Below, in pieces: positions 1 through 64,000 of a stretch of DNA of 64,000 nucleotides; positions within the stretch are counted from its first letter, which is position 1, and the number at the start of each line of letters is the position of its first letter. Source of the stretch: Escherichia coli O127:H6 str. E2348/69 (GTDB lineage Bacteria > Pseudomonadota > Gammaproteobacteria > Enterobacterales > Enterobacteriaceae); the NCBI RefSeq assembly GCF_000026545.1, contig NC_011601.1; one strand, given 5' to 3'. The notes beneath the pieces were generated by a model. It was given only the letters and a program-made list of their open reading frames with translations. It searched no databases and was not told where the DNA came from. The position numbers and the translations under genes are program-made.

Positions 1-515
1 TGCGTCGCCGTCATAGTCTGCAAAAATGCTGGGCGGCGCTGTTAGCGTCAATCGTTTTGTTGTTACCTGCCAACCTGTTGCCTATCTCTATCATTTATCT
101 GAATGGTGGTCGGCAGGAAGATACGATTCTTTCCGGAATTATGTCGCTGGCAAGTAGCAACATTGCGGTTGCGGGAATCGTGTTTATCGCCAGTATTCTG
201 GTACCGTTTACTAAAGTGATCGTCATGTTCACTTTACTGTTGAGTATTCATTTTAAATGCCAGCAAGGTTTACGCACACGCATTCTGTTACTGCGGATGG
301 TGACCTGGATTGGTCGCTGGTCGATGCTCGACCTGTTTGTCATATCTTTAACCATGTCGCTGATTAATCGCGATCAGATCCTCGCTTTTACTATGGGACC
401 GGCTGCGTTTTATTTCGGCGCAGCGGTAATTTTGACTATTCTTGCTGTGGAATGGCTGGACAGCCGCTTACTTTGGGATGCACATGAGTCAGGAAACGCC
501 CGCTTCGACGACTGA
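1..515 (+). CDS. letA: LetA/YebS (PqiA-family inner-membrane protein), C-terminal part; gene begins upstream of the window
   Basis: Frame is open from position 3 with no stop until 515; hydrophobic translation matches the YebS C-terminus; overlaps the start of the downstream MCE gene as in the yebS-yebT operon. Confidence 0.85.
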
Positions 516-3117
516 AGCGCAGATTAAAAATAAACGCCGTATCTCACCTTTCTGGCTGCTGCCGTTCATCGCGCTAATGATTGCTGGTTGGCTGATTTGG
601 GACAGTTATCAGGACCGGGGCAATACTGTCACCATCGACTTTATGTCGGCAGATGGTATTGTTCCAGGCCGTACGCCTGTTCGTTATCAGGGCGTTGAAG
701 TTGGAACAGTGCAGGATATCAGCCTCAGCGACGATCTTCGTAAGATTGAAGTCAAGGTCAGCATCAAGTCCGATATGAAAGATGCGCTGCGCGAAGAGAC
801 ACAGTTCTGGTTGGTGACGCCAAAGGCCTCGTTGGCAGGTGTCTCCGGGCTGGACGCCCTCGTCGGTGGTAATTATATCGGCATGATGCCGGGTAAAGGT
901 AAAGAGCAGGATCACTTTGTCGCACTCGACACCCAACCGAAATATCGGCTGGACAATGGCGATCTGATGATCCACCTGCAAGCCCCCGATCTCGGTTCAC
1001 TGAGCAGTGGTTCATTGGTCTATTTCCGCAAGATCCCGGTGGGTAAAGTCTACGACTATGCCATCAATCCCAACAAGCAAGGCGTGGTGATTGATGTCCT
1101 GATCGAGCGGCGTTTTACCGATCTGGTGAAAAAAGGTAGCCGTTTCTGGAACGTTTCCGGCGTTGATGCCAACGTCAGTATCAGTGGCGCGAAGGTGAAA
1201 CTGGAAAGTCTGGCGGCACTGGTTAACGGTGCGATTGCCTTCGATTCACCTGAAGAGTCGAAACCTGCCGAAGCGGAAGATACCTTTGGTCTGTATGAAG
1301 ACCTGGCCCATAGCCAACGTGGCGTAATAATAAAACTGGAACTGCCAGGCGGTGCCGGATTAACCGCCGACTCGACGCCGTTAATGTATCAGGGGCTGGA
1401 AGTCGGACAGCTGACTAAACTGGATTTAAATCCTGGTGGTAACGTCACTGGGGAAATGACCGTTGATCCCAGCGTCGTCACCCTGCTTCGTGAAAATACC
1501 CGCATCGAATTACGTAATCCGAAATTATCCCTTAGCGATGCTAATCTCAGTGCCCTGCTGACCGGCAAAACCTTCGAACTGGTGCCCGGCGATGGCGAGC
1601 CACGTAAAGAGTTTGTTGTTGTGCCAGGCGAAAAAGCCCTGCTGCAAGAGCCGGATGTTCTGACACTGACCCTGACAGCACCAGAAAGTTACGGTATTGA
1701 TGCTGGTCAGCCGCTCATTCTTCACGGCGTGCAGGTAGGCCAGGTTATCGATCGTAAACTCACCAGCAAAGGCGTCACCTTTACCGTCGCCATCGAGCCT
1801 CAGCATCGCGAACTGGTAAAAGGCGATAGCAAATTTGTCGTCAACAGCCGCGTCGACGTGAAGGTAGGGCTGGATGGCGTTGAGTTTCTCGGTGCCAGCG
1901 CCTCAGAATGGATCAATGGCGGAATACGTATTCTGCCGGGCGATAAAGGCGAGATGAAAGCCAGCTATCCACTGTATGCCAATCTGGAAAAAGCGCTGGA
2001 GAACAGCCTTAGCGATTTACCCACCACAACCGTGAGTTTGAGTGCAGAGACGCTGCCTGATGTGCAGGCAGGATCGGTAGTGCTGTACCGTAAATTTGAA
2101 GTTGGTGAAGTTATTACTGTGCGTCCACGAGCTAACGCGTTTGATATCGATCTGCATATTAAGCCGGAGTATCGCAACCTTCTGACCAGCAACAGCGTGT
2201 TCTGGGCAGAAGGTGGGGCAAAAGTTCAGCTGAATGGTAGTGGTCTGACTGTACAGGCATCCCCGCTCTCCAGAGCATTAAAGGGGGCTATTAGCTTCGA
2301 TAACCTCAGCGGTGCCAGCGCCAGTCAGCGTAAAGGCGACAAGCGTATTCTGTATGCTTCCGAAACAGCGGCCCGTGCGGTTGGCGGACAAATTACGCTT
2401 CACGCTTTCGATGCGGGAAAACTGGCGGTCGGGATGCCAATTCGCTATCTCGGTATTGATATCGGGCAAATCCAGACGCTGGATCTGATTACCGCACGCA
2501 ATGAAGTACAGGCAAAGGCGGTGCTCTATCCGGAATATGTCCAGACCTTTGCTCGCGGTGGTACGCGCTTCTCAGTGGTCACACCGCAAATTTCGGCAGC
2601 TGGCGTTGAGCATCTTGATACTATCCTCCAGCCGTATATCAACGTCGAACCAGGCCGGGGCAATCCTCGCCGCGACTTTGAATTACAAGAGGCCACCATT
2701 ACTGATTCGCGTTACCTGGATGGCTTAAGCATTATTGTTGAAGCGCCGGAAGCCGGTTCGTTAGGTATCGGTACACCTGTGCTGTTCCGTGGTCTGGAAG
2801 TAGGTACGGTTACCGGAATGACGCTGGGGACATTGTCAGATCGCGTGATGATTGCGATGCGCATCAGTAAACGCTATCAACACCTGGTGCGTAACAATTC
2901 CGTCTTCTGGTTGGCATCGGGTTACAGTCTGGACTTTGGTCTGACGGGCGGCGTAGTGAAAACCGGCACCTTTAACCAGTTTATCCGTGGCGGCATCGCC
3001 TTCGCCACGCCTCCGGGTACGCCACTGGCACCGAAAGCCCAGGAAGGCAAGCACTTCCTGTTGCAGGAAAGTGAACCGAAAGAGTGGCGTGAATGGGGAA
3101 CTGCGCTTCCCAAATAA
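484..3117 (+). CDS. letB: LetB/YebT, multi-MCE-domain periplasm-spanning lipid transport protein (877 aa)
   Basis: ORF 442..3117; ATG at 484 gives MSQETPAST... and 877 aa; repeated MCE-like segments visible in the translation. Confidence 0.9.
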
Positions 3118-3196
3118 TGCCCACTGCTCCGGCGTGCCTGCGCCGGAGCGTTTATGCTAAACTGCGCGCCTGTTTTTTTGCCAGTGGTATATGCTC

Positions 3197-4636
3197 GTGG
3201 CCCAACACACCGTTTATTTCCCGGACGCCTTTCTGACACAAATGCGCGAAGCGATGCCTTCGACGCTCTCTTTTGATGATTTTCTTGCCGCCTGTCAGCG
3301 CCCGTTGCGCCGCAGCATTCGCGTTAATACGCTGAAAACCTCCGTTGCTGATTTCCTGCAATTAACTGCTCCTTATGGCTGGACGCTTACGCCAATTCCG
3401 TGGTGTGAAGAAGGTTTCTGGATTGAACGCGACAGTGAAGATGCATTGCCGTTGGGTAGTACCGCCGAGCATTTAAGCGGCCTGTTTTATATTCAGGAAG
3501 CCAGTTCAATGTTGCCTGTTGCCGCCTTGTTTGCTGACGGTAATGCACCACAGCGGGTGATGGATGTCGCTGCTGCACCAGGTTCCAAAACGACGCAAAT
3601 TGCTGCGCGGATGAATAACGAAGGGGCAATCCTTGCCAATGAGTTTTCCGCCAGTCGGGTAAAAGTGTTACATGCCAATATCAGCCGCTGTGGCATCAGT
3701 AATGTTGCGCTCACGCATTTTGATGGCCGCGTGTTTGGTGCGGCAGTGCCAGAAATGTTCGATGCCATTTTGCTGGACGCTCCCTGCTCCGGCGAAGGCG
3801 TGGTGCGTAAAGATCCCGATGCGCTAAAAAACTGGTCACCAGAAAGCAATCAGGAAATCGCAGCGACCCAACGGGAGCTGATCGACAGCGCCTTTCATGC
3901 ATTACGTCCTGGCGGTACGCTGGTTTACTCGACCTGTACCTTAAACCGGGAAGAAAACGAAGCCGTTTGCCTGTGGCTGAAAGAGACTTATCCCGACGCA
4001 GTAGAGTTTTTACCGCTTGGCGATCTCTTCCCTGGTGCAAACAAGGCGCTGACCGAGGAAGGCTTTTTGCATGTTTTCCCACAAATTTACGACTGCGAAG
4101 GCTTCTTCGTTGCTCGTCTGCGTAAAACTCAGGCGATCCCCGTCTTACCCGCCCCAAAATACAAAGTGGGCAATTTCCCGTTCAGCCCGGTGAAAGATCG
4201 CGAAGCCGGACAAATTCGTCAGGCGGCTGCAAGTGTTGGCTTAAACTGGGATGAAAACCTGCGACTCTGGCAGCGTGACAAAGAACTGTGGTTGTTCCCG
4301 GTAGGCATTGAAGCCCTGATCGGTAAAGTCCGATTTTCTCGCCTGGGGATTAAACTTGCCGAAACGCACAACAAAGGTTATCGCTGGCAGCATGAAGCCG
4401 TTATTGCCCTTGCCTCCCCCGACAATGTGAACGCTTTTGAACTGACACCGCAGGAAGCGGAAGAGTGGTATCGCGGGCGCGATGTTTACCCGCAAGCCGC
4501 GCCAGTGGCGGATGATGTATTGGTTACTTTCCAGCATCAGCCGATTGGTTTAGCCAAACGGATTGGTTCACGACTGAAAAACAGCTACCCGCGTGAACTG
4601 GTGCGCGACGGGAAACTTTTTACCGGTAACGCCTGA
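3197..4636 (+). CDS. rsmF: 16S rRNA m5C1407 methyltransferase RsmF (YebU)
   Basis: ORF 3191..4636; SAM-methyltransferase motifs ([22 protein letters not shown]); start assumed at GTG 3197 for a 479-aa product, ATG 3191 is the alternative. Confidence 0.9.
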
Positions 4637-4753
4637 CAGCGCACAAAAAAAGCGCACTTTTTGACTGGCACATTCGACTGCCTCAACTAGGCTGAAAAAT
4701 GGTGCGATCGGACTGGTCGTACCACAACCGGCAGCTAAATGGAGAGCACGAAG

Positions 4754-4990
4754 ATGAAAACCAGTGTGCGCATAGGCGCTTTTGAAATCGACGATGGCGA
4801 ATTACACGGCGAATCGCCGGGTGATCGAACGTTAACCATTCCTTGTAAATCAGACCCCGATTTATGTATGCAACTGGATGCCTGGGATGCTGAAACCAGT
4901 ATCCCTGCCCTGCTAAATGGCGAACACTCTGTCCTTTACCGTACCCGTTACGATCAACAATCTGATGCCTGGATTATGCGTCTTGCCTGA
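4754..4990 (+). CDS. yebV: Small protein YebV (78 aa), function unknown
   Basis: ORF 4739..4990; start placed at the second ATG (MKTSVRIGAFEIDD...). Confidence 0.8.
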   Translation: MKTSVRIGAFEIDDGELHGESPGDRTLTIPCKSDPDLCMQLDAWDAETSIPALLNGEHSVLYRTRYDQQSDAWIMRLA

Positions 4991-5094
4991 TCCAAAAAGA
5001 ACCCGTCGGCATGGCGGGTTATTTGTCCGGGTTATTCCCCCGTTGTAAAATCTCTCCTAAACTTAACGGTACGGCACCACACTTCGGGGATGAA

Positions 5095-5286
5095 ATGTTC
5101 GCGCTGGTACTTTTTGTTTGCTACCTGGATGGCGGTTGTGAAGATATTGTTGTGGATGTCTACAACACGGAACAGCAGTGTCTTTATTCTATGAGCGATC
5201 AACGGATCCGCCATGGCGGTTGTTTTCCGATTGAGGATTTTATAGATGGTTTCTGGCGACCTGCACAGGAGTACGGTGATTTTTAA
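5095..5286 (+). CDS. yebW: Small protein YebW (63 aa), function unknown
   Basis: ORF 5011..5286; start at the internal ATG giving MFALVLFVCYLDGG...; ends 1 bp before the convergent pphA stop. Confidence 0.7.
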   Translation: MFALVLFVCYLDGGCEDIVVDVYNTEQQCLYSMSDQRIRHGGCFPIEDFIDGFWRPAQEYGDF

Positions 5287-5943
5287 TTATTGCAATTGCA
5301 CAAGAGTCAGTTCTCCCCCAAAGACAGCACCGGTATCAATATAATGCAGGTTGCCAATATCCACGCGATGGCGCAAAGGTGTATGACCAAACCAGAAATG
5401 ATCAGCACCTGCAATTCCCTGCCCTTTTTGGCGTTCACCTAATCGCGAGCGGCTCCACAAGACCTGATGCAAATCGACGTCCTTTTGCCATTCATAGACA
5501 TCATCTGGATAATCGGCATGAGCAATAACATGTTTGCCGGTGCGACTGTGTAATTCAAGAATAAAGGGCAAATGCTGACATTTTTCCAGCGCCGTTTTCG
5601 CTTGTTTCTGTTGATTATCTGCCAGCGCAATAAACCAGTCGCCGCCATTTATCAACCATAAAGACATCTGCCGGGATGCCAGCGCATCCATCGCCATCTG
5701 TTCATGATTGCCTCTTACCGCACGAACCCAATGTTGTTCCAGTAACTGCAGGCAACGTAAACTTTGCGGCCCACGATCGATAACGTCTCCCACTGAGATA
5801 AGTAAATCTCGCCACGGATCAAAACGACAATGCCATAATTTGCGGCGCAATTGCTCAAGACAACCGTGTATATCGCCTGAAAGCCAGATATGTCGCCATT
5901 GATGACCCGCAATTCTCTGATAAATGGGCGCAGGCTGTTTCAT
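5287..5943 (-). CDS. pphA: Serine/threonine protein phosphatase 1 (PrpA/PphA)
   Basis: 219-aa ORF with calcineurin-like phosphoesterase motifs (GDIHGC, GDVIDRG, GNHE). Confidence 0.9.
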   Translation of the reverse strand: MKQPAPIYQRIAGHQWRHIWLSGDIHGCLEQLRRKLWHCRFDPWRDLLISVGDVIDRGPQSLRCLQLLEQHWVRAVRGNHEQMAMDALASRQMSLWLINGGDWFIALADNQQKQAKTALEKCQHLPFILELHSRTGKHVIAHADYPDDVYEWQKDVDLHQVLWSRSRLGERQKGQGIAGADHFWFGHTPLRHRVDIGNLHYIDTGAVFGGELTLVQLQ

Positions 5944-6039
5944 CAATATTTTCCTCCCGCGCTAAAGATCACATAATCTTAACAAGAATGTTAAAAAACG
6001 CTGGACTCAGACAGTAGAGTGTGTGTTATGGTTGACTAT

Positions 6040-6308
6040 AAAGTCAGCGAAGGGAATGCTTCTGGCTTTTAACAGATAAAAAGAGACCGAACACGATTCC
6101 TGTATTCGGTCCAGGGAAATGGCTCTTGGGAGAGAGCCGTGCGCTAAAAGTTGGCATTAATGCAGGCTTAGTTGCCTTGCTCTTTAAGAATAGATGACGA
6201 CGCCAGGTTTTCCAGTTTGCGTGCAAAATGGTCAATAAAAAGCGTGGGGGTCATCAGCTTAAATGTTAAAAACCGCCCGTTCTGGTGAAAGAACTGAGGC
6301 GGTTTTTT
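6040..6308 (+). ncRNA. ryeA: RyeA (SraC) sRNA, antisense partner of SdsR; ends are approximate
   Basis: Known to be encoded opposite sdsR and fully overlapping it; 3' end placed at the plus-strand terminator at 6266..6309; 5' end not determinable from sequence alone. Confidence 0.35.
6078..6180 (-). ncRNA. sdsR: SdsR (RyeB) sRNA, RpoS-dependent
   Basis: Minus-strand sequence 6180->6078 reads GCAAGGCAACUAAGCCUGCAUUAAUGCC...GGUCUCUUUUU, matching the SdsR sequence as I recall it, including the 3' hairpin and U-tail. Confidence 0.8.
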
Positions 6309-6309
6309 A
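6266..6309. terminator. Bidirectional rho-independent terminator (yebY on minus strand, RyeA on plus strand)
   Basis: aaaaACCGCCcgttctggtgaaagaactgaGGCGGTttttt: GC stem flanked by A-run and T-run. Confidence 0.6.
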
Positions 6310-6337
6310 TTGGAAATCAAAAGGCTATTTTAGGTAA

Positions 6338-6679
6338 TTAACAGAGTTTTTCAGCTCGCTCTATAAACGGTGCCAGACTCATTTTTTCGCCGGGATTGTT
6401 AGGATCATCAATCTGAATCACCGAAATGAGTTGGGCTTTAGTCTTCCCACTGGCAACTTCCTTTTGTGCGATATCGTTTAAAGGATACTGCACGAGGGTA
6501 CTTGGGTTGATGACATACAAAGCATTACCTGGTCGGCAAGTCAGCATCACCTCTTCGCGATTAAACGCCCATTTGTCTTTACCCACTTCAAAACGGCTGA
6601 CGGTAATCACCTGCGGTGCCGCCAGCGCAGCTGCAGAACTGGTGAGTAACAGAAACGCCAGAATACTTTTTTTCATCAT
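6338..6679 (-). CDS. yebY: YebY (DUF2511) exported protein, 113 aa
   Basis: ORF with signal peptide ([20 protein letters not shown]); last gene of the yobA-yebZ-yebY cluster. Confidence 0.9.
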
Positions 6680-6691
6680 TTTCGTAATCCA

Positions 6692-7564
6692 TCAAAAAGG
6701 TTCGAGAGTCGCAAGCAGGCTGATGATCACCAGCACTACCGCACCTATCGCCCATTCGAGTTTAGTCATCCAGACAAACCAGGGAGCCGCACGATCTTCA
6801 TCCTGCCTCATGCGCGGTACAAGAACATAACGATTAGCCAGCGCGATGACCACCATAATCATCACCAGGATGGCTTTGAGCAATAAGAGTTGGCCCCAGT
6901 AAGTCGTAAGCGTGGGGGGAAATCCGGTAATCAACAATGCATTAAGCACGCCGCTTGCCAGTACGCCGATCACCGCAAAATGCCCGCACCAGGAAAAACG
7001 CATCAGCGCCTGAATAGCCTGGTGTCGCCAACGGCCTTTGATGAGTTGCATACACCAAAGCACCGGCAGTAATCCCCCAAACCACGCCGCCGCACAGATC
7101 AGGTGAATTGCGTGATTAGTCTGATGGATTTTCGCCGTTACCCCTTCATTCAGCGTCGCATGCCCGACTCCCGCCAGCAGAAAAAATTGCGCGGTAGTGA
7201 GCATAAACAGCAAACGTGGCATATTCCGCGGTTGCATAAGAGCAACGATCAACGTTACGAGGGCGAGAACAATTTGCCATAACCAGACGCCACCAAACTG
7301 CGTTTGCAAAACAGCCTGCCAAATATTTGGCGAAAATACATCTGTCCATCCCGTTCCCATCAACCCGCCCTGAACGGCGAGCATTGCAGTGGCACTGATC
7401 AAACTCCAGACGGCAGCGTGCTGTTGTAAACGCAGAAAACGCTTCGTCAGCAAGCGACGAATCGTTAAGGGTGCCAGCCAGGCACCGTACATTGCGAAGC
7501 CAAAGACCAGCATCAGCGAGGTGAAATGGATAAATTGCAGCGCGATCCAGGTAAACGCCAGCAT
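6692..7564 (-). CDS. yebZ: YebZ, CopD-family inner-membrane protein
   Basis: 290-aa polytopic membrane ORF immediately downstream of yobA. Confidence 0.9.
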   Translation of the reverse strand: MLAFTWIALQFIHFTSLMLVFGFAMYGAWLAPLTIRRLLTKRFLRLQQHAAVWSLISATAMLAVQGGLMGTGWTDVFSPNIWQAVLQTQFGGVWLWQIVLALVTLIVALMQPRNMPRLLFMLTTAQFFLLAGVGHATLNEGVTAKIHQTNHAIHLICAAAWFGGLLPVLWCMQLIKGRWRHQAIQALMRFSWCGHFAVIGVLASGVLNALLITGFPPTLTTYWGQLLLLKAILVMIMVVIALANRYVLVPRMRQDEDRAAPWFVWMTKLEWAIGAVVLVIISLLATLEPF

Positions 7565-7567
7565 GAT

Positions 7568-7942
7568 TTATTTCACGCTAAAGGTGTAGTGTCCTTTCGT
7601 TTTATGCCCATCCACCGAAACAACATGCCAGTCAACGGTGTAGGTTCCGGGTTTCAGCGAATCGGCCAGTGGAACAATCAGTTGCTTTTGGTCCTGCTCA
7701 TTCCGCTTCGCCGGTAATGTTTTAATATTTTCGTTTTTTGGCCCCGTGATTTTTGCACCACTGAATCCTGTTTCAACGCCTTCCGAGAAGTTTAAAGTAA
7801 TTGCCTGCGGGGCAGCTGTCACTTGCGCGTTTGCCGCAGGATACTGATGCGTTAAATGCGCATGTGCCCAGACGGAAGGTGTCACCAACGAAGTGGTCAG
7901 GATTGCCAGCGCGTAGCGAAGGGAGCGTGCAGTTGAAGTCAT
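7568..7942 (-). CDS. yobA: YobA, CopC-family periplasmic copper-binding protein
   Basis: 124-aa ORF with signal peptide and a CopC-like fold signature (HAHL...GTYTVDWHVVSVDGHKT). Confidence 0.9.
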   Translation of the reverse strand: MTSTARSLRYALAILTTSLVTPSVWAHAHLTHQYPAANAQVTAAPQAITLNFSEGVETGFSGAKITGPKNENIKTLPAKRNEQDQKQLIVPLADSLKPGTYTVDWHVVSVDGHKTKGHYTFSVK

Positions 7943-8080
7943 ATTATCTATTCCTTTTTGTAATAACTTTTTTACAGAGCATAACCTTGTCTAATGTCTG
8001 AGTCGAGGATCATCAATTCCGGCTTGCCATCCAGGCTCACTCTTAGTAACTTTTGCCCGCGAATGATGAGGAGATTAAGA

Positions 8081-8311
8081 ATGCTGAAGAATCTGGCTAA
8101 ACTGGATCAAACAGAAATGGATAAAGTGAATGTCGATTTGGCGGCGGCCGGGGTGGCATTTAAAGAACGCTACAATATGCCGGTGATCGCTGAAGCGGTT
8201 GAACGTGAACAGCCTGAACATTTGCGCAGCTGGTTTCGCGAGCGGCTTATCGCCCACCGTTTGGCTTCGGTCAACCTGTCACGTTTACCTTACGAGCCCA
8301 AACTTAAATAA
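8081..8311 (+). CDS. holE: DNA polymerase III theta subunit
   Basis: ORF 7994..8311; internal ATG at 8081 gives the 76-aa product [35 protein letters not shown]... Confidence 0.85.
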
Positions 8312-8412
8312 AACTTATACATAGTTACACTTTCTTACATAACGCCTGCTAAATTATGAGTATTTTCTAAACCGCACCCATAATTTGCAGTCATTTTGAA
8401 AAGGAAGTCATT

Positions 8413-9069
8413 ATGTCGTTCTGGAAAGTTGCAGCAGCGCAATATGAGCCCCGTAAAACCTCACTCACCGAACAGGTAGCTCATCATCTGGAGTTTGTGA
8501 GGGCCGCCGCCAGGCAACAATGTCAGCTGTTAGTTTTTCCATCGCTTTCTTTACTGGGGTGTGATTATTCGCGACGTGCCCTTCCTGCCCCACCCGATCT
8601 CTCGCTATTAGACCCGCTTTGTTATGCCGCAACGACCTGGCGAATGACCATCATTGCCGGCCTTCCCGTTGAATTTAACGATCGCTTTATTCGTGGAATT
8701 GCGGTGTTCGCACCGTGGCGAAAAACGCCAGGGATCTACCATCAGAGTTATGGTGCATGTCTGGGCCGTCGTTCCAGAACCATCACGGTGGTCGATGAAC
8801 AACCGCAAGGTATGGATATGGACCCGACCTGTTCACTGTTTACGACAGGGCAATGTCTGGGAGAACCCGACCTGCTGGCGTCGGCCCGTCGCTTACAATT
8901 TTTTTCACATCAGTACTCGATTGCTGTGCTGATGGCAAATGCCCGTGGTAACAGTGCACTATGGGATGAACATGGTCGTCTCATCGTTCGCGCCGATCGT
9001 GGTTCATTATTGTTAGTCGGTCAGCGTTCATCACAGGGTTGGCAAGGCGATATCATTCCATTACGCTAG
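8413..9069 (+). CDS. yobB: YobB, carbon-nitrogen hydrolase (nitrilase-superfamily) protein
   Basis: 218-aa ORF at the expected position upstream of exoX. Confidence 0.85.
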   Translation: MSFWKVAAAQYEPRKTSLTEQVAHHLEFVRAAARQQCQLLVFPSLSLLGCDYSRRALPAPPDLSLLDPLCYAATTWRMTIIAGLPVEFNDRFIRGIAVFAPWRKTPGIYHQSYGACLGRRSRTITVVDEQPQGMDMDPTCSLFTTGQCLGEPDLLASARRLQFFSHQYSIAVLMANARGNSALWDEHGRLIVRADRGSLLLVGQRSSQGWQGDIIPLR

Positions 9070-9092
9070 GCTTTTTCGGCCTGGAGCATGCC

Positions 9093-11839
<2,747 letters not shown>

Positions 11840-12018
11840 TTATAAGGGTGGCAAAACTCACCGGGGATGCAAGCGAAACAGGGTAGTCATTGCTTAGATG
11901 ATGACAGGTAATGGCGCGGATATCGAATGTTATGCAGACAGAGAAAATCAGCCTGCTCAAATGGCTGTGCGGTTCTGGATAGCCCGAAATCGTCAACTTC
12001 AGGCTATCCAGAGCGGAA

Positions 12019-12678
12019 TTATTCCGCCAAAGTGCGTTTTTGTTGTTCGAGATCGCGTTCAATGCCTTCACGAACGTCCTGGGGGATTTTCAGCGCGTCA
12101 CCCAGTGCATTCAGGTAACTGCGTTCCATAAAATGATCAATATCAATAGCCGCGCAGCTCAGGAAATAGATTTCCAGCGCCTCTTCTTCATTGCGGACCC
12201 CGGTAGCCAGGCGTTGTGGATCCAGCGGTTGTTCGATTGCCTGCTCAATGAGTACACGCCCTTGTTCTTCCACGCCGGCTTCACGCAATTGCAGGTCGAT
12301 TGCCGCACGTTCTTTTGCATCAATATGACCATCACTTTTAGCGGCAAAGACCAGCGCAAGGATCAAACGTTCCGTACGCTCATCCAGCGGCGTACTTTGC
12401 GCGCCAAACTGCGGTTCGTCCTGATGCGCCGCGCGAATTTTATCTTTGTATTTATTCCACAGCACCGTACCCGCTACCGCTCCGCCGCCAACCAGTAACG
12501 CGTTTGTGCCATATTTCGTAAGAAGTTTACGTGCTGATTTATTTGCGACCAGCAGCCCAGCCAGTCCGCCTAATGCGCCAGGCACTAAAAGTTTGCCCAA
12601 TCCCTGATCCGCAGACGAGGAGGTAGAAGAACGGCTTTGCCCAAGCAGGGATTGCAGTTGATTTAACCAGTTAGCCAT
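12019..12678 (-). CDS. yebE: YebE (DUF533) inner-membrane protein
   Basis: 219-aa ORF between ptrB and yebF. Confidence 0.85.
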
Positions 12679-13004
12679 ATTTGCTCCTCAATAACCATTT
12701 TTAGTGCCTGTAGCATAGCGGATGAGGATGTCAGAAAATGTATATCGAGACAAAAGATGCGCAAATAAGCGGGGCGGTAGGCCGTTATTCAAAGAAATTC
12801 GCGCCAGGTAAGGTGTTCACTGTATATAAGGTGATAAGGGTATTTTAGGTGAAAGTAATTTGACGTTTTGAGTGGCACTGTTTGACGCTGATTGCCCGAT
12901 GCGACGCTGTTGCGTCTTCTCAGGCCTACGATTGTGGTGCGTTGTGGGGCGGACAAGGCATTCGCGCCGCATCCGCCAACGGTCAATCGAATTATCAGAA
13001 GCCA

Positions 13005-13409
<405 letters not shown>

Positions 13410-13427
13410 TCAGGAGCGCAAGTTGCT

Positions 13428-13718
13428 TCAGGCCACGTGTGAGGCATCTTCCTCTTCGGATTCAGCACCGACGACCTGTGGGGACGGTAATTTGCCGGTT
13501 TTCAGAATGGTGCTCAGCACATCTTTTTGTTCTGCCAGCCATAGCGAAAGGGCTTCACGTTGCTCGTCTTCCATTTGCACTGGAGAATTTGTCAGCCAGG
13601 TGTCAAGCAGATCGGCCGTATCAAGCATCTTGTCATAAGCATCGGCTTCCTTTTTGCTGGTAAACGACATTTTCTCTTCGCCCTCACGAATGACTACGTA
13701 TTTAACTTCAACCGCCAT
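13428..13718 (-). CDS. yebG: DNA-damage-inducible protein YebG (SOS regulon)
   Basis: 96-aa ORF MAVEVKYVVIREGEEKMSF...; LexA box immediately upstream. Confidence 0.9.
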   Translation of the reverse strand: MAVEVKYVVIREGEEKMSFTSKKEADAYDKMLDTADLLDTWLTNSPVQMEDEQREALSLWLAEQKDVLSTILKTGKLPSPQVVGAESEEEDASHVA

Positions 13719-13735
13719 TTGCAGCCTCTCACAAT

Positions 13736-13755
13736 AACTGTGATTTTATACAGTA
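13736..13755. promoter_or_regulatory. LexA operator (SOS box) of yebG
   Basis: aaCTGTgattttatACAGta: CTGT-N8-ACAG palindrome 18 bp upstream of the yebG start. Confidence 0.8.
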
Positions 13756-13798
13756 TATTTCTTTTCAGTTGGGAAATCAACATCAGCAATAAAGACAC

Positions 13799-13814
13799 AC
13801 GCAAACGTTTTCGT
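13799..13814. promoter_or_regulatory. PurR operator upstream of purT
   Basis: ACGCAAACGTTTTCGT matches the PurR box consensus; lies about 40 bp upstream of the purT ATG. Confidence 0.8.
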
Positions 13815-13851
13815 TTATACTGCGCGCGGAATTAATCAGGGGATATTCGTT

Positions 13852-27187: not shown

Positions 27188-27315
27188 TTGTCGGATGCGG
27201 CGCGAGCGCCTTATCCCACCTACGGTTCGCTATCTCTTGTAGGCCTGATAAGACGCGAACAGCGTCGCATCAGGCACACTGCCAGTGTCGGATGCGGCTC
27301 GAGCGACCAATCCGA
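27188..27315. repeat. Cluster of three REP units (BIME-like) between znuB and ruvB
   Basis: GTCGGATGCGGCG...CGCCTTATCC and GTAGGCCTGATAAGACGCG...CATCAGGCA motifs in alternating orientation. Confidence 0.75.
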
Positions 27316-27316
27316 C

Positions 27317-28330
<1,014 letters not shown>

Positions 28331-28335
28331 TTACC

Positions 28336-28947
28336 TCATAACGCGGCGCGTAGGGCTTCGCGAATTAATGTTTCACTGCTGGCGTCAGGGCGAGCGATTT
28401 TGCTCACCATGCGGCTTGCTTCTTGTGGTTTATAGCCCAGCGCCACCAGCGCGGCAACCGCTTCCTGTTCAGCATCGTCGGTCGCCGGGCTGGCAGGTGA
28501 CGTGAGTACCAGGTCGGCAGCTGGCGTAAAGAGATCGCCATGCAAACCTTTAAATCGGTCTTTCATTTCAACAATCAAGCGTTCGGCGGTTTTTTTGCCA
28601 ATACCCGGCAGTTTCACCAGCGCCCCCACTTCTTCACGCTCAACGGCATTAACGAACTGCTGCGCTGACATTCCAGAGAGGATCGCCAGCGCCAACTTCG
28701 GGCCGACGCCGTTGGTTTTGATCAACTCTTTGAACAACGTGCGCTCTTGTTTATTGTTAAAACCGTACAGCAGTTGCGCGTCTTCACGCACCACAAAGTG
28801 GGTGAAAACGATCGCTTCCTGACCCGCTTCAGGGAGTTCATAAAAACAGGTCATCGGCATATGCACTTCATAGCCTACGCCGCCCACTTCAATTAACACC
28901 AGCGGGGGTTGTTTTTCAATGATGATGCCTCTGAGTCTGCCTATCAC
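28336..28947 (-). CDS. ruvA: Holliday junction DNA-binding protein RuvA
   Basis: 203-aa [18 protein letters not shown]... Confidence 0.95.
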
Positions 28948-28997
28948 ATGACGCTCCTGCGTAATGAATCAAAGATAATGCTGTATGATAAAAAAAT

Positions 28998-29017
28998 GCT
29001 GGATAGATATCCAGCGA
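28998..29017. promoter_or_regulatory. LexA operator (SOS box) of ruvAB
   Basis: gCTGGatagatatCCAGcg, a CTGG-N8-CCAG palindrome about 55 bp upstream of ruvA; the minus-strand reading is CGCTGGATATCTATCCAGCA. Confidence 0.8.
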
Positions 29018-29222
29018 AGGATGAAGAAAACTTGCAAGGCGTCCCGATGTTCTGAAAAATGACGCAGTATAATTTTTTCTACAGGTTATATTGGAAGCAA
29101 ATATTTAAATATTACATATTCAGTGAGGAAATGCGTAATAAAAATATACATTGCGCCTCCTGAAAAAAATAAATTTTTTATGCTATTACGTATATTCATA
29201 TCTATTTCAATGGAATGACAAC

Positions 29223-29825
29223 ATGAATATTAATTACCCTGCTGAATATGAAATTGGTGATATCGTCTTTACATGTATAGGTACTGCCTTATTTGGCCAA
29301 ATATCAGCTGCATCAAATTGCTGGAGTAATCACGTCGGTATCATTATAGGTCATAACGGTGAAGACTTCCTGGTTGCAGAAAGCCGGGTTCCCCTTTCAA
29401 CTATCACCACGCTATCTCGTTTTATTAAACGTTCTTCTAATCAACGCTATGCTATAAAGCGATTAGACGCCGGGCTTACAGAACAACAAAAACAACGAAT
29501 TGTTGAACAGGTTCCCTCCCAGCTACGCAAACTTTACCACACCGGTTTTAAATACGAATCTTCGCGCCAGTTCTGTTCAAAATTTGTTTTTGATATTTAT
29601 AAAGAGGCGCTATGTATTCCGATGGGTGAAATAGAGACGTTTGGAGAATTGTTAAATAGCAATCCGAATGCAAAACTCACTTTCTGGAAATTCTGGTTCT
29701 TAGGTTCTATTCCGTGGGAGCGTAAAACCGTCACACCAGCCAGTTTGTGGCATCATCCGGGTTTGGTGTTGATTCACGCGGTGGGAGTTGAAACGCCTCA
29801 GCCTGAACTGACCGAGGCGGTATAA
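29223..29825 (+). CDS. yebB: YebB, permuted papain-fold (YaeF/YiiX-like) protein of unknown function
   Basis: ORF 29151..29825; ATG at 29223 ([16 protein letters not shown]...) gives 200 aa; AT-rich gene sitting between ruvA and ruvC. Confidence 0.8.
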
Positions 29826-29826
29826 C

Positions 29827-30348
29827 TTAACGCAGTCGCCCTCTCGCCAGGTTCAGTCGCGATTCGCTCATTTGCATCGCATTCTGACTAACGTGGCAGT
29901 GGGTGATGGCAATCGCCAGCGCATCGGCGGCATCCGCCTGTGGATTAGCGGGCAGTTTCAGCAAGGTGCGGACCATATGCTGCACCTGGCTTTTTTCGGC
30001 ACTACCAATACCTACCACTGTTTGCTTTACCTGACGTGCCGCATATTCAAATACCGGCAATTCCTGATTCACCGCCGCCACAATCGCCACGCCGCGCGCC
30101 TGCCCCAGTTTCAGGGCTGAGTCAGCGTTCTTCGCCATAAAGACCTGTTCAATGGCGAAATAATCAGGCTGGAATTGGGTGATGATTTCCGTCACGCCCG
30201 CATAGATGAGCTTCAGACGAGACGGTAAATCATCCACTTTGGTGCGTATGCATCCGCTACCCAGGTAGGACAGTTGCCTGCCTACCTGGCGGATGACGCC
30301 ATAGCCGGTCACGCGCGAACCCGGGTCAATGCCGAGAATAATAGCCAT
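29827..30348 (-). CDS. ruvC: Holliday junction resolvase RuvC
   Basis: 173-aa RNase-H-fold ORF ([18 protein letters not shown]...). Confidence 0.95.
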
Positions 30349-30382
30349 CACGCGTCTCCGTTTTGCTGTTTAGCAGGCCTCA

Positions 30383-31123
30383 TCAGAGAGTCGCTGCAAC
30401 CTCATCAGAGATTTCACCGTTATGGTAAACTTCCTGCACGTCGTCGCAATCTTCCAGCATATCGATCAGACGCATCAGTTTCGGTGCGGTTTCTGCATCC
30501 ATATCAGCTTTGGTGGACGGGATCATGGAAACTTCCGCGCTGTCTGCTTTCAGACCTGCCGCTTCCAGAGCGTCGCGTACTTTGCCCATTTCTTCCCATG
30601 CAGTGTAGACATCAATAGCGCCGTCATCATAGGTCACAACGTCTTCAGCACCGGCTTCCAGGGCTGCTTCCATGATGGTGTCTTCATCGCCTTTCTCGAA
30701 GGAGATCACGCCTTTTTTGCTGAACAGATAAGCTACGGAACCATCAGTACCGAGGTTACCGCCACATTTGCTGAATGCATGACGCACTTCAGCAACGGTA
30801 CGGTTGCGGTTGTCAGACAGACATTCAATCATGATTGCCGTGCCGCCAGGACCGTAACCTTCGTAGATGATGGTTTCCATGTTTGCATCATCATCACCGC
30901 CCACACCTCGTGCAATTGCGCGGTTCAGAGTGTCACGGGTCATGTTGTTAGACAGTGCTTTATCAATTGCTGCACGCAGACGCGGGTTAGCGTCCGGATC
31001 ACCACCGCCCAGCTTAGCCGCGGTTACCAGCTCACGAATGATTTTAGTGAAGATTTTACCGCGCTTAGCATCCTGCGCAGCTTTACGATGTCTGGTGTTG
31101 GCCCATTTACTATGACCTGCCAT
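30383..31123 (-). CDS. yebC: YebC/PmpR, TACO1-family regulatory protein
   Basis: 246-aa [26 protein letters not shown]... Confidence 0.9.
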
Positions 31124-31151
31124 AAAAATATCTCCAGATAGCCCTGCCTGT

Positions 31152-31595
31152 TCAGGCAGCGTTAATTACAAACTGTTCAATCGCCTGCCGGTTGCTCCAG
31201 GACTTAGTGAGCGCCGCCGCCGCAGACGCATCAAGCCACTTGTAAGCCAGATGTTCAGTAAAAACGATCTGGCGCTCGTGTGGGAGCGCAAGACAGAACC
31301 ATGATTCCGTATTACGCGTCACGCCCGGCGCATAGCGATGACGTAAATGTGAAAAAATTTCAAACTCTACCGTGCGCTGACAGTCAATTAAGGTCAGTTG
31401 TTCAGCGACAACATCAATGGTGACCTCTTCCTTTACTTCACGCATGGCAGCTTGCGGCGCGGTTTCACCCTCTTCCACGCTGCCGGTCACCGACTGCCAG
31501 AAATCGGGATCGTCACGCCGCTGCAACATCAGCACCCGTTTCGTATCTTGTGCGTAGATGACCACTAAGATCGAAACGGGACGCTTATAAGCCAT
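31152..31595 (-). CDS. nudB: Dihydroneopterin triphosphate diphosphatase (Nudix hydrolase)
   Basis: 147-aa ORF with Nudix box ([21 protein letters not shown]); ATG 1 bp from the aspS stop. The exact N-terminus is uncertain. Confidence 0.85.
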
Positions 31596-31596
31596 A

Positions 31597-33369
31597 TCAG
31601 TTATTCTCAGCCTTCTTCACAACCTGAATGCTCAGCTCAGCCAGTGCAGTCGGGTTAGCAAAGCTCGGTGCTTCAGTCATCAGACACGCCGCCGCCGTGG
31701 TTTTCGGGAAGGCGATAACGTCACGGATATTGTCGGTGCCGGTCAGCAGCATCGTCAGACGGTCAAGACCGAATGCCAGACCTGCGTGCGGCGGAGTACC
31801 GTATTTCAGGGCGTCGAGCAGGAAGCCGAATTTCTCGCGCTGTTCCTCTTCGTTGATACCCAGAATACCAAACACCGTCTGCTGCATATCACCATTATGG
31901 ATACGCACAGAACCACCGCCCACTTCGTAACCATTGATTACCATATCGTAAGCGTTCGCCACCGCATTTTCCGGTGCAGCTTTCAGTTCTGCTGCCGTCA
32001 TGTCTTTCGGTGAGGTGAACGGATGGTGCATTGCCGTCAGGCCGCCTTCACCGTCGTCTTCAAACATCGGGAAGTCGATAACCCACAGCGGTGCCCATTT
32101 GCTTTCGTCGGTCAGACCAAGGTCTTTACCCACTTTCAGGCGCAGTGCCCCCATCGCGTCGGCAACAATTTTCTTGTTGTCGGCACCGAAGAAAATCATA
32201 TCGCCATCTTGCGCGCCAGTACGCTCCAGGATGGCTTCAATGATTTCTGCATTGAGGAACTTCGCTACCGGGCTGTTGATACCTTCCAGACCTTTCGCGC
32301 GTTCGTTAACTTTGATGTAAGCCAGACCTTTCGCGCCGTAGATTTTAACGAAGTTCCCGTATTCGTCGATCTGCTTACGGGTCAACGATGCGCCGCCCGG
32401 AACACGCAGAGCGGCAACACGGCCTTTCGGATCGTTCGCCGGACCTGCAAATACTGCAAACTCAACAGATTTCAGCAGATCGGCAACGTCGGTCAGTTCC
32501 ATCGGGTTACGCAGATCCGGTTTATCAGAACCATAACGGCGTTCTGCTTCTGCAAAGGTCATTACCGGGAAATCGCCCAGATCCACGCCCTTCACTTCCA
32601 GCCACAGATGACGCACCAGCGCTTCCATCACTTCACGCACTTGCGGCGCGGTCATGAAAGAAGTTTCCACATCGATCTGAGTAAATTCAGGCTGACGGTC
32701 AGCACGCAGGTCTTCGTCACGGAAGCATTTAACGATCTGATAGTAGCGGTCAAAGCCGGACATCATCAGTAGCTGTTTGAACAACTGCGGGGATTGCGGC
32801 AGCGCGTAGAATTTACCTTTGTGCACACGAGAAGGCACCAGGTAGTCACGCGCGCCTTCCGGCGTGGCTTTGGTCAGCATCGGAGTTTCGATGTCGAGGA
32901 AGCCGTGGTCATCCATAAAACGGCGCACCAGGCTGGTGATTTTAGCGCGGGTTTTCAGGCGCTGAGCCATTTCCGGGCGACGCAGGTCGAGGTAGCGGTA
33001 TTTCAGACGCGCTTCTTCGGTGTTGACGTGGTTAGAGTCAAGCGGCAGAACATCTGCACGATTGATGATAGTCAGCGAGGACGCCAGTACTTCGATTTCG
33101 CCAGTCGCCATATCGCGGTTAATATTTTTTTCGTCACGCGCACGTACGGTGCCCGTGACCTGAATGCAGAACTCATTACGCAGTTCAGAGGCCAGCTTTA
33201 ACGCGTCCGCACGATCCGGATCGAAAAATACCTGCACGATACCTTCGCGGTCGCGCATATCGATGAAGAGCAGGCTACCAAGATCACGACGACGGTTGAC
33301 CCAACCACACAGAGTCACCTGCTGCCCCACGTGGGACAAACGGAGCTGTCCACAATATTCTGTACGCAT
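31597..33369 (-). CDS. aspS: Aspartate--tRNA ligase
   Basis: 590-aa class II aminoacyl-tRNA synthetase ORF. Confidence 0.95.
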
Positions 33370-33678
33370 GAGATATCCCTTAACTTAGCTGCCGGCGGAT
33401 GCCCCCTGCTGCGCAGGTGACCAAGTCGCAGCGTTAGCTGTATGTCACAACTGAATGAAAAAAGGCGGCTATTATACTGGAAATTCTGCCGCACCGTAAG
33501 AGCCTGGCCCGCGCTGGAACGCCTCGTTACCACTTTATATCGGGCCTGAAATCAGACTCTACGCCAGTTTGCTATAAAGGTGTTGCCCGAACTCATAAAA
33601 ATTAACAAAATTTGTCGTTCCGCCATCGGCTAATCGCATTAAGGTGAGAGGCACGATTTTGTTTTATCAGGAGTCATC

Positions 33679-34245
33679 ATGCTTGAACTTAATGCTAAAA
33701 CCACCGCGCTGGTGGTGATTGATTTACAAGAAGGCATCTTGCCTTTTGCCGGAGGTCCACATACTGCCGATGAGGTGGTTAATCGCGCCGGGAAGCTGGC
33801 GGCGAAATTTCGCGCCAGCGGTCAGCCCGTGTTTCTGGTGCGCGTTGGCTGGTCTGCCGATTACGCCGAAGCATTAAAACAGCCGGTTGATGCCCCCTCC
33901 CCCGCAAAAGTGTTGCCCGAAAACTGGTGGCAACATCCTGCTGCATTAGGTGCAACCGACAGCGATATCGAAATCATCAAACGTCAATGGGGTGCGTTTT
34001 ACGGTACGGATCTGGAGTTGCAATTACGCCGCCGGGGTATCGATACAATAGTGTTATGTGGGATCTCGACCAATATCGGTGTTGAATCCACCGCGCGCAA
34101 TGCCTGGGAACTCGGTTTTAATCTGGTGATTGCCGAAGATGCCTGTAGCGCCGCCAGCGCCGAGCAGCACAATAACAGCATTAATCATATCTACCCGCGC
34201 ATCGCCCGTGTGCGTAGCGTTGAAGAGATCCTCAACGCGTTATGA
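33679..34245 (+). CDS. yecD: YecD, isochorismatase-family hydrolase
   Basis: 188-aa ORF. Confidence 0.9.
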
Positions 34246-35060
34246 TTTACATCGGTTTGCCACAATGGTCGCATCCTAAATGGGTGCGGTTGGGGATCAC
34301 CAGCCTTGAAGAGTATGCCCGCCACTTTAACTGTGTGGAGGGTAACACCACGCTTTATGCCCTGCCGAAACCCGAGGTTGTCCTGCGCTGGCGTGAGCAG
34401 ACCACAGATGACTTCCGCTTCTGTTTTAAGTTTCCGGCGACCATTTCGCATCAGGCAGCATTACGGCATTGCGATGATTTAGTGACTGAATTTTTGACCC
34501 GCATATCACCGTTGGCTCCGCGCATTGGACAATACTGGCTGCAACTGCCTGCCACATTCGGCCCACGGGAGCTGCCTGCGCTTTGGCATTTTCTCGATTC
34601 TCTTCCCGGCGAATTTAATTATGGTGTGGAAGTCCGCCATCCACAGTTTTTCGCCAAAGGGGAAGAGGAACAAACGCTTAATCGCGGTTTACATCAGCGC
34701 GGCGTTAATCGGGTGATTTTAGACAGCCGCCCGGTTCATGTAGCACGTCCACACAGTGAAGCAATTCGCGACGCTCAACGAAAAAAACCTAAAGTTCCGG
34801 TACATGCTGTACTGACGGCGAAAAATCCACTGATCCGTTTTATCGGTAGTGATGATATGACGCAAAACCGGGAATTATTTCAGGTCTGGTTACAAAAATT
34901 AGCACAGTGGCATCAGACCACTACGCCTTATCTTTTTTTACATACGCCAGATATTGCCCAGGCCCCGGAACTGGTACATACCCTGTGGGAAGACTTACGT
35001 AAAACGCTTCCAGAGATCGGAGCAGTTCCGGCTATTCCACAGCAATCTTCTCTTTTCTGA
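34242..35060 (+). CDS. yecE: YecE (DUF72) protein
   Basis: 272-aa ORF overlapping the yecD stop by 4 bp. Confidence 0.9.
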
Positions 35061-35112
35061 ATTTGCCACCTATCATAGACAGGTGCCATCGGCCATTTTA
35101 AAGGGAGTTTGT

Positions 35113-37260
<2,148 letters not shown>

Positions 37261-37275
37261 AGGTCTGGTAATACT

Positions 37276-37364
37276 GCCGGATGCGGCGTGAACGCCTTAT
37301 CCGGCCTACAAAGTCATGCTAATTCAATATATTGCAGGAACTATGTAGGCCTGATAAGCATAGC
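37276..37364. repeat. REP units followed by the cmoB terminator
   Basis: GCCGGATGCGGCGTGAACGCCTTATCCGGCCTACA and GTAGGCCTGATAAGCATAGCGCATCAGGCA; stem-loop GCGCCCGtttCCGGGCGCttttt follows at about 37397..37420. Confidence 0.7.
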
Positions 37365-37424
37365 GCATCAGGCAGTTTTGCGTTTGCATAACCTCAGCGC
37401 CCGTTTCCGGGCGCTTTTTACGTC

Positions 37425-39854
37425 TTATGCCTGAATAGCTGGCTGATCAAACGCCGTTAACTTCGGCGCATTGCCCGTATATTTTTCGATATACACCAGC
37501 GCAGAGTTACCGGCACAGGCATTCGCCAACTGCGAGCTGGGGATATCCGCCGTTAACACGTTCGCACTACCATTTTTACACAAGCCATTTTCCAGATCTG
37601 GCCATGCACCTTCATGCACGCATACCACGCCTTTTTTGATCCCGTCAGTCACCACAGCGCCTGTCAGGATCTGACCGCGCTTGTTCCAGACACGCACCAG
37701 ATCGCCATTCGCAATACCAAAGCGAGCAGCATCTTCGGTGTGAATAGTGATTGGTTCACGATCGGCAACCGCATATTTTTTACGCAGTTCCGCATAGTTA
37801 AGCTGACTGTGTAAACGGTGTGCCGGATGTGCGGTCAGAAGCTGCAACTGCTTCTCGTCGGCGGTACCCTTCCACTCATCAGGCGCAAGCCTGGTTGGGT
37901 GTGCCGGGCAATCCTTATAGCCAAATTTTTCCAGCGTTCTGGAGTAAATCTCAATTTTGCCGCTTGGCGTACCCAGCGCATTTTTCACCGGATCGGCGCG
38001 GAAATCACCATAACGAATGTACTGTTCGTTCTTCTCGCTGCGGCGCATTTCGATCAGTTTATTTTGCTGCCAGAAGGCATTAAACATCGGCATAGTCACG
38101 CGTTGCGCACGGGCACCTTTCTGAGCGGCATCATAGAAAAATTTCAGCCACGCCATTTCATCTTTACCTTCGGTATAGATCTCTTTTCCGCCAGGTTTGA
38201 GTAATTCAGCAAGATCGGCAAACACGTCAAAATCGTTGCGCGCTTCAAATTGCGCAGCGACAGCCTGCTTCATCGGCACAATATGCTGGTTGCTGTAATC
38301 ACCGGTCATCGTCAGGTCATTGCGCTCAAACGATGTGGTGATCGGTAATACGATATCTGCGTGTTTGGCTGCTGCGGTCCAGTAGCATTCAGAAACGACG
38401 ATCATCTCCGGTTTCTGCCTGGCTTTAATCAAACGATTAGTATCCTGGTGATGGGTAAAGTTACCGCCACCCGCCCACCAGATCATTTTGATATTCGGAT
38501 ACGTTTGTTCTTTACCGTTATGCTGATATTTGCCGCCAGGATTTTCCAGCGCATCGACGATACGGGCAACAGGAATCGCCGTCATTCCGCCATCATCAGC
38601 GGCCTCGCTGGCCTGTCCGGCAATCGCCGCAGACATTTCTGGTAGCACGCCGCCAACACGCGTCGGGTTGCCACCGTTGGAGTAATGATAAGAGAAACCA
38701 AACCCGCCGCCCGGTGTACCAATCTGCCCTAACATCGCCGCCAGCGTCACCAGCATCCAGTGTTTCTGTTCACCGTATTGCTGGCGTTGGATCCCCCAAC
38801 CAGCCATCAGCATCGTGCGATTCGCCGCCATCAGTTCTGCAAGTTTGACAATCTGCGCTTCCGGTACGCCAGTAATTTCCGCCGCCCAGGCCGCGCTCTT
38901 CGGCGTATTATCGCTCTTACCTGTCAGATACTCTTCAAACTGCGGATACCCGGTAGTGTATTTTTCAAGGAACACTTTATCGTGTTTGCCTTGTGTCATC
39001 AGGGTATGCGCAATCCCTAACATCAGTGCCACGTCGGTGCCCATATTTGGTGCGATCCAGGTGGCATTATCGCCAAAGAATTCGATGGTTTCGGAGCGGA
39101 TAGGATCAATGGCAATCACTGGTTTGCCAGATTTTTTCAGCTGATGGAAGTATTCCAGCCCTTGCTCATCGGTACTGCTCCAGGCAATTTTGAGCGTGTT
39201 CAGCGGGTTCATCCCCCACAGCACCACAACCTGGCTGTTTTCCAGAATAAGCGGCCAGGAGGTCTGCTGTTCATACACCTCTACAGAACCGACCACATGC
39301 GGCATGATCACCTGTGCCGCTCCGGTTGAATAATCGCCGCTATGCCCGGAATAACCGCCCGCCAGGTTCATATAACGTTGCAGTAGGGTTTGCGCTTTAT
39401 GCAACACGCCAGAAGAACGCCAGCCGTAAGATCCGGCAAAAATGGCCGATGGTCCGTTAGCTTTACGAATACGATCGTGTTGTTCATGAATCAGTTTTAA
39501 TGCTTGTTCCCAGCTCACCTGTACATAGGTATCTTCGCCACGACCTTTCGCCGGTTGCAGTGGATTATCGAGATAGCTTTTTCTCACCATCGGATGCTGA
39601 ATACGCGCCGTGGTGTGTACCTGATCCGCCGCCGTAGACTGTAAGGAGTTCGGTATGGTTTTCGCCAGCGCGCCTGTCGAAGAAACAATCTTGCCGTCCT
39701 TCACTTCTACGTTCATCGCTCCCCAACGTCCCGCGGTGAGGATTTTGCCGCCCTTTTCTTCTGCCCATGCGGGTAGCGGTGCAGCCGATGTCACCACCAG
39801 CGTCCCTGCCGCAATACCGCTATGTTTAATAAATTCACGTCTTGTTAATGTCAT
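37425..39854 (-). CDS. torZ: Trimethylamine-N-oxide reductase 2, molybdopterin subunit (TorZ/BisZ)
   Basis: ORF 37425..39872; start at internal ATG ([17 protein letters not shown], Tat signal) gives 809 aa. Confidence 0.95.
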
Positions 39855-39878
39855 AACTTCCTCCCTGATCAACGAGGA

Positions 39879-40979
39879 TCACTGTTTCTCGGTAATATCT
39901 TTGGCGTTGTACTGGAAGTACCGCGTCAAAATGTCCAGTTCGTTTTCGCTCATGCTGGTTCGCACCCCCATTCCTTTGGCAATGGACGGCCATGTATTGA
40001 CGGTGTAATGGTCGGCGGCAATAGGGGCATGGCAGCCAGCGCAATAGGTATCGTCAAGTTTTTCAGCGTATTGCCATAGCGGTTTACGGTCCGCTAATGC
40101 GGGATCGATAAGCGCCCCCTGCAAAGACGCCTGACGCCATTGATTGCCGTATTCGTCAGCCTGCCATTCCCCGTTTACCGTTAGCGCCTTGATACCTTCT
40201 TCACTTAATGTGGCGAGCGCCAGCCGTTGGCCTGCCGCCAGGTAGAGCGTGTTTTCACTGCCCTGCATTTGATAACCCTGCAACCGAACAATTGGCTGTT
40301 TGCCACTGGCATCAACGACGGTAAGATCGGTACCAGGAGTCACGGTAGCCAGTTCGCCTATGCGAGAAGTTTTGAAAGGATAAATATGTGCGCCATTAGT
40401 CACTGAAGTAGCGGCCTGACTTTCCAGCTCATGCGCCGCGTTGTCATCCATTTTTATTTCTGGCGGAAAATGGGCAATGCCTTTATGGCAATCGATACAG
40501 GTTTCGCCGTCCTTTTGCGCTTTATTATGCATTTTTTGCGCAGATTCACTTTGCGAGGCAATATCCATGGCATCAAAAGAATGGCAACTACGGCAGGTTG
40601 CAGAGTCAGTTGCTTTTAATTCTTTCCATACTGTTTCGGCCATTTCCTGGCGATGAGCTTCGAACTTATCGTCACTGTCTATTTTGCCGCTAACAAATTC
40701 ATGATAAATATCTTTAGATGCTTTTAATTTAGCAAATAAATAATCCATCCCTGACTTTGGAATATGGCAATCGGCACATTCCGCACGTATCCCTTTCTGG
40801 TTTGAAAAGTGGACAGTTCCCTGATATTCCTCAAAAGGTTTACTCATCGAGTGGCAGGAAAGGCAAAATGCGGTATCCGACGTTTTATGTAAGGCTTTTT
40901 GCGCCAGCAATAACCCGCCGCCACCAACCACAACCGCTATCAGCAAAAACAATAACCCAATGCGTTTTTTCCCTCGCAT
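39879..40979 (-). CDS. torY: TorY, NapC/NirT-family pentahaem c-type cytochrome
   Basis: 366-aa ORF with multiple CxxCH haem-binding motifs (CLSCH, CADCH, CRSCH, CIDCH, CAGCH). Confidence 0.95.
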
Positions 40980-41287
40980 AGATTCCTCTAATTAAATTCC
41001 AGGACACCGATACCATTGTATAAATAAATACACAACGAATTGACTACTTGCTTAATTCGGCACAACACTGCCTGAAATGATCGATAAAGAATATGATTTA
41101 TTACAATGTAATCATTAATTGCTAAGGAATAACCCAGTTGTTATTTAGAATATATATTTGTCAGTTTTGGCAATTTAAATCACATAATGAATGTGAATAT
41201 ATAAAATATTTTTAGCACAACGCTATGCGCACTGTCACCCGCTCAACAGATCACGGCAATCGTTCGTTTTTTATACTGCTCAGGGAT

Positions 41288-42122
<835 letters not shown>

Positions 42123-42126
42123 TTAG

Positions 42127-42693
42127 TTACGCCGACTGCTCGCTGGCAACGATCTCTTCAATGGACCACGGATGAAACTTAATGGTTGTTTTACCATCGG
42201 TGACCGCCAGCGTCGGATTCGGTAATCGTTCATGCTCACCTTTTGGCGAACTGGTTTTAACTGAGATCCCCGGCAGGCTGAGTCCTTCATCAGAAAGCAA
42301 TGCCAGCGCACGGGCATTCAGCGTTTCTGGATCACCCGGCAGAACGATTTCAATATGTTCCCAACCTTCGTGCGGGTAACGTTTTTCCCCGGGCCACGGT
42401 AGCTCCACAATGGAAAACTGCCAGTGCGCAACCTGTACCGGTTCATGCAATTTAAACAGACAAATCGGTCTGCCATTGATCATATTTTCTGACAAAAGTT
42501 CGCCGCACTGTTCAAACCCGCGACGCCAGCGTTCAGCGGTGACGTTTTGATGGCAACGCAAAGAAATGTGATCGGCAGTCAGCGGAGTGATATCCAACCC
42601 CAGACGGCGGGAAAGTTCATCTAATGCGTGGGTAAATCGCGGTAAATCCGATGCAATATCCTGCAGCTCGTCGATAGATTGCCAGTTCGCCAT
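42127..42693 (-). CDS. yecM: YecM, VOC-superfamily protein
   Basis: ORF 42127..42699; start at internal ATG gives 188 aa. Confidence 0.85.
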   Translation of the reverse strand: MANWQSIDELQDIASDLPRFTHALDELSRRLGLDITPLTADHISLRCHQNVTAERWRRGFEQCGELLSENMINGRPICLFKLHEPVQVAHWQFSIVELPWPGEKRYPHEGWEHIEIVLPGDPETLNARALALLSDEGLSLPGISVKTSSPKGEHERLPNPTLAVTDGKTTIKFHPWSIEEIVASEQSA

Positions 42694-42908
42694 AATCACT
42701 CTTCGTCTTTCATTAAAAGCGCTAATTTACCCTGTTGCCCTGCGCCAACCAACCGCTGATTTCACGCCGCTTCTGATGCAATGGTGAAAACGGCAATACG
42801 CCACGCGCACGTTGCTGACGAAAACAGCCATTTGCAGTATACTCCCGCCCTAATTTCTTTAACTGGTGCGGGCAATTTTTGCTCGCTTCATCAATGTAAG
42901 GTATTCCG

Positions 42909-44642
42909 GTGAATATTCAGGCTCTTCTCTCAGAAAAAGTCCGTCAGGCCATGATTGCGGCAGGCGCGCCTGCGGATTGCGAACCGCAGGTTCGTCAGTC
43001 AGCAAAAGTTCAGTTCGGCGACTATCAGGCTAACGGCATGATGGCAGTTGCTAAAAAACTGGGTATGGCACCGCGACAATTAGCAGAGCAGGTGCTGACT
43101 CATCTGGATCTTAACGGTATCGCCAGCAAAGTTGAGATCGCCGGTCCAGGCTTTATCAACATTTTCCTTGATCCGGCATTCCTGGCTGAACATGTTCAGC
43201 AGGCGCTGGCGTCCGATCGTCTCGGTGTTGCTACGCCAGAAAAACAAACCATTGTGGTTGACTACTCTGCGCCAAACGTGGCGAAAGAGATGCATGTCGG
43301 TCACCTGCGCTCTACCATTATTGGTGACGCAGCAGTGCGTACTCTGGAGTTCCTCGGTCACAAAGTGATTCGCGCAAACCACGTCGGCGACTGGGGCACT
43401 CAGTTCGGTATGCTGATTGCATGGCTGGAAAAGCAGCAGCAGGAAAACGCCGGTGAAATGGAGCTGGCTGACCTTGAAGGTTTCTACCGCGATGCGAAAA
43501 AGCATTACGACGAGGATGAAGAGTTTGCCGAGCGTGCACGTAACTACGTGGTAAAACTGCAAAGCGGTGACGAATATTTCCGCGAGATGTGGCGCAAACT
43601 GGTCGACATCACCATGACGCAGAACCAGATCACCTACGATCGTCTGAACGTGACGCTGACCCGTGATGACGTGATGGGTGAAAGCCTCTACAACCCAATG
43701 CTGCCGGGTATCGTGGCGGACCTGAAAGCCAAAGGTCTGGCAGTAGAAAGTGAAGGCGCGAGCGTTGTATTCCTTGATGAGTTCAAAAACAAGGAAGGCG
43801 AACCGATGGGCGTGATCATTCAGAAGAAAGATGGTGGCTATCTCTACACCACCACTGATATCGCCTGTGCGAAATATCGTTATGAAACACTGCATGCCGA
43901 TCGCGTGCTGTATTACATCGACTCCCGTCAGCATCAACACCTGATGCAGGCGTGGGCTATCGTCCGCAAAGCAGGCTATGTACCGGAATCCGTACCGCTG
44001 GAACACCACATGTTCGGCATGATGCTGGGCAAAGATGGTAAACCGTTCAAAACCCGCGCGGGTGGTACGGTGAAACTGGCCGATCTGCTGGATGAAGCCC
44101 TGGAGCGTGCACGTCGTCTGGTGGCAGAAAAGAACCCGGATATGCCAGCCGACGAGCTGGAAAAACTGGCTAACGCGGTTGGTATTGGTGCGGTGAAATA
44201 TGCGGATCTCTCCAAAAACCGCACCACGGACTACATCTTCGACTGGGACAACATGCTGGCGTTTGAGGGTAATACCGCGCCATACATGCAGTATGCTTAC
44301 ACGCGTGTATTGTCCGTGTTCCGTAAAGCAGAAATTAACGAAGAGCAACTGGCTGCAGCTCCGGTAATCATCCGTGAAGATCGTGAAGCGCAACTGGCAG
44401 CTCGCCTGCTGCAGTTTGAAGAAACCCTCACTGTGGTTGCCCGTGAAGGCACGCCGCATGTGATGTGTGCTTACCTGTACGATCTGGCCGGTCTGTTCTC
44501 TGGCTTCTACGAGCACTGCCCGATCCTCAGCGCAGAAAGCGAAGAAGTGCGTAACAGCCGTCTGAAACTGGCACAACTGACGGCGAAGACGCTGAAGCTG
44601 GGTCTGGATACGCTGGGTATTGAGACAGTAGAGCGTATGTAA
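42909..44642 (+). CDS. argS: Arginine--tRNA ligase
   Basis: 577-aa class I aaRS ORF with HVGH motif ([14 protein letters not shown]); begins with GTG at 42909. Confidence 0.95.
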
Positions 44643-44660
44643 TCGCGTTATACGGCAACA

Positions 44661-44690
44661 GCCGATGTCATTGCAGACATCGGCTTTTTT
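44661..44690 (+). terminator. Rho-independent terminator of argS
   Basis: GCCGATGTCattgcaGACATCGGCtttttt. Confidence 0.8.
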
Positions 44691-44694
44691 ATCA

Positions 44695-45087
44695 TTAACG
44701 ATAATTTACAATCACTTCATTCCGTTGAATCTTTAGCGGCGGAGTTAGCCGCCCACCGCCAGGCACTTCCCAGATAAAGCGCAACGATTCTGCCGCCGGT
44801 ATACCGGAAAAGGCCATGGTGGTTCCACTCTGCCCCTCTAATTCGACACAACGAGATTGTGAACACAAGCGAACCCGCAGTCCTGCAGGTGTCGGACCGA
44901 TAAGCTGATAACGCCACGCCACCAGCGTCATCAATCCTGAAGCAGGTTGTCGCGTAGAAAGAGGCGCTGACGACATCGATTCACCGCGATGATTTAGCGT
45001 AACGCCCACGCTACTCGCCTGCCACATCCCCTCCCCGGCGGCTTGCACCAGCAGCGGAAACAATAATATTGCTAATAAGGCTCTCAT
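44695..45087 (-). CDS. flhE: Flagellar protein FlhE
   Basis: 130-aa ORF with signal peptide; last gene of the flhBAE operon. Confidence 0.9.
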   Translation of the reverse strand: MRALLAILLFPLLVQAAGEGMWQASSVGVTLNHRGESMSSAPLSTRQPASGLMTLVAWRYQLIGPTPAGLRVRLCSQSRCVELEGQSGTTMAFSGIPAAESLRFIWEVPGGGRLTPPLKIQRNEVIVNYR

Positions 45088-47165
45088 TATTTGCCGCCAA
45101 TCGTCGCCGTCATACGGATATGTCGGTTATCTGATAGTTCCAGATTCGACAGCACCACTAACTGCGGCAAGCTGCGGCGCAGGAAGCGAGACAATAATGG
45201 TCGCAGCGCGTGGTTCACCAACAGTACCGGCGGCGCACCCAACATCTCCTGACGGGATAGCGCTTCCTGAGTTTGCGCCAACAAGCGATCCGCCAGCCCT
45301 GGCTCCAGTCCCCCCCCGCCCTGCAATGCCTGTAGCAACAAACGTTCCAGCGGTGTATCGAGGCCAATAACATGGACTTCATCTTTGCCAGGAAACCACT
45401 GCTGGGTAATCGCACGTCCCAACGCCACGCGCACGACAGCGGTTAATTCATGCGGATCGCTCTGGATGGGCGCATGTTCCGCCAGCGTTTCGAGAATGGT
45501 GCGCATATCGCGAATCGGCACTTTTTCATCGAGCAGATTTTGCAGCACTTTATGCAGTGTGGTAAGCGTGACGACGCCAGGAACGAGATCTTCCGTCAGC
45601 TTTGGCATCTCCTGGGCGACGCGATCCAGCAGCTGTTGCGCCTCCTGACGACCAAACAGCTCTGCGGCATGCTGGCTAATGAGGTGGTTAAGATGCGTTG
45701 CCACCACCGTGCTGGCCTCAACCACGGTGTACCCCTGAATCTGCGCCTGCTCTTTAAGCGCACTTTCAATCCAGATAGCATTCAGGCCAAATGCCGGATC
45801 GACGGTCGCCTCACCAGGTAACGTCCCGGCAGCGGTTCCAGGGTTAATCGCCAACCAACGCCCCGGATAAGCATCACCACTGCCTATCTCCACGCCTTTC
45901 ATCAAAATGCGATAGCGGGCAGGTTGCAGATCCATATTGTCGCGAATGTGTACCACTGGCGGCAGAAACCCCATCTCCTGGGCAAATTTCTTGCGAATAC
46001 TGCGAATACGCCCCAACAACTCGCCATCCTGCTGGAAATCGACCATCGGGATCAGTCGATAACCCACTTCCATTCCCAGAGAATCTTCCAGTTGTACATC
46101 GTTCCACGTCGCTTCGACAACGGTATTATTCTCTGCCATTTTTACCGGTTTTGGTTCAGCAGGCGCTTTTTGTTCACGTCCGCGGATCCACCAGGCCAGC
46201 CCCAGCAATCCGGCAGTGAACAGCAAAAATACCAGGTTCGGCATTCCAGGCACCAGGCCGAGTAAACCGAGCACGGCGGCGCTTAATAACATAACGCTCG
46301 GATTACTGAAAAGCTGATTCACCATCTGCTCGCCAACATCCTGATCGGTGCTGACACGTGTAACGATGACGCCCGCGGCGGTAGAAATCACCAGTGCCGG
46401 GATTTGTGCCACCAGACCGTCGCCAATGGTCAATAGCGTATAACTTTCCGCCGCGTGCCCCATGCTCATGCCATGTTGCAGCACACCGACCAGCAATCCG
46501 CCGACAACGTTAATGACCATGATGAGGATCCCGGCGATGGCATCGCCGCGAACAAACTTACTTGCCCCGTCCATCGAGCCGTAAAAATCGGCTTCCTGAG
46601 TCACTTCGGAGCGGCGTTTTTTCGCTTCATCTTCACCAATCAATCCGGCGTTAAGGTCGGCGTCAATCGCCATCTGCTTACCCGGCATACCATCGAGAAC
46701 AAAGCGTGCGCCCACTTCCGCAATACGCCCGGCACCTTTGGTGATAACCATAAAGTTGATGATCACGAGAATGACGAACACCACGATACCGATAGCGAAA
46801 TTGCCACCAACGAGGAAGTGACCGAACGCTTCGACCACCTTTCCAGCCGCCGCCGCGCCGGTATGCCCTTCCATCAAAATGATACGGGTTGAAGCCACGT
46901 TAAGTGCCAGACGCAACAGCGTGGTAAACAACAGGATGGTCGGAAACGCAGCAAACTCGAGCGTGCGCTGGGTAAACATCGCCACCAGCAACACCATGAT
47001 CGACAAGGCAATATTGAAGGTAAACAGCAGGTCGAGTATGAATGCGGGCAGTGGTAGTACCATCATCGACAAGATCAACAGGATCAAAATCGGTCCGGCA
47101 AGGATCTGCCATTGTGTCGATTTCAGGTTTGCAGGCAGGCGCAGCATCGCGGCCAGATTACTCAT
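45087..47165 (-). CDS. flhA: Flagellar type III export apparatus protein FlhA
   Basis: ORF 45087..47240; start at internal ATG (MSNLAAMLRLPANLK) gives 692 aa; overlaps the flhB stop. Confidence 0.95.
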   Translation of the reverse strand: MSNLAAMLRLPANLKSTQWQILAGPILILLILSMMVLPLPAFILDLLFTFNIALSIMVLLVAMFTQRTLEFAAFPTILLFTTLLRLALNVASTRIILMEGHTGAAAAGKVVEAFGHFLVGGNFAIGIVVFVILVIINFMVITKGAGRIAEVGARFVLDGMPGKQMAIDADLNAGLIGEDEAKKRRSEVTQEADFYGSMDGASKFVRGDAIAGILIMVINVVGGLLVGVLQHGMSMGHAAESYTLLTIGDGLVAQIPALVISTAAGVIVTRVSTDQDVGEQMVNQLFSNPSVMLLSAAVLGLLGLVPGMPNLVFLLFTAGLLGLAWWIRGREQKAPAEPKPVKMAENNTVVEATWNDVQLEDSLGMEVGYRLIPMVDFQQDGELLGRIRSIRKKFAQEMGFLPPVVHIRDNMDLQPARYRILMKGVEIGSGDAYPGRWLAINPGTAAGTLPGEATVDPAFGLNAIWIESALKEQAQIQGYTVVEASTVVATHLNHLISQHAAELFGRQEAQQLLDRVAQEMPKLTEDLVPGVVTLTTLHKVLQNLLDEKVPIRDMRTILETLAEHAPIQSDPHELTAVVRVALGRAITQQWFPGKDEVHVIGLDTPLERLLLQALQGGGGLEPGLADRLLAQTQEALSRQEMLGAPPVLLVNHALRPLLSRFLRRSLPQLVVLSNLELSDNRHIRMTATIGGK

Positions 47166-48306
47166 GGGTCGGTTTCTCGTTAATAAAATCCAGGGCTTCC
47201 GGCACCGGAAGATGAGTAGGTTGTACAGGGCGTTGTCCACCAGCCAGACGCCAGCGTTTCAGTTGCCAGACCCAGGCCAGCACTTCCGCCACCGCGGCGT
47301 ACAGTTGACCCGGGATTTGTTGACCGATCTCCGCATGTCGATACAGCGCACGCGCCAGCGGCGGCGCTTCAAGCGTCGGGACGTTATTTTCAGCGCCAAT
47401 TTCACGAATGCGCAGCGCGACCAGCCCTGCACCTTTAGCGACCACTTTCGGTGCGCTCATTTTGTTTTCGTCATACTGCAAAGCCACTGAGTAGTGAGTT
47501 GGGTTATTGACGATAACGTCCGCTTTCGGCACATCGGCCATCATCCGCCGCCGCGCCGCAGCTCGCTGCATCTGACGGATTCGCCCTTTGACATGAGGGT
47601 CGCCTTCTCTTTGTTTGAACTCATCACGAATATCCTGCCGTGACATACGCAGCTTTTTCAGGTGGCTGAAGATTTGGAAAAAGACGTCAAATCCCACCAT
47701 CGGAATGACACCAAGCACCACCAGCAGCGCGCATAGCCCTACCAGATCCATCGCATTACCCATGGCGGTAATCGGAGACTCGGCCATTAAGCGCATCATC
47801 TGCGGCCAGTGATGCCAGAGAAAAAACCCCGTCACGCTGCCAACAAGGATGGTTTTCAAAATTGCCTTAAGCAACTCCGCGCCAGTCTGTGCCGAGAACA
47901 TCCGTTTAATGCCCGGTAGCGGGTTGAGTTTGGAAAACTTCGGCTGCAAGGATTTTCCACTAAATACCAGCCCCCCCAACATAACCGGAGAAATAATCGC
48001 CACCAGCACCACGCCGCTAATCAGCGGTAACAGCGCCAGCATGGCTTCTCTGATCAGCAGAATAATCTGCCCGAGGATCAGATTCGGGTCATTGATAATA
48101 CTGTGATCAAAATGCAGCCCAGCGGAGAGCATGCCCGACAATCGACGGGCCAGCGACACACCGCCAAACCAGATAACACTAACGCCCACCAGCAAAATCA
48201 GCAGTGAAGTCAGTTCACGGGAACGCGGGATTTGCCCCTCTTCCCGCGCTTTTTCTAGTCGGTGAGGTGTGGGGGCTTCTGTTTTGTCGTCGCTCTCGTC
48301 AGACAC
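47158..48306 (-). CDS. flhB: Flagellar export apparatus protein FlhB (substrate-specificity switch)
   Basis: 382-aa ORF containing the NPTH autocleavage motif (VIVNNPTHYSVAL). Confidence 0.95.
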   Translation of the reverse strand: MSDESDDKTEAPTPHRLEKAREEGQIPRSRELTSLLILLVGVSVIWFGGVSLARRLSGMLSAGLHFDHSIINDPNLILGQIILLIREAMLALLPLISGVVLVAIISPVMLGGLVFSGKSLQPKFSKLNPLPGIKRMFSAQTGAELLKAILKTILVGSVTGFFLWHHWPQMMRLMAESPITAMGNAMDLVGLCALLVVLGVIPMVGFDVFFQIFSHLKKLRMSRQDIRDEFKQREGDPHVKGRIRQMQRAAARRRMMADVPKADVIVNNPTHYSVALQYDENKMSAPKVVAKGAGLVALRIREIGAENNVPTLEAPPLARALYRHAEIGQQIPGQLYAAVAEVLAWVWQLKRWRLAGGQRPVQPTHLPVPEALDFINEKPTHE

Positions 48307-48437
48307 GTCGCCAATCCTGGAAAGAGTATTGAGCGTAAATGATGCCAGAGCGCAAAGCGTTCAATGGTTTGAGTAAGGGGCAAAACAGGCGGGATTTAGG
48401 GCTTTTACTGCCACACATCAAGCATAGTATGCGTTTG

Positions 48438-48487
48438 TCGGATGCGGCGTCATCGCCTGATATGACGCGGCCACGTCACATCAGGCA
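48438..48487. repeat. REP unit in the cheZ-flhB intergenic region
   Basis: GTCGGATGCGGCGTCATCGCCTGATATGACGCGGCCACGTCACATCAGGC. Confidence 0.6.
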
Positions 48488-48494
48488 ATACAAA

Positions 48495-49139
48495 TCAAAA
48501 TCCAAGACTATCCAACAAATCGTCCACCTGATCCTGACTGGCTACCACACCGGCTTTGCTGGTATCGACCTGAGGTCCATTAAGCAAACTCTGATTTTCA
48601 CGCTTTGGACGCGATTCCTGTTCGGGGATGTTTTCCAACAGCACCATCAGCAACTGACGTTCGATCTCCTGAATGACATCCATCATCCGCTTAATGACCT
48701 GTCCGGTGAGATCCTGAAAATCCTGCGCCATCATGATTTCCAGCAGTTGCGCGTTAGTAAAGCTGGTATGCGCGGGGACATCTGCCAGAAATTGCCGCGT
48801 ATCTGTTACCAGTTCTCGGGCGTCGGCAAGGTCAATCGGATCGGCAAACCAGTCATCCCAACGTTGGGTTAACGCTTTTGCTGATTTCTCCATTTGATCC
48901 TGATGCGGTTGTGACGCCTCAACACTGTTCAGCGCCCGCTCCGCAGCCTGGGCGGTCATCTGCACAACATAGTACAAACGATCGCGCGCATCGGGGATGG
49001 CTTCCGCCGCTTCGGCAATGGCCTGATCCAGCCCCAGCTCCCGCAAACTGTCGCGCAGCATACGCGTCAGGCTGCCGATGCGCGCAATGATATCGCCAGC
49101 TGAATGCTCGTCAGCAGGTTTGATTGATGGTTGCATCAT
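48495..49139 (-). CDS. cheZ: CheY-P phosphatase CheZ
   Basis: ORF 48495..49169; start at internal ATG ([18 protein letters not shown]) gives 214 aa. Confidence 0.95.
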
Positions 49140-49149
49140 AGTCGCATCC

Positions 49150-50603
<1,454 letters not shown>

Positions 50604-50605
50604 CG

Positions 50606-51466
50606 TTAATCCTTACTTAGCGCATACACCGTCTGACCACGCAGCGTGAAGCGGCGCTCAAGGTGGCTAAAGTTTTCAGAGTGACCCGCAAACAGCAATC
50701 CGTCGGGTTTAAGGAGCGAAACAAAGCGGCGCAAAATCTCCTGCTGGGTAGTTTGATCGAAGTAGATCATGACGTTACGACAGAAGATCGCATCAAACGG
50801 CCCCGGCACGGTGTACTGTTTCGCCAGCAAATTCAGCGGGGCAAAATCAACATAGTTCGCCAGCTCCTGACGCACGCGTACCAGCCCTTCATGCGGTCCC
50901 GTCCCTCGCATGAAATACCGTTGCAGTTGCTGCGGCGTCAGGTTTTTCAACTCTTCATGGCGATAAATACCGCTTCTGGCTTTTTCCAGCACTTCGGTGT
51001 CGATATCGCTGGCAAACACTTTCCATCGTCCGGGCGCGGTGCCCAATGTATCAGCCAGCGTCATCGCTATGCTGTACGGCTCTTCGCCGGTTGAAGCCGC
51101 CGCGCTCCATACGCGATACTCGCCAGAACGGCGACGTGCGTGATCCGCGAGCAGAGGAAAATGGTGTGCCTCACGGAAAAATGCCGTCAGATTCGTGGTC
51201 AGCGAATTGATAAACGCCTGCCACTCACCGCTGTGCTGATTAGATTCCAGCAAGTTCAGGTAATGACCGAAATCCGCCAGTCCCAGCGCACGCAAACGAC
51301 GAACCAGTCGGTTGTAAACCATGTCGCGTTTATGGTCAGCCAGAACGATCCCGGCTCGTTGATAGATCAATTGACTTATCCGCCGAAAATGCGCGTCGGA
51401 AAGCGCCAGGCGCTCGGTCATCTGTAACAATAAAGACGTTTGCCCACAGGGCAGAGATGAAGTCAT
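50606..51466 (-). CDS. cheR: Chemotaxis receptor methyltransferase CheR
   Basis: 286-aa ORF. Confidence 0.97.
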
Positions 51467-51484
51467 AGCGCCTTCTCAATCACT

Positions 51485-51711
51485 TCAGGATACCACTGGC
51501 GCAATTTGTAACTGCGCCGACTCATGTCGTGCTACTTCATGTTCTTCAAGGGTAAATACCGCCACACGCGACGAAAGATGGTCGGCCTGATTCAGTCGTT
51601 GCAAATCGTCGCGAAATGCCCAAAAGACATGCCGTTACTGCCAATCTGCAAGATCCCGCAGAGAATCAAAGTTAAAAACAGCGTGGTCGAAATTCGAATA
51701 CGATTAAACAT
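51485..51711 (-). pseudogene. tap: tap remnant: MCP 5' end (about 30 codons) joined to MCP 3' end (about 33 codons); central ~1.4 kb absent
   Basis: ATG at 51711 opens MFNRIRISTTLFLTLILCGILQIGSNGMSF, paralleling the Tar N-terminus in this window, and stops after 39 codons at 51592; a second frame runs ...AFRDDLQRLNQADHLSSRVAVFTLEEHEVARHESAQLQIAPVVS to a stop at 51485, 18 bp before cheR. Confidence 0.7.
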
Positions 51712-51756
51712 CAACGCTCCCCATCAGGCGGCAATGACCGCTTTAGTAAATACTCG

Positions 51757-53418
51757 TCAAAATGTTTCCCAGTTTGGATCTTGTTCAGCAATTCGCAGTC
51801 GTGGCTGTGCCGGTGGTTGCTCACTGGCAGGACGGGATGGTGTTTGCAGTTTATTGGTGAGTGGGCTGGCTGCCAGACGGAACGCGGAAACCGCTTGCGT
51901 TAAACGACTCGCCTGTTCTTCCAGCGCAGCTGCGGCGGCAGCTGATTCCTGCACCAGCGATGCGTTCTGTTGCGTGACGCGATCCATTTCCGAAACCGCC
52001 AATGCGACTTGATCGATGCCACGGCTCTGTTCATCCGATGCTGATGCAATCTCGCCCATAATGTCAGTCACGCGAGTGACAGCATTGACGATATTGTTCA
52101 TTGTTTCCCCAGCGCTTTCGACCAGCACCGAACCGGTATCAACGCGCGAGACGGAGTCTTCAATGAGGGCTTTGATCTCTTTTGCCGCCTGTGCACTGCG
52201 ACTGGCAAGATTACGCACTTCACCCGCCACCACGGCAAAACCACGGCCCTGTTCACCCGCTCGCGCGGCTTCAACAGCGGCATTCAGCGCGAGGATATTA
52301 GTCTGGAAGGCAATACCATCAATAACGCTGATAATGTCGGCAATTTTCTTCGAACTATCGGCGATCTCATGCATCGTTTTCACTACGCCATCCACCACTT
52401 TGCCGCCGTGCTGGGCGGTGTCGGAGGCACTTTGCGCCAGTTGCGAGGCCTGGCGGGCGTTATCGGCGTTTTGCTTCACTGTCGCGGTGAGCTGCTCCAT
52501 GCTGGCGGCAGTTTCTTCCAGCGCGGATGCCTGCTGTTCAGTACGGGAGGAAAGATCGGTGTTGCCCGCCGCAATTTCACGGGTACCGGCATAGATGGCA
52601 TCTGAACCTTCGCGCACATGAGTGACGGTGTCAGTCAAAGAGCGTTGCATATGTGAAACACTCTGCGCCAGGTCGCCCATTTCACTGCGCCCGTCAATGG
52701 TCAGGGTATTCGCCAGGTTACCATCGGCAATTTCGCGAATATGCGCAATAATTTTTGCCAGCGGTGTAAGCAACATACGGCGAATGCCGTACCACGCCAC
52801 CAGCAGAATCAATACCACCACCAGCGCGATAACCGCCAGTTGCCACTGGGCAAATCGGTAATCATCTGCGTTGTCAGTGACGATATCGCGATACAGTTTT
52901 TCACTGCTGAGGGCGTACTGAGCAAACGCTTCGCCCATTGCATTTTGCATTCCCTGGGTTGGCTGAGCGAAATAAGCTCCAGTATTGCCATAATCAAGAT
53001 AATCAATCAGTTCAGTTAACGCTGTGTGATAGTTTTTATATTTTTCATCAATATTACGACTGGTAGCGACCATTTCAGGTAACGGTGCCATGCTTTTGAA
53101 TTTTTTATAATGCGTCGCGGCCTGGGCCAATGTTTTCCTGGCGCTATCGAGCAATTCAACTTTGGCATTACTTTGCTGATTGGATGAATCCATCATCATC
53201 CGCACCGCTGAACGACTCAGGTTAATGCGCGTTTGCAGCATTAAATCCCATGTTGACGTCAGCTCGCCCTGCTGTTCCCGTAATTGATTGGAAACCACAA
53301 AGCTCTTCTGGCTATGGTGAAGGGAAGAAAAAAACAGACTGCCGGAAATAAGCTGTAACAGTGCGAATACCCCCAGCACCATTACCAACAGCGTGACTAC
53401 GCGGATACGGTTAATCAT
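51757..53418 (-). CDS. tar: Methyl-accepting chemotaxis protein II (aspartate/maltose receptor Tar)
   Basis: ORF 51757..53439; start at internal ATG ([21 protein letters not shown]) gives 553 aa; ends with the NWETF pentapeptide. Confidence 0.95.
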
Positions 53419-53449
53419 AAGGCACCTTCCTGAAAACAAGTTGATCTCG

Positions 53450-53476
53450 TTATCGGCAAGGAGGGGGGAAACTTTA
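53450..53476 (-). promoter_or_regulatory. Sigma-28 (FliA) class 3 promoter of the tar operon
   Basis: Minus strand reads TAAAGTTT-N11-GCCGATAA, a perfect match to the sigma-28 consensus, about 30 bp upstream of the tar ATG. Confidence 0.85.
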
Positions 53477-53496
53477 TTGCTGATGCCACCCGCCGC

Positions 53497-53526
53497 GAAA
53501 TTGAAATAAAAAACCCGATGCGCAGA
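53497..53526 (-). terminator. Rho-independent terminator downstream of cheW
   Basis: Minus strand reads ACCCGATGatctgcgCATCGGGTtttttatttc. Confidence 0.7.
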
Positions 53527-53562
53527 TCATCGGGTTCATTTCAATTGAGGAAATCGGGAGAA

Positions 53563-54066
53563 TTACGCCACTTCTGACGCCGCGCTATCTAACAGCGCCA
53601 TCTCTTCGCTGTTCAGCAGTTTTTCGATGTTCACCAGAATCAACATGCGGTCGCCCAGTGCGCCCAGTCCTGTGAGATATTCGGTTGAAAGCGTCACGGC
53701 AAATTCCGGTGCCGGACGAATTTGCTCCGCCGTCAATGAAAGCACGTCTGAGACGCCGTCAACCACGATGCCGACCACCCGCTGTCCGAGATTCAGGACG
53801 ATAACTACCGTGTTGTCGTTATAGTCCACATCCACCTGGCTGAACTTAATTCGTAAGTCAACAATCGGCACAATAACGCCGCGCAGATTCGTGACGCCTT
53901 TGATAAACGCTGGCGTGTTCGCAATCCGTGTCACCTGATCGTAGCCACGGATCTCCTGCACTTTCAGAATATCAATACCGTACTCTTCATCACCAAGGGT
54001 AAATACCAGAAATTCCTGGCCTGACGGCTCGCTGGCCAGCTTTGTTACATTCGTCATACCGGTCAT
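53563..54066 (-). CDS. cheW: Chemotaxis coupling protein CheW
   Basis: 167-aa ORF. Confidence 0.97.
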
Positions 54067-54086
54067 ATTGTTACCTTTTTACTCAT

Positions 54087-56978
<2,892 letters not shown>

Positions 56979-56982
<4 letters not shown>

Positions 56983-57866
56983 GCTTCCTCGGTTGTCGTC
57001 TGTTGTTGCGGATTTTTCACCGCACGCACATGCTCTTCCAGCTCAATAAACGACGGACGTTCGCTGGAATAGAGCGTTTTGCGACCAAACTCAACGGCGA
57101 TAGGCGGTGCGTAACCGTTCAGATTTGAAAGCAGAGTGACTTTGACGCACTGCATCATTTTGCTGGTTTCGGCGCTTTTCTGACGTAAAACACTCGCTAA
57201 TGGGGAAATAAATCCGTAAGCCAATAAAATACCGAGGAAAGTCCCCACCATCGCATGAGCGATAAGCGCCCCCAGCTCGGCGGCAGGACGATCGGCTGAA
57301 CCTAACGCGTGAACGACCCCCATTACAGCCGCAACAATACCAAACGCCGGAAGTGAGTCCCCGACCAGCGCCAGACTGTTCGCCGGGACTTCTGCCTCGC
57401 TTTCGTGCGTCTCAATCTCTTCATCCATCAGAGCTTCGATTTCGAAGGTGTTCATGTGACCACTGATAATCAGGCGCAGATAATCGACGATAAATTCAAG
57501 CATGACGCTATCCGCAAGGATGCGTGGGTAGCTGGCGAAGATCTCGCTCTCACGGGGATTTTCAATATCGCGTTCCAGCGAAAACATCCCCATCTGCCGC
57601 GATTTCGCCATCAACCGATAAAGCAGAGCCAGCAGATCCATATACATTGCTTTGGTGTATTTGGAGCGACGAAACAGCAACGGCAGCGCCTTCAGCGTGC
57701 CTTTAATCGCTTTGCCATTATTGCCGACGATAAACGACCCAATCCCTGCACCGGCAATAATCACCAGTTCAGCGGGTTGATAGAGTGCTCCAAGGCTTCC
57801 ACCGGTCATCAAATAACCGCCGAAAACTGTACCGAGAACAACCAGGTAACCTAATAAGATAAGCAC
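56979..57866 (-). CDS. motA: Flagellar motor stator protein MotA
   Basis: 295-aa ORF overlapping the motB start by 4 bp. Confidence 0.97.
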
Positions 57867-57937
57867 GACATCATCCTTCCACTGTTGACCATGACAGGAT
57901 GTTCAGTCATCAGGCGTTAACACGCGATAGGGGCAAA

Positions 57938-58038
57938 AAAAAGCAGCGGTACGTCGTTACCGCTGCTGGAATGTTTCGCCACACCGTATCAGTTAAACAG
58001 CCTGTACTCTCTGTTCATCCAGCAGTTGTGGGATAATA
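57938..58038 (-). ncRNA. Candidate MotR-type sRNA / motA 5' leader, ending at an intrinsic terminator; ends are approximate
   Basis: Sigma-28 promoter at 58046..58072 inside the flhC 3' end, followed about 100 nt downstream by hairpin CAGCAGCGGTAACGACGTACCGCTGC plus T8 (57938..57972) before the motA ATG. Confidence 0.4.
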
Positions 58039-58571
58039 TCGGCAGGATTCTGGGAAAGTTTACGTCTTTTTACTGCCCGGGATGGCGGCTGACATAAGCT
58101 GCAGGCAAAGCTGCCAACAGGCTGGTGAGCGTGGGTAATAAAATTGCCGCCGCAGCAGTTGCAGCTGGAAAGTTGCAGTAATCCACTTTCAACAAACCGC
58201 ACCAATGTCCAGGCACGGGTTAATGCCAGCAGCGGTCCTTCTTCTGCTTGCGGGCACTGTTCAAGGTATAAACGGTAGGCTTTGATCACCGCATCGACGC
58301 CATTACACAAGCCAGTTTTCAGTAAAAACTGCCATGCATTACAGAACATCGAAGCATGAACATTTTGTTCCCAGGTCATAAACCAGTCGGTTGAAAATGG
58401 CAGCATGCCTTTCGGCGGTGGGCTTCCGCGCAGTTCTTTATAGAGTTTTATCAGACGTCCGCGACTTAACTGTGTTTCGCTTTCCAGCATCTGCAAACGA
58501 GCGCCCAGGGTGATCAATTCCATTGCCAGCTGAATATCCCGCGCTTCCTGAACAATGCTTTTTTCACTCAT
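57993..58571 (-). CDS. flhC: Flagellar master regulator subunit FlhC
   Basis: 192-aa ORF with a Cys4 zinc-binding C-terminus (CNCCGGNF...CSLCQPP). Confidence 0.97.
58046..58072 (-). promoter_or_regulatory. Sigma-28 promoter of the motAB-cheAW operon, located within the flhC coding sequence
   Basis: Minus strand reads TAAACTTT-N11-GCCGATAT, a close match to TAAAGTTT-N11-GCCGATAA. Confidence 0.7.
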
Positions 58572-58573
58572 GA

Positions 58574-58924
58574 TCAGGCCCTTTTCTTGCGCAGCGCTTC
58601 TTCAGGCTGATTAACATCATTCAGCAAGCGTGTTGAGAGCATGATGCCGGTATGAATTTGCTGGAGATCGTCAACGCGGGAATCTTGCGTCAACTGAGTA
58701 ATCGTCTGGTGGCTGTCAAAACGGAAGTGACAAACCAGTTGATTGGTTTCTGCCAGCTTAACCATTTGCGGAAGAGTCAGTGCCGCTAACGTTGTCGCCA
58801 TTTCTTCATTTATGCCGAGACGAAACATAGCGGACGCTTTGTCCTGAACAATCAGACGCTGTGCAAGTAGTAAATATGACAAGTTGATGTCATAAATGTG
58901 TTTCAGCAACTCGGAGGTATGCAT
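58574..58924 (-). CDS. flhD: Flagellar master regulator subunit FlhD
   Basis: ORF 58574..58933; start taken at [15 protein letters not shown] (116 aa); the 119-aa start at 58933 is the alternative. Confidence 0.93.
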
Positions 58925-59703
58925 TATTCCCACCCAGAATAACCAACTTTATTTTTATGCGGTCACACCGCACCCCGTGATGTCGCCGGGAAGCCCCGGT
59001 AAAAAATAATTAGCATTAGAATAGTTGCGATAAGCTGCAATAAGCAGACCCACCTTTTTGGTTTAATAAGTCCTTACAAATAGAAGGGGGTCTTTACACT
59101 TATCTAAGATTTTTCCTAAATCGACGCAACTGTACTCGTCACTACACGCACATACAACGGAGGGGGGCTGCGATTTTCAATAATGTGTGATGCAGATCAC
59201 ACAAAACGCTCAATTACTTAACATAAATGTATAAGTCATACTTTTGTTTTGGGTGTATTTCAATCTGTTAAAAAATTTTTCACTACACTGGCAAGCAAAA
59301 ATGAAACAGGAATAATCGAAATGGGATGTTGCGCACAGTTAAAATAACTCACCGTAAATAATCATCTGCTATAAATAATCGCTTTAATGCAATACCAGAT
59401 AAGCCATTTTTAAACAAACACTTACCGCACAACAAACTAATTAACTACAAAGAAAGGCAACAATCAATCTAATGTTAATAAAATATTTTACATATATTAA
59501 CCACTTGTTCAATATGGGAAATCAGTACATTATTTTCTTATAAATACAGTTGAAATCATATGATAACCAAGAGTGATTGATTAATTGTCTTTACTAATAA
59601 CCAGACTAATATTTACCTGTTTAACTGAGTTGGGATTGCGTCGTTTCTCCATTAGGAGTAAAGCTTTAATGTCACCTGAAGTTCACAGAATAAGGAACAG
59701 GTT
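58925..59703. promoter_or_regulatory. flhDC promoter and long 5' leader, and the divergent uspC promoter; AT-rich; no insertion sequence present
   Basis: About 780 bp of AT-rich non-coding DNA between the divergent flhD and uspC starts with no transposase ORF or terminal repeats; individual regulator sites were not mapped. Confidence 0.6.
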
Positions 59704-60132
59704 ATGAGCTATAGCAATATTCTTGTCGCCGTTGCGGTTACACCGGAAAGTCAGCAACTGCTGGCAAAAGCGGTATCTATCGCCAGGCCAGTAAAGGGAC
59801 ACATCAGTTTAATTACTCTCGCTTCCGACCCGGAAATGTACAATCAATTAGCTGCGCCGATGCTTGAAGATTTACGCAATGTGATGCAGGAAGAAACGCA
59901 AAGCTTTCTTGATAAGTTAATTCAGGATGCGGGGTATCCCGTTGACAAGACGTTTATTGCCTACGGTGAGTTAAGCGAACATATTCTGGAAGTTTGTCGC
60001 AAACATCATTTAGATTTGGTGATTTGCGGTAATCACAATCACAGTTTCTTTTCGCGAGCATCCTGCTCGGCGAAAAGAGTGATTACCTCAAGTGAGGTCG
60101 ATGTGCTGTTAGTTCCACTTACGGGAGATTAA
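59704..60132 (+). CDS. uspC: Universal stress protein C
   Basis: 142-aa ORF MSYSNILVAVAVTPESQQLL... Confidence 0.93.
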   Translation: MSYSNILVAVAVTPESQQLLAKAVSIARPVKGHISLITLASDPEMYNQLAAPMLEDLRNVMQEETQSFLDKLIQDAGYPVDKTFIAYGELSEHILEVCRKHHLDLVICGNHNHSFFSRASCSAKRVITSSEVDVLLVPLTGD

Positions 60133-60138
60133 CCGCAC

Positions 60139-62889
<2,751 letters not shown>

Positions 62890-62908
62890 CTGTCTCTTGA
62901 TCAGATCT
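62890..62908. repeat. Terminal inverted repeat of an IS50-family element (matches the IS50 inside-end 19-mer)
   Basis: CTGTCTCTTGATCAGATCT begins exactly where the araH frame is interrupted; the transposase stop codon (TGA on the minus strand) lies inside it. Confidence 0.8.
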
Positions 62909-64000
62909 CCTGATCAAGAGACTTCATCACCAGGTAACCCTCAACCATATCCTGAAGTCTGAACCAGCCATCCCACATGACTACCCAACCGGGGCGACCG
63001 GTGCGTTTGCTGTCATGCCATCGCCCCAGTTTCGCCAGTTTCAGACAGGCCCATTTCAGTGTCGGCATCTGTGACGGAAGCGGTTTTCCTTCCAGCTTAA
63101 CCCACAGCAGTTTCCACTCTGTCGGCGTCAGTATTTTCTCACAGCTGTCATTTTGTGTTTCTTCACTGATACCGCCCTGCCGCAGGCCCAGCACCCGCAC
63201 CGCGATAAACGCCTTGATAACCACCATGCGCTCGAGGTTATCCCGGGTCTGCATTCGCAGCGATTCCACACATGTACCACCACTTTTCCACGCCTTGTGG
63301 TATTCCTCTATCAGCCAGCGTCGCTCGTAATGGCTGACGATACGTCGCGCATCGGCGGCACTCGCCACTTTTTCTGACGTCAGCAGATGCCAGCAGGCGC
63401 CGTCCTCTGCCTGCTCCCGGCAACAGACATACGTGAGCGGGAGCGCCTGGCCGCTGTTGTCGGGATTTTTTATGCTGACTTCGCTGTAACTGATGAACAT
63501 CCGGGCCTGGCGGGCTGCCCGCCCGCCTTTTTGCATCACATTCAGCGTGTGGCTTCCCGCGGTTGCCAGGACTTCCGGCAGTTCGAAGAGCTTGCCGGGT
63601 GCTTCTTCCAGCCGGCGATTCTGTGCTGCACGCACCACGAAGCGCTGCCCGTGGCTGACTTTATAATGCAGGTAATGCCAGATATCCGCTTCCCGGTCAC
63701 AGACAGTGATTACCCGTTTCTGTATCTCCCCCAGCCGTTCGGCCATGCGCTCCGAAGCCTGCTGCCAGCGGTAACTTTCTTTTTCTTCATAGGGACGTTC
63801 TTTTCGCTGGTGCTTAACACCGTAGGTGTCCGTGGCACGACTCCAGCGCTGCTGTTCGATAAGACCGACTGGCAGGGCGCTGTCGGGGGCGTACATCAGG
63901 ACAGAGTGAGCCAGCAGCCCGCGCGTCTTCGGGTTAGTGGTGGTATTCCCCAGGTCATCAGATGCCGTACTGTGACTGAAGTTAATGGTGGTGGTGTCTT
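62901..64000 (-). CDS. IS4-family DDE transposase (Tn5/IS50 Tnp homologue), C-terminal ~365 codons; N-terminus lies beyond the window
   Basis: Frame is open from the window edge (DTTTINFSHS...TRGLLAHSVLMYAPD...) to the stop at 62901; VITVCDREADIW and RWLIEEYHKAWKSG align with the D188 and Y-R-E-K catalytic motifs of Tn5 Tnp, and DSKRTGRPGW with its C-terminal region. Confidence 0.85.
   Translation of the reverse strand, partial: DTTTINFSHSTASDDLGNTTTNPKTRGLLAHSVLMYAPDSALPVGLIEQQRWSRATDTYGVKHQRKERPYEEKESYRWQQASERMAERLGEIQKRVITVCDREADIWHYLHYKVSHGQRFVVRAAQNRRLEEAPGKLFELPEVLATAGSHTLNVMQKGGRAARQARMFISYSEVSIKNPDNSGQALPLTYVCCREQAEDGACWHLLTSEKVASAADARRIVSHYERRWLIEEYHKAWKSGGTCVESLRMQTRDNLERMVVIKAFIAVRVLGLRQGGISEETQNDSCEKILTPTEWKLLWVKLEGKPLPSQMPTLKWACLKLAKLGRWHDSKRTGRPGWVVMWDGWFRLQDMVEGYLVMKSLDQEI

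What the first reader, a model, noticed from the sequence alone, without database searches (positions are those of the whole stretch)
4640..5290. yebV-yebW: two small proteins of unknown function converging on pphA
Seen: two short ORFs (78 and 63 aa) on the plus strand. The second is Cys-rich (CYLDGGCEDIVVD...CLYSM...GGCFPIEDFIDGF) and ends 1 bp before the stop of the convergent phosphatase gene pphA. Inference: YebW might bind a metal or form disulfides; convergent overlap with pphA again implies antisense interaction at the 3' ends. Neither protein has a known function, so this is a low-cost target for characterisation.
Basis: inference. Interest (0 to 1): 0.25.

Follow-up and report, generated by a model that had tools for sequence, protein, structure and literature searches.

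The report
Two conserved small stress-protein genes
These are the annotated E. coli genes yebV and yebW, two real and strongly conserved small proteins of the stationary-phase stress response; yebW is a chromosomal relative of the prophage lysis protein YdfD, which gives a testable lead to its function but is not a new kind of system.

Summary
yebV (4754-4990, 78 aa) and yebW (5095-5286, 63 aa) lie on the + strand. The yebW stop codon directly abuts the stop codon of convergent pphA (5287-5943, minus strand): the gap is 0 nt and the coding sequences do not overlap.

Both are genuine genes. All 81 sequences compared (80 genome loci plus the window) keep yebW at exactly 63 codons, and no other frame stays open. 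dN/dS is about 0.04-0.07 for both genes.

They are already annotated. YebV is DUF1480, and an orthologue has a crystal structure (8VVA). YebW is DUF1482, named the "YdfD/YebW family" in RefSeq.

This analysis adds the following:
- YebW is homologous to phage YdfD (hhalign 99.3%), a Qin-prophage lysis protein reported to bind IspG.
- Both are predicted to fold as beta-beta-alpha-beta.
- The cysteines behave as two pairs, which argues against a four-cysteine metal site.
- yebW carries its own conserved sigmaS-type -10 element (CTAnAnT), found in 79 of 84 loci.
- yebW persists where yebV or pphA is absent.

Best guess: YebW is a non-lytic, sigmaS-driven, protein-binding paralogue of YdfD. Published RNA-seq supports transcript overlap with pphA, but no regulatory effect has been shown. 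Interest is low to moderate.

The parts
4687..4693 (+). Candidate sigmaS-type -10 element (CTAGGCT) of the yebV promoter, inside a conserved block aCTAcGCTGAAAaaTGG
   Evidence: The block is conserved in the alignment of 81 upstream regions. yebV is reported as RpoS-dependent in Salmonella and in E. coli O157 (PMC5437024; PMC2907692). The promoter assignment is an inference.
4714..4724 (.). Inverted repeat TGGTCGTACCA (TGGT-N3-ACCA) in the yebV leader. It has the shape of a GntR/FadR-type operator.
   Evidence: TGGTC[G/A]TACCA is present in 80/80 loci and sits in the near-invariant block ACTGGTCGTACCACA. The resemblance to FadR or PdhR boxes is recalled from memory and was not tested.
4754..4990 (+). 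yebV coding sequence, 78 aa, DUF1480
   Evidence: PF07351 E=1.3e-42. PDB 8VVA orthologue E=4e-43. dN/dS about 0.06.
4993..5026 (.). Intrinsic terminator after yebV: A-tract, hairpin AACCCGTC/GGCGGGTT, then ATTTGT. It looks bidirectional because of the A-tract on the + strand.
   Evidence: Fold energy on the + strand is -17.5 kcal/mol, z=-2.3. The hairpin is conserved with compensatory GTC/GAC to GCC/GGC changes across genera. The minus-strand version is weaker in this strain (z=-0.1).
5023..5051 (+). Sigma70-like promoter match TTGTCC-17-TAAAAT. It is seen only in the two Escherichia sequences displayed (the window and E. albertii).
   Evidence: Consensus scan, 9 of 12 matches. It is absent from the displayed sequences of other genera.
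5057..5066 (+). Conserved sigmaS-type extended -10 element of yebW (CTAAACTTAA; family consensus CTACACT)
   Evidence: CTAnAnT lies 28-57 nt upstream of the ATG in 79/84 loci, against 3.0 expected from shuffles. It travels with yebW in Lonsdalea, Erwinia, Chania and in Citrobacter with an insertion. A sigmaS ChIP-seq peak is assigned to yebW (PMC4447067).
5086..5090 (+). Shine-Dalgarno sequence GGGGA for yebW
   Evidence: GAGGA/GGGGA is conserved 4-7 nt before the ATG.
5095..5286 (+). yebW coding sequence, 63 aa, DUF1482 (YdfD/YebW family)
   Evidence: PF07358 E=1e-35. phrog_1092 E=4.5e-13. 63 codons in 81/81 sequences. dN/dS about 0.04-0.06. hhalign against YdfD-type proteins gives 99.3%.
5287..5943 (-). 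pphA (prpA), a NinI/lambda-type Ser/Thr phosphatase. It is the convergent neighbour, and its stop codon abuts the yebW stop codon.
   Evidence: NF008516 at 439.7 bits against a cut-off of 326. phrog_246 E=1e-87. The junction geometry is seen in 66 loci.

Best explanation
The segment holds two separate, sigmaS-type transcription units that encode two real small cytoplasmic proteins of the enterobacterial core genome.

Shown:
- yebV is followed by its own conserved terminator. yebW has its own conserved CTAnAnT -10 element and Shine-Dalgarno sequence, and it keeps them when yebV or pphA is missing or when other genes are inserted between yebV and yebW.
- YebV is a DUF1480 protein. The K. pneumoniae orthologue is a monomeric split beta-barrel.
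- YebW is a DUF1482 protein homologous to the phage and prophage protein YdfD. Both have the same predicted beta-hairpin, helix, strand core and a floppy C-terminal tail.

Inferred:
- YebW acts as a small protein-binding modulator. It would use the conserved N-terminal hairpin/helix core, which is the part of YdfD reported to bind IspG. The lysis-critical YdfD C-terminus is replaced in YebW by a different conserved tail (FIDGFWxPAxEYSDF), so YebW would be non-lytic.
- My specific guess, at about 25% likelihood, is that in stationary phase YebW damps the IspG/MEP isoprenoid step or a related envelope-precursor step. This would explain why extra copies give about 2-fold higher MICs for gentamicin, ceftriaxone and levofloxacin.
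- The cysteines form two independent pairs, C9-C15 across the hairpin turn and C29-C43 between helix and strand. They are more likely structural or redox pairs than one metal site.
- The 0-nt tail-to-tail junction with pphA forces the two sigmaS-driven transcripts (yebW, and sdsR-pphA read-through) to overlap. This may mutually attenuate them, but it is a by-product of the geometry and not the reason yebW exists.
For: Gene reality.

Independent transcription units:
- Conserved terminator hairpin with compensatory changes.
- -10 motif in 79/84 loci against 3 expected.
- The motif is retained in Lonsdalea (no yebV), Chania (a different locus), Erwinia (no pphA) and Citrobacter, where an MFS transporter and a LysR regulator are inserted between yebV and yebW.
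- SigmaS ChIP peak assigned to yebW (PMC4447067).
- yebV is RpoS-dependent and detected by mass spectrometry (PMC5437024; PMC2907692).
- pphA is made by read-through from the sigmaS sdsR promoter (PMC6610125).

Homology to YdfD:
- tblastn hits to phage ydfD genes.
- BLASTP 40% identity, E=8e-13.
- hhalign 99.3%, E=1e-20.
- Identical predicted topology for YebW (E2-9, E15-23, H26-35, E41-45; pLDDT 80) and YdfD (E4-12, E18-26, H29-39, E44-48).

YdfD biology: the YdfD N-terminal 28 residues bind IspG, and an intact C-terminus is needed for lysis (PMC8835842).

Non-lytic behaviour and antibiotic effect: yebW was recovered on a multicopy plasmid and raises MICs about 2-fold, while the knock-out has no phenotype (PMC5857375 with corrigendum PMC9676061).

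Cysteine pairing: 92 cluster representatives have all four cysteines, and 6 (all YdfD-type) lack exactly C9 and C15.

Not exported: no Lys or Arg precedes the N-terminal strand in 76/77 members.

Transcript overlap.
Against: - No experiment links YebW to IspG or to any partner. The YdfD-IspG link itself comes from one laboratory.
- YebW and YdfD share only about 40% identity, and their tails differ, so the target may differ too.
- The MIC shifts are small (2-fold) and the knock-out shows no phenotype.
- Stable disulfides are not expected in the cytoplasm, so two conserved cysteine pairs would fit an oxidising compartment better.
- AF2 confidence is moderate (pLDDT about 80, tail below 60).
- SigmaS dependence of yebW rests on one ChIP-seq peak plus a sequence motif. 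My conversion of the peak coordinates to the current K-12 numbering uses an offset recalled from memory, checked only against the sdsR peak.
Confidence: 0.55

Rival explanations
1. YebW is an exported or membrane-anchored small protein. The hydrophobic N-terminus (MFALVLFVCYL) would act as a signal sequence or anchor, and the four cysteines would form two periplasmic disulfides.
For: Two cysteine pairs behave as units, as expected for disulfides. Some database sources label homologues 'secreted protein'. From memory, unverified: an earlier YdfD study described the YdfD N-terminus as membrane-associated.
Against: The hydrophobic run is only about 10-11 residues before an invariant acidic/glycine turn. 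There is no Lys or Arg n-region in 76/77 family members. There is no lipobox by my reading of the sequence. C9 lies inside the supposed signal segment. AF2 places residues 2-9 as the first strand of the folded core, with pLDDT about 89. YdfD was purified and reported to bind the cytoplasmic enzyme IspG (PMC8835842).
Confidence: 0.15
2. The four YebW cysteines bind one metal ion or a cluster (Zn or Fe-S).
For: Four cysteines are conserved in YebW orthologues. The CX5C sits at a hairpin turn and resembles a zinc knuckle. The reported YdfD partner IspG is an Fe-S enzyme (PMC8835842).
Confidence: 0.15
3. The main role of yebW is in cis. Its sigmaS promoter fires into pphA, forming an excludon or causing transcriptional interference, and so tunes the phosphatase. 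The protein would be secondary.
For: The gap is 0 nt and there is no terminator between the genes. yebW-pphA is listed in the E. coli excludome (PMC12288877). pphA read-through RNA declines along the ORF for unexplained reasons (PMC6610125). The 0-nt junction is kept in 50 of 66 pphA-bearing loci although the stop-codon identities change.
Against: The protein sequence is under strong purifying selection (dN/dS about 0.05). yebW is retained, with its promoter, in 14 Enterobacteriaceae that lack pphA and in Erwinia, Lonsdalea and Chania. Gaps of 1-28 nt arose in 4-5 clades. A plasmid-borne yebW acts in trans on MICs (PMC9676061).
Confidence: 0.1
4. YebV and YebW work as an obligate pair, either toxin-antitoxin-like or as a complex.
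For: They are adjacent in all 80 Enterobacteriaceae loci and in Erwinia. Both are sigmaS-linked. YdfD is toxic.
Against: A conserved terminator and a separate promoter lie between them. A 2.3-kb insertion separates them in some Citrobacter. yebW occurs without yebV in Lonsdalea and Chania. Single deletions of either gene are viable according to cited work (PMC5857375, PMC9676061, PMC11809132).
Confidence: 0.08

Closest known systems
YdfD of the Qin cryptic prophage and its lambdoid-phage homologues (DUF1482, phrog_1092)
   Same: Same Pfam family. Both are 63 aa. They share the N-terminal FALVL strand and the invariant Cys pair (C29/C43 in YebW numbering). The predicted beta-beta-alpha-beta core is the same. 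Identity is 40%, and hhalign gives 99.3%.
   Different: YdfD sits in the phage early-left operon immediately after dicF and dicB, and it is lytic when expressed (PMC8835842). YebW sits at a fixed core-chromosome locus after rsmF-yebV. It has its own sigmaS-type promoter, no 3-4 residue N-terminal extension, an extra conserved Cys pair and a different conserved C-terminal tail. It is tolerated in multicopy (PMC9676061).
KPN_02352 (PDB 8VVA), the DUF1480 protein of Klebsiella pneumoniae
   Same: It is the orthologue of YebV: E=4e-43 over residues 2-78, with the same Cys pair (PMC11809132).
   Different: Nothing of note. The function is still unknown. The published PilZ-like resemblance lacks the c-di-GMP motif (PMC11809132).
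Convergent 'excludons', and the neighbouring sdsR/ryeA transcriptional-interference pair
   Same: Convergent units with no terminator between them and overlapping transcripts. The pair is listed in the E. coli excludome. pphA is already known to be controlled by interference at its 5' end (PMC6610125).
   Different: Reciprocal expression or RNase III processing has not been shown for yebW-pphA. Both promoters are sigmaS-type, so the two genes are more likely co-induced than mutually exclusive.

Membership tests
DUF1482 / YdfD-YebW family | Pfam PF07358 match above the gathering score | tested here: met
   121.9 bits against a cut-off of 25, covering profile positions 1-57 of 57.
DUF1482 / YdfD-YebW family | Demonstrable homology to characterised YdfD | tested here: met
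   BLASTP E=8e-13 at 40% identity. hhalign 99.3%, E=1e-20. phrog_1092 E=4.5e-13.
DUF1482 / YdfD-YebW family | Family-invariant residues (L4, C29, C43) and the beta-beta-alpha-beta core | tested here: met
   Alignment A2. AF2 models of YebW and YdfD have matching elements.
YdfD-type phage lysis protein (function) | Location in a prophage early-left operon downstream of dicB | tested here: not met
   yebW lies between yebV and pphA at a conserved chromosomal locus in 80 species. The phage copies follow dicB.
YdfD-type phage lysis protein (function) | Cell lysis on expression, with an intact YdfD-type C-terminus required | not testable with these tools
   The YdfD tail (...HQDNIEIPAGL) is not conserved in YebW. 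Multicopy yebW was selected in a screen, not lethal (PMC9676061). This suggests YebW is non-lytic.
YdfD-type phage lysis protein (function) | Binding to IspG | not testable with these tools
   Reported only for YdfD (PMC8835842). No complex prediction tool was available.
DUF1480 / YebV family | Pfam PF07351 match and orthology to the solved structure 8VVA | tested here: met
   144.1 bits against a cut-off of 25. 8VVA E=4.2e-43.
Convergent excludon | Convergent genes with no terminator in a short or absent spacer | tested here: met
   0-nt spacer. No terminator-like site between the genes.
Convergent excludon | Overlapping transcripts with mutually exclusive expression or RNase III processing | not tested
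   Overlap is reported from RNA-seq (PMC12288877). Reciprocity has not been examined. Both promoters are sigmaS-type.
Sec signal peptide / lipoprotein | Positively charged n-region, an h-region of adequate length, and a cleavage site or lipobox | tested here: not met
   No Lys or Arg precedes the hydrophobic strand in 76/77 members. The hydrophobic run is about 10-11 residues. The residues before C9 (LFV) and C15 (DGG) do not fit a lipobox, by my reading of the sequence.
Type II toxin-antitoxin pair (yebV-yebW) | Co-transcribed adjacent genes that always occur together | tested here: not met
   A terminator and a separate promoter lie between them. yebW occurs without yebV. Insertions separate them in some species.

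The most novel reading that the evidence does not exclude
YebW is a domesticated, non-lytic version of a phage lysis protein. It would bind the same host target as YdfD (reported to be IspG) through the shared N-terminal core. In that role it would either throttle isoprenoid and envelope-precursor synthesis in stationary phase, producing low-level multidrug tolerance, or act as a resident decoy that blunts YdfD-type killing by lambdoid phages.
Probability: 0.2. Interest if true: 0.55.

Novelty: already known. Interest (0 to 1): 0.25.

Why it matters
As a genome feature this is ordinary: two annotated core genes. Three things make it mildly useful.

1. The YdfD paralogy gives YebW a concrete hypothesis that can be tested in a week: does it bind IspG or compete with YdfD? 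Searches of the held paper library found no paper mentioning DUF1482, and the main YdfD paper does not mention YebW.

2. Together with the sigmaS promoter and the reported MIC effect, that would link a stationary-phase small protein to antibiotic tolerance.

3. The literature mixes the two genes up. The Plas-Seq antibiotic phenotype was first published for yebV and later corrected to yebW, so a clear separation of the two is helpful.

Tried and rejected
- A profile search of PDB sequences gave only chance matches to RNase A (E at least 0.02).
- NCBIfam and PADLOC have no model matching YebV or YebW. PHROGs has none for YebV.
- Literature searches for 'DUF1482' gave 0 papers, b1836/b1837 gave only noise, and 'yebV'+'FadR' gave nothing relevant.
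- The longer 91-aa yebW ORF starting at ATG 5011 was rejected. The Pfam profile starts at Met29 of that form. The extension lies over the yebV terminator, and all 80 species start at the conserved ATG preceded by a Shine-Dalgarno sequence.
- Antisense and alternative-frame ORFs across yebW were rejected as not conserved.
- The 51-codon in-frame open stretch after the yebW stop codon (5287-5442) was rejected as a conserved extension. Its length varies from 1 to 180 codons among species.
- I rejected the idea that yebW and pphA are the remnant of a single prophage. Both families are phage-related. However, in lambdoid phages ydfD lies in the early-left operon and, from memory, ninI lies in the rightward nin region, so the two would be transcribed divergently, not tail to tail. 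yebW also predates pphA at this locus. Base composition is only slightly lower in GC (45-48% against 51-54%).
- Selection for the exact 0-nt abutment is not supported. Gaps of 1, 2, 3, 5 and 27-28 nt exist in separate clades.
Full report
**What is there.** The window matches E. coli E2348/69 at 100% identity. The local gene order is letB, rsmF (3191-4636), yebV (4754-4990), yebW (5095-5286) on the + strand, then pphA (5287-5943) on the minus strand, followed by the sdsR/ryeA sRNA pair (6074-6218). The yebW TAA ends at 5286, and the reverse-complemented stop codon of pphA occupies 5287-5289. The two genes therefore abut with 0 nt between them and do not overlap.

**Are they real genes?** Yes.
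- YebV matches Pfam DUF1480 (E=1e-42) and YebW matches DUF1482 (E=1e-35).
- The segment is present in 5424 of 5426 complete E. coli genomes. yebW-pphA is contiguous in 5415.
- A scan of one genome per species returned 80 loci from Enterobacteriaceae. In all 80 plus the window, yebW starts at ATG and is exactly 63 codons long.
- Only that frame is open in 81/81 sequences. The other five frames are open in 0-32 of 81.
- Pairwise dN/dS against the window is 0.035-0.07 for yebW and 0.03-0.11 for yebV. Synonymous sites are near saturation, and third-position variability is 5-8 times that of positions 1 and 2.
- YebV was detected by mass spectrometry in Salmonella (PMC5437024).
- A ribosome-profiling study reports RPOR values for yebW rather than placing it among the ORFs with too few reads (PMC5373646). 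This is indirect evidence of translation.

**Transcription units.** Right after yebV lies a conserved hairpin, AACCCGTC-loop-GACGGGTT-ATTT.
- It shows compensatory changes among genera and has an upstream A-tract, so it looks like a bidirectional intrinsic terminator. In this strain the + strand fold is -17.5 kcal/mol (z=-2.3), and the minus-strand version is weaker.
- Downstream comes a near-invariant TCCCCTACACTTA, a GAGGA Shine-Dalgarno sequence and the ATG.
- The motif CTAnAnT occurs 28-57 nt before the yebW ATG in 79 of 84 loci, against 3.0 expected in shuffles. Four of the five exceptions have TTACACT.
- From general knowledge, cited from memory, a C at -13 followed by TATACT is the hallmark of sigmaS-selective promoters.
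- A sigmaS ChIP-seq study lists a peak for yebW at 1920033-1920203 in old K-12 coordinates (PMC4447067). With an offset of about 1977 bp, this maps to window positions of about 4984-5154, centred on the motif. The offset is my recollection of the difference between genome versions. I checked it only against the neighbouring sdsR peak in the same table.
- The motif stays with yebW in every context examined: Citrobacter species where an MFS transporter and a LysR regulator are inserted between yebV and yebW; Erwinia, which lacks pphA; Lonsdalea, which lacks yebV; and Chania, where yebW is at an unrelated locus (sequences).
- yebV has its own conserved upstream block with a CTAcGCT element. It is reported as RpoS-dependent (PMC5437024; PMC2907692).
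- pphA is mainly made by read-through from the sigmaS-dependent sdsR promoter (PMC6610125).

The whole neighbourhood is therefore a small sigmaS island made of separate units.

**What YebV is.** It is the orthologue of K. pneumoniae KPN_02352, whose 1.75 Å structure (8VVA) matches at E=4e-43. That protein is a monomeric six-stranded split beta-barrel capped by a helix, with a conserved Cys pair. It resembles PilZ but lacks the c-di-GMP motif, and its function is still unknown (PMC11809132).

**What YebW is.** RefSeq already calls it a 'YdfD/YebW family protein' in some genomes.
- It hits phrog_1092, and tblastn finds relatives in temperate Escherichia and Klebsiella phages.
- In those phages the gene follows dicF and dicB in the early-left operon, as ydfD does in Qin.
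- YebW and YdfD are 40% identical (E=8e-13). Profiles of the two clades align at 99.3% probability.
- The family is tiny: 64 clusters at E up to 0.001 among 1.8 billion representatives.
- AF2 predicts the same topology for both proteins. YebW has strands 2-9 and 15-23, helix 26-35 and strand 41-45. YdfD has strands 4-12 and 18-26, helix 29-39 and strand 44-48. Both have a low-confidence C-terminal tail and pLDDT of about 80.
- No solved or viral structure matches convincingly.

**The hydrophobic N-terminus.** It is predicted to be the first core strand. It is only about 10-11 residues long, and it lacks a basic n-region in 76 of 77 members. I therefore read it as part of a soluble fold and not as a signal peptide or membrane helix.

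**The cysteines.** L4, C29 and C43 are invariant across the whole family. C9 and C15 are present together in 92 cluster representatives. They are absent together in 6 representatives, all of the YdfD type. The few single losses occur in sequences that look frameshifted. This pattern indicates two independent pairs. It argues against a single four-cysteine metal site, although it cannot separate structural from redox roles. I could not measure distances in the model.

**Function.**
- YdfD lyses cells when expressed. It was reported to bind IspG through its N-terminal 28 residues, and even one- or two-residue C-terminal deletions abolish killing (PMC8835842).
- The N-terminal half is the part best conserved between YdfD and YebW. 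By eye I count 12 identities among 24 aligned residues in the alignment.
- The tails are clade-specific. YebW has a conserved FIDGFWxPAxEYSDF with invariant F53 and W54.
- The Plas-Seq screen recovered this locus on a multicopy plasmid as raising the gentamicin MIC, with cross-effects on ceftriaxone and levofloxacin of about 2-fold. The knock-out had no phenotype. A corrigendum reassigns all of this from yebV to yebW (PMC5857375, PMC9676061).
- Extra YebW is therefore tolerated and has a mild physiological effect.
- My committed reading is that YebW is a non-lytic, sigmaS-driven paralogue of YdfD that acts by binding a host protein. IspG or isoprenoid supply is the most concrete candidate, at about 25% likelihood. 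Reduced quinone or undecaprenyl supply and slower growth would plausibly give the small multidrug MIC rise. That last step is inference only.

**The junction with pphA.**
- Of the 80 loci, 66 carry pphA, counting one truncated locus with a recognisable 3' end. Of these, 50 have the 0-nt stop-to-stop junction. This holds although the stop codons themselves vary (TAA, TAG or TGA on either side) and PphA is only 50-70% identical to the E. coli protein in other genera.
- The other 16 have gaps: 1-2 nt in Buttiauxella, 3 nt in the Cedecea/Dryocola group, 5 nt in Klebsiella and Raoultella, and 27-28 nt in Salmonella.
- Fourteen species lack pphA but keep yebW.
- I conclude that the abutment is ancestral in Enterobacteriaceae. 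It is maintained mostly because both C-termini are constrained, and it is not under strict selection itself.
- Transcript overlap is unavoidable. There is no terminator between the genes, and the next hairpin on the minus strand is the yebV terminator. The pphA 3' UTR would then cover all of yebW in antisense.
- The overlap is reported in at least 50% of 58 MG1655 transcriptomes (PMC12288877).
- A regulatory consequence is plausible. The pphA read-through RNA fades along the ORF for unknown reasons (PMC6610125). It remains untested.

**Verdict.** They are partly off: the coding sequences do not overlap, a single metal site is unlikely, and existing knowledge was overlooked. The most useful outcome is the explicit, testable YdfD-based hypothesis for YebW. 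Novelty is 'already known', and interest is low to moderate.

Noticed in passing
window 4712-4726: A near-invariant ACTGGTCGTACCACA lies in the yebV leader, and TGGTC[G/A]TACCA is present in 80/80 species. It is a TGGT-N3-ACCA inverted repeat with the shape of a GntR/FadR-family operator. It lies about 12-26 nt downstream of the inferred transcription start. No regulator is known to me for this site.
   Followed up: partly
window 6074-6218: The cis-antisense sRNA pair RyeA/SraC (+, 176 bits) and SdsR/RyeB (minus strand, 6078-6177, 114 bits) lies just upstream of pphA. According to PMC6610125, pphA is transcribed by read-through from the sdsR promoter.
   Followed up: partly
window 5287-5442 (+ strand, antisense to the pphA 3' end): The frame of yebW stays open for 51 more codons after its TAA. 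A ribosome-profiling paper flagged yebW for unusually high post-ORF ribosome density (RPOR 1.6, rising to 4.1 without RF3) and attributed it to misannotation or an unidentified ORF. The open stretch is not conserved (1-180 codons across species), so the footprints remain unexplained.
   Followed up: partly
L039 1704-3929 (also L055; a shorter insertion in L034): In some Citrobacter species, an MFS transporter gene and a LysR-type regulator gene are inserted between the yebV terminator and the yebW promoter. The yebW promoter motif remains intact.
   Followed up: partly
L083 1435-4249 (Lonsdalea): yebW follows rsmF directly, with no yebV. A phage CI-type repressor gene converges on it at the position where pphA sits in E. 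coli.
   Followed up: no
L015 4190-4225 (Citrobacter amalonaticus S646): The sequence after the yebW stop codon (TGCCTGTAGCTGCGCCAGCCTCAGC) looks like a decayed pphA 3' end. This suggests pphA was lost secondarily in some lineages.
   Followed up: no
L086 33-221 (OR845647.1, 'Escherichia phage ECO95 1-6-1'): An unverified 1.9-kb record in the phage collection encodes a YebW that is 90.5% identical to the window copy. It is most likely host-DNA contamination from another enterobacterium and not a phage gene.
   Followed up: no
window 5023-5051: A sigma70-like match, TTGTCC-17-TAAAAT, overlaps the tail of the yebV terminator. It is seen only in the two Escherichia sequences displayed (the window and E. 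albertii). It could add sigmaS-independent yebW transcription in this genus.
   Followed up: no
literature on window 4754-5286: The antibiotic-MIC phenotype first published for yebV was reassigned to yebW by a 2022 corrigendum. The 2024 DUF1480 structure paper says the family contributes to the antibiotic response; from the text I read, it cites Keio knock-out and polymyxin-secretome data for this, and I did not check whether it also cites the corrected screen. The two genes are easily confused.
   Followed up: partly

Follow-up and report, generated by a model that had tools for sequence, protein, structure and literature searches.

The window, the 64,000 nucleotides of Escherichia coli O127:H6 str. 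E2348/69 that were analysed, contains a 394-bp gap between two minus-strand genes, pphA and yebY, and this gap holds two overlapping small RNAs, SdsR and RyeA, both intact (Table 1). An earlier note, made from the letters of the sequence, had placed this pair between pphA and yebY, and the RefSeq annotation of the identical genome bears out both neighbours. The pphA–yebY intergenic region is 100% identical to that of EPEC E2348/69. The pphA frame in the mechanical list of open reading frames extends over 5287..5946, and its annotated ATG is at 5943. All of the coordinates that had been given for the elements were correct to within 0–3 nt. It had also been predicted that an annotation built on open reading frames would miss the locus; PGAP/RefSeq annotates nothing in the gap in all 80 rows listed (77 distinct records), the source strain included.

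Table 1. Features of the sdsR/ryeA region, in positions of the window (arrows give the direction of reading on the minus strand).
Feature	Position	Strand	Details and basis
pphA (Ser/Thr phosphatase 1)	5287..5943	-	Downstream of sdsR; RefSeq annotation of identical genome
ryeA sigma-70 promoter	6001..6032	+	CTGGAC 6001-6006; extended -10 TG 6024-6025; -10 TATGGT 6027-6032
RyeA (SraC) antisense sRNA, ~261-270 nt	6040..6309	+	K-12 b4432 by alignment; RACE ends; Rfam 6074..6218
SraC_RyeA (RF00101) match	6074..6218	+	176 bits; gathering 37; model 1-145/145; E 1.6e-40
Mechanical ORF, 63 codons, TTG start	6044..6235	-	Not a gene
Prophage attachment core, 32 bp	6077..6108		3' half of SdsR terminator and U-run; empty here
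SdsR_RyeB (RF00111) match	6177->6078	-	114.4 bits; gathering 38; model 1-100/100; E 1.8e-21
SdsR (RyeB) sRNA, 100-102 nt	6079..6180	-	Rfam, fold, K-12 end mapping, identity to K-12
SdsR terminator hairpin, 11 bp	6112->6084	-	Followed by U5, 6082->6078
SdsR second hairpin	6138-6121	-	
SdsR single-stranded seed region, nt 18-42	6163-6139	-	RNase E site nt 31 = 6150 (PMC5137417)
SdsR 5' hairpin	6180-6162	-	
sdsR sigma-S promoter core	6187..6193	-	C at -13 (6193); -10 TATTCT (6192->6187); A/T-rich discriminator TAAA
Bidirectional intrinsic terminator	6268..6308	both	Common to RyeA (+) and the yobA-yebZ-yebY transcript (-)
yebY	6338..6679	-	Directly upstream of sdsR, same strand; RefSeq annotation

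All 4,227 Rfam covariance models were run over the whole window at their gathering thresholds. Five matches were obtained, two of which are in this region, and both the SdsR and the RyeA family are matched over their full length. A search of 6078..6180 with the Rfam SdsR model had been set beforehand as the deciding check, and the match spans 6177->6078 at 114.4 bits. The curated record of K-12 MG1655 contains the ncRNAs ryeA (b4432, 272 nt, plus strand) and sdsR (b4433, 104 nt, minus strand) in the same pphA–yebY gap; when these features were carried over by pairwise alignment, RyeA fell at 6040..6310 and SdsR at 6181->6078. The locus was found in 5425 of 5426 complete E. coli genomes, and 1134 E. 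coli genomes are at least 99% identical to the window across the entire pphA–yebY intergenic region. No sequence evidence against the identification of SdsR and RyeA was found. Judged by its sequence, the segment 6040..6310 is almost certainly an intact E. coli sdsR/ryeA locus, orthologous to b4432/b4433 of K-12.

The minus strand from 6180 begins GCAAGGCAACUAAGCC, and the SdsR sequence read from this position is GCAAGGCAACUAAGCCUGCAUUAAUGCCAACUUUUAGCGCACGGCUCUCUCCCAAGAGCCAUUUCCCUGGACCGAAUACAGGAAUCGUGUUCGGUCUCUUUUUA. Its minimum free energy fold consists of three hairpins, the last of which is a Rho-independent terminator (z = -4.05, with one of 200 shuffled sequences folding as well). The earlier note had described a minus-strand RNA of ~103 nt, 6180->6078, that ends in a hairpin and U5; the hairpin (6112->6084) and the U5 (6082->6078) were both found, and the start at 6180 is that of the published re-mapping. 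In K-12, re-mapping shifted the sdsR start downstream by 1 nt relative to the older annotation, to the G of GCAAGG (position 6180 of the window), and the 3' ends of SdsR lie at +100 to +102, corresponding to 6081–6079 (PMC6610125). The structure of SdsR, its seeds and the RNase E cleavage at nt 31 have been described (PMC5137417). The seed region with this RNase E site, nt 18–42, reads CAUUAAUGCCAACUUUUAGCGCAC and is identical to that of K-12 and, among the matches listed, to the consensus of 89 sequences.

Upstream of the RNA, a sigma-S-type promoter, C-TATTCT-TAAA, is intact at 6193->6183, its hexamer 7 nt upstream of the RNA of ~100 nt. The sigma-S promoter features of sdsR have been described (PMC3333887), and the -10 hexamer was placed in K-12 by the mutagenic oligonucleotide PM_SdsRR; in vitro, sdsR of K-12 is transcribed by EσS and ryeA by Eσ70 (PMC6610125). 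Mature SdsR is base-for-base identical to that of K-12 (b4433), with which it also shares the sigma-S promoter, the three stem-loops, the terminator and the place downstream of yebY. The sole difference is a C->T change at promoter position -1 (6181), which lies outside SdsR because the sdsR start was re-mapped to 6180; in this strain the RNA is also without PGAP annotation.

RyeA is antisense to the whole of SdsR and to the sdsR promoter, and it has its terminator in common with the converging yebY transcript. Because SdsR (6180->6079) lies entirely within RyeA (6040->6309), the complementarity to RyeA extends over the full length of SdsR. The most downstream RyeA start of K-12 coincides with the annotated 5' end, which is position 6040 of the window, and the 3' ends determined by RACE are at +261 to +270, or 6300–6309 (PMC6610125). 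The ryeA -10 element was placed in the same study with mutagenic oligonucleotides that change TATGGT to CTCGAG, a mutation that abolishes RyeA in K-12 (PMC6610125), and the promoter element TGnTATGGT at 6024-6032 is intact and identical to that of K-12. The whole of RyeA folds with z = -3.76 relative to shuffled sequences. A bidirectional terminator had been proposed at 6266..6309; we found that the hairpin 6268..6308 folds on both strands, and the K-12 RyeA 3' ends fall at 6300-6309. The hairpin has the form A5-CCGCC...GGCGG-T6, so that a U-run follows the stem on each strand, and its folding energy is -20.1 kcal/mol on the plus strand (z -3.76) and -19.8 kcal/mol on the minus strand (z -5.08). 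The consensus terminator scan, which found the SdsR terminator, missed 6268..6308 because the stem is bulged, and direct folding of both strands recovered it.

The match to the Rfam RyeA model does not count as evidence for RyeA, because it mostly mirrors SdsR. The model covers an internal 145 nt only (6074..6218), not the mapped ends of RyeA. It also matched 16 of 16 diverse loci tested, including those of Yersinia, Serratia and Dickeya; because the model essentially corresponds to the opposite strand of sdsR and its promoter, these matches do not show that RyeA is present there. Since the two Rfam matches are not independent of each other, the support for RyeA in this strain is the identity of its promoter, start and terminator to those of K-12. 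RyeA of K-12 (also SraC, Tpke79 and IS091; b4432) has the same promoter, start, terminator and complete overlap with SdsR, and differs from RyeA of the window by four substitutions (6054, 6181, 6248 and 6260) and by one T more in the terminator U-run.

We scanned one genome per species with a pattern made from the conserved SdsR core motif and obtained at least 120 loci; the species loci listed belong to the Enterobacteriaceae, Yersiniaceae, Pectobacteriaceae, Hafniaceae and Erwiniaceae. Among the matches listed, nt ~24–103 of SdsR are nearly invariant in 89 distinct sequences, and in the 88 distinct sequences compared for the terminator helix, pairing is 100%; both partners have changed in three of its pairs and a single partner in three. 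The middle helix does not vary at all, but it was fixed by the search pattern and is hence uninformative. For the 5' hairpin, a MAFFT alignment was rejected as a test of pairing, as it was out of register with 70% of cells paired. When each distinct segment was folded singly, 53 of 53 among the matches listed formed a hairpin of at least four pairs, and the stems differ clearly from one another (GGC/GCC, GGTTG/CAACT, GGGCTG/CAGCC, AGACT/AGTCT). As read from these alignments and folds, the pattern of conservation in SdsR is that of RNA helices, not of codons. Of 117 species loci among the matches listed, 114 have a sigma-S-type -10 element, C(-13)-TAYNCT, where it would be expected.

The surroundings of sdsR were also compared. 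Among the matches listed, 101 of 108 species loci have a yebY homologue upstream of sdsR and in the same orientation. Downstream, a block of rsmF–yebV–yebW–pphA follows in many genera of the Enterobacteriaceae; the distance from the SdsR 3' end to pphA varies between ~150 nt and more than 3 kb among the loci listed, and none of the genes of the block is within 3.4 kb in 31 of 55 loci among the matches listed. Counting pphA within 1.2 kb of sdsR (8 of 88 loci listed) understates the synteny because the length of the spacer varies. The idea that yebV–yebW–pphA and the ryeA promoter form an E. coli-specific island inserted at the SdsR att site was rejected, as the rsmF–yebV–yebW–pphA block lies downstream of sdsR in many genera, with nothing but the length of the spacer varying.

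The promoter of RyeA has a narrower distribution. We searched for CTGGAC–N17–21–TATGGT on the RyeA strand up to 400 nt beyond the SdsR 3' end, with the opposite strand as a control. Among the matches listed, a RyeA-type promoter is present in only 22 of 106 species loci, and there is none on the control strand. The genera that carry it are Escherichia, Citrobacter, Enterobacter, Lelliottia, Leclercia, Atlantibacter, Pseudescherichia and Silvania. A search with blastn-short for the ryeA promoter and leader had found E. coli only; alignment and the motif scan identify this result as a false negative for the promoter. The leader between the ryeA promoter and SdsR is conserved in neither sequence nor length, and in all other loci but one it exceeds that of E. 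coli by ~15-37 nt (mostly 27-37). The length result agrees with the report that SraC is ~35 nt longer in Salmonella and Shigella and that sraC is conserved only where it overlaps sdsR (Fröhlich 2012, PMC3333887).

All mechanistic steps for this strain are inferred from K-12 and Salmonella on the basis of identical or nearly identical sequence. In growing cells, sigma-70 would make RyeA, whose transcription would interfere with the convergent sigma-S promoter of sdsR; RyeA would pair with any SdsR that is made and both would be degraded, the duplex being a substrate of RNase III, as reported (PMC3333887). On entry into stationary phase or on starvation, RpoS would drive sdsR, and SdsR would by analogy titrate RyeA away and accumulate. 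SdsR would bind Hfq and use two seeds, the first within the 5' hairpin and the second uncovered by the RNase E cut at nt 31, which is expected to convert part of SdsR to a form of ~70 nt. It would probably repress many mRNAs in trans (ompD, tolC, mutS, yhcB, crp, stpA and yeaGH). Hfq binding, accumulation in stationary phase and repression in trans are known for K-12 and Salmonella (PMC3333887, PMC5137417, PMC10954441). Most transcription of pphA would come from read-through of the sdsR terminator, as it does in K-12 (PMC6610125).

The earlier note had also described an RpoS-dependent SdsR with a fully complementary partner RyeA and behaviour like that of a toxin and its antitoxin, and this is what Choi et al. 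(2019, PMC6610125) report for K-12, mutual antagonism included. In K-12, SdsR inhibits growth by repressing yhcB and RyeA relieves the inhibition; the two RNAs promote each other's degradation, and RyeA delays the appearance of SdsR (PMC6610125). Mutation of the ryeA promoter raises sdsR-lacZ about 4-fold and changes the expression of few genes (PMC6610125). The description "mutually antagonistic" agrees with that study, but the symmetry that it implies does not hold: SdsR rose only ~1.5-fold without SraC/RyeA in another study, whose authors regard SdsR as the primary product of the locus (Fröhlich 2012, PMC3333887). The toxin/antitoxin label is used because overproduced SdsR is toxic through yhcB and RyeA neutralises it, which may apply equally to this strain; yhcB lies outside the window. 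This behaviour rests on overexpression experiments, and the physiological weight of RyeA is debated.

The 32-bp core within the SdsR terminator (Table 1) was identified by junction mapping in E. coli strain 2014C-3050. The locus is split, with no single piece covering it, in 237 of 5,425 E. coli genomes. In strain 2014C-3050, a lambdoid prophage of ~46 kb that carries a tyrosine integrase, an excisionase, RalR, RecET and the effector gene nleG7 lies between pphA and yebY, and its two junctions share the core corresponding to 6077..6108 of the window. The junction on the integrase side keeps a complete sdsR with a terminator variant supplied by the phage, and on the pphA side of the lysogen all that is left of ryeA is its promoter and the initial ~69 nt of the RNA. 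Of 5426 complete E. coli genomes, 228 (4.2%) carry the integrase–SdsR junction, among them strains of O26:H11 and O103. A similar prophage junction occurs in E. albertii, and another E. coli genome has an IS1A within the 5' hairpin of sdsR. RyeA (6040-6310) had no match in 50,697 phage records, among which no free phage with the att core was identified. Because the prophage leaves sdsR intact, parts RyeA from its promoter and moves pphA ~46 kb from the sdsR promoter, lysogeny might work as a natural switch, taking away the antagonist of a toxic sRNA and freeing pphA from RpoS control, and the window would then represent the "unswitched" state of a node that phages can rewire. We regard this proposal as speculative and rather improbable. 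If it is true, only the regulatory consequence of lysogeny would be new, since sdsR was earlier reported as an insertion hot spot in Salmonella (Balbontín 2008, as cited in PMC3333887, ref 102).

We weighed the intact locus against other explanations. The differences from K-12 listed above could mean that the locus is present yet inactive or altered in this strain, through the C->T change at 6181 or the other four RyeA differences. Yet position 6181 is -1 of the re-mapped sdsR start, a position that varies freely among species (AAAGGGC, AAAGTGC, AAAGAGC and others), and both -10 hexamers, the C at -13, the whole of mature SdsR and both terminator stems are unchanged; the 1134 nearly identical E. 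coli genomes also argue against an exceptional state, and we consider inactivity very improbable. Even less credible is a protein-coding gene at the 63-codon frame, with the RNA-family matches being incidental. The frame does exist in the mechanical list, and among the matches listed it is open across the body of SdsR in 36 of 112 species, as expected where the sequence is nearly identical; it is closed in the other 76 of 112, and in 72 of 112 none of the three sense frames inside SdsR is free of stops. Its TTG start is not preceded by a purine-rich Shine-Dalgarno sequence (the upstream sequence is ATGACCCCCACGCUUUUUA), and it stops 35 nt past the SdsR 3' end. Because the frame opens 55 nt ahead of the mapped sdsR start, the abundant SdsR transcript cannot encode it. 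Searches of Pfam and NCBIfam with the 63-, 50- and 38-aa mechanical frames gave no match at E <= 1, and the 63-aa sequence was not among ~15 billion predicted proteins in an exact look-up, which a protein with another start codon would escape. The frame is annotated neither in the curated K-12 record nor in the PGAP records, and conservation follows the RNA helices instead of codons. Five independent lines (start and ribosome-binding site, stops across species, Pfam, NCBIfam and the protein collection) thus uphold the view of the earlier note that the frame at 6044..6235 is an artefact; the coding reading is effectively refuted already.

A more serious alternative to an intact pair concerns RyeA itself: only SdsR may be functional, and RyeA may be a lineage-restricted antisense transcript that acts mainly by transcriptional interference or is noise, not a dedicated antitoxin. 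The confinement of sraC conservation to the overlap and the ~1.5-fold effect of SraC loss (PMC3333887) are consistent with this, as are the promoter found in only 22 of the 106 species listed, a leader unconserved in sequence and length, the 228 of 5426 E. coli genomes that tolerate a prophage severing RyeA from its promoter, and the few genes that change in the ryeA promoter mutant (PMC6610125). However, where the promoter core is present it lies on the correct strand in at least eight genera with none on the control strand, which argues for selection, and in K-12 RyeA delays SdsR, is degraded reciprocally with it and rescues cells from SdsR toxicity, with sdsR-lacZ about 4-fold up when the ryeA promoter is mutated (PMC6610125). 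On balance, we think it unlikely that RyeA lacks a dedicated role, and we retain the reading of the locus as an intact SdsR/RyeA pair.

The sdsR/ryeA element is an already known and ordinary one, and every defining feature of both families that can be examined in sequence is present. Knowledge of SdsR and RyeA dates from 2001–2003, and earlier work has mapped their promoters, ends and targets as well as their mutual degradation, in keeping with the earlier note, which had called the locus known rather than novel. As a discovery, the locus in this strain matters little. The practical point is one of annotation: the 394-bp gap is blank in PGAP, and a naive ORF caller could report a spurious protein of 63 aa. 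Transfer of the curated K-12 features (RyeA 6040..6309 on the plus strand, SdsR 6180..6079 on the minus strand) repairs this gap.

Three known systems resemble parts of this locus. Like the phage att sites at the 3' ends of tRNA and tmRNA genes, the 3' terminator half of sdsR is entered, in other E. coli, by a tyrosine-integrase prophage that brings a replacement copy, and the RNA gene stays intact because of this copy; unlike those sites, the target is the terminator of an Hfq-dependent sRNA, and in the window the site is empty. The arrangement of the two RNAs resembles that of CJnc190/CJnc180 of Campylobacter jejuni. In the pair as reported (PMC8687705), a trans-acting sRNA is likewise overlapped by an antagonistic antisense RNA and RNase III acts on the duplex, whereas the sequences and the organism are unrelated and RNase III processing is needed there for maturation of the sRNA. 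The third likeness is to type I toxin-antitoxin systems such as hok/sok and ibs/sib. In those systems, a toxic transcript is neutralised by a cis-encoded antisense RNA. SdsR and RyeA share with them the neutralisation of a toxic transcript by a cis antisense RNA through extensive pairing and degradation of the duplex. In contrast to them, the toxin is not the mRNA of a membrane peptide but an Hfq-dependent regulatory RNA that acts on trans targets such as yhcB, both SdsR and RyeA are non-coding, and the toxicity is seen on overexpression.

The gap between pphA and yebY (5947..6337), which matched EPEC E2348/69 at 100%, carried no PGAP feature at the equivalent position in any of the 80 rows (77 distinct records) among the RefSeq matches listed (H1-H80). 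The ryeA and sdsR genes were annotated only in the curated K-12 record. Near sdsR, the window differed from K-12 solely at 6181, where a C->T change on the plus strand corresponds to G->A on the RNA strand. This base, which varies across species, was nt 1 of sdsR in the old annotation and became position -1 after the start was re-mapped.

The junctions in E. coli 2014C-3050 showed that the 3' half of the SdsR terminator (6077..6108) forms the 32-bp core of a prophage attachment site, which is unoccupied in the window. The insert in 2014C-3050 is a lambdoid prophage of ~46 kb that carries an integrase, RecET, RalR and the nleG7 effector. We found the integrase-SdsR junction in 228 of the 5426 complete E. 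coli genomes, O26:H11 and O103 among them. In lysogens, sdsR itself is unbroken, the ryeA promoter is separated from RyeA, and the sdsR promoter is separated from pphA. The coordinates of the junctions and of other features are listed below.

Features located in the analysis
Feature	Position	Strand	Description
Predicted sigma-70-like site	6327..6354	-	CTGAAA-16-TAAAAT; yebY 3' end, upstream of shared terminator
att junction evidence	L003 5990-6040; L125 1-205 and 46982-47143		E. coli 2014C-3050 loci
MicL sRNA	41288..41595	-	Rfam 371 bits, full length, above gathering score
C0465	53466..53543	+	Rfam 111.6 bits, above gathering score
ES036/CssrF	37310..37352	+	Rfam 48.2 bits, above gathering score

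One further insertion was observed at this locus and another is probable. In E. coli FDAARGOS_944 (L004 6225-7000), IS1A is inserted after the equivalent of 6171; this point lies within the SdsR 5' hairpin, and thus both sRNAs are disrupted in this strain. In Escherichia albertii NBRC 107761 (L007), a TTTCGGGGAGA motif and a second terminator-like copy lie just past the SdsR 3' end, and the flank of the terminator is closer to the phage-type junction of 2014C-3050 (L003) than to the ryeA promoter. Judging from its sequence, this species representative probably also carries an element integrated at the SdsR terminator. The exact Enterobacterales SdsR core was also present in two assemblies labelled Bacteroidota, Chryseobacterium sp. 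18061 (L087) and a MAG labelled Flavobacterium psychrophilum (L088), most likely through contamination or mis-binning of both.

The predicted sigma-70-like site is near the location given for the older "heat-shock pphA promoter", which Choi 2019 (PMC6610125) put upstream of sdsR, ~180 bp from its promoter, and found to show little activity.

The RyeA leader, which extends from the promoter to the SdsR 3' end (6033..6077), is 45 nt long in E. coli, compared with 61-82 nt in 20 of the 21 other promoter-bearing loci among those listed (L006, L078, L057 and 18 more) and 17 nt in the one exception. Its sequence showed no conservation between E. coli and these 21 loci. The greater leader length in nearly all of these loci agrees with PMC3333887, in which SraC was described as longer in Salmonella and Shigella.

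Follow-up and report, generated by a model that had tools for sequence, protein, structure and literature searches.

The 133-bp spacer between the divergent genes yebG and purT raises the question of whether two operators that lie so close together, one for LexA and one for PurR, act on each other's promoters or serve only the gene next to them. The spacer was analysed in the EPEC strain Escherichia coli O127:H6 str. E2348/69, within a stretch of 64,000 nucleotides of contig NC_011601.1 (hereafter, the window), for which the initial annotation had proposed that occupancy of one operator could influence the divergent promoter. Altogether, our results make it highly probable that the spacer carries two independent simple-repression promoters placed back to back, with LexA acting on the -10/+1 region of yebG and PurR with its corepressor acting on the -35/-10 spacer of purT. 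It should be noticed that the operators, promoters and regulators have been mapped in K-12 on identical sequence and are already known. The modest addition of the present comparison is that, across Enterobacterales, the spacer consists of two separable modules that can be split by insertions without operator loss.

In the open reading frame (ORF) listing of the E2348/69 window, yebG on the minus strand and purT on the plus strand diverge across positions 13719..13851, and family models support both identities, since YebG scored 204.5 bits (NCBIfam equivalog NF007475, cut-off 161) and PurT 652 bits (NCBIfam NF006766, cut-off 339). Bases 13400..14000 are present in 5425 of the 5426 complete E. 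coli genomes. The K-12 MG1655 spacer has the same length of 133 bp and differs at three positions only (13732, 13767 and 13772), both boxes and all four promoter hexamers being identical. Since these differences all fall outside the boxes and hexamers, experiments performed in K-12 carry over to E2348/69. The spacer is AT-rich (GC 0.34-0.39); an Rfam scan of 13300..14100 (E<=1) returned no RNA family and therefore no known riboswitch or sRNA in the spacer, and the terminator scan of the spacer region found none. The features of the region are listed in Table 1.

Table 1. Features of the yebG–purT control region, in window coordinates; conservation is the mean majority-base fraction over 58 aligned short spacers.
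Feature	Position	Strand	Conservation	Basis and remarks
yebG CDS, DNA damage-inducible protein YebG, 96 aa	13428..13718	-		ORF listing and RefSeq annotation
yebG leader and putative RBS GAGAGG/GAGG, 6 nt from ATG	13719..13735	-		Sequence reading
LexA (SOS) box aaCTGTgattttatACAGta	13736..13755			Read from sequence; TACTGTATAAAATCACAGTT on the yebG strand
LexA core CTGTGATTTTATACAG	13738..13753		1.00	Exact CTGT-N8-ACAG
yebG -10 hexamer TATACT	13752..13757	-	0.97	Promoter scan and PMC3946193
yebG spacer			0.48
yebG -35 hexamer TTGATT	13775..13780	-	0.70	Promoter scan and PMC3946193
Inter-promoter gap between back-to-back -35 hexamers, 11 bp	13781..13791		0.51	Variable sequence
purT -35 hexamer AAGACA	13792..13797	+	0.85	Promoter scan and PMC3946193
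PurR operator ACGCAAACGTTTTCGT	13799..13814		0.97	15/16 to consensus; within purT -35/-10 spacer
purT -10 hexamer TATACT	13816..13821	+	0.98	Promoter scan and PMC3946193
purT discriminator (GC-rich, GCGCGCGG), leader and RBS AGGGGA	13822..13851	+		Start predicted near 13828, from the -10
purT CDS, formate-dependent GAR transformylase, 392 aa	13852..15030	+		ORF listing and RefSeq annotation

On the yebG side, a LexA operator was taken to be a 16-bp CTGT-N8-ACAG core, AT-rich at its centre and embedded in a 20-mer similar to TACTGTATATATATACAGTA. The yebG box has this core palindrome, and its five mismatches to the idealised 20-mer all lie outside the core. Note that searching the window with the full 20-mer consensus at up to three mismatches gave no match, which is uninformative since the yebG box itself has five. 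The box shares 4 bases with the yebG -10 hexamer and also covers the predicted start near 13745, and thus overlaps the predicted promoter that it would regulate. The same box is printed for K-12 yebG as TATACTGTATAAAATCACAGTTATT, and UV induces the yebG-yebF transcript (PMC3009722). Treatment with AZT raised yebG 4.4-fold, with a 9.7-fold dependence on lexA and a heterology index of 6.3 (PMC11228462). In addition, Sort-Seq of the yebG promoter resolved LexA and RNA polymerase sites and showed the promoter to be inducible by mitomycin C (Belliveau et al. 2018, PMC6003448). The box of Salmonella yebG, for which nalidixic acid induction reached 41-fold, lies 17 bp from the ATG (PMC8072944), the same distance as the 17 nt found in the window. 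Within the yebG leader, the alignment also displayed a moderately conserved GCAGCC(T/C)C block. A CRP half-site (TGTGA within the E. coli LexA box) was considered and rejected, its other half being mismatched and the TGTGA not being conserved in other genera.

On the purT side, a PurR operator was taken to be a 16-bp palindrome near ACGCAAACGTTTGCGT with a central CG step, and the box agrees with it at 15 of 16 positions, the central CG included. With AAGACA on one side and TATACT on the other, it takes up the 18-bp spacer of purT, and so overlaps the core promoter of a purine gene. A PurR ChIP-chip peak has been assigned to purT, with a motif, ACGAAAACGTTTGCGT, that is the reverse complement of the box in the window, and purT was found to be directly repressed by PurR (Cho et al. 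2011, PMC3159470). In the Sort-Seq work, the purT promoter displayed a -35 and a -10; a repressor site appeared between these two elements in the presence of adenine only, PurR was enriched on this site by DNA affinity chromatography with hypoxanthine, and the repressor feature disappeared in a ΔpurR strain, the authors describing purT as a ‘simple repression architecture’ (PMC6003448). Taken together, the K-12 experiments on identical boxes uphold the regulon assignments of the initial annotation, namely yebG in the SOS regulon and purT in the PurR regulon. As a separate observation, the purT discriminator (13822..13829) is fairly conserved across genera, with a mean of 0.76. GC-rich discriminators accompany ppGpp/DksA-sensitive promoters.

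Could both boxes nevertheless be chance matches to a consensus, with no function at all? The motif counts give this reading some ground for LexA, since the window has two copies of CTGT-N8-ACAG where 0.53 are expected, and 6 of 100 shuffles reach two copies; by itself, the pattern is weak evidence for a LexA site, and conservation was therefore used as the deciding evidence for the boxes. The PurR consensus is different, since at up to one mismatch it has a single match in 64 kb against an expectation of 0.00 (100 shuffles). A YebG scan with one genome per species gave 80 loci, from Escherichia to Yersinia, in which the best LexA and PurR boxes were scored; these species are related, so the locus counts are not independent events. 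Both boxes were found at the orthologous position in 79 of the 80 loci of other species, which is decisive evidence that the sites are real. All of the 79 loci with purT in the fetched flank carry a LexA box upstream of yebG, at a distance of 15-38 bp, its core being exact in 76 and having one mismatch in 3, and all carry a PurR box (<=3 mismatches) upstream of purT, at a distance of 35-87 bp. Among the 58 aligned species, 12 of the 16 PurR columns are invariant. Indeed, the boxes are near-invariant in Enterobacteriaceae, Erwiniaceae and Yersiniaceae, and the flanks diverge. With binding and regulation published on the identical K-12 sequence as well, the chance reading is already refuted, and we give it practically no weight.

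The same motif counts draw attention to other sites in the window. The other exact CTGT-N8-ACAG, CTGTTGACCATGACAG at 57882..57897, lies in the flhC–motA intergenic region, 16-31 nt upstream of motA (56979..57866, minus strand), and is probably a chance match because its centre is GC-rich, unlike those of SOS boxes. A looser palindrome of the CTG-N10-CAG type, CTGGATAGATATCCAG, is found at 28999..29014 in the yobI–ruvA interval, a region from which yebB diverges. It is placed upstream of ruvA (28336..28947, minus strand), at a distance of 52-67 nt. Since it matches the published ruvA SOS box, TTCGCTGGATATCTATCCAGCATTT (PMC3009722), the window holds a second LexA-controlled divergent region. Over the whole window, 31 copies of CTG-N10-CAG were counted where 14 are expected (sd 3.8; 31 was reached by no shuffle), and this excess is probably an effect of codon or oligonucleotide composition rather than a set of binding sites, because most copies are GC-centred and lie within genes.

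Having established the sites, we consider their geometry. A consensus scan of 13350..14000 found exactly two promoter-like sites against 0.5 expected, namely TTGATT-17-TATACT on the minus strand for yebG and AAGACA-18-TATACT on the plus strand for purT, and identical hexamer pairs are printed for the two genes in an RpoD-holoenzyme SELEX paper (PMC3946193). Sequence reading and the ORFs confirm the initial annotation in placing the LexA and PurR boxes where Table 1 gives them within the divergent spacer, and its distances need small corrections. The LexA box does adjoin the yebG start, at 17 nt (13719..13735) instead of 18 bp, the PurR box keeps its position with 37 nt to purT (13815..13851) instead of about 40 bp, and the gap between operators, given as about 45 bp, counts 43 nt edge to edge, or 61 bp from centre to centre. 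The predicted starts of the two genes are ~83 bp apart. Counted from the predicted purT start, the LexA box is at about -73..-92; counted from that of yebG, the PurR box is at about -54..-69. The former ends 36 bp short of the purT -35 and the latter begins 18 bp past the yebG -35, and neither box overlaps or abuts the opposite core promoter.

Such positions are one ground for direct cross-talk, in which LexA occupancy would modulate the purT promoter or PurR occupancy the yebG promoter. On the predicted starts, the centre of the PurR box would fall at about -61.5 for yebG, and that of the LexA box at about -82.5 for purT. Proteins bound at such upstream positions can touch the polymerase alpha-CTD, and PurR bends DNA. 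In its mildest form, the ~61 bp between the centres (~six helical turns) would place the boxes within alpha-CTD reach, and a bound repressor or the PurR bend would mildly tune the neighbouring promoter; if true, such tuning would make basal yebGF expression respond to purine status, or purT to SOS status. We consider direct cross-talk in general very improbable, and regard its mild alpha-CTD form as having only a slight chance of being correct. In the Sort-Seq work, a larger region was mutagenised and regulation was apparent only within the 60 bp adjoining each gene, the authors writing of ‘directional regulatory features’ for this spacer; moreover, purT was assayed in a growth condition in which LexA is bound, yet the text of the report gives no LexA-box feature for that gene (PMC6003448). 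Expression points the same way, each gene tracking its own regulon in transcriptomes and proteomes. A stress-transcriptome meta-analysis lists purT among down-regulated hubs with other pur genes and yebG among the rising DNA-repair genes, and under AZT the purine genes tend down and yebG goes up (PMC11228462). In recA-deletion proteomes with ciprofloxacin, the decrease of YebG reached log2 -6 and PurT goes unmentioned among the reported changes, which is a mere absence of mention. A search of the literature mentioning yebG found no report of cross-regulation. The proposal of the initial annotation that occupancy of one operator influences the divergent promoter is thus unsupported and partly contradicted, the boxes lying outside the opposite core promoters. 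A weak cross-effect, if it exists, would be another case of neighbour interference at divergent promoters and would add no new principle.

The evolution of the spacing bears on the same question. purT is the adjacent divergent gene in 59 loci, and in 53 of these the centre-to-centre spacing is 59-63 bp, a range kept in most Enterobacteriaceae and Erwiniaceae. Such near-constancy speaks for cross-talk at first sight; however, the fixed geometry within each tightly packed promoter is enough to give a near-constant operator spacing of ~61 bp without functional coupling, the 11-bp inter-promoter gap being the one part that can vary. Indeed, the main insertion columns of the control region fall between 13782 and 13783, and the rest are found only in the purT leader or at the alignment ends. 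The exceptions have spacings of 69 bp in Escherichia whittamii (an 8-bp duplication), 71, 71 and 73 bp in Superficieibacter and a relative, 93 bp in Enterobacter sp. ENT03 and 188 bp in Klebsiella spallanzanii. A helical-phase constraint was considered for the 59-63 bp range and rejected as evidence, because promoter geometry is fixed, the exceptions (69, 71, 73, 93 and 188 bp) follow no common phase and the loci come from related species.

The K. spallanzanii case deserves a description of its own. Its insertion of ~127-128 bp (L047:2303-2430), bounded by 27-nt imperfect terminal inverted repeats, sits precisely between the -35 hexamers and leaves both operators intact. This ~128-bp insertion resembles an ERIC element, or else a miniature inverted-repeat element.

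A larger separation occurs in 20 loci of the Yersiniaceae type (Yersinia, Serratia and relatives; L053, L055, L056, L058–L061, L063–L066, L070, L071, L073, L074 and L076–L080), where a gene for a 460-aa ATP-dependent RNA helicase, oriented as yebG, lies between yebG and purT. In Yersinia pestis (L077:1025-2407), this gene was identified as DbpA with 783 bits against a cut-off of 524 (NCBIfam equivalog). The dbpA gene of E. coli is located elsewhere. In all 20 loci, each operator has stayed close to its own gene, the LexA box at 16-38 bp from the ATG of yebG and the PurR box at 56-87 bp from that of purT, and no second LexA or PurR box was found in the 1.7-2.1 kb between the operators. The spacing therefore tolerates +8, +10-12, +32 and +127 bp as well as a whole inserted gene, with both boxes kept, and the operators have not been held together at a fixed spacing in evolution. 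Each promoter half can separate from the other with its box staying with its own gene, and this splitting of the modules without loss of operators argues against functional coupling, and with it against cross-talk.

Coupling could also be indirect, as an effect added to the two repressors through polymerase competition, divergent supercoiling (twin-domain), or H-NS and RpoS holoenzyme acting on the AT-rich spacer. The predicted starts and the -35 hexamers, the latter only 11 bp apart, are close enough to invite this reading, and the AT-rich spacer bears an ‘HNS’ mark in the RpoD SELEX table (PMC3946193). In RpoS-holoenzyme genomic SELEX, the top genome-wide peak of K-12, 390-fold, falls at the purT 5'-proximal region and a further 63-fold peak falls in the yebG–purT spacer, although this assay is in vitro, uses fragments of 200-300 bp and is silent on any interaction between promoters. 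We observe that both -10 hexamers of this locus, with its strong RpoS-holoenzyme SELEX signal, read TATACT. Against indirect coupling, DNA damage raises yebG as the pur genes tend down, which is the opposite of what positive supercoiling coupling would give, none of the expression data cited points to coupling, and the inter-promoter gap accepts large natural insertions. Overall, we find indirect coupling unlikely. Still, the upstream alpha-CTD parts of the yebG and purT polymerase footprints must overlap, and some interference or supercoiling coupling could pass through these overlapping contacts; H-NS and RpoS holoenzyme are further inputs outside the two-repressor picture.

The preferred reading, two independent simple-repression promoters back to back, suggests the following mechanism. 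Both promoters would be of the sigma-70 type, and each would be silenced by its own repressor, presumably by steric occlusion. A LexA dimer on its box would mask the yebG -10 and predicted start (about -10 to +10), blocking the open complex until RecA-stimulated cleavage of LexA frees the box, after which transcription of yebG would run on into yebF. When purines are plentiful, PurR with hypoxanthine or guanine would occupy its operator (about -29 to -14 of purT) and block the polymerase there.

Two further observations concern this strain outside the locus. At ~62505..64000, an ISEc13 (IS4-like) transposase gene adjoins an araH pseudogene truncated at the N-terminus, and the araFGH arabinose transporter operon is therefore disrupted in E2348/69. 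Between tar and cheR, at ~51560..51711, the annotation gives a frameshifted ‘Tar ligand binding domain-containing protein’ fragment. In K-12 this position is taken by the chemoreceptor gene tap, of which E2348/69 thus appears to keep no more than a remnant.

Compared with known systems, each half of the spacer resembles its own regulon. Like the canonical SOS-box promoters (sulA, umuDC), yebG has a CTGT-N8-ACAG box with an AT-rich centre that overlaps the -10; its difference is a single box of moderate heterology index (6.3), moderate because of the TCACAG half-site. In the same way, purT shares with the simple-repression promoters of the pur regulon (purF, purC, purMN) the 16-bp palindrome with a central CG and the overlap with the core promoter, PurR motifs being described in this regulon ‘at the regions of -10 and -35’ (PMC3159470). 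The purT operator stands out among the other pur promoters by its placement exactly in the -35/-10 spacer, and experimental support for membership of purT in the PurR regulon dates only from 2011 and 2018. Two divergent pairs give the nearest terms of comparison for the spacer as a whole, namely uvrA–ssb, which has one common LexA box, and ilvY–ilvC, which is coupled by supercoiling. The yebG–purT pair is likewise compact and divergent, its short spacer holding a repressor site as well, but it has no common operator and relies on two different repressors, each at its own promoter.

Follow-up and report, generated by a model that had tools for sequence, protein, structure and literature searches.

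Among the circularly permuted NlpC/P60 papain-like proteins, structures have been solved for YiiX (PDB 2IF6) and for the cytoplasmic Bacillus cereus protein BcPPNE (PDB 3KW0). YiiX was co-crystallised with a fatty acid, which lies in its S1 tunnel, and BcPPNE with lysine; the S1 pocket is hydrophobic in both (PMC3142127). The LRAT and H-RAS-like suppressor (PLAAT) enzymes and the T6SS toxins Tox-Act1 and TseH likewise possess a circularly permuted NlpC/P60 core and use a Cys acyl-enzyme on lipids, as phospholipase A1/2 or as acyltransferase. Phospholipids are cleaved by the permuted toxin Tox-Act1 in vitro, and an assay with liposomes revealed phospholipase activity of TseH (PMC12994826). Regarding the genomic setting, ruvCAB is an ancestral contiguous operon that is split in Escherichia coli and its relatives, with ruvAB but not ruvC under SOS regulation; in Vibrio, unrelated gene(s) are inserted between ruvC and ruvA, and SOS control again acts on ruvAB only (PMC3323433). 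Where E. coli genes converge, bidirectional terminators are widespread, and hundreds of genes are under their control (bioRxiv 10.1101/2022.10.23.513370).

The yebB locus resembles each of these systems in part. YebB shares with YiiX the fold, the permuted order His, Glu, Tyr, Cys and the Tyr-Cys spacing, but the two proteins are only 24-26% identical. YebB has about 5 residues ahead of the conserved GD motif and no hydrophobic leader. BcPPNE has the permuted NlpC/P60 architecture and a Cys/His/Glu triad in common with YebB, but the identity is 16%, the TM score 0.60, and the S1 and S1' loops are built differently. LRAT/PLAAT, Tox-Act1 and TseH form clades separate from YebB within the permuted group, none of them was matched to YebB by sequence or fold search, and yebB has no toxin/immunity or secretion context at this locus. 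Whereas the Vibrio ruvCAB insertions hold other genes, the cargo in E. coli is yebB plus yobI and varies among Enterobacteriaceae. Terminators shared by E. coli convergent pairs (Adams et al. 2021; Ju et al. 2019 via bioRxiv 10.1101/2022.10.23.513370) consist of a junction hairpin and a mapped 3' end antisense to the partner, as at yebB-ruvC; here, however, only the ruvC-side 3' end is documented, and the hairpin lies wholly in the yebB frame instead of being intergenic.

We propose, with a probability of about 0.8, that the locus combines a known YebB enzyme, an islet that splits ruvCAB, and an ordinary convergent gene pair in which the ruvC terminator is embedded in yebB. The gene, its family assignment, the solved structure of a paralogue and the ruvCAB split are all previously on record; as a discovery the locus therefore matters little, its components having already been described.

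Locus, protein family and active site

The DNA analysed is a stretch of 64 kb, hereafter the window, which matches the chromosome of E. coli E2348/69 at 100%. In the annotation of this strain, yebB bears the RefSeq name 'YebB family permuted papain-like enzyme', and it is a known, already annotated core gene of E. coli. The K-12 counterpart (b1862, UniProt YEBB_ECOLI) is the same gene, with 96.5% DNA identity and an identical position and 1-nt junction with ruvC; the proteins differ by six amino acids. The features of the locus are collected in Table 1.

Table 1. Features of the ruvA-yebB-ruvC region (window coordinates).
Feature	Position	Strand	Basis or detail
ruvA CDS, left border of the putative islet	28336..28947	-	annotation
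AT-rich divergent control region, ruvA-yebB	28948..29222		31.6% GC
ruvAB promoter	-35 at 29013, -10 ending 28985	-	promoter scan
LexA (SOS) box CTGGATAGATATCCAG	29000..29015		sequence; overlaps ruvAB promoter
yobI, 21-codon small stress-response protein gene	29086..29151	-	21% GC; RefSeq, E2348/69 and K-12
Predicted yebB sigma-70 promoter, CTGAAA-17-TATTAC	29160..29189	+	listed for the yobI/yebB spacer in an RpoD genomic SELEX study (PMC3946193); located in sequence
yebB CDS	29223..29825	+	200 aa + stop; ATG 29223, TAA 29823-29825; ORF and RefSeq annotation
His37 codon, predicted catalytic histidine	29331..29333	+	precedes Cys (permuted order); aligns with YiiX catalytic His
Glu53 codon	29379..29381	+	invariant or at least 90% conserved; equivalent to BcPPNE Glu64 (PMC3142127)
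Tyr105 codon, NlpC/P60 signature tyrosine (oxyanion/P1 carbonyl contact)	29535..29537	+	alignments; PMC3142127
Cys motif, residues 113-126	29559..29600	+	contains invariant Cys118
Cys118 codon	29574-29576	+	Cys at N-terminus of helix 118-130
Rho-dependent termination peak antisense to yebB	29714..29714	-	equivalent of K-12 1946742
Short U-tract (UUUC) and equivalent of ruvC mRNA 3' end	29789..29793	-	K-12 1946817 = window 29789
ruvC intrinsic-terminator hairpin, 10-bp stem, 6-nt loop	29794..29819	-	encoded within yebB codons 191-199
ruvC CDS, Holliday-junction resolvase, convergent with yebB	29827..30348	-	stop TAA 29827-29829
Candidate yebB terminator (hypothetical), 8-bp hairpin + U6	29964..29996	+	antisense within ruvC; consensus scan, fold z = -2.4

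From a Cys-containing motif, the preliminary description had suspected a permuted papain-like fold, and profile and structure comparisons bear this out. YebB matches Pfam PF05708 (Peptidase_C92) with 155.6 bits (cutoff 27, E = 1.6e-45) over profile positions 3-165 of 166, and the YebB equivalog NCBIfam NF008547 with 400.2 bits (cutoff 227). It reaches only 77.8 bits against the YiiX equivalog NF007458, below the cutoff of 216, and is thus a paralogue of YiiX rather than YiiX itself. The sequence also matches that of PDB 2IF6 (E = 2.7e-17). The AlphaFold model of YebB (pLDDT 94.5; 62 in the C-terminal tail) retrieved with Foldseek the folds of YiiX (2IF6; E = 3.8e-17, TM 0.82/0.90) and BcPPNE (3KW0; E = 1e-6) and nothing further at E <= 0.001; identities in the paralogue alignments of this search were 16-26%.

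The motif itself holds Cys118, the predicted catalytic cysteine of the permuted NlpC/P60 fold. Residues H37, E53, Y105 and C118 align with the catalytic residues of YiiX, are invariant in 13 orthologues and reach a conservation of 90% or more among 105 family members; Tyr105 precedes Cys118 by 13 residues, like Tyr115 and Cys128 in YiiX. YebB has no leader peptide, signal peptide or lipobox, whereas many relatives have signal peptides or lipoboxes, and Pfam NLPC_P60 (PF00877) found no match in it. In its permuted order, its missing leader and its lack of a profile match, YebB differs from canonical NlpC/P60 proteins.

Base composition and origin of the ruvA-ruvC gap

Among the window's annotated genes with a length of 300 nt or more (n = 56), yebB stands out in its composition. 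Its GC content is 42.3% against a gene mean of 51.4 +/- 2.7% (z = -3.4), and GC3 (37.3%, z = -2.9) and GC1 (49.3%, z = -2.7) are also low, all three values being the lowest of the set; GC2 is normal. Codons are shifted toward A/T-ending and rare ones: CTG occurs twice against 8.3 expected and ATA five times against 0.9, rare codons make up 7.5% against 3.7 +/- 2.0%, and the length-matched codon-usage distance has a z of 2.2. AT-richness is restricted to codons 1-185 (40.9% GC), the final 15 codons having 62%. With the spacer toward ruvA at 31.6% GC, the statement that yebB and its upstream region are more AT-rich than their neighbours holds. The small gene yobI in this upstream region was absent from the preliminary description.

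Comparison across Enterobacterales points to an old event. The GC content of yebB is below that of its flanks in all 15 loci with ruv context, and its composition is atypical in every Enterobacteriaceae orthologue at the ruv position. In Morganellaceae and Budviciaceae the orthologue is located elsewhere, away from the ruv genes in Proteus, Providencia and Budvicia, and the Morganellaceae gene matches its low-GC surroundings. The spacers of the ruvA-ruvC gap hold different orphan genes in different genera, and an alternative islet occurs even within E. coli, in 20 genomes. It is related to the Escherichia variant E1V33, in which the identity of YebB is ~85%, as against 99-100% for the flanking proteins, and whose YebB allele groups with that of Pseudocitrobacter vendiensis. 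The region thus shows atypical composition, an insertion in a conserved synteny block, and a content that varies between lineages.

On this basis, yebB and yobI would belong to a small AT-rich, content-variable islet that probably split the ancestral ruvCAB operon between ruvC and ruvA when it inserted in a forebear of the Enterobacteriaceae (ancestral order taken from PMC3323433 and PMC2231364). From then on, ruvAB would have had an SOS promoter to itself, and ruvC would have formed the end of a yebC-ruvC unit. The earlier suggestion of an anciently acquired gene agrees with the atypical composition of all ruv-context Enterobacteriaceae orthologues and with the derived, split arrangement in E. 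coli (PMC3323433). The ruvA-ruvC gap behaves like a small hotspot for AT-rich orphan genes in Enterobacteriaceae. A defence or phage origin was considered and dropped, as neither YebB nor the orphan islet genes had a PADLOC or PHROG match. The low GC content of yebB lasts in all Enterobacteriaceae, unlike the prediction of simple amelioration.

Alternatively, yebB may not be foreign. In broad outline the YebB gene tree reflects the families Budviciaceae, Morganellaceae and Enterobacteriaceae, so the gene may be a long-standing one of the Enterobacterales that has only changed its place there instead of being imported. Its AT-richness would then stem from low expression, relaxed selection on codons, amino-acid composition or H-NS-type silencing selection. 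The identity of ~70% to the Proteus and Providencia proteins fits the range of vertical descent; no integrase or tRNA is annotated at the islet, and its flanks carry only weak short repeats and no direct repeats. The normal GC2 and a low GC content in all genera, with no amelioration, also agree with relocation. On the other hand, yebB ranks last of 56 genes in GC1 as well as in GC3, and the whole gap, unrelated orphan genes included, is AT-rich and differs from genus to genus and even among E. coli genomes. The divergence of the E1V33 allele beside nearly identical flanks, together with its affiliation to P. vendiensis, and the fit of the Morganellaceae gene to its low-GC surroundings likewise speak against it. 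We regard a native but relocated yebB as rather unlikely.

The ruvC terminator and the junction with yebB

The genes yebB and ruvC lie tail to tail. Their stop codons are separated by a single C at 29826, as had been described, but the conclusion drawn from it, that no room is left for terminators, does not hold. An intrinsic-terminator hairpin of ruvC, whose stem starts 8 nt past the ruvC stop (RNA fold z = -2.4), is encoded in the 3' codons of yebB. In an alignment of 13 Enterobacteriaceae, 97.7% of cells are paired, four pairs show compensatory changes, and 0 of 500 shuffles were as good. The tract that follows, UUUC(A/C), is below the consensus-scan threshold of 5 T in 8. Term-seq data, which are from K-12 rather than E2348/69 and were transferred to window coordinates, place a ruvC 3' end at K-12 position 1946817 (-), classified as 'primary ruvC, antisense yebB' (Adams et al. 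2021, supplement 1), with 26,039 reads in LB at OD 0.4, the only one of three growth conditions for which it is listed. This end coincides with the hairpin, 4-5 nt past the stem and 38 nt downstream of the ruvC CDS. About 75 nt further, a Rho-dependent stop antisense to yebB (score 7.8, p = 1.2e-29; downstream reads rising from 44 to 358 when bicyclomycin is present; Adams et al. 2021, supplement 2) halts read-through from ruvC.

Transcripts of ruvC would thus end 38 nt within yebB, with Rho soon stopping those that continue. The proposed overlap of convergent transcripts is correct insofar as ruvC mRNA enters yebB by this distance and Rho-terminated read-through reaches further. Since the terminator lies opposite the last ten or so yebB codons, the GC-rich, disordered and poorly conserved C-terminal tail of YebB would essentially be read across it, a clear case of a coding sequence and an opposite-strand RNA structure constraining each other.

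For yebB itself, a hairpin with a U-tract ~140 nt beyond its stop, within ruvC, was kept only as a candidate terminator: it is conserved as RuvC coding sequence, and its stem loses a pair outside Escherichia. The K-12 Term-seq tables list only the - strand end at the junction and no + strand 3' end for yebB, neither there nor at the candidate. An Rfam scan yielded sub-threshold REP-like (naRNA4) matches between znuB and ruvB and one chance match only.

The convergent overlap could be a regulatory device that links RuvC resolvase levels with yebB, by collision of RNA polymerases, by transcriptional interference, or by RNase III acting on the 36-38-nt complementary mRNA ends. The entry of ruvC mRNA into yebB under restraint by Rho would suit such a device, as would the folding of the junction hairpin on the + strand too, and collision-driven bidirectional termination is documented for convergent pairs of E. 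coli (bioRxiv 10.1101/2022.10.23.513370). A gap of between -4 and +2 nt in Escherichia, Salmonella, Citrobacter, Klebsiella, Pseudocitrobacter, Kluyvera georgiana and Enterobacter also speaks for it. Across Enterobacteriaceae, however, the gap ranges from -4 to ~1,100 nt: elsewhere in the family it measures 25, 121, 964 or 1,098 nt, with whole genes inserted, and in Proteus, Providencia and Budvicia the orthologue lies away from the ruv genes altogether. Nor is the junction exceptional in the window, where the nine convergent pairs are spaced by -4, 0, 1, 6, 52, 55, 131, 146 and 164 nt; with 4 of 9 pairs at 6 nt or less, the 1-nt spacing is no tighter than chance would give. Read on the + strand, the hairpin lacks a trailing U-tract, and the Term-seq tables have no yebB 3' end there. 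A regulatory device is thus improbable; yebB-ruvC is an ordinary convergent pair, and a specific coupling is unsupported and need not be invoked.

Predicted activity of YebB

We picture YebB as a YaeF/YiiX-family member of the circularly permuted NlpC/P60 papain-like proteins that carries no leader and probably resides in the cytoplasm. Judged by its relatives, it is most likely a cytoplasmic Cys-His-Glu acyl hydrolase or transferase with lipid-type substrates. Cys118 would form an acyl-thioester, from which the fatty-acyl group would be hydrolysed or transferred, and the enzyme would probably attack amide or ester bonds in lipids, lipo-amino acids or acylated peptides rather than in peptidoglycan. 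Two conserved aromatic helices, residues 22-31 and 152-158, may form a hydrophobic S1 pocket or bind lipid, but this is only suggestive.

In Salmonella and Citrobacter, a paralogue occupies the fourth position in an RTX/type I secretion gene cluster. This gene hints at a role of YebB-type enzymes as fatty-acyl-lysine amidases or transferases acting on proteins. Like a functional collision or antisense module at the ruvC junction, this is a long shot. If the module were real, one conserved hairpin would serve both genes, the levels of RuvC and YebB would depend on each other through the ~38-nt complementary mRNA ends, and an acquired lipid-type hydrolase would be wired to the Holliday-junction resolvase. 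The gene neighbourhood reveals no operon partner for yebB, since its contexts differ among Proteus, Providencia and Enterobacteriaceae.

Membership of the NlpC/P60 superfamily and the retained Cys, His and Tyr residues might suggest that YebB is a peptidoglycan peptidase or amidase like the canonical enzymes. However, its catalytic order is permuted, its fold matches YiiX and BcPPNE only, and PF00877 does not recognise it; the lack of a signal peptide and lipobox implies no access to the periplasm, and permuted members bind fatty acid, have hydrophobic S1 pockets and act on lipids. Activity on peptidoglycan is therefore highly improbable. Literature searches returned no biochemical or genetic test of YebB (mentions of 'yebB' were incidental and 'b1862' gave nothing relevant).

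Conservation of yebB

The gene is found in 5,425 of 5,426 complete E. coli genomes and is intact in ~99% of E. coli genomes. In comparison with K-12, its dN/dS is 0.11, and across 13 genera 87 alignment columns of the orthologues are invariant, the catalytic tetrad among them; yebB is under purifying selection. We give virtually no credence to the view that yebB is a functionless, decaying remnant, to which its AT-richness, many rare codons and lack of a known phenotype, an IS1 disruption in one isolate and a partial copy in one metagenome-assembled genome might point, as this conservation already contradicts it. An abnormally fast divergence of yebB between E2348/69 and K-12 was also rejected, the dS of ruvC being similar (0.147 against 0.119). 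The E2348/69 allele of a 1-kb segment with yebB is rare, recurring at an identity of at least 99% in only 3 of 5,426 genomes.

The ruvC terminator lies within yebB

The preliminary description placed the yebB and ruvC stop codons one base apart, which the sequence bears out (the base is C, 29826), and held that this leaves no room for terminators, which is wrong: ruvC has a terminator, placed within the adjoining yebB reading frame. On the ruvC-sense strand a GC-rich hairpin of 10 bp runs from 29819 down to 29794, starting 8 nt past the ruvC stop and followed by UUUC. When 13 Enterobacteriaceae are aligned, 97.7% of the hairpin cells pair, with compensatory double changes at four pairs; 0 of 500 shuffles matched this conservation, and no slid register was as good. 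The Term-seq 3′ end mapped in K-12 at 1946817 (-), "primary ruvC, antisense yebB" (Adams et al., eLife 2021), transfers to window position 29789, just past the U-tract and 38 nt within yebB. The same study reports a Rho-dependent termination region peaking at K-12 1946742 (-), which by coordinate transfer is 29714; bicyclomycin raises the reads downstream of it from 44 to 358 (p = 1e-29).

The hairpin spans yebB codons 191-199. The C-terminal tail of YebB is GC-rich, varies among genera, is missing in the shorter Morganellaceae proteins and has low confidence in the model (block mean pLDDT 62); it looks like translation carried across the ruvC terminator up to the first stop. The candidate terminator of yebB itself (Table) shows no conservation beyond that of the RuvC coding sequence, and the published Term-seq tables contain no 3′ end mapped there.

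Coupling of yebB and ruvC through the convergent junction, as proposed earlier, is unsupported. Some interaction is possible, as the ruvC 3′ UTR runs antisense to the last part of yebB, and collision-type termination is documented for other convergent E. coli pairs (bioRxiv 10.1101/2022.10.23.513370). However, the yebB-ruvC spacing is 25, 121, 964 or 1,098 nt in some Enterobacteriaceae, orthologues beyond this family are not linked to ruv genes, ruvC read-in is held down by two layers of termination, and equally tight junctions are common nearby in the window, all of which argues against a selected regulatory link. The nine convergent pairs of the window are spaced by -4, 0, 1, 6, 52, 55, 131, 146 and 164 nt; the 1-nt gap is real, yet unremarkable. 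We class yebW/pphA (5286/5287, 0 nt apart), exoX/ptrB (9752-9755, 4-nt overlap) and uspC/otsA (60132/60139, 6 nt apart) as convergent pairs as tight as yebB/ruvC or tighter.

Layout and composition of the locus

The yebB locus is ordinary and already annotated (Table; gene order from RefSeq). Over 1 kb (28900-29900) the sequence matches the E2348/69 chromosome NZ_CP059840.2 at 100% identity, and this segment has a match in 5,425 of 5,426 complete E. coli genomes (95-99% identity in nearly all), with a query coverage of at least 80% in 5,391 of them. Only 3 of the 5,426 reach 99% identity or more to E2348/69 across the segment.

Features of the yebB locus (window positions) and of loci compared with it (L-numbers)
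Feature	Position	Strand	Remark
znuB		+	RefSeq
ruvB	27317-28327	-	RefSeq
ruvA	28336-28947	-	RefSeq
LexA box CTGGATAGATATCCAG	29000-29015		overlaps ruvAB promoter
yobI	29086-29151	-	21 codons, RefSeq
Predicted sigma-70 promoter of yebB, CTGAAA-17-TATTAC	29160-29189		genomic SELEX (PMC3946193)
yebB	29223-29825	+	RefSeq
ruvC	29827-30348	-	RefSeq
Candidate yebB terminator, hairpin + U6	29964-29996		inside ruvC
yebC, nudB, aspS	after ruvC	all -	RefSeq
Alternative ruvA-yebB islet	L045 3835-5600; L090 1968-3639; L013 5084-5908		
RTX-linked YebB paralogue loci	L092 1-4579; L093-L095; L037 181-6555; L031 4577-6552		

Among the 56 annotated window genes of at least 300 nt (mean GC 51.4%, s.d. 2.7), yebB is the lowest in GC (42.3%, z = -3.4), with GC3 of 37.3% (z = -2.9), GC1 of 49.3% (z = -2.7) and an ordinary GC2; the spacer upstream has 31.6% GC. 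Synonymous codons lean to A/T-ending and rare ones (CTG 2 observed versus 8.3 expected, ATA 5 versus 0.9, CTA 3 versus 0.5), rare codons amount to 7.5% versus 3.7 ± 2.0%, and the length-matched codon-usage distance has z = 2.2. With both GC and synonymous codons shifted, the AT-richness first noticed from the sequence is real. It is limited to codons 1-185 (40.9% GC), the final 15 codons having 62% GC. As to divergence from K-12, dS of ruvC (0.147) is as high as that of yebB (0.119); ruvA has 0.049.

The spacer formerly taken as the yebB upstream region contains yobI ('stress response small protein', 21% GC), which is swapped for other genes in some lineages. Owing to the shared LexA box, one computational network study predicts yebB as a LexA target (PMC2689187). 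An inverted repeat of 22 nt with 77% complementarity (arms 29111-29132 in yobI and 29233-29254 in the first yebB codons) is weak and probably due to chance. Elsewhere in the window, the znuB-ruvB gap carries REP-like palindromic elements (27161-27317; Rfam naRNA4 sub-threshold, 51 bits versus a gathering score of 59.5), araH is shortened by an ISEc13 (IS4-like) insertion (about 62500-64000), and the tap position in the tar-cheR gap (about 51560-51711) has kept no more than a frameshifted remnant of a Tar-like ligand-binding gene.

YebB is a permuted papain-like protein

YebB scores 155.6 bits (cutoff 27) against Pfam PF05708, "Permuted papain-like amidase enzyme, YaeF/YiiX, C92 family", and 400 bits (cutoff 227) against the NCBIfam equivalog "YebB family permuted papain-like enzyme"; with the YiiX equivalog it stays under the cutoff. 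Sequence search finds a single solved relative, YiiX (PDB 2IF6, E = 2.7e-17), and the AlphaFold model (105 relatives as input, mean pLDDT 94.5) significantly matches only 2IF6 (TM 0.82/0.90) and B. cereus 3KW0 in the PDB. His37, Glu53, Tyr105 and Cys118, which do not vary among 13 orthologues (13 genera) and are conserved to at least 90% across the wider family, are the counterparts of the catalytic residues of YiiX and BcPPNE (PMC3142127). The fold had been guessed from a 14-residue motif, rightly, since this motif includes Cys118, and family and model matches agree; the databases already state the assignment, which was known beforehand. With a dN/dS of 0.11 versus K-12, yebB is subject to purifying selection. 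Unlike the many family members that have a signal peptide or lipoprotein box, YebB lacks an N-terminal leader, and it is therefore probably cytoplasmic.

Origin and variability of the islet

With one genome scanned per species, YebB relatives turned up at 80 loci, with the order ruvA-yebB-ruvC only in Enterobacteriaceae (Escherichia, Salmonella, Citrobacter, Klebsiella, Kluyvera, Pseudocitrobacter, Superficieibacter and an Enterobacter). At every such locus yebB is lower in GC than its flanks (Pseudocitrobacter, 0.41-0.42 versus 0.55). Orthologues of 65-74% identity lie away from ruv in Proteus, Providencia, Budvicia, Pragia and Leminorella, where the context is genus-dependent and most fit the local, mostly low, GC. 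Contiguous ruvCAB is described as the ancestral operon, split in E. coli and relatives (PMC3323433), and Yersinia pestis is given with ruvCAB (PMC2231364). The suggestion that yebB was anciently acquired is fair for its position; a neighbour-joining tree of YebB (drawn without support values) groups by family, and relocation of an old Enterobacterales gene is therefore inseparable from import. The acquisition reading is right but not new.

The ruvA-yebB gap holds differing orphan AT-rich genes in E. albertii, Salmonella, Citrobacter, Kluyvera and Superficieibacter, and genes are inserted in the yebB-ruvC gap of two species. Among the 5,426 complete E. coli genomes, 20 carry an alternative ruvA-yebB islet of two hypothetical genes that match nothing in Pfam, PADLOC or PHROG, and so does Escherichia sp. 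E1V33; Pseudocitrobacter vendiensis shares one of the two genes. No mobility signatures are left around yebB by annotation, PADLOC/PHROG or flanking repeats. At the E1V33 locus identity drops to about 85% for YebB against 99-100% for the proteins on either side, a contrast that suggests exchange of a yebB allele between genera.

A proposed acyl-directed activity

By analogy with its relatives, the best-supported reading is that Cys118 would take up an acyl group as an acyl-thioester and that YebB would then hydrolyse or transfer the fatty-acyl group. YiiX holds a fatty acid in a narrow hydrophobic S1 tunnel, and BcPPNE was found with bound lysine (Xu et al., PMC3142127). LRAT/PLAAT are permuted NlpC/P60 enzymes working on acyl chains; the T6SS permuted NlpC/P60 toxin Tox-Act1 cleaves phospholipids in vitro, and TseH shows phospholipase activity in a liposome assay (PMC12994826). 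A literature search found no experiment on YebB, and among the neighbours of yebB orthologues no gene is conserved as a clue to the substrate.

In S. enterica, a YebB paralogue (64-68% identity) is encoded 39 nt 3′ of an RTX (HemolysinCabind) protein gene in the same orientation, in a cluster co-oriented with genes for a type I secretion ABC transporter and a membrane-fusion protein; two Citrobacter genomes have a similar arrangement. This linkage may hint that the YebB enzyme family has a protein-acyl substrate. Superficieibacter electus has a GDSL-family lipase/acylhydrolase gene between yebB and ruvC (L012 6563-7444, +), a second lipid-type enzyme within the same islet.

Among DH10B mutants with a long lag phase, one carries a transposon insertion in yebB, for which polar effects on ruvC/ruvA are possible (PMC5996734). 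The E. coli isolate AB66 (L002 1681-2617) has an IS1A element in place of the yobI stretch and the 5′ portion of yebB, of which a C-terminal pseudogene survives; at least this one clinical isolate can therefore do without yebB.

Follow-up and report, generated by a model that had tools for sequence, protein, structure and literature searches.

We examined a window of 64,000 nucleotides from Escherichia coli O127:H6 strain E2348/69 (contig NC_011601.1), in which the minus strand carries, in this order, flhDC, motAB, cheAW, tar, a short spacer, cheRBYZ and flhBAE. The annotation was transferred from NZ_CP059840.2 (record position = 2146719 - window position), and the tar-tap-cheR locus of K-12 (BW25113), with a tap gene of 1602 nt, served as the reference for the definition of breakpoints. 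The tar gene ends with a TGA at 51757 and cheR begins with an ATG at 51466, which leaves 290 nt between them (51467..51756), exactly as the original prediction had placed them; by gene-order comparison, the remnant lodged in this interval occupies the position of tap in the K-12 arrangement tar-tap-cheRBYZ. The parts of the interval and its bordering genes are the following:

51757..53418, minus strand: tar (methyl-accepting chemotaxis protein II), intact, the upstream gene of the operon (NZ_CP059840.2 annotation and ORF list)
51712..51756, minus strand: native tar-tap intergenic spacer of 45 nt, with the tap ribosome-binding region GGGGAG (K-12 comparison)
51594..51711, minus strand: 5' piece of tap (K-12 nt 1-119 less one T), with the start codon and the first transmembrane segment (K-12 alignment)
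51592..51711, minus strand: frameshifted 39-codon ORF running from the tap start codon, stop included (ORF list)
51671, minus strand: substitution specific to E2348/69 in codon 14 of the remnant, ATT to ACT, I14T (sequence comparison)
51622..51625, minus strand: T4 run (T5 in intact tap), a frame-shifting 1-nt deletion (K-12 alignment)
51586..51593, minus strand: deletion junction, the sole remaining copy of the direct repeat GAATCAGG (K-12 comparison)
51485..51585, minus strand: 3' piece of tap (K-12 nt 1502-1602), comprising the stop and the 33 codons before it (99% identity to K-12)
51467..51484, minus strand: native tap-cheR spacer of 18 nt, with the cheR Shine-Dalgarno sequence GAGAAGG (K-12 comparison)
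50606..51466, minus strand: cheR, intact, followed by cheB, cheY and cheZ (ORF list and annotation)

Alignment to the reference locus showed that the interval contains both ends of tap. Its first part, taken together with the end of tar (269 nt covering the tar end, the 45-nt spacer and the tap 5' end), is 98% identical to K-12, and its last part (194 nt covering the tap 3' end, the 18-nt spacer and the start of cheR) is 99% identical, with the two alignments sharing the overlap GAATCAGGCCGA; an identity of 98-99% to the ends of K-12 tap far exceeds what would be expected by chance. The native spacers themselves are hardly altered (one SNP in the 45-nt tar-tap spacer and no differences in the 18-nt tap-cheR spacer). 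Enclosed by them lies a tap remnant of 227 nt, in which K-12 tap nt 1-119 are fused to nt 1494-1602, so that the remnant of about 230 bp proposed in the original prediction is upheld almost to the nucleotide. Part of it (51560..51711) is already annotated by PGAP as a pseudogene (H4J01_RS10420, 'Tar ligand binding domain-containing protein; frameshifted; incomplete').

The ATG at 51711 (minus strand) opens an ORF of 39 codons that encodes MFNRIRISTTLFLTLILCGILQIGSNGMSFGHFATICND and is closed by a stop codon at 51594..51592. This ORF had been described as a paralogue of the Tar N-terminus, a description that holds and can be made more precise: since its first 30 residues are identical to K-12 Tap in 29 of 30 positions, as against 12 of 30 for Tar, the ORF derives from tap, and tar is merely its paralogue. 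A second frame, reading ...LNQADHLSSRVAVFTLEEHEVARHESAQLQIAPVVS, terminates at 51487..51485, 18 nt 5' of cheR, where its end had been predicted.

The anatomy of the lesion can be read from the intact gene. In K-12 tap the motif GAATCAGG is found at nt 120 and at nt 1494, in equal codon phase and 1374 nt apart, and hence the missing stretch amounts to exactly 1374 nt and is in frame (nt 120-1493, that is 458 codons, codons 41-498 of 533). A single copy of the motif is retained at the junction (51593..51586), and the direct repeat can be extended at the same 1374-nt spacing to GAATCAGGTCGAGCA and GAATCAGGCCGACCA, which match in 13 of 15 positions. There is no foreign insert, as K-12 minus the 1374 nt equals the remnant except for SNPs and the T-run. 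Both the size of the internal deletion (expected to be about 1.4 kb) and the involvement of a short motif shared by its ends were therefore rightly anticipated by the original prediction. By itself the deletion is in frame; the frame is broken by the loss of 1 nt at 51625..51622 (TTTT, compared with TTTTT in K-12), which substantiates the suspicion that a T had been lost near 51625 and had put the two halves out of frame. With T4, the reading frame is lost past codon 30 and translation ends after 39 codons, 125 nt before cheR, while restoring the T in silico yields a fusion ORF of 75 aa that finishes at the native tap stop. Nothing is left in the remnant of the periplasmic ligand-binding region, of HAMP or of the regions for methylation and kinase control.

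Two smaller observations concern the remnant itself. A TTG-initiated ORF of 39 aa (51485..51604, minus strand) lies in the native C-terminal frame of Tap, overlaps the end of the frameshifted ORF and terminates at the native tap stop, 18 nt short of cheR; if translated, it could maintain translational coupling to cheR. The I14T substitution of E2348/69 is non-synonymous and falls within the onetime first transmembrane segment, a change that would be consistent with an absence of constraint on the remnant.

Elsewhere in the window, the transposase gene of ISEc13 (IS4-like; 62901..64000, minus strand) extends past the window edge and adjoins a 3' fragment of araH (62505..62888, minus strand) that is annotated as a pseudogene without its N-terminus; the position of the insertion sequence beside this fragment means that the araFGH arabinose ABC transporter is disrupted in E2348/69. 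The same genes are intact in K-12 and Nissle. On the other side of the chemotaxis genes, the flhE-argS intergenic region (44643..44694) is structurally variable, with 52 nt in E2348/69 and Nissle, 164 nt in strain HH97 and, in K-12, 784 nt that contain yecT and yecV.

The distribution of the junction was assessed in 5426 complete E. coli genomes. The contiguous arrangement of tar, stub and cheR was recovered from 1058 of them at an identity of at least 99%, and tap was intact across the 5' breakpoint in another 4322. Carriers include UTI89, S88, IHE3034, NU14, APEC O1, ATCC 11775 and Nissle 1917, as well as IAI39 and CE10 (both of phylogroup F), and their sources are as diverse as humans, birds, dogs, a whale and wastewater. 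A match of 100% to the window was confined to three assemblies of E2348/69 / O127:H6. The frame-shifting T4 is present in about 1051 of the 1058 carriers and T5 in the other seven (counted with a 148-nt SNP-free T5 query), and among the complete genomes no full-length tap with T4 was found. Carriers of the B2 type differ from one another by 7-9 nucleotides per 2300 nt, versus 26-41 to non-B2 strains, and have common diagnostic sites on either side of the junction; they thus share one flanking haplotype.

We consider it close to certain that the interval holds a pseudogene of tap (methyl-accepting chemotaxis protein IV) that is of natural origin and common to the whole lineage, and no evidence contradicting this reading was encountered. 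The allele is the standard one across the lineage of the strain and is not peculiar to E2348/69.

We reason that an E. coli ancestor of the B2/F type would have lost the 1374 bp in a single step between the two copies of GAATCAGG, the likeliest route being replication slippage or some other homology-poor, RecA-independent deletion. Being in frame, such an event would have spared the two ends of tap: the start codon with the first transmembrane segment on one side, and the final 33 codons with the native stop on the other. A subsequent loss of one T from the T5 run, 33 nt upstream of the junction, would have left the 39-codon ORF, with the remaining frame destroyed by this homopolymer slip. As T4 is found only on deleted alleles, the surviving alleles fit an order in which the deletion came first and the frameshift followed; this succession is deduced from present-day alleles, and a full-length T4 intermediate may have existed and become extinct. 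Slippage between the direct repeats would thus have removed the receptor body. Longer exact repeats are available in tap and were not used (an 11-mer with copies 511 nt apart and a 10-mer with copies 474 nt apart), and hence repeat length alone fails to explain the choice of the GAATCAGG pair; our search of tap for inverted repeats by which the two copies might be juxtaposed returned none that was convincing. We speculate that an in-frame deletion that leaves its stop beside the cheR ribosome-binding site may be the least harmful large deletion that the gene can sustain.

Besides the old event fixed in the B2/F-type strains, we lean towards the view that the same repeat-mediated deletion has occurred sporadically in unrelated strains. 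The junction would in that case be a recurrent deletion hotspot, and the B2/F allele one of several independent slippage events, a possibility that we favour with some reserve and that complements the explanation as a lineage-wide pseudogene without replacing it. The seven carriers with T5 are central here: three have B2-type flanks (FCI5, FCI23 and FCI29) and four have K-12-like flanks (HH45, Z1323CEC0015, HH97 and EcN_Sk), the latter group being 26-41 differences per 2300 nt away from the B2 haplotype and without its states at the sites around the junction. HH45, Z1323CEC0015 and HH97 combine the identical junction and T5 with three distinct non-B2 flanking haplotypes, and genomes whose adjacent sequence (1441 nt covering the tar 3' end and the tap 5' end) is identical or nearly so have tap intact. 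For HH45 this sequence is matched at 100% in WEC and HCM-22C-2, for Z1323CEC0015 at 100% in at least 12 genomes, and for HH97 at 99.8% in its nearest relatives, all with an intact tap. The HH97 stub equals K-12 tap minus exactly 1374 nt, and the strain has its own, distinct flhE-argS spacer of 164 nt. Moreover, the B2-type states at -150, -33 (T4) and +304 are absent from all three strains, so that an import from B2 would need a tract shorter than about 450 nt plus a rare T5 donor. On the other hand, the credible cases number only three, they are known from assemblies alone (HH45, HH97 and Z1323CEC0015), two of them (HH45 and HH97) come from one sequencing project, and short-tract gene conversion is a formal alternative for these T5 strains. 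If the deletion did arise sporadically in unrelated strains, the junction would lend itself to use as a PCR marker and would be a case from nature of gene loss mediated by repeats.

EcN_Sk (NZ_CP172017.1, a Nissle-sized genome; locus 1..39300) was rejected as an independent deletion, for it looks like a chimeric or reference-guided assembly. At first sight it is the cleanest independent case, since all 3591 columns agree with K-12 from which 1374 nt have been taken out, and at the same time it has the structure of Nissle (the prophage at yecE, the 52-nt flhE-argS spacer, no yecT, and the tap deletion), with at most two gaps to Nissle per 1-kb window. Over about 39 kb it carries K-12 SNPs up to each indel, and from the prophage onward it is 100% identical to Nissle. 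The indels of Nissle at three sites, set among K-12 SNPs, point to a chimeric or reference-guided assembly rather than to a real recombinant.

FCI5 (locus 3015..3242), FCI23 and FCI29 are urine isolates from one Bogota study, in which T5 restores the 75-aa ORF. That they are survivors from before the frameshift is disfavoured, as the Tar, CheA and CheR proteins of FCI5 are those of Nissle, and Nissle has T4; for their T5 a secondary slippage of +1 is the more likely source, or else an error in sequencing the homopolymer.

We also weighed whether the stub might be active, with its transmembrane peptide of 39 aa (in T5 strains, the fusion of 75 aa) being made and functional in the manner of Tls, and judged this very improbable. 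In favour of it, the start codon of tap and the ribosome-binding region in front of it are undamaged and lie within a transcribed operon, and there is the precedent of the truncated trg of B2 strains, whose product is the functional regulator Tls (PMC12623472). Against this, the sequence past residue 30 is scrambled by the frameshift, the I14T of E2348/69 alters the transmembrane segment, and the coexistence of T4 and T5 forms means that there is no single conserved product; sequence variation is moreover too low for a test of selection. Equally faint, in our estimation, is the prospect that the stub peptide acts on receptor arrays or on gene regulation, in which case the recurrence of the identical in-frame, non-polar deletion would reflect selection and not just a repeat prone to slippage.

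We attach hardly any weight to the idea that the short tar-cheR spacer is ancestral, as in Salmonella, and that tap was gained later by other E. coli. Relatives with a tap-less tar-cheR arrangement do exist (S. enterica lacks Tap; PMC4742279), but in the E2348/69 spacer both ends of tap survive and are 98-99% identical to K-12, among them the start codon, the transmembrane segment and the 33 C-terminal codons with their stop; the missing 1374 nt encode a collinear receptor body that is in frame over both boundaries, and a remnant with a frameshift bespeaks decay and no precursor. An engineered knockout or an assembly artefact in the E2348/69 genome, considered solely because clean in-frame deletions typify laboratory constructs and with nothing to be said in its favour, is as good as discounted by the lack of any FRT, loxP or pKD priming-site sequence in the spacer or in the whole window, by the recovery of one and the same allele from three independent E2348/69 / O127:H6 assemblies, and by the presence of the junction in 1058 complete genomes of natural and clinical origin; the original prediction had likewise spoken against a scarred knockout.

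Returning to the natural pseudogene, its consequences for chemotaxis and for the operon can be outlined. As the body of the receptor is gone, no Tap receptor can be made, and E2348/69 would accordingly be expected to lack Tap-mediated dipeptide and pyrimidine taxis, a prediction that draws on the established function of Tap (PMC4742279). This enteropathogenic strain (EPEC), as other B2 strains, has a smaller set of chemoreceptors and should be blind to dipeptides and pyrimidines, and this reduced receptor set bears on niche adaptation. A scan of the spacer found neither terminator-like nor promoter-like sites, and with tar and cheRBYZ intact and nothing resembling a terminator between them, transcription from the tar promoter should reach the che genes. 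We would thus expect tar and cheRBYZ to be expressed from that promoter, and the translation of cheR to begin at a ribosome-binding site of its own.

With respect to known systems, the lesion resembles the spontaneous deletions between short direct repeats that were reportedly described in E. coli in lacI studies of the early 1980s, in that tap has an 8-nt exact repeat (13/15 when extended) at the breakpoints, one copy is kept and there is no insert. Longer exact repeats than the pair used are present in tap, and a search for palindromes around this pair found none. Salmonella enterica has cheR immediately behind tar and possesses no Tap receptor (PMC4742279); unlike that arrangement, the absence of Tap from E2348/69 is secondary, both ends of the gene having persisted. 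Tls likewise represents a chemoreceptor gene mutilated in the B2 lineage and long deemed a pseudogene (PMC12623472). Much of the cytoplasmic signalling domain is, however, preserved in Tls, for which a function has been demonstrated (PMC12623472), whereas the tap stub consists of a transmembrane segment and a 33-residue tail only, is frameshifted and gives no indication of function.

The nearest counterpart is the loss of Tap already published for uropathogenic (UPEC) and B2 strains, for which our sources are Lane et al. 2006 (J Bacteriol 188:5618) and Borziak et al. 2013 (J Bacteriol 195:3596), both through the papers that cite them. According to PMC3559539, which refers to Lane et al. 2006, CFT073 encodes tsr, tar and aer only, and UPEC have commonly lost both Trg and Tap. 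For B2 strains, PMC12623472 reports a loss of Tap along with a truncation of trg, and refers for this to Lane et al. 2006 and Borziak et al. 2013. Our literature search, in which the two original studies were represented by the papers citing them, returned no description of the junction. The wording of PMC12623472 that Tap is 'completely lost' in B2 is slightly loose, as a stub of 227 nt keeps both ends of the gene. Gene, lineage and consequence are the same in the published cases and in E2348/69, and since the allele of UTI89, Nissle 1917 and other B2 strains is exactly that of E2348/69 (with IAI39 and CE10 also among the carriers), there is essentially no difference between them. The loss of tap is in this sense already known, both from publications (through the papers citing them) and from RefSeq annotation, and constitutes an ordinary lineage marker, to which the present analysis adds the probable recurrence of the junction, the precise structure of the lesion (1374 nt lost in frame, a 13/15 repeat and a -1 in T5) and a census of its carriers (1058 of 5426 complete genomes, 1051 of them frameshifted).

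Follow-up and report, generated by a model that had tools for sequence, protein, structure and literature searches.

The flhDC-motAB-cheAW cluster lies on the minus strand in E. coli E2348/69 (EPEC O127:H6), with cheA downstream of motA. Its flhC-motA junction raises the question of whether a sigma-28 promoter buried in the flhC coding sequence and an intrinsic terminator in the motA leader give rise to a small RNA of the MotR type, with read-through supplying the motA mRNA, and whether such an RNA would do here what MotR does in K-12. We examined the junction in a window of 64,000 nt (the whole stretch of DNA analysed, from contig NC_011601.1), the relevant region of which is 100% identical to E. 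coli E2348/69. The genes that frame the junction and the leader between them are as follows.

57993..58571, minus strand: flhC coding sequence, which shares its final 37 nt (stop codon included) with MotR, as nt 1-37 of the RNA
56979..57866, minus strand: motA, which begins with GTG and heads the motAB-cheAW operon, whose expression comes from read-through
57867..57934, minus strand: rest of the motA leader, present in read-through transcripts only; contains the motA Shine-Dalgarno sequence GGAAGGA

A sigma-28 promoter inside flhC

The window has a single copy of the motif TAAACTTT-N11-GCCGATAT, which lies inside flhC at 58036..58062 (minus strand). A first-pass annotation of this DNA had correctly noticed a sigma-28 motif on the minus strand in the 3' end of flhC but put it at 58046..58072; the actual position is 10 nt lower. 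The complete promoter string, TAAACTTTCCCAGAATCCTGCCGATAT, was found in 0/100 dinucleotide shuffles and carries two mismatches to the sigma-28 consensus, TAAAGTTT-N11-GCCGATAA. When the whole window was searched with this consensus at ≤3 mismatches, four matches were obtained against 0.53 expected. The fourth of these, at 20871..20897 on the plus strand, has three mismatches, including GGGGATAA in place of GCCGATAA, and we took it as a chance match.

58055..58062, minus strand: sigma-28 (FliA) -35 element TAAACTTT, an exact motif match over flhC codons 170-173
58036..58043, minus strand: sigma-28 -10 element GCCGATAT, over flhC codons 177-179 (Ala-Asp-Ile)

The same 27-mer is the FliA ChIP-seq site of K-12, with a FAT score of 101, and in the same dataset the expression of motA drops from 302 in the wild type to 1 in the fliA mutant, whereas that of flhC drops from 320 to 107 (Fitzgerald et al. 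2014 Table 2, PMC4183435). The FliA dependence that had been stated for motAB-cheAW is thus borne out by published data. We scanned for FlhC and obtained 80 loci from Enterobacteriaceae, Erwiniaceae, Pectobacteriaceae and Yersiniaceae. In 79 of them motA lies 89-218 nt downstream of flhC, and the remaining locus stops just past flhC. All 80 loci carry a sigma-28 motif with ≤3 mismatches in the same register, and the -10 element ends exactly 43 nt ahead of the final stop-codon base of flhC in 79/80, the exception being a truncated FlhC match (L069). The -35 element is unchanged in 76 of the 80 species and reads TAAACTTA in the other four, while GCCGATA of the -10 element is invariant in 80/80 loci, with its spacing to the flhC stop fixed. 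A previous report describes the motA promoter in flhC as the most conserved FliA promoter and as bound in Salmonella (Fitzgerald et al., bioRxiv 10.1101/188474).

The position of the motif in a coding sequence allows another reading, in which it is a chance match held in place only by the amino acids of FlhC, and the hairpin downstream is a plain flhDC terminator. We looked at the codons themselves in 72 ungapped flhC genes with 144 codons that are both amino-acid-conserved and degenerate. Fifteen of the 144 are synonymously invariant, and 13 of these 15 are found among codons 167-172, 177-178 and 182-187, codons that underlie both promoter elements, the flank upstream of the -35 element, and MotR nt 2-19. 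Codon entropy averages 0.05 bits across this region versus 1.32 bits elsewhere (Fisher p ~1e-15). Codons 167-169 joined the tested region post hoc, after inspection of the data; in the sets fixed beforehand (codons 170-172, 177-178 and 182-187), 11/11 are invariant. Across 72 species the synonymous sites beneath the motif do not vary, in contrast to those in the remainder of flhC, which is not what amino acid constraint would leave. FliA also binds the site, motA expression is lost in the fliA mutant (PMC4183435), and the promoter constrains Ala177-Asp178, FlhC D178A being fully functional (bioRxiv 10.1101/188474). Because Asp178 is dispensable for FlhC function, we attribute the conservation of the -10 element to the promoter. 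The chance-match reading was already refuted by the published data, and we give it a negligible probability.

This promoter is the intragenic FliA 'duon' promoter of Fitzgerald et al., and our codon analysis reproduces the codon constraint described for it. It also goes beyond their 2014 and 2017/2018 reports in that the synonymous invariance extends over MotR nt 2-19 (codons 182-187) and over codons 167-168, upstream of the -35 element; we found no description of the invariance of either set in the Fitzgerald papers. Invariance of MotR nt 2-19 at synonymous sites across ~70 species hints at an undescribed role of the 5' end at the RNA or DNA level, to which we return below.

A conserved intrinsic terminator in the motA leader

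Downstream of flhC, the leader contains a single strong terminator-like site before motA.

57942..57967, minus strand: terminator hairpin AGCAGCGGTA-ACGACG-TACCGCTGCT, with a 10-bp stem (6 G-C) and a 6-nt loop
57935..57942, minus strand: T8 run, the U-tail of the terminator

The hairpin with its T8 run had been anticipated at 57938..57972; both elements are present, but with the boundaries listed here. Its placement just past the flhC stop holds, the stem starting 26 nt beyond the stop codon, whose final base is 57993, and so does the estimate of about 100 nt from promoter to terminator, given that 101 nt separate the -10 element's end from that of the T-run. The spacing of about 70 nt to motA is also right (68 nt from the end of the T-run to the start), but the start codon is GTG at 57866 instead of the ATG that had been assumed.

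The GCAGCG...CGCUGC stem and the U-run are retained in Enterobacteriaceae and Erwiniaceae. In a 66-sequence orthologue alignment, the stem is paired in 98.1% of the cells, and compensatory changes occur at three apical pairs (23 cells), a covariation that was reached by 0/500 shuffles. A T-run of 6-9 is present in 66/66 orthologues that have the hairpin. Outside these families the picture changes: Serratia, Pectobacterium and Brenneria keep the promoter, and their leader structures differ and have no strong U-tract. Within the Erwiniaceae, the promoter and the terminator are kept while the seed region (nt ~40-58) has diverged. From these lineage differences, we conclude that the promoter is older than the terminated small RNA, and that the terminated RNA is older than the present seed.

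The window carries the motR locus

With the promoter and the terminator defined, the RNA expected from this locus can be compared with the annotated MotR of K-12.

57935..58029, minus strand: MotR small RNA, 95 nt long, running from its +1 (A, 58029) to a 3' end within the T-run at 57935

K-12 motR (b4828, 'small RNA MotR'; 1977208..1977302) maps to 57935..58029 with 93 of 95 positions identical and no indels, and its RefSeq annotation in K-12 overlaps the final 37 nt of flhC. The RNA lies between the 3' end of flhC and motA, on the strand common to both genes. The published cloning primer starts ACAACTGCTGG (5'-ACAACTGCTGGATG...; Melamed et al. 2023, PMC10578931), and the MotR* mutant of the same study, in which 'TGC at positions 6-8' is changed to GAG, is numbered in agreement with this +1; on account of both, we fixed the +1 at 58029, which is 7 nt past the -10 element. 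The 3' end of MotR is K-12 1,977,208 (Bar et al. 2021), corresponding to 57935 in the window, so that the 10-bp hairpin and the T8 run close a product of 95 nt. The predicted fold of this RNA has an energy of -28.7 kcal/mol and a z-score of -2.43, and its centroid is dominated by the terminator hairpin, which upholds the strong hairpin read from the letters. A 3' stem-loop with a U8 tail is typical of Hfq-dependent small RNAs, and the T8 run is expected to form an Hfq-binding 3' end.

In K-12, MotR was detected as a ~95-nt band that becomes much weaker when fliA is deleted, and Hfq co-immunoprecipitation recovers the RNA (Melamed et al. 2023, PMC10578931). The same study derives it from the motA 5' UTR, places its promoter in the flhC coding sequence and describes that promoter as common to motAB-cheAW. 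The proposal of a FliA-dependent small RNA from a promoter internal to flhC therefore coincides with a published and annotated RNA. MotR was also seen on Hfq in RIL-seq of EPEC and Salmonella (Melamed et al. 2023, PMC10578931), and the EPEC RIL-seq study annotates it in E2348/69 as E2348CN_0026, 'motA 5''. Other resources were silent on it: a scan of 57000..59800 with the Rfam 15 covariance models at E ≤ 1 matched 0 families, there being no MotR model; the PGAP annotations of E2348/69 and of other PGAP genomes do not include the MotR RNA; and no entry for motA, motR or 1977208 was found in the main text and examined supplement text of the Term-seq study of Adams et al. 2021. The locus itself is present in 5376/5426 complete E. 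coli genomes. Since the promoter is identical to that of K-12, we infer that MotR is transcribed in a FliA-dependent manner in E2348/69.

Termination and read-through into motAB-cheAW

We are highly confident that the window holds the E2348/69 copy of the known motR locus, with read-through of its terminator into motAB-cheAW. For K-12, this reading is founded on the literature (FliA binding, FliA dependence, RNA size, Hfq binding and a seed-mutant phenotype), to which the present analysis adds the sequence identity with K-12 and the conservation of the promoter and the terminator; by extension, the locus should behave in E2348/69 as it does in K-12. In the proposed scheme, polymerase carrying sigma-28 (FliA) would start at the class-3 promoter in the final ~60 nt of the flhC coding sequence, with +1 at 58029. 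Most transcripts would go no further than the intrinsic terminator, 26 nt beyond the end of flhC, giving the 95-nt Hfq-binding MotR, and a fraction would pass it to form the motAB-cheAW mRNA. That a short terminated RNA is accompanied by read-through into motA has been published for K-12, where the longer MotR bands were ascribed to read-through of the MotR terminator, and the insert of the published pZE-MotR clone runs as far as the start codon of motA (primer SM002; Melamed et al. 2023, PMC10578931).

The hairpin, lying directly 3' of flhC, would also end the flhDC (class-1) transcripts, making motA dependent on FliA. Judging from RNA-seq ratios, it most likely does so: efficient termination of class-1 transcripts would fit the expression in the fliA mutant, in which flhC remains at 107 but motA is at 1 (PMC4183435). 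The further suggestion that the motA leader is 'attenuator-like' is speculative, both in the literature and here. Melamed et al. (2023, PMC10578931) speculate that MotR raises S10, that this leads to NusB-dependent anti-termination, and that read-through is regulated in this way.

One way to bring such factors to the leader would be a BoxA-like element at MotR nt 29-40, GCUGUUUAACUG, over the flhC stop, recruiting NusB/S10 to promote read-through of the terminator. This stretch does look like BoxA, and MotR is reported to alter motAB-cheAW mRNA levels in a nusB-dependent way (Melamed et al. 2023, PMC10578931). However, MotR departs from the published consensus, GYTCTTTAANA, by a G at position 4 and a U at position 11; the first of these positions is also one of the two altered in the inactive suhB boxA mutant C4T/T6C. 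Position 3 is T or C among the orthologues (GCT or GCC), and a match with two mismatches within 95 nt is near chance. We therefore rejected the site at MotR nt 29-39, GCUGUUUAACU, for failing the consensus at positions 4 and 11 with a variable position 3, and consider recruitment of NusB/S10 through it very unlikely.

The invariant 5' end may pair with the terminator

The 5' end of MotR that is invariant at synonymous sites is complementary to a segment that overlaps the terminator stem.

58018..58025, minus strand: 5' strand of a hypothetical anti-terminator, CUGCUGGA, MotR nt 5-12, complementary to nt 60-67
57963..57970, minus strand: 3' strand of the hypothetical anti-terminator, UCCAGCAG, MotR nt 60-67, overlapping the 5' arm of the terminator stem

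A predicted pairing of the invariant MotR 5' end with the 5' arm of the terminator is a new observation, and it might act as a weak anti-terminator. As a cis-acting attenuator, it would let untranslated transcripts from the sigma-28 promoter, in which nt 5-12 are free to pair with nt 60-67, read through in part into motA. Transcripts from flhDC, with the same segment under translation, could not form the helix and would terminate efficiently. This would supplement the model of MotR action.

Several predictions favor such an attenuator. By prefix folding, the helix between nt 5-12 and nt 60-67 has a probability of >0.99 in the nascent RNA at 67-84 nt, and at full length the terminator fold is ahead by only ~3 kcal/mol (-28.7 vs -25.5). 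The sequestration of the 5' arm is worth -10.9 kcal/mol compared with -5.3 +/- 2.4 in 1000 shuffles, a value reached by 2.1% of them. The helix is predicted in 64/65 orthologues, and both of its strands, which at the 5' end are distinct from the seed, are invariant in 66 aligned sequences, including the flhC synonymous sites, with one substitution (E. albertii). MotR* (nt 6-8 UGC to GAG) abolishes the predicted helix, and the published MotR* RNA is 'more abundant' (PMC10578931). The expression data point in the same direction, with flhC at 107 and motA at 1 in the fliA mutant while sigma-28 transcripts give 302 for motA (PMC4183435).

On the other hand, the statistics are modest. As controls, we used the natural hairpin-plus-T-run sites in the window, three by strict and 41 by relaxed criteria, and the MotR site ranks 5th of the 41, too weak for significance. 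The refolding barrier from the anti-terminator helix to the terminator is ~6 kcal/mol, so that strand displacement should be fast. The two strands, being invariant, offer no covariation. Pectobacterium and Brenneria conserve CTGCTGG too, in leaders without the CCAGCAG partner, and the pairing leaves the invariance of nt 13-19 unexplained. The abundance of MotR* could equally come from RNA stability, and a very strong promoter followed by a leaky terminator explains the expression without any alternative structure. Weighing both sides, we regard the cis-acting attenuator as quite unlikely. A stronger version, in which the promoter of origin decides, by means of the nt 5-12 anti-terminator, whether the one hairpin lets class-3 RNAs pass or stops class-1 RNAs, is distinctly doubtful. 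Conceivably, the two kinds of RNA would be told apart by whether flhC is being translated over nt 1-37, as it is in flhDC transcripts. If this were true, flhDC-initiated RNAs, with flhC codons 183-185 being translated, would terminate almost completely, and sigma-28 RNAs would be read through in part.

A seed polymorphism weakens the predicted pairing with rpsJ

MotR in K-12 is a trans-acting RNA with a central seed (nt ~43-54); rpsJ and fliC are among its targets, and it raises the number of flagella. The only two substitutions between the window and K-12 lie in this segment, U49 (A in K-12; 57981) and A54 (C in K-12; 57976).

57976..57987, minus strand: MotR seed, nt 43-54; ACGGUGUGGCGA in the window, ACGGUGAGGCGC in K-12

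The loss-of-function seed mutation M1 changes nt 46-48 from GTG to CAC (primer SM467; Melamed et al. 2023, PMC10578931). G46, U47 and G48 are retained in the window, and the flanking nt 49 and nt 54 differ from K-12. With RNAduplex, nt 43-54 of K-12 MotR and nt 141-152 of the rpsJ coding sequence form 12 contiguous pairs at -22.4 kcal/mol, at a place that fits the rpsJ binding mapped at '~+150 nt in its CDS' (Melamed et al. 2023, PMC10578931). The window allele loses two pairs of this predicted duplex. The predicted energies at the rpsJ site are as follows.

K-12 allele (A49/C54): -22.4 kcal/mol
O157-type allele (U49/C54): -18.7 kcal/mol
Window allele (U49/A54): -15.1 kcal/mol
M1 mutant: -11.2 kcal/mol
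Mean best match on random 312-nt chunks: -17.3 kcal/mol

The 46-nt rpsJ target site is identical in 5412 of 5424 genomes, a collection outside which NC_011601.1 stands, so that the site in E2348/69 is taken from this near-universal identity. Because E. albertii, Salmonella and Citrobacter all have U49/A54, the seed allele of the window is the ancestral one, and each of the substitutions derived in K-12 adds one base pair to the rpsJ duplex. Among complete E. coli genomes, exact matches to the 35-nt seed alleles number ~2970 for the K-12 type, 587 for the O157 type and 1135 for the window type, and 574 further genomes have the O157 type at one mismatch. This suggests that strong pairing between MotR and rpsJ may be lineage-specific. 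The seed polymorphism and its predicted effect on rpsJ pairing are a new observation.

These predictions raise the question of whether the 95-nt RNA of E2348/69, with its ancestral seed, is mainly a by-product of a leaky insulator terminator between flhDC and motA, without a trans function on rpsJ. The 12-pair duplex predicted for K-12 falls where rpsJ binding was mapped, whereas the window allele pairs less strongly than the random mean and comes closer to the M1 mutant; with the rpsJ site identical in nearly all genomes, nothing compensates for the loss. The Erwiniaceae, which conserve the promoter and the terminator but not the seed, also fit a terminated RNA of this kind. Yet the duplex energies are predictions, and MotR has fliC and flgJ as further targets. 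GGUGUGG is conserved in Enterobacteriaceae, which suggests that the ancestral seed is functional on some target, and the detection of Hfq-associated MotR in both EPEC and Salmonella, as reported by Melamed et al. (2023, PMC10578931), is not what a mere by-product would lead one to expect. In the examined supplement text of the EPEC RIL-seq study there is no MotR-rpsJ chimera; since the flagellar genes are almost silent in that study (motA baseMean ~3), its supplements are uninformative on MotR targets. We consider the by-product reading unlikely. The more modest conclusion is that the trans function characterised in K-12 may not be fully transferable to E2348/69.

Comparison with known systems

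The closest relative of this locus is K-12 MotR (b4828; Melamed et al. 2023, eLife 12:RP87151), with which it shares the position, the sigma-28 27-mer, the +1, the 95-nt length and an identical terminator hairpin with its U8 tail, at 93/95 overall. It differs by U49/A54 in place of A49/C54, both within the predicted 12-bp rpsJ duplex. Like ChiZ and IspZ, small RNAs that arise from 5' UTRs by premature termination (Adams et al. 2021, eLife 10:e62438), MotR starts at the same site as the mRNA downstream and is produced by a leader terminator; unlike them, its promoter and its first 37 nt lie in the upstream coding sequence, and its terminator is intrinsic and not Rho-dependent. The motA leader also resembles classical attenuators and riboswitch platforms in having an intrinsic terminator, partial read-through and a predicted competing helix on the 5' arm, but the alternative helix is weakly supported here, and in the motA leader we identified no leader peptide, ligand pocket or protein site that could serve as a sensor.

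In summary, the MotR locus in the window is an already known one, real and well conserved, and its re-identification leaves existing knowledge unchanged, although it indicates that a reading of the sequence on its own can recognise a small RNA whose promoter is buried in a gene. One point that the comparison adds concerns the seed. About 40% of complete E. coli genomes, including E2348/69 and O157:H7, carry MotR forms that are less complementary to rpsJ, and the K-12 allele is derived, so that the S10-based mechanism may be lineage-specific.

Synonymous invariance around the MotR 5' end and promoter

Two stretches of flhC were found to carry zero variation at every synonymous site across 72 species.
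58011..58028, minus strand: MotR nt 2-19, corresponding to flhC codons 182-187
58070..58075, minus strand: flhC codons 167-168, upstream of the -35 element
Both lie outside the promoter hexamers and outside the published MotR seed. The invariance of nt 5-12 could reflect a hypothetical anti-terminator helix, in which these residues pair with nt 60-67, a segment overlapping the 5' arm of the terminator; such pairing does not cover nt 13-19 or codons 167-168.

Leaders in other genera

We compared the flhC-motA intergenic regions of three Serratia loci (L071, L077, L081) and of Pectobacterium and Brenneria loci (L073-L076, L078, L079), all drawn from the 80-locus FlhC comparison. The intragenic sigma-28 promoter is retained in all three genera, and different conserved leader structures are present in place of the MotR-type terminator. 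The Serratia leader has a GC-rich hairpin immediately 3' of the flhC stop codon and the Pectobacterium leader has a long hairpin, AUCUAUCACUG...GUGAUAGAU, with no strong U-tract following either of these hairpins.

Other elements within MotR

Two further features of MotR were considered.
57990..58001, minus strand: BoxA-like sequence GCUGUUUAACUG, MotR nt 29-40, spanning the flhC stop codon
58009..58018, minus strand: MotR nt 12-21, with an out-of-frame AUG at nt 12-14
The BoxA-like sequence is notable because MotR has been tied to NusB/S10 in the literature. We rejected its identity as a BoxA, as it mismatches GYTCTTTAANA at position 4, which is mutated in the inactive suhB boxA. The AUG begins a nine-codon ORF, MNREYRLFN*, which ends shortly past the flhC stop, has no obvious Shine-Dalgarno sequence and shows no conservation among orthologues in the codons past the AUG; this ORF is probably meaningless.

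Other sigma-28 sites and the flhD upstream region

A motif scan of the window and inspection of the region upstream of flhD gave the following.
53450..53476, minus strand: perfect sigma-28 consensus, TAAAGTTTCCCCCCTCCTTGCCGATAA
61268..61294, plus strand: sigma-28-like site TGAAATTGCACCAGATCGAGCCGATAA, antisense within otsA (60139..61572, minus strand)
58934..59703: flhD-uspC intergenic region
Table 2 of Fitzgerald 2014 gives a FAT score of 57 to the FliA site of the tar-tap-cheRBYZ promoter, whose sequence is the same as TAAAGTTTCCCCCCTCCTTGCCGATAA. The sequence of TGAAATTGCACCAGATCGAGCCGATAA also appears there, as a weak FliA ChIP-seq site within a gene (FAT score 2) that does not affect otsA expression in K-12. 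Whereas K-12 MG1655 carries IS1H upstream of flhD, E2348/69 has no IS element in this intergenic region. The antisense RNA AsflhD, annotated in K-12 across the flhD 5' end, would correspond to roughly 58903..59122 on the plus strand, assuming no indels relative to K-12.

MotR seed alleles and predicted rpsJ pairing

57976..57987, minus strand: MotR seed, nt 43-54
Two SNPs separate the window's seed from the K-12 form, one at 57981 (nt 49) and the other at 57976 (nt 54). The window's U49/A54 allele is ancestral and the characterised K-12 allele, A49/C54, is derived. A49 and C54 each add one base pair to the predicted 12-bp MotR-rpsJ duplex, whose predicted energies are -15.1 (window), -18.7 (O157-type) and -22.4 kcal/mol (K-12), and the rpsJ target site is invariant. 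Since the ancestral seed in the window is predicted to pair more weakly and the derived K-12 seed more strongly, control of S10 by MotR may be lineage-specific.

Follow-up and report, generated by a model that had tools for sequence, protein, structure and literature searches.

The genes flhD and uspC are divergently transcribed in Escherichia coli, and the spacer between them contains the control region of the flagellar master operon flhDC. K-12 stocks vary in whether an IS1 or IS5 element is inserted in this spacer, and such insertions raise flhDC expression and motility (PMC5100188, PMC5493358). The question raised by the locus is therefore what may be concluded about a strain in which the spacer is not interrupted. 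An earlier note on this DNA had described the spacer as about 780 bp of AT-rich sequence, free of insertion sequences (IS), and had taken this as a help in fingerprinting the lineage and as a sign that motility may be comparatively low. Here, the spacer is analysed within a stretch of 64,000 bases (the window). The genes on either side are:

58574..58924, minus strand: coding sequence of flhD, 116 residues, with the ATG at 58924 (open reading frame list, and RefSeq WP_001295647.1 of the identical E2348/69 record).
59704..60132, plus strand: coding sequence of uspC, 142 residues, divergent from flhD (open reading frame list and RefSeq annotation).

The spacer is bounded exactly by both genes and occupies 58925..59703, which is 779 bp. 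Its GC content is 34.7%, compared with 51% over all 64,000 bases, with a minimum of 25% at 59400-59599. The size and composition given earlier are therefore accurate. Divergent flhD and uspC genes on either side of a collinear spacer of about this length are the layout of the native class I promoter region.

The spacer does not contain a copy of IS1 (768 bp) or IS5 (1,195 bp). No blastn match to the window was obtained with either complete element, IS1 being taken from MG1655 and IS5 from a K-12 isolate, and the terminal repeats of both elements have no match with three or fewer mismatches in the entire 64,000 bases. There is no transposase reading frame (insA/insB or ins5) in the spacer, where the longest open reading frame has 40 residues, and the five frames of 30–40 residues have no significant match in Pfam (best E = 0.1, below the cut-off). 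A repeat search of the spacer returned only trivial repeats and inverted repeats, and no target-site duplication (8–9 bp for IS1, 4 bp YTAR for IS5) flanks an insert in it. The earlier note had stated that there is neither a transposase frame nor an inverted repeat here, and had named IS1 or IS5 ends, or an insA, insB or ins5 frame, within 58925..59703 as the observation that would overturn its reading. All of these were looked for and are absent. It is thus confirmed that the spacer is in the uninterrupted promoter state and carries no mobile element. Two positions used as IS targets in K-12 are present in undisturbed form:

59224..59231 (-102 to -109), no strand: CATAAATG, the 8 bases that IS1H duplicated on insertion in MG1655, single and intact (from the IS1H flanks and the alignment).
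59218..59221 (-96 to -99), no strand: TTAA, the IS5 hot-spot of K-12, single and intact (position as given in PMC5100188).

The IS5 target pattern YTAR has 70 matches around the locus, against about 88 expected. Its sites are thus not enriched, and with so short a pattern the count carries no meaning.

The corresponding interval of MG1655 measures 1,555 bp (NC_000913.3 1978198-1979752) and contains the annotated element IS1H, with insA5 and insB5. When the 768 bp of IS1H are removed together with one of the two copies of the 8-bp duplication CATAAATG, 779 bp remain. The alignment with MG1655 proposed in the earlier note is then collinear and gapless, with 38 substitutions, 0 indels and 95.1% identity. 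The substitutions are concentrated in one part of the spacer:

59232..59650, no strand: AT-rich upstream stretch, 25-36% GC, holding 30 of the 38 substitutions relative to K-12.

A block of 98 bp (59088-59185, -63 to +35) shows no difference at all between the window and K-12. MG1655 therefore shares with the window the flanking genes, their orientation, the spacer length after removal of IS1H, the RcsAB box and both promoter hexamers (-10 and -35). It differs in having IS1H and the 8-bp duplication, and in reading CGTGA in the CRP core where the window has TGTGA.

IS5 is represented in K-12 by an isolate from mouse gut, in which the element lies at the equivalent of 59468-59471; with IS1H in MG1655, this bears out the earlier statement that K-12 stocks carry IS1 or IS5 in this region. 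The target sites of IS5-activated K-12 alleles (that of PG20180172, and the TTAA allele at -96 to -99 of the MC1000/BW25113 type) are also found in the window, whereas the 1,195-bp IS5 and its 4-bp duplication are both missing. The far-upstream IS5 target of PG20180172, which is TTAA in K-12, is CTAA at 59468-59471 of the window (substitutions at 59468 and 59469), and still obeys the YTAR target rule. According to PMC5100188, insertions as far out as -476 still stimulate flhDC in K-12. The spacer of the window is not an IS-activated allele of the K-12 type, and has none of the four marks by which such an allele would be recognised.

The regulatory features of the spacer were located relative to the transcription start of flhD, which was placed at 59122, as in K-12 (Soutourina 1999), where the ATG lies 198 nt further downstream. 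This position agrees with the annotated 3' end of AsflhD in MG1655, and it puts the centre of the CRP site at -71.5, in keeping with the same start. The features are:

58925..59122, minus strand: 5' untranslated leader of flhD, 198 nt, as defined by the K-12 start.
58903..59122, plus strand: putative counterpart of the K-12 antisense RNA AsflhD (b4839), placed by gapless transfer from MG1655 1978176-1978395.
59105..59118 (+5 to +18), no strand: RcsAB-box-like sequence TAAGATTTTTCCTA, read from the sequence and lying inside the block identical to K-12; presumably the RcsAB box of K-12.
59129-59134 and 59152-59157, minus strand: predicted core promoter of flhD, with -10 TACAGT and -35 TTGTAT respectively, from the start position and the sequence; the same in K-12.
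59183..59204, no strand: predicted CRP site, core 59186-59201, centred at -71.5, from the sequence and the alignment.

The core promoter, the CRP site at -71.5 and the RcsAB box are all conserved in sequence, as they would be in a native promoter. It is of note that the CRP core of the window is a perfect palindrome, TGTGA-TGCAGA-TCACA, while the K-12 core departs from it at 59186. RcsAB is among the regulators listed for the region upstream of flhDC, and the AT-rich upstream region is a binding region for H-NS, other repressors and nucleoid proteins in K-12 (PMC5493358). The antisense RNA AsflhD has been described previously (PMC9600491); an Rfam scan of 57800-60300 at E ≤ 1 identified no family, AsflhD and the leader included. 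A scan for consensus promoters and terminators returned three promoter-like sites, where chance alone would give 3.5, and it is uninformative for this locus. It also missed the known flhD promoter, which is to be expected of a simple consensus scan, because the promoter is activator-dependent.

We propose that the class I promoter flhDp, the CRP site, the RcsAB box, the leader overlapped by AsflhD and the AT-rich upstream region would function together as the native flhDC control region. Cyclic AMP-CRP would activate the promoter, while H-NS, OmpR, LrhA and RcsAB would repress it, and control at the level of the leader would be added to the transcriptional control. E2348/69 would lack the derepression brought about by IS1 or IS5 in some K-12 stocks. 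The regulator sites of E2348/69 are predicted from those of K-12 on the basis of sequence identity and the literature, and regulator binding and the level of flhDC expression in this strain are likewise predictions. Given that the block from -63 to +35 is the same as in K-12, native, condition-dependent transcription of flhDC is most likely. The locus is almost certainly the ordinary, ancestral flhD-uspC region of EPEC O127:H6 E2348/69, with a native, condition-dependent flhDC promoter. The uninterrupted spacer is simply the wild-type state, already known, of a reference strain whose genome has been sequenced. The window is confirmed to carry the control region of the flagellar master operon of this pathogen in its native form, which in itself matters little.

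A different possibility is that the spacer of E2348/69 represents a regulatory allele peculiar to its lineage, which alters flhDC control relative to other E. coli. The sequence is 100% identical in three assemblies only, all of them O127:H6 E2348/69, and some of the 38 differences from K-12 fall in places where they might matter: the one at -64 is in the CRP site, and six are in the leader (+36, +37, +54, +74, +158 and +159), that at +54 being beside a GGA motif. The spacer was therefore compared across six genomes, namely E2348/69, its relatives Z1323HEC0477 and RM14723, UPEC 536, O157:H7, and K-12 minus its IS. The length is 779 bp in every one of them, and the alignment has no gaps. Relative to the window there are 4 and 6 substitutions in the two close relatives, 12 in UPEC 536, 26 in O157:H7 and 38 in K-12. 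UPEC 536, O157:H7, Z1323HEC0477 and RM14723 thus stand 4 to 26 substitutions away from the window, but they resemble it in having the consensus CRP core and the same leader alleles at +36, +37 and +54. It is K-12 that is the outlier, both at -64 (59186, in the CRP core) and in the leader at +36 and +37 (59086-59087) and +54 (59069). Among the six genomes, the window has a private base at a single position, 59282 (-160). An altered, lineage-specific control of flhDC is therefore improbable, and the native promoter remains the preferred reading.

The same comparison draws attention to K-12 itself. The 78-bp core of the window (59130-59207) is found in identical form in 3,440 of 5,381 genomes, while 404 of 5,288 have exactly the K-12 version. 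It is conceivable, though we consider it rather unlikely, that the native flhDC promoter of K-12 is a weaker minority allele, and that this helps to explain why IS rescue is frequent in K-12 stocks, while wild strains such as E2348/69 are motile without an IS. The informative contrast would then be that the unusual flhDC control region is that of K-12. The minority allele of the CRP site in K-12 may be relevant to groups that use K-12 as a model for flhDC regulation.

A further possibility, and one that we regard as very improbable, is that the IS-free spacer diagnoses the lineage of a laboratory stock and is a sign of comparatively low motility. The variation among K-12 stocks noted above is what lends it force, but the window is not K-12: it matches NZ_CP059840.2 2082719-2146718 in reverse complement at 64,000 of 64,000 bases. 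The K-12 frame of the earlier note is inapplicable, because the window is throughout that of the prototype EPEC strain, E2348/69. In addition, E2348/69 has the majority allele of the core promoter, with the consensus CRP core.

The IS content of E2348/69 points the same way. A chimeric megablast query was constructed by joining a 1,281-bp anchor of E2348/69 to 400-bp pieces from the interior of IS1 and of IS5. The three E2348/69 chromosomes each gave one place, the anchor only, so that neither IS1 nor IS5 was detected, with the proviso that internal-fragment megablast would miss very divergent or truncated copies and that the search for IS1 and IS5 covered the chromosome and pMAR2, but not the small third plasmid. 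The same query matches in 13 places in the median E. coli genome. The plasmid pMAR2 (NZ_CP059841.1) has no IS5, and of IS1 it has only a remnant (140 bp, 71% identical) together with the annotated, divergent IS1-like element ISEc30. The absence of IS1 and IS5 upstream of flhD is thus expected, since the E2348/69 chromosome has no detected copies. The abundant element of E2348/69 is ISEc13, which occurs in about 30 places. It is worth adding, as a separate observation on pMAR2, that perA (the BFP/LEE regulator gene; NZ_CP059841.1, 95823..43) is annotated as frameshifted; this could be a variant of the stock or an assembly error.

The frequency of the uninterrupted state was counted in complete E. 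coli genomes. With the 779-bp spacer as query, 5,271 of 5,426 genomes gave a match of at least 80% in one place, a count in which genomes with IS1 would appear intact, since matching segments separated by as much as about 890 bp get joined. The count was for this reason redone with a 400-bp probe (59125-59524), which an IS1-sized insertion splits. The probe was unsplit in 5,246 of 5,426 complete genomes, or about 97%, a figure that is approximate in that the 80% threshold may miss insertions near the probe ends. In 139 of 5,418 matching genomes the probe was found in two separate places, and roughly 3% are therefore interrupted.

Individual cases illustrate the interrupted state. In the K-12 strain 1FA the probe match is split into two places where MG1655 has IS1H. 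The O145 cattle isolate RM9154-C1 has ISEc20 between flhD and uspC (record 1577-2773), and in the urinary isolate E05 an IS1 (record 3244-3941) stands in place of flhDC, motAB, cheAW and the 5' part of tar; this isolate is presumably non-motile. IS elements thus enter the flhD-uspC spacer in wild isolates too, but rarely. The IS-free state is the default of the species and has almost no value as a fingerprint, because about 97% of complete genomes share it, and these counts refute its use as the marker of a laboratory stock.

The prediction of low motility is likewise not supported by what has been published on the strain, which is reported to be motile in LB. This medium favours both flagella and motility in E2348/69, DMEM abolishes both, and HeLa cells or CO2 are stimulatory (PMC9032864). 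In addition, strains of phylogroup B2 are reported to have a truncated Trg, named Tls, by which FlhDC is sequestered (PMC12623472). Motility in the E2348/69 lineage is set by several layers, and the IS-free spacer alone predicts little about it.

That an IS was once present in the spacer and was lost by precise excision or recombination, leaving a secondary rather than an ancestral state, has a negligible probability: ISEc13 is numerous in E2348/69, and wild isolates do have ISEc20 (O145) or an IS1-associated deletion from flhDC to tar (urinary) at this locus, but the length is the 779 bp of the five other genomes, with no indel, duplicated target or IS remnant, and the nearest relatives, only 4-6 substitutions away, are also uninterrupted. 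Past insertion with precise excision was rejected for want of a footprint, noting that a truly precise excision would be traceless.

The ancestral, uninterrupted spacer had been listed earlier as one of three lesions or states that together fingerprint the lineage. The two others are:

51560-51711, within 51467-51756, between tar and cheR: remnant pseudogene of tap, 152 bp, frameshifted.
62505-62888: remnant of the truncated araH, followed from 62901 to the end of the window (64000) by the transposase of an IS4-like ISEc13.

Only one of the three serves this purpose. The junction left by the tap deletion (51400-51800) is present in 1,058 of 5,426 complete genomes. Phylogroup B2 is reported to have lost Tap (PMC12623472), and the count fits this published loss; the deletion is a marker of the clade and not of the strain. 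The IS-free spacer does not contribute, at about 97%. The araH lesion stands: the junction of araH with ISEc13 (62700-63100) is found in three complete genomes, all O127:H6 E2348/69, and this copy of ISEc13 lies 3.2 kb from the spacer. The absence of an IS upstream of flhD does not discriminate between lineages, and it is only the araH::ISEc13 junction and the pattern of single-nucleotide differences in the spacer that identify the strain.

Follow-up and report, generated by a model that had tools for sequence, protein, structure and literature searches.

The final kilobase of the stretch of E. coli DNA analysed here (the window, 64,000 bp) raises the question of how a transposase gene that has diverged from that of Tn5 comes to end in a terminal 19-mer identical to the inside end (IE) of IS50, and whether it belongs to a natural insertion sequence (IS) or was left by a laboratory transposon. 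The window matched the genome of E. coli O127:H6 E2348/69 at 100%, and the 1110 bp from position 62891 to its end were 100% identical to genes that E2348/69 and a few other strains carry under the annotation 'IS4-like element ISEc13 family transposase'. We conclude, with a probability of about 95%, that the feature represents 1.1 kb at the right-hand side of a complete and apparently active copy of ISEc13, a natural IS4-family insertion sequence of the IS50 subgroup, lying in araH of E2348/69. PGAP annotates the transposase gene as WP_000244358.1 under the same product name, and the name ISEc13 rests on this PGAP naming together with the 100% identity to annotated copies. ISEc13 (an ISfinder name, assigned to the IS4 family; as annotated by PGAP) is already catalogued, no difference from the annotated E2348/69 copies could be detected, and the araH copy is an ordinary, native one, neither an engineered insertion nor a new kind of element.

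The window edge cuts the element. A full copy measures 1550 bp and occupies positions 6391-7940 of the E2348/69 locus (L002), equivalent to window positions 62890-64439, with 439 bp extending beyond base 64000. It encodes the transposase (Tnp) only, as a single 457-aa ORF, and carries no cargo; the gene order in E2348/69 is flhDC-uspC-otsA-otsB-araH'-ISEc13-'araH-araG-araF. Annotation and comparison with the empty site place the C-terminal fragment of araH, which encodes the arabinose ABC transporter permease, at about 62505-62889 on the minus strand and the insertion point at approximately codon 201 of 329, and the other half of the gene lies past the window (L002 7940-8551). ISEc13 is bordered on both sides in araH by a 9-bp direct repeat, CCAATCGCC, the left copy of which lies at 62881-62889 (no strand) and the second past the window (L002 7941-7949), both having been read directly. 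Deletion of ISEc13 and one copy of CCAATCGCC leaves exactly the intact araH of E. coli 536, and this exact restoration of the empty site shows that the araH insertion was a real transposition event. A junction fragment spanning 61500-64000 was matched at 100% in three O127:H6 assemblies only; in more than 5000 other genomes the match was confined to its first 1390 bases, that is to 62889, and among 5426 complete E. coli genomes araH was split by ISEc13 in three O127:H6 assemblies only. With araH interrupted, the O127:H6 E2348/69 lineage presumably lacks a working high-affinity AraFGH arabinose transporter, in which case the insertion documents an AraFGH knock-out specific to that lineage.

The chromosome of E2348/69 carries approximately 29 near-identical copies of ISEc13 (29-30 places), and full-length matches were found in roughly 880-1370 of the 5426 complete E. 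coli genomes. The copy in dgoD (L035 1151-2700) was identical to the araH copy at 1550/1550 positions and the pMAR2 copy (L001 3000-4549) differed from it by one mismatch. The presence of near-identical copies at so many chromosomal places implies recent activity of ISEc13. The dgoD copy is flanked by an 8-bp duplication, TGCATGGG, compared with 9 bp at araH, and the pMAR2 copy, situated between finO and hok, is without a target duplication, suggesting later rearrangement or recombination between copies. If the araH copy were instead an inactive fossil and not a functional IS, the failure of a sigma-70 scan to find any promoter-like site upstream of tnp in ISEc13 would be readily accommodated (nor did -35/-10 hexamers sought by eye around TTGAAC and TATATT show convincing spacing), as would the literature that mentions ISEc13, which according to titles and abstracts consists of mobile-element inventories and in which no transposition assay was found. 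However, the 457-aa ORF is unbroken and encodes every catalytic residue, both ends and the 9-bp duplication are perfect, the copies compared are identical or a single base apart, and the araH insertion is specific to one lineage, all of which make a fossil very improbable and argue for a functional ISEc13 copy. A search of Rfam at a permissive threshold returned no match in or around ISEc13.

The ends of this ISEc13 copy were compared with those of an IS50 copy on the Citrobacter freundii plasmid p6_B (L003), whose Tnp aligns residue for residue (1-476) with the crystallised Tn5 Tnp and is near-identical to it, and whose outside end (OE) and IE were read directly as CTGACTCTTATACACAAAT and CTGTCTCTTGATCAGATCT. 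The right, inside-end-type terminus of ISEc13 occupies 62890-62908 (plus strand, read inward from the terminus) and is also CTGTCTCTTGATCAGATCT, a match of 19/19; allowing up to 3 mismatches, this 19-mer has no second match in the 64-kb window, and 100 shuffles gave 0 matches. As in IS50, it contains two GATC (Dam) sites, at 62899-62902 and 62904-62907, and the transposase stop codon, TGA at 62901-62903 on the minus strand. The left end (L002 7922-7940) is CTGTCTCTTATACACAAAT, which is of the outside-end type and agrees with the OE of the p6_B copy at 18/19 positions, with the canonical OE CTGACTCTTATACACAAGT at 17/19 and with the mosaic end CTGTCTCTTATACACATCT at 17/19, the last two as given in the oligonucleotide table of PMC3347997. 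Position 4 is T in ISEc13 and in the mosaic end and A in the IS50 OE. A full-element comparison of the kind proposed in the first-pass annotation therefore yields one IE-type and one OE-type end, and both begin with CTGTCTCTT, the terminal signature of the subgroup. The left end also retains the DnaA-box-like TTATACACA of the OE; since both this motif and the two GATC sites of the right end are kept, host control by DnaA at the left end and by Dam at the right end has, by analogy with Tn5, probably been retained. Both elements are also about 1.5 kb long and duplicate 9 bp of target. At the DNA level they are about 46% identical, with strong islands of identity at the two termini alone, and ISEc13 differs from IS50 in Tn5 in not being part of a composite transposon. 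We also noted that in p6_B two direct-orientation IS50-like transposase genes flank blaCTX-M-25 (L003 1982-6427), a unit that looks like an IS50-based composite carrying an ESBL gene, and that the OE of its downstream IS50-like copy is a variant carrying A at position 18.

Within the window the transposase gene runs on the minus strand from 62901 to 64000 and encodes residues 93-457 plus the stop codon, as assigned from WP_000244358.1 and homology to Tn5 Tnp; the complete 457-aa coding sequence would extend to window-equivalent position 64274. The coordinates in the first-pass annotation suggested an ORF start near 63900, which proved to be an internal Met in a frame that stays open up to base 64000, and the C-terminus in the window reads KSLDQEI followed by the stop. 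The best homologue of solved structure was Tn5 Tnp (phmmer against PDB, E 6e-84, ISEc13 residues 6-453 against Tn5 residues 9-469). Pfam models Tnp_DNA_bind (70 bits) and DDE_Tnp_1 were found and Dimer_Tnp_Tn5 scored 24.1 bits, just below its cutoff of 26.7, and the NCBIfam IS4-family equivalog NF033590 scored 514 bits against a cutoff of 160. In a global alignment with the 476-aa IS50 Tnp of p6_B, 188 of 441 aligned columns were identical (42.6%; 39% by tblastn), and identity to Tn5 Tnp fell from 51% over the first 70 residues to 35% in the core, with 39% in the C-terminal part. Despite this divergence, the catalytic residues D97, D188 and E326 of Tn5 are conserved as D93, D193 and E323 (codons at 63996-63998, 63696-63698 and 63306-63308, minus strand). 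The Y-(2)-R-(3)-E-(6)-K motif defined for the IS4 family in PMC2266710 is present, with Y319, R322, E326 and K333 of Tn5 corresponding to Y316, R319, E323 and K330, and Tn5 R210 and W298 are likewise kept, as R215 and W295, so that both catalytic and phosphate-coordinating residues are conserved; the roles of R210, Y319 and R322 in Tn5 are described in PMC2566895. The three-domain layout known from Tn5 Tnp (PDB 1MUH, 1MUS, 4DM0) is also shared. ISEc13 is placed in the IS50 subgroup of the IS4 family by its DDE and YREK residues together with Tn5 Tnp homology over the full length, the terminal signature and the 9-bp duplication at araH. Most of what the first-pass annotation had read from the letters is borne out by these comparisons: a terminal 19-mer equal to the IS50 inside end, a stop codon within it, and a transposase that keeps the DDE and YREK motifs and is nevertheless diverged from that of Tn5; the peptide stretches quoted there were all located in the minus-strand ORF.

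By homology to Tn5, ISEc13 would move by cut-and-paste transposition, with a Tnp that comprises an N-terminal end-binding domain, an RNase-H-like core containing the YREK signature and a C-terminal dimerisation region. Tnp would bind both 19-bp ends before synapsis, as in Tn5, and conservation of R215, Y316, R319 and W295 suggests excision via DNA hairpin intermediates (PMC2566895). Insertion with a 9-bp staggered cut would then account for the duplication of CCAATCGCC at araH.

To place the combination of conserved ends and a diverged transposase in context, we recovered 29 loci encoding related transposases (39-53% identical) by scanning one genome per species. Their termini were near-identical, of the form CTG[T/A]CTCTTATACACAAAT on the left and beginning CTGTCTCTTGATCAC on the right, with symmetric ends in some lineages; most of the recovered relatives and IS50 begin with CTGTCTCTT, and a few show one-base variants such as CTGACTCTT and CTATCTCTT. 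According to PMC2266710, IS4-family groups often have only 20-50% Tnp identity together with subgroup-specific conserved terminal repeats, and the IS50 subgroup had 19 members at that time. Transposases that diverge while their ends stay conserved are, for IS4-family subgroups, the documented rule; the pattern that the first-pass annotation had singled out is real, but its noteworthiness was overstated, since PMC2266710 and the 29 relatives show the same.

The closest transposases are those of IS50-subgroup elements in Vibrio owensii, Alishewanella, Alteromonas and Pseudoalteromonas (49-52%), which share with ISEc13 an identical left end, CTGTCTCTTATACACAAATC, a palindrome at the right end whose inner arm, GTCTCTTGA, is invariant, and a left-end hairpin from end position 16. 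They differ from ISEc13 in that their right end, CTGTCTCTTGATCACAAGT, has a single GATC, a T-run and then TTGAAC come after their left hairpin (the T-run is missing in ISEc13), and the stop codon falls just outside the 19-mer (checked in Vibrio). We also observed that the motif GATTTTTTGAAC directly follows the left hairpin in the relatives and lies about 70 bp further in for ISEc13 (L002 7776-7875, in the 5' untranslated region). ISEc13 exceeds its clade relatives in length by about 45-70 bp, as though additional sequence had entered between the left hairpin and GATTTTTTGAAC.

A second alternative is that ISEc13 recently acquired its inside end from IS50 by recombination or end capture. Its Tnp is nearer to the Vibrio, Alishewanella and Alteromonas relatives (46-52%) than to IS50 (42.6%), yet among the elements compared end position 15 is G only in IS50 and ISEc13, creating the second GATC in both. 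However, identity with IS50 at the right end stops within the last ~22-26 bp with no extended tract, and an island so short makes recent capture unlikely. Moreover, several relatives carry CTGTCTCTTGATCACATCT, which is one base (position 15) away from the shared IS50/ISEc13 inside end, and a single C-to-G change would suffice; the inner palindrome arm of ISEc13 has the matching G, which argues for local co-evolution. We therefore give recent capture little credence.

The remaining alternative, that a laboratory strain retained an engineered Tn5 or mini-Tn5 insertion, can be dismissed: the terminal 19-mer equals the IS50 inside end and the opposite end shares the first 16 bases of the synthetic mosaic end, but a canonical Tnp would be more than 95% identical where that of ISEc13 is approximately 42% identical, no cargo or resistance gene lies between the ends, the araH junction is of the IE type, the element is 1550 bp long with its own 5' region, E2348/69 holds about 29 copies, and between a quarter and a third of complete E. 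coli genomes, of human, animal and water origin, contain ISEc13 matches. We had rejected this candidate on the ~42% identity and the araH/araG/araF neighbourhood. The first-pass annotation, which likewise favoured a native IS50-group relative over a laboratory Tn5, had named identity above 95% to Tn5 Tnp together with adjacent resistance genes as what would indicate an engineered insertion; neither was found, resistance genes being absent from the neighbourhood, which consists of araG, araF and the two parts of araH, and the complete 1550-bp IS with its 9-bp duplication agrees with a native ISEc13.

E2348/69, a widely used EPEC reference, thus carries about 29 elements with ends close to Tn5 mutagenesis substrates. 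Because the ISEc13 ends match these substrates at 19/19 (IE) and 17/19 (mosaic end) positions, hyperactive Tn5 Tnp used for mutagenesis in E2348/69 could cross-mobilise the ~29 resident copies, and the resident transposase could conversely remobilise mini-Tn5 insertions, both possibilities being drawn from the end sequences. The first 16 bases of the left end CTGTCTCTTATACACAAAT are those of the mosaic end, or Nextera adapter, CTGTCTCTTATACACATCT, and genuine reads across the ~29 ISEc13 junctions of E2348/69 could be cut short by adapter trimmers. The laboratory-optimised mosaic end was, in this respect, already resembled by natural IS50-subgroup ends.

Further differences from IS50 concern the Inh protein and secondary structure at the ends. 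The Inh start of Tn5, M56, is replaced by Q52 in ISEc13 (L002 7620-7622), with the next Met at residue 127, and Tn5 E54 corresponds to T50; with no Met at this start, an IS50-style Inh product seems to be absent from ISEc13. At the right end we found a perfect 13-bp palindrome, GTCTCTTGATCAG / CTGATCAAGAGAC, with a 5-nt spacer at 62892-62922 (no strand; fold -22.4 kcal/mol, z -3.9), which is composed of end positions 3-15 and the last tnp codons (KSLDQ) and contains a third GATC at 62912-62915. Its inner arm is invariant in eight clade elements, synonymous sites included, and its extension covaries with end position 15, being G in both arms in ISEc13 and C in both arms in Vibrio. At the left end a hairpin (L002 7890-7940, equivalent to 64389-64439, minus strand; -22.1 kcal/mol, z -5.3) overlaps end positions 13-19 in ISEc13 and starts at position 16 in relatives (L004 1410-1438 and the left ends of L006, L010, L016, L023 and L027). 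Its stem is conserved through compensatory changes, positions 24-28 showing 2-4 different canonical pair types among six elements, the pairs being counted per sequence from individual folds as MAFFT did not align the hairpins in register. The relatives from Vibrio owensii, Alishewanella, Alteromonas, Pseudoalteromonas and MAGs have both structures, whereas IS50 and the other sublineages have neither, with z values for IS50 of -0.7 and +0.2 against the -5.3 and -3.9 of ISEc13.

In IS200 a bidirectional rho-independent terminator at the left end protects the element against impinging transcription (PMC4513863), and on this precedent termination is the most likely role of the left hairpin, which in the ISEc13 clade would plausibly shield tnp from outside transcription in a terminator-like manner. 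The hairpin lies, as in IS200, within the first ~35 nt of the left end and upstream of tnp; in contrast, IS200 belongs to an unrelated family (IS200/IS605, with an HUH transposase), and the ISEc13 hairpin overlaps the transposase-binding 19-mer. A terminator scan called the left hairpin of the Vibrio relative but not those of Alishewanella and ISEc13, and the label 'terminator' is secure only for some clade members. That the ISEc13 clade, and not IS50, possesses in the left hairpin, which overlaps positions 13/16-19 of the transposase-binding site, and the right palindrome a previously undescribed pair of end-embedded structures that replaces the Inh-based control of IS50 is a tentative proposal, which we consider rather doubtful at present. 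We also noted five terminator-like sites on the plus strand at L002 6855-7272 (window 63354-63771), all antisense to tnp, where shuffles lead one to expect 1.6 +/- 1.5; these could limit antisense transcription from the right end, or could be due to chance.
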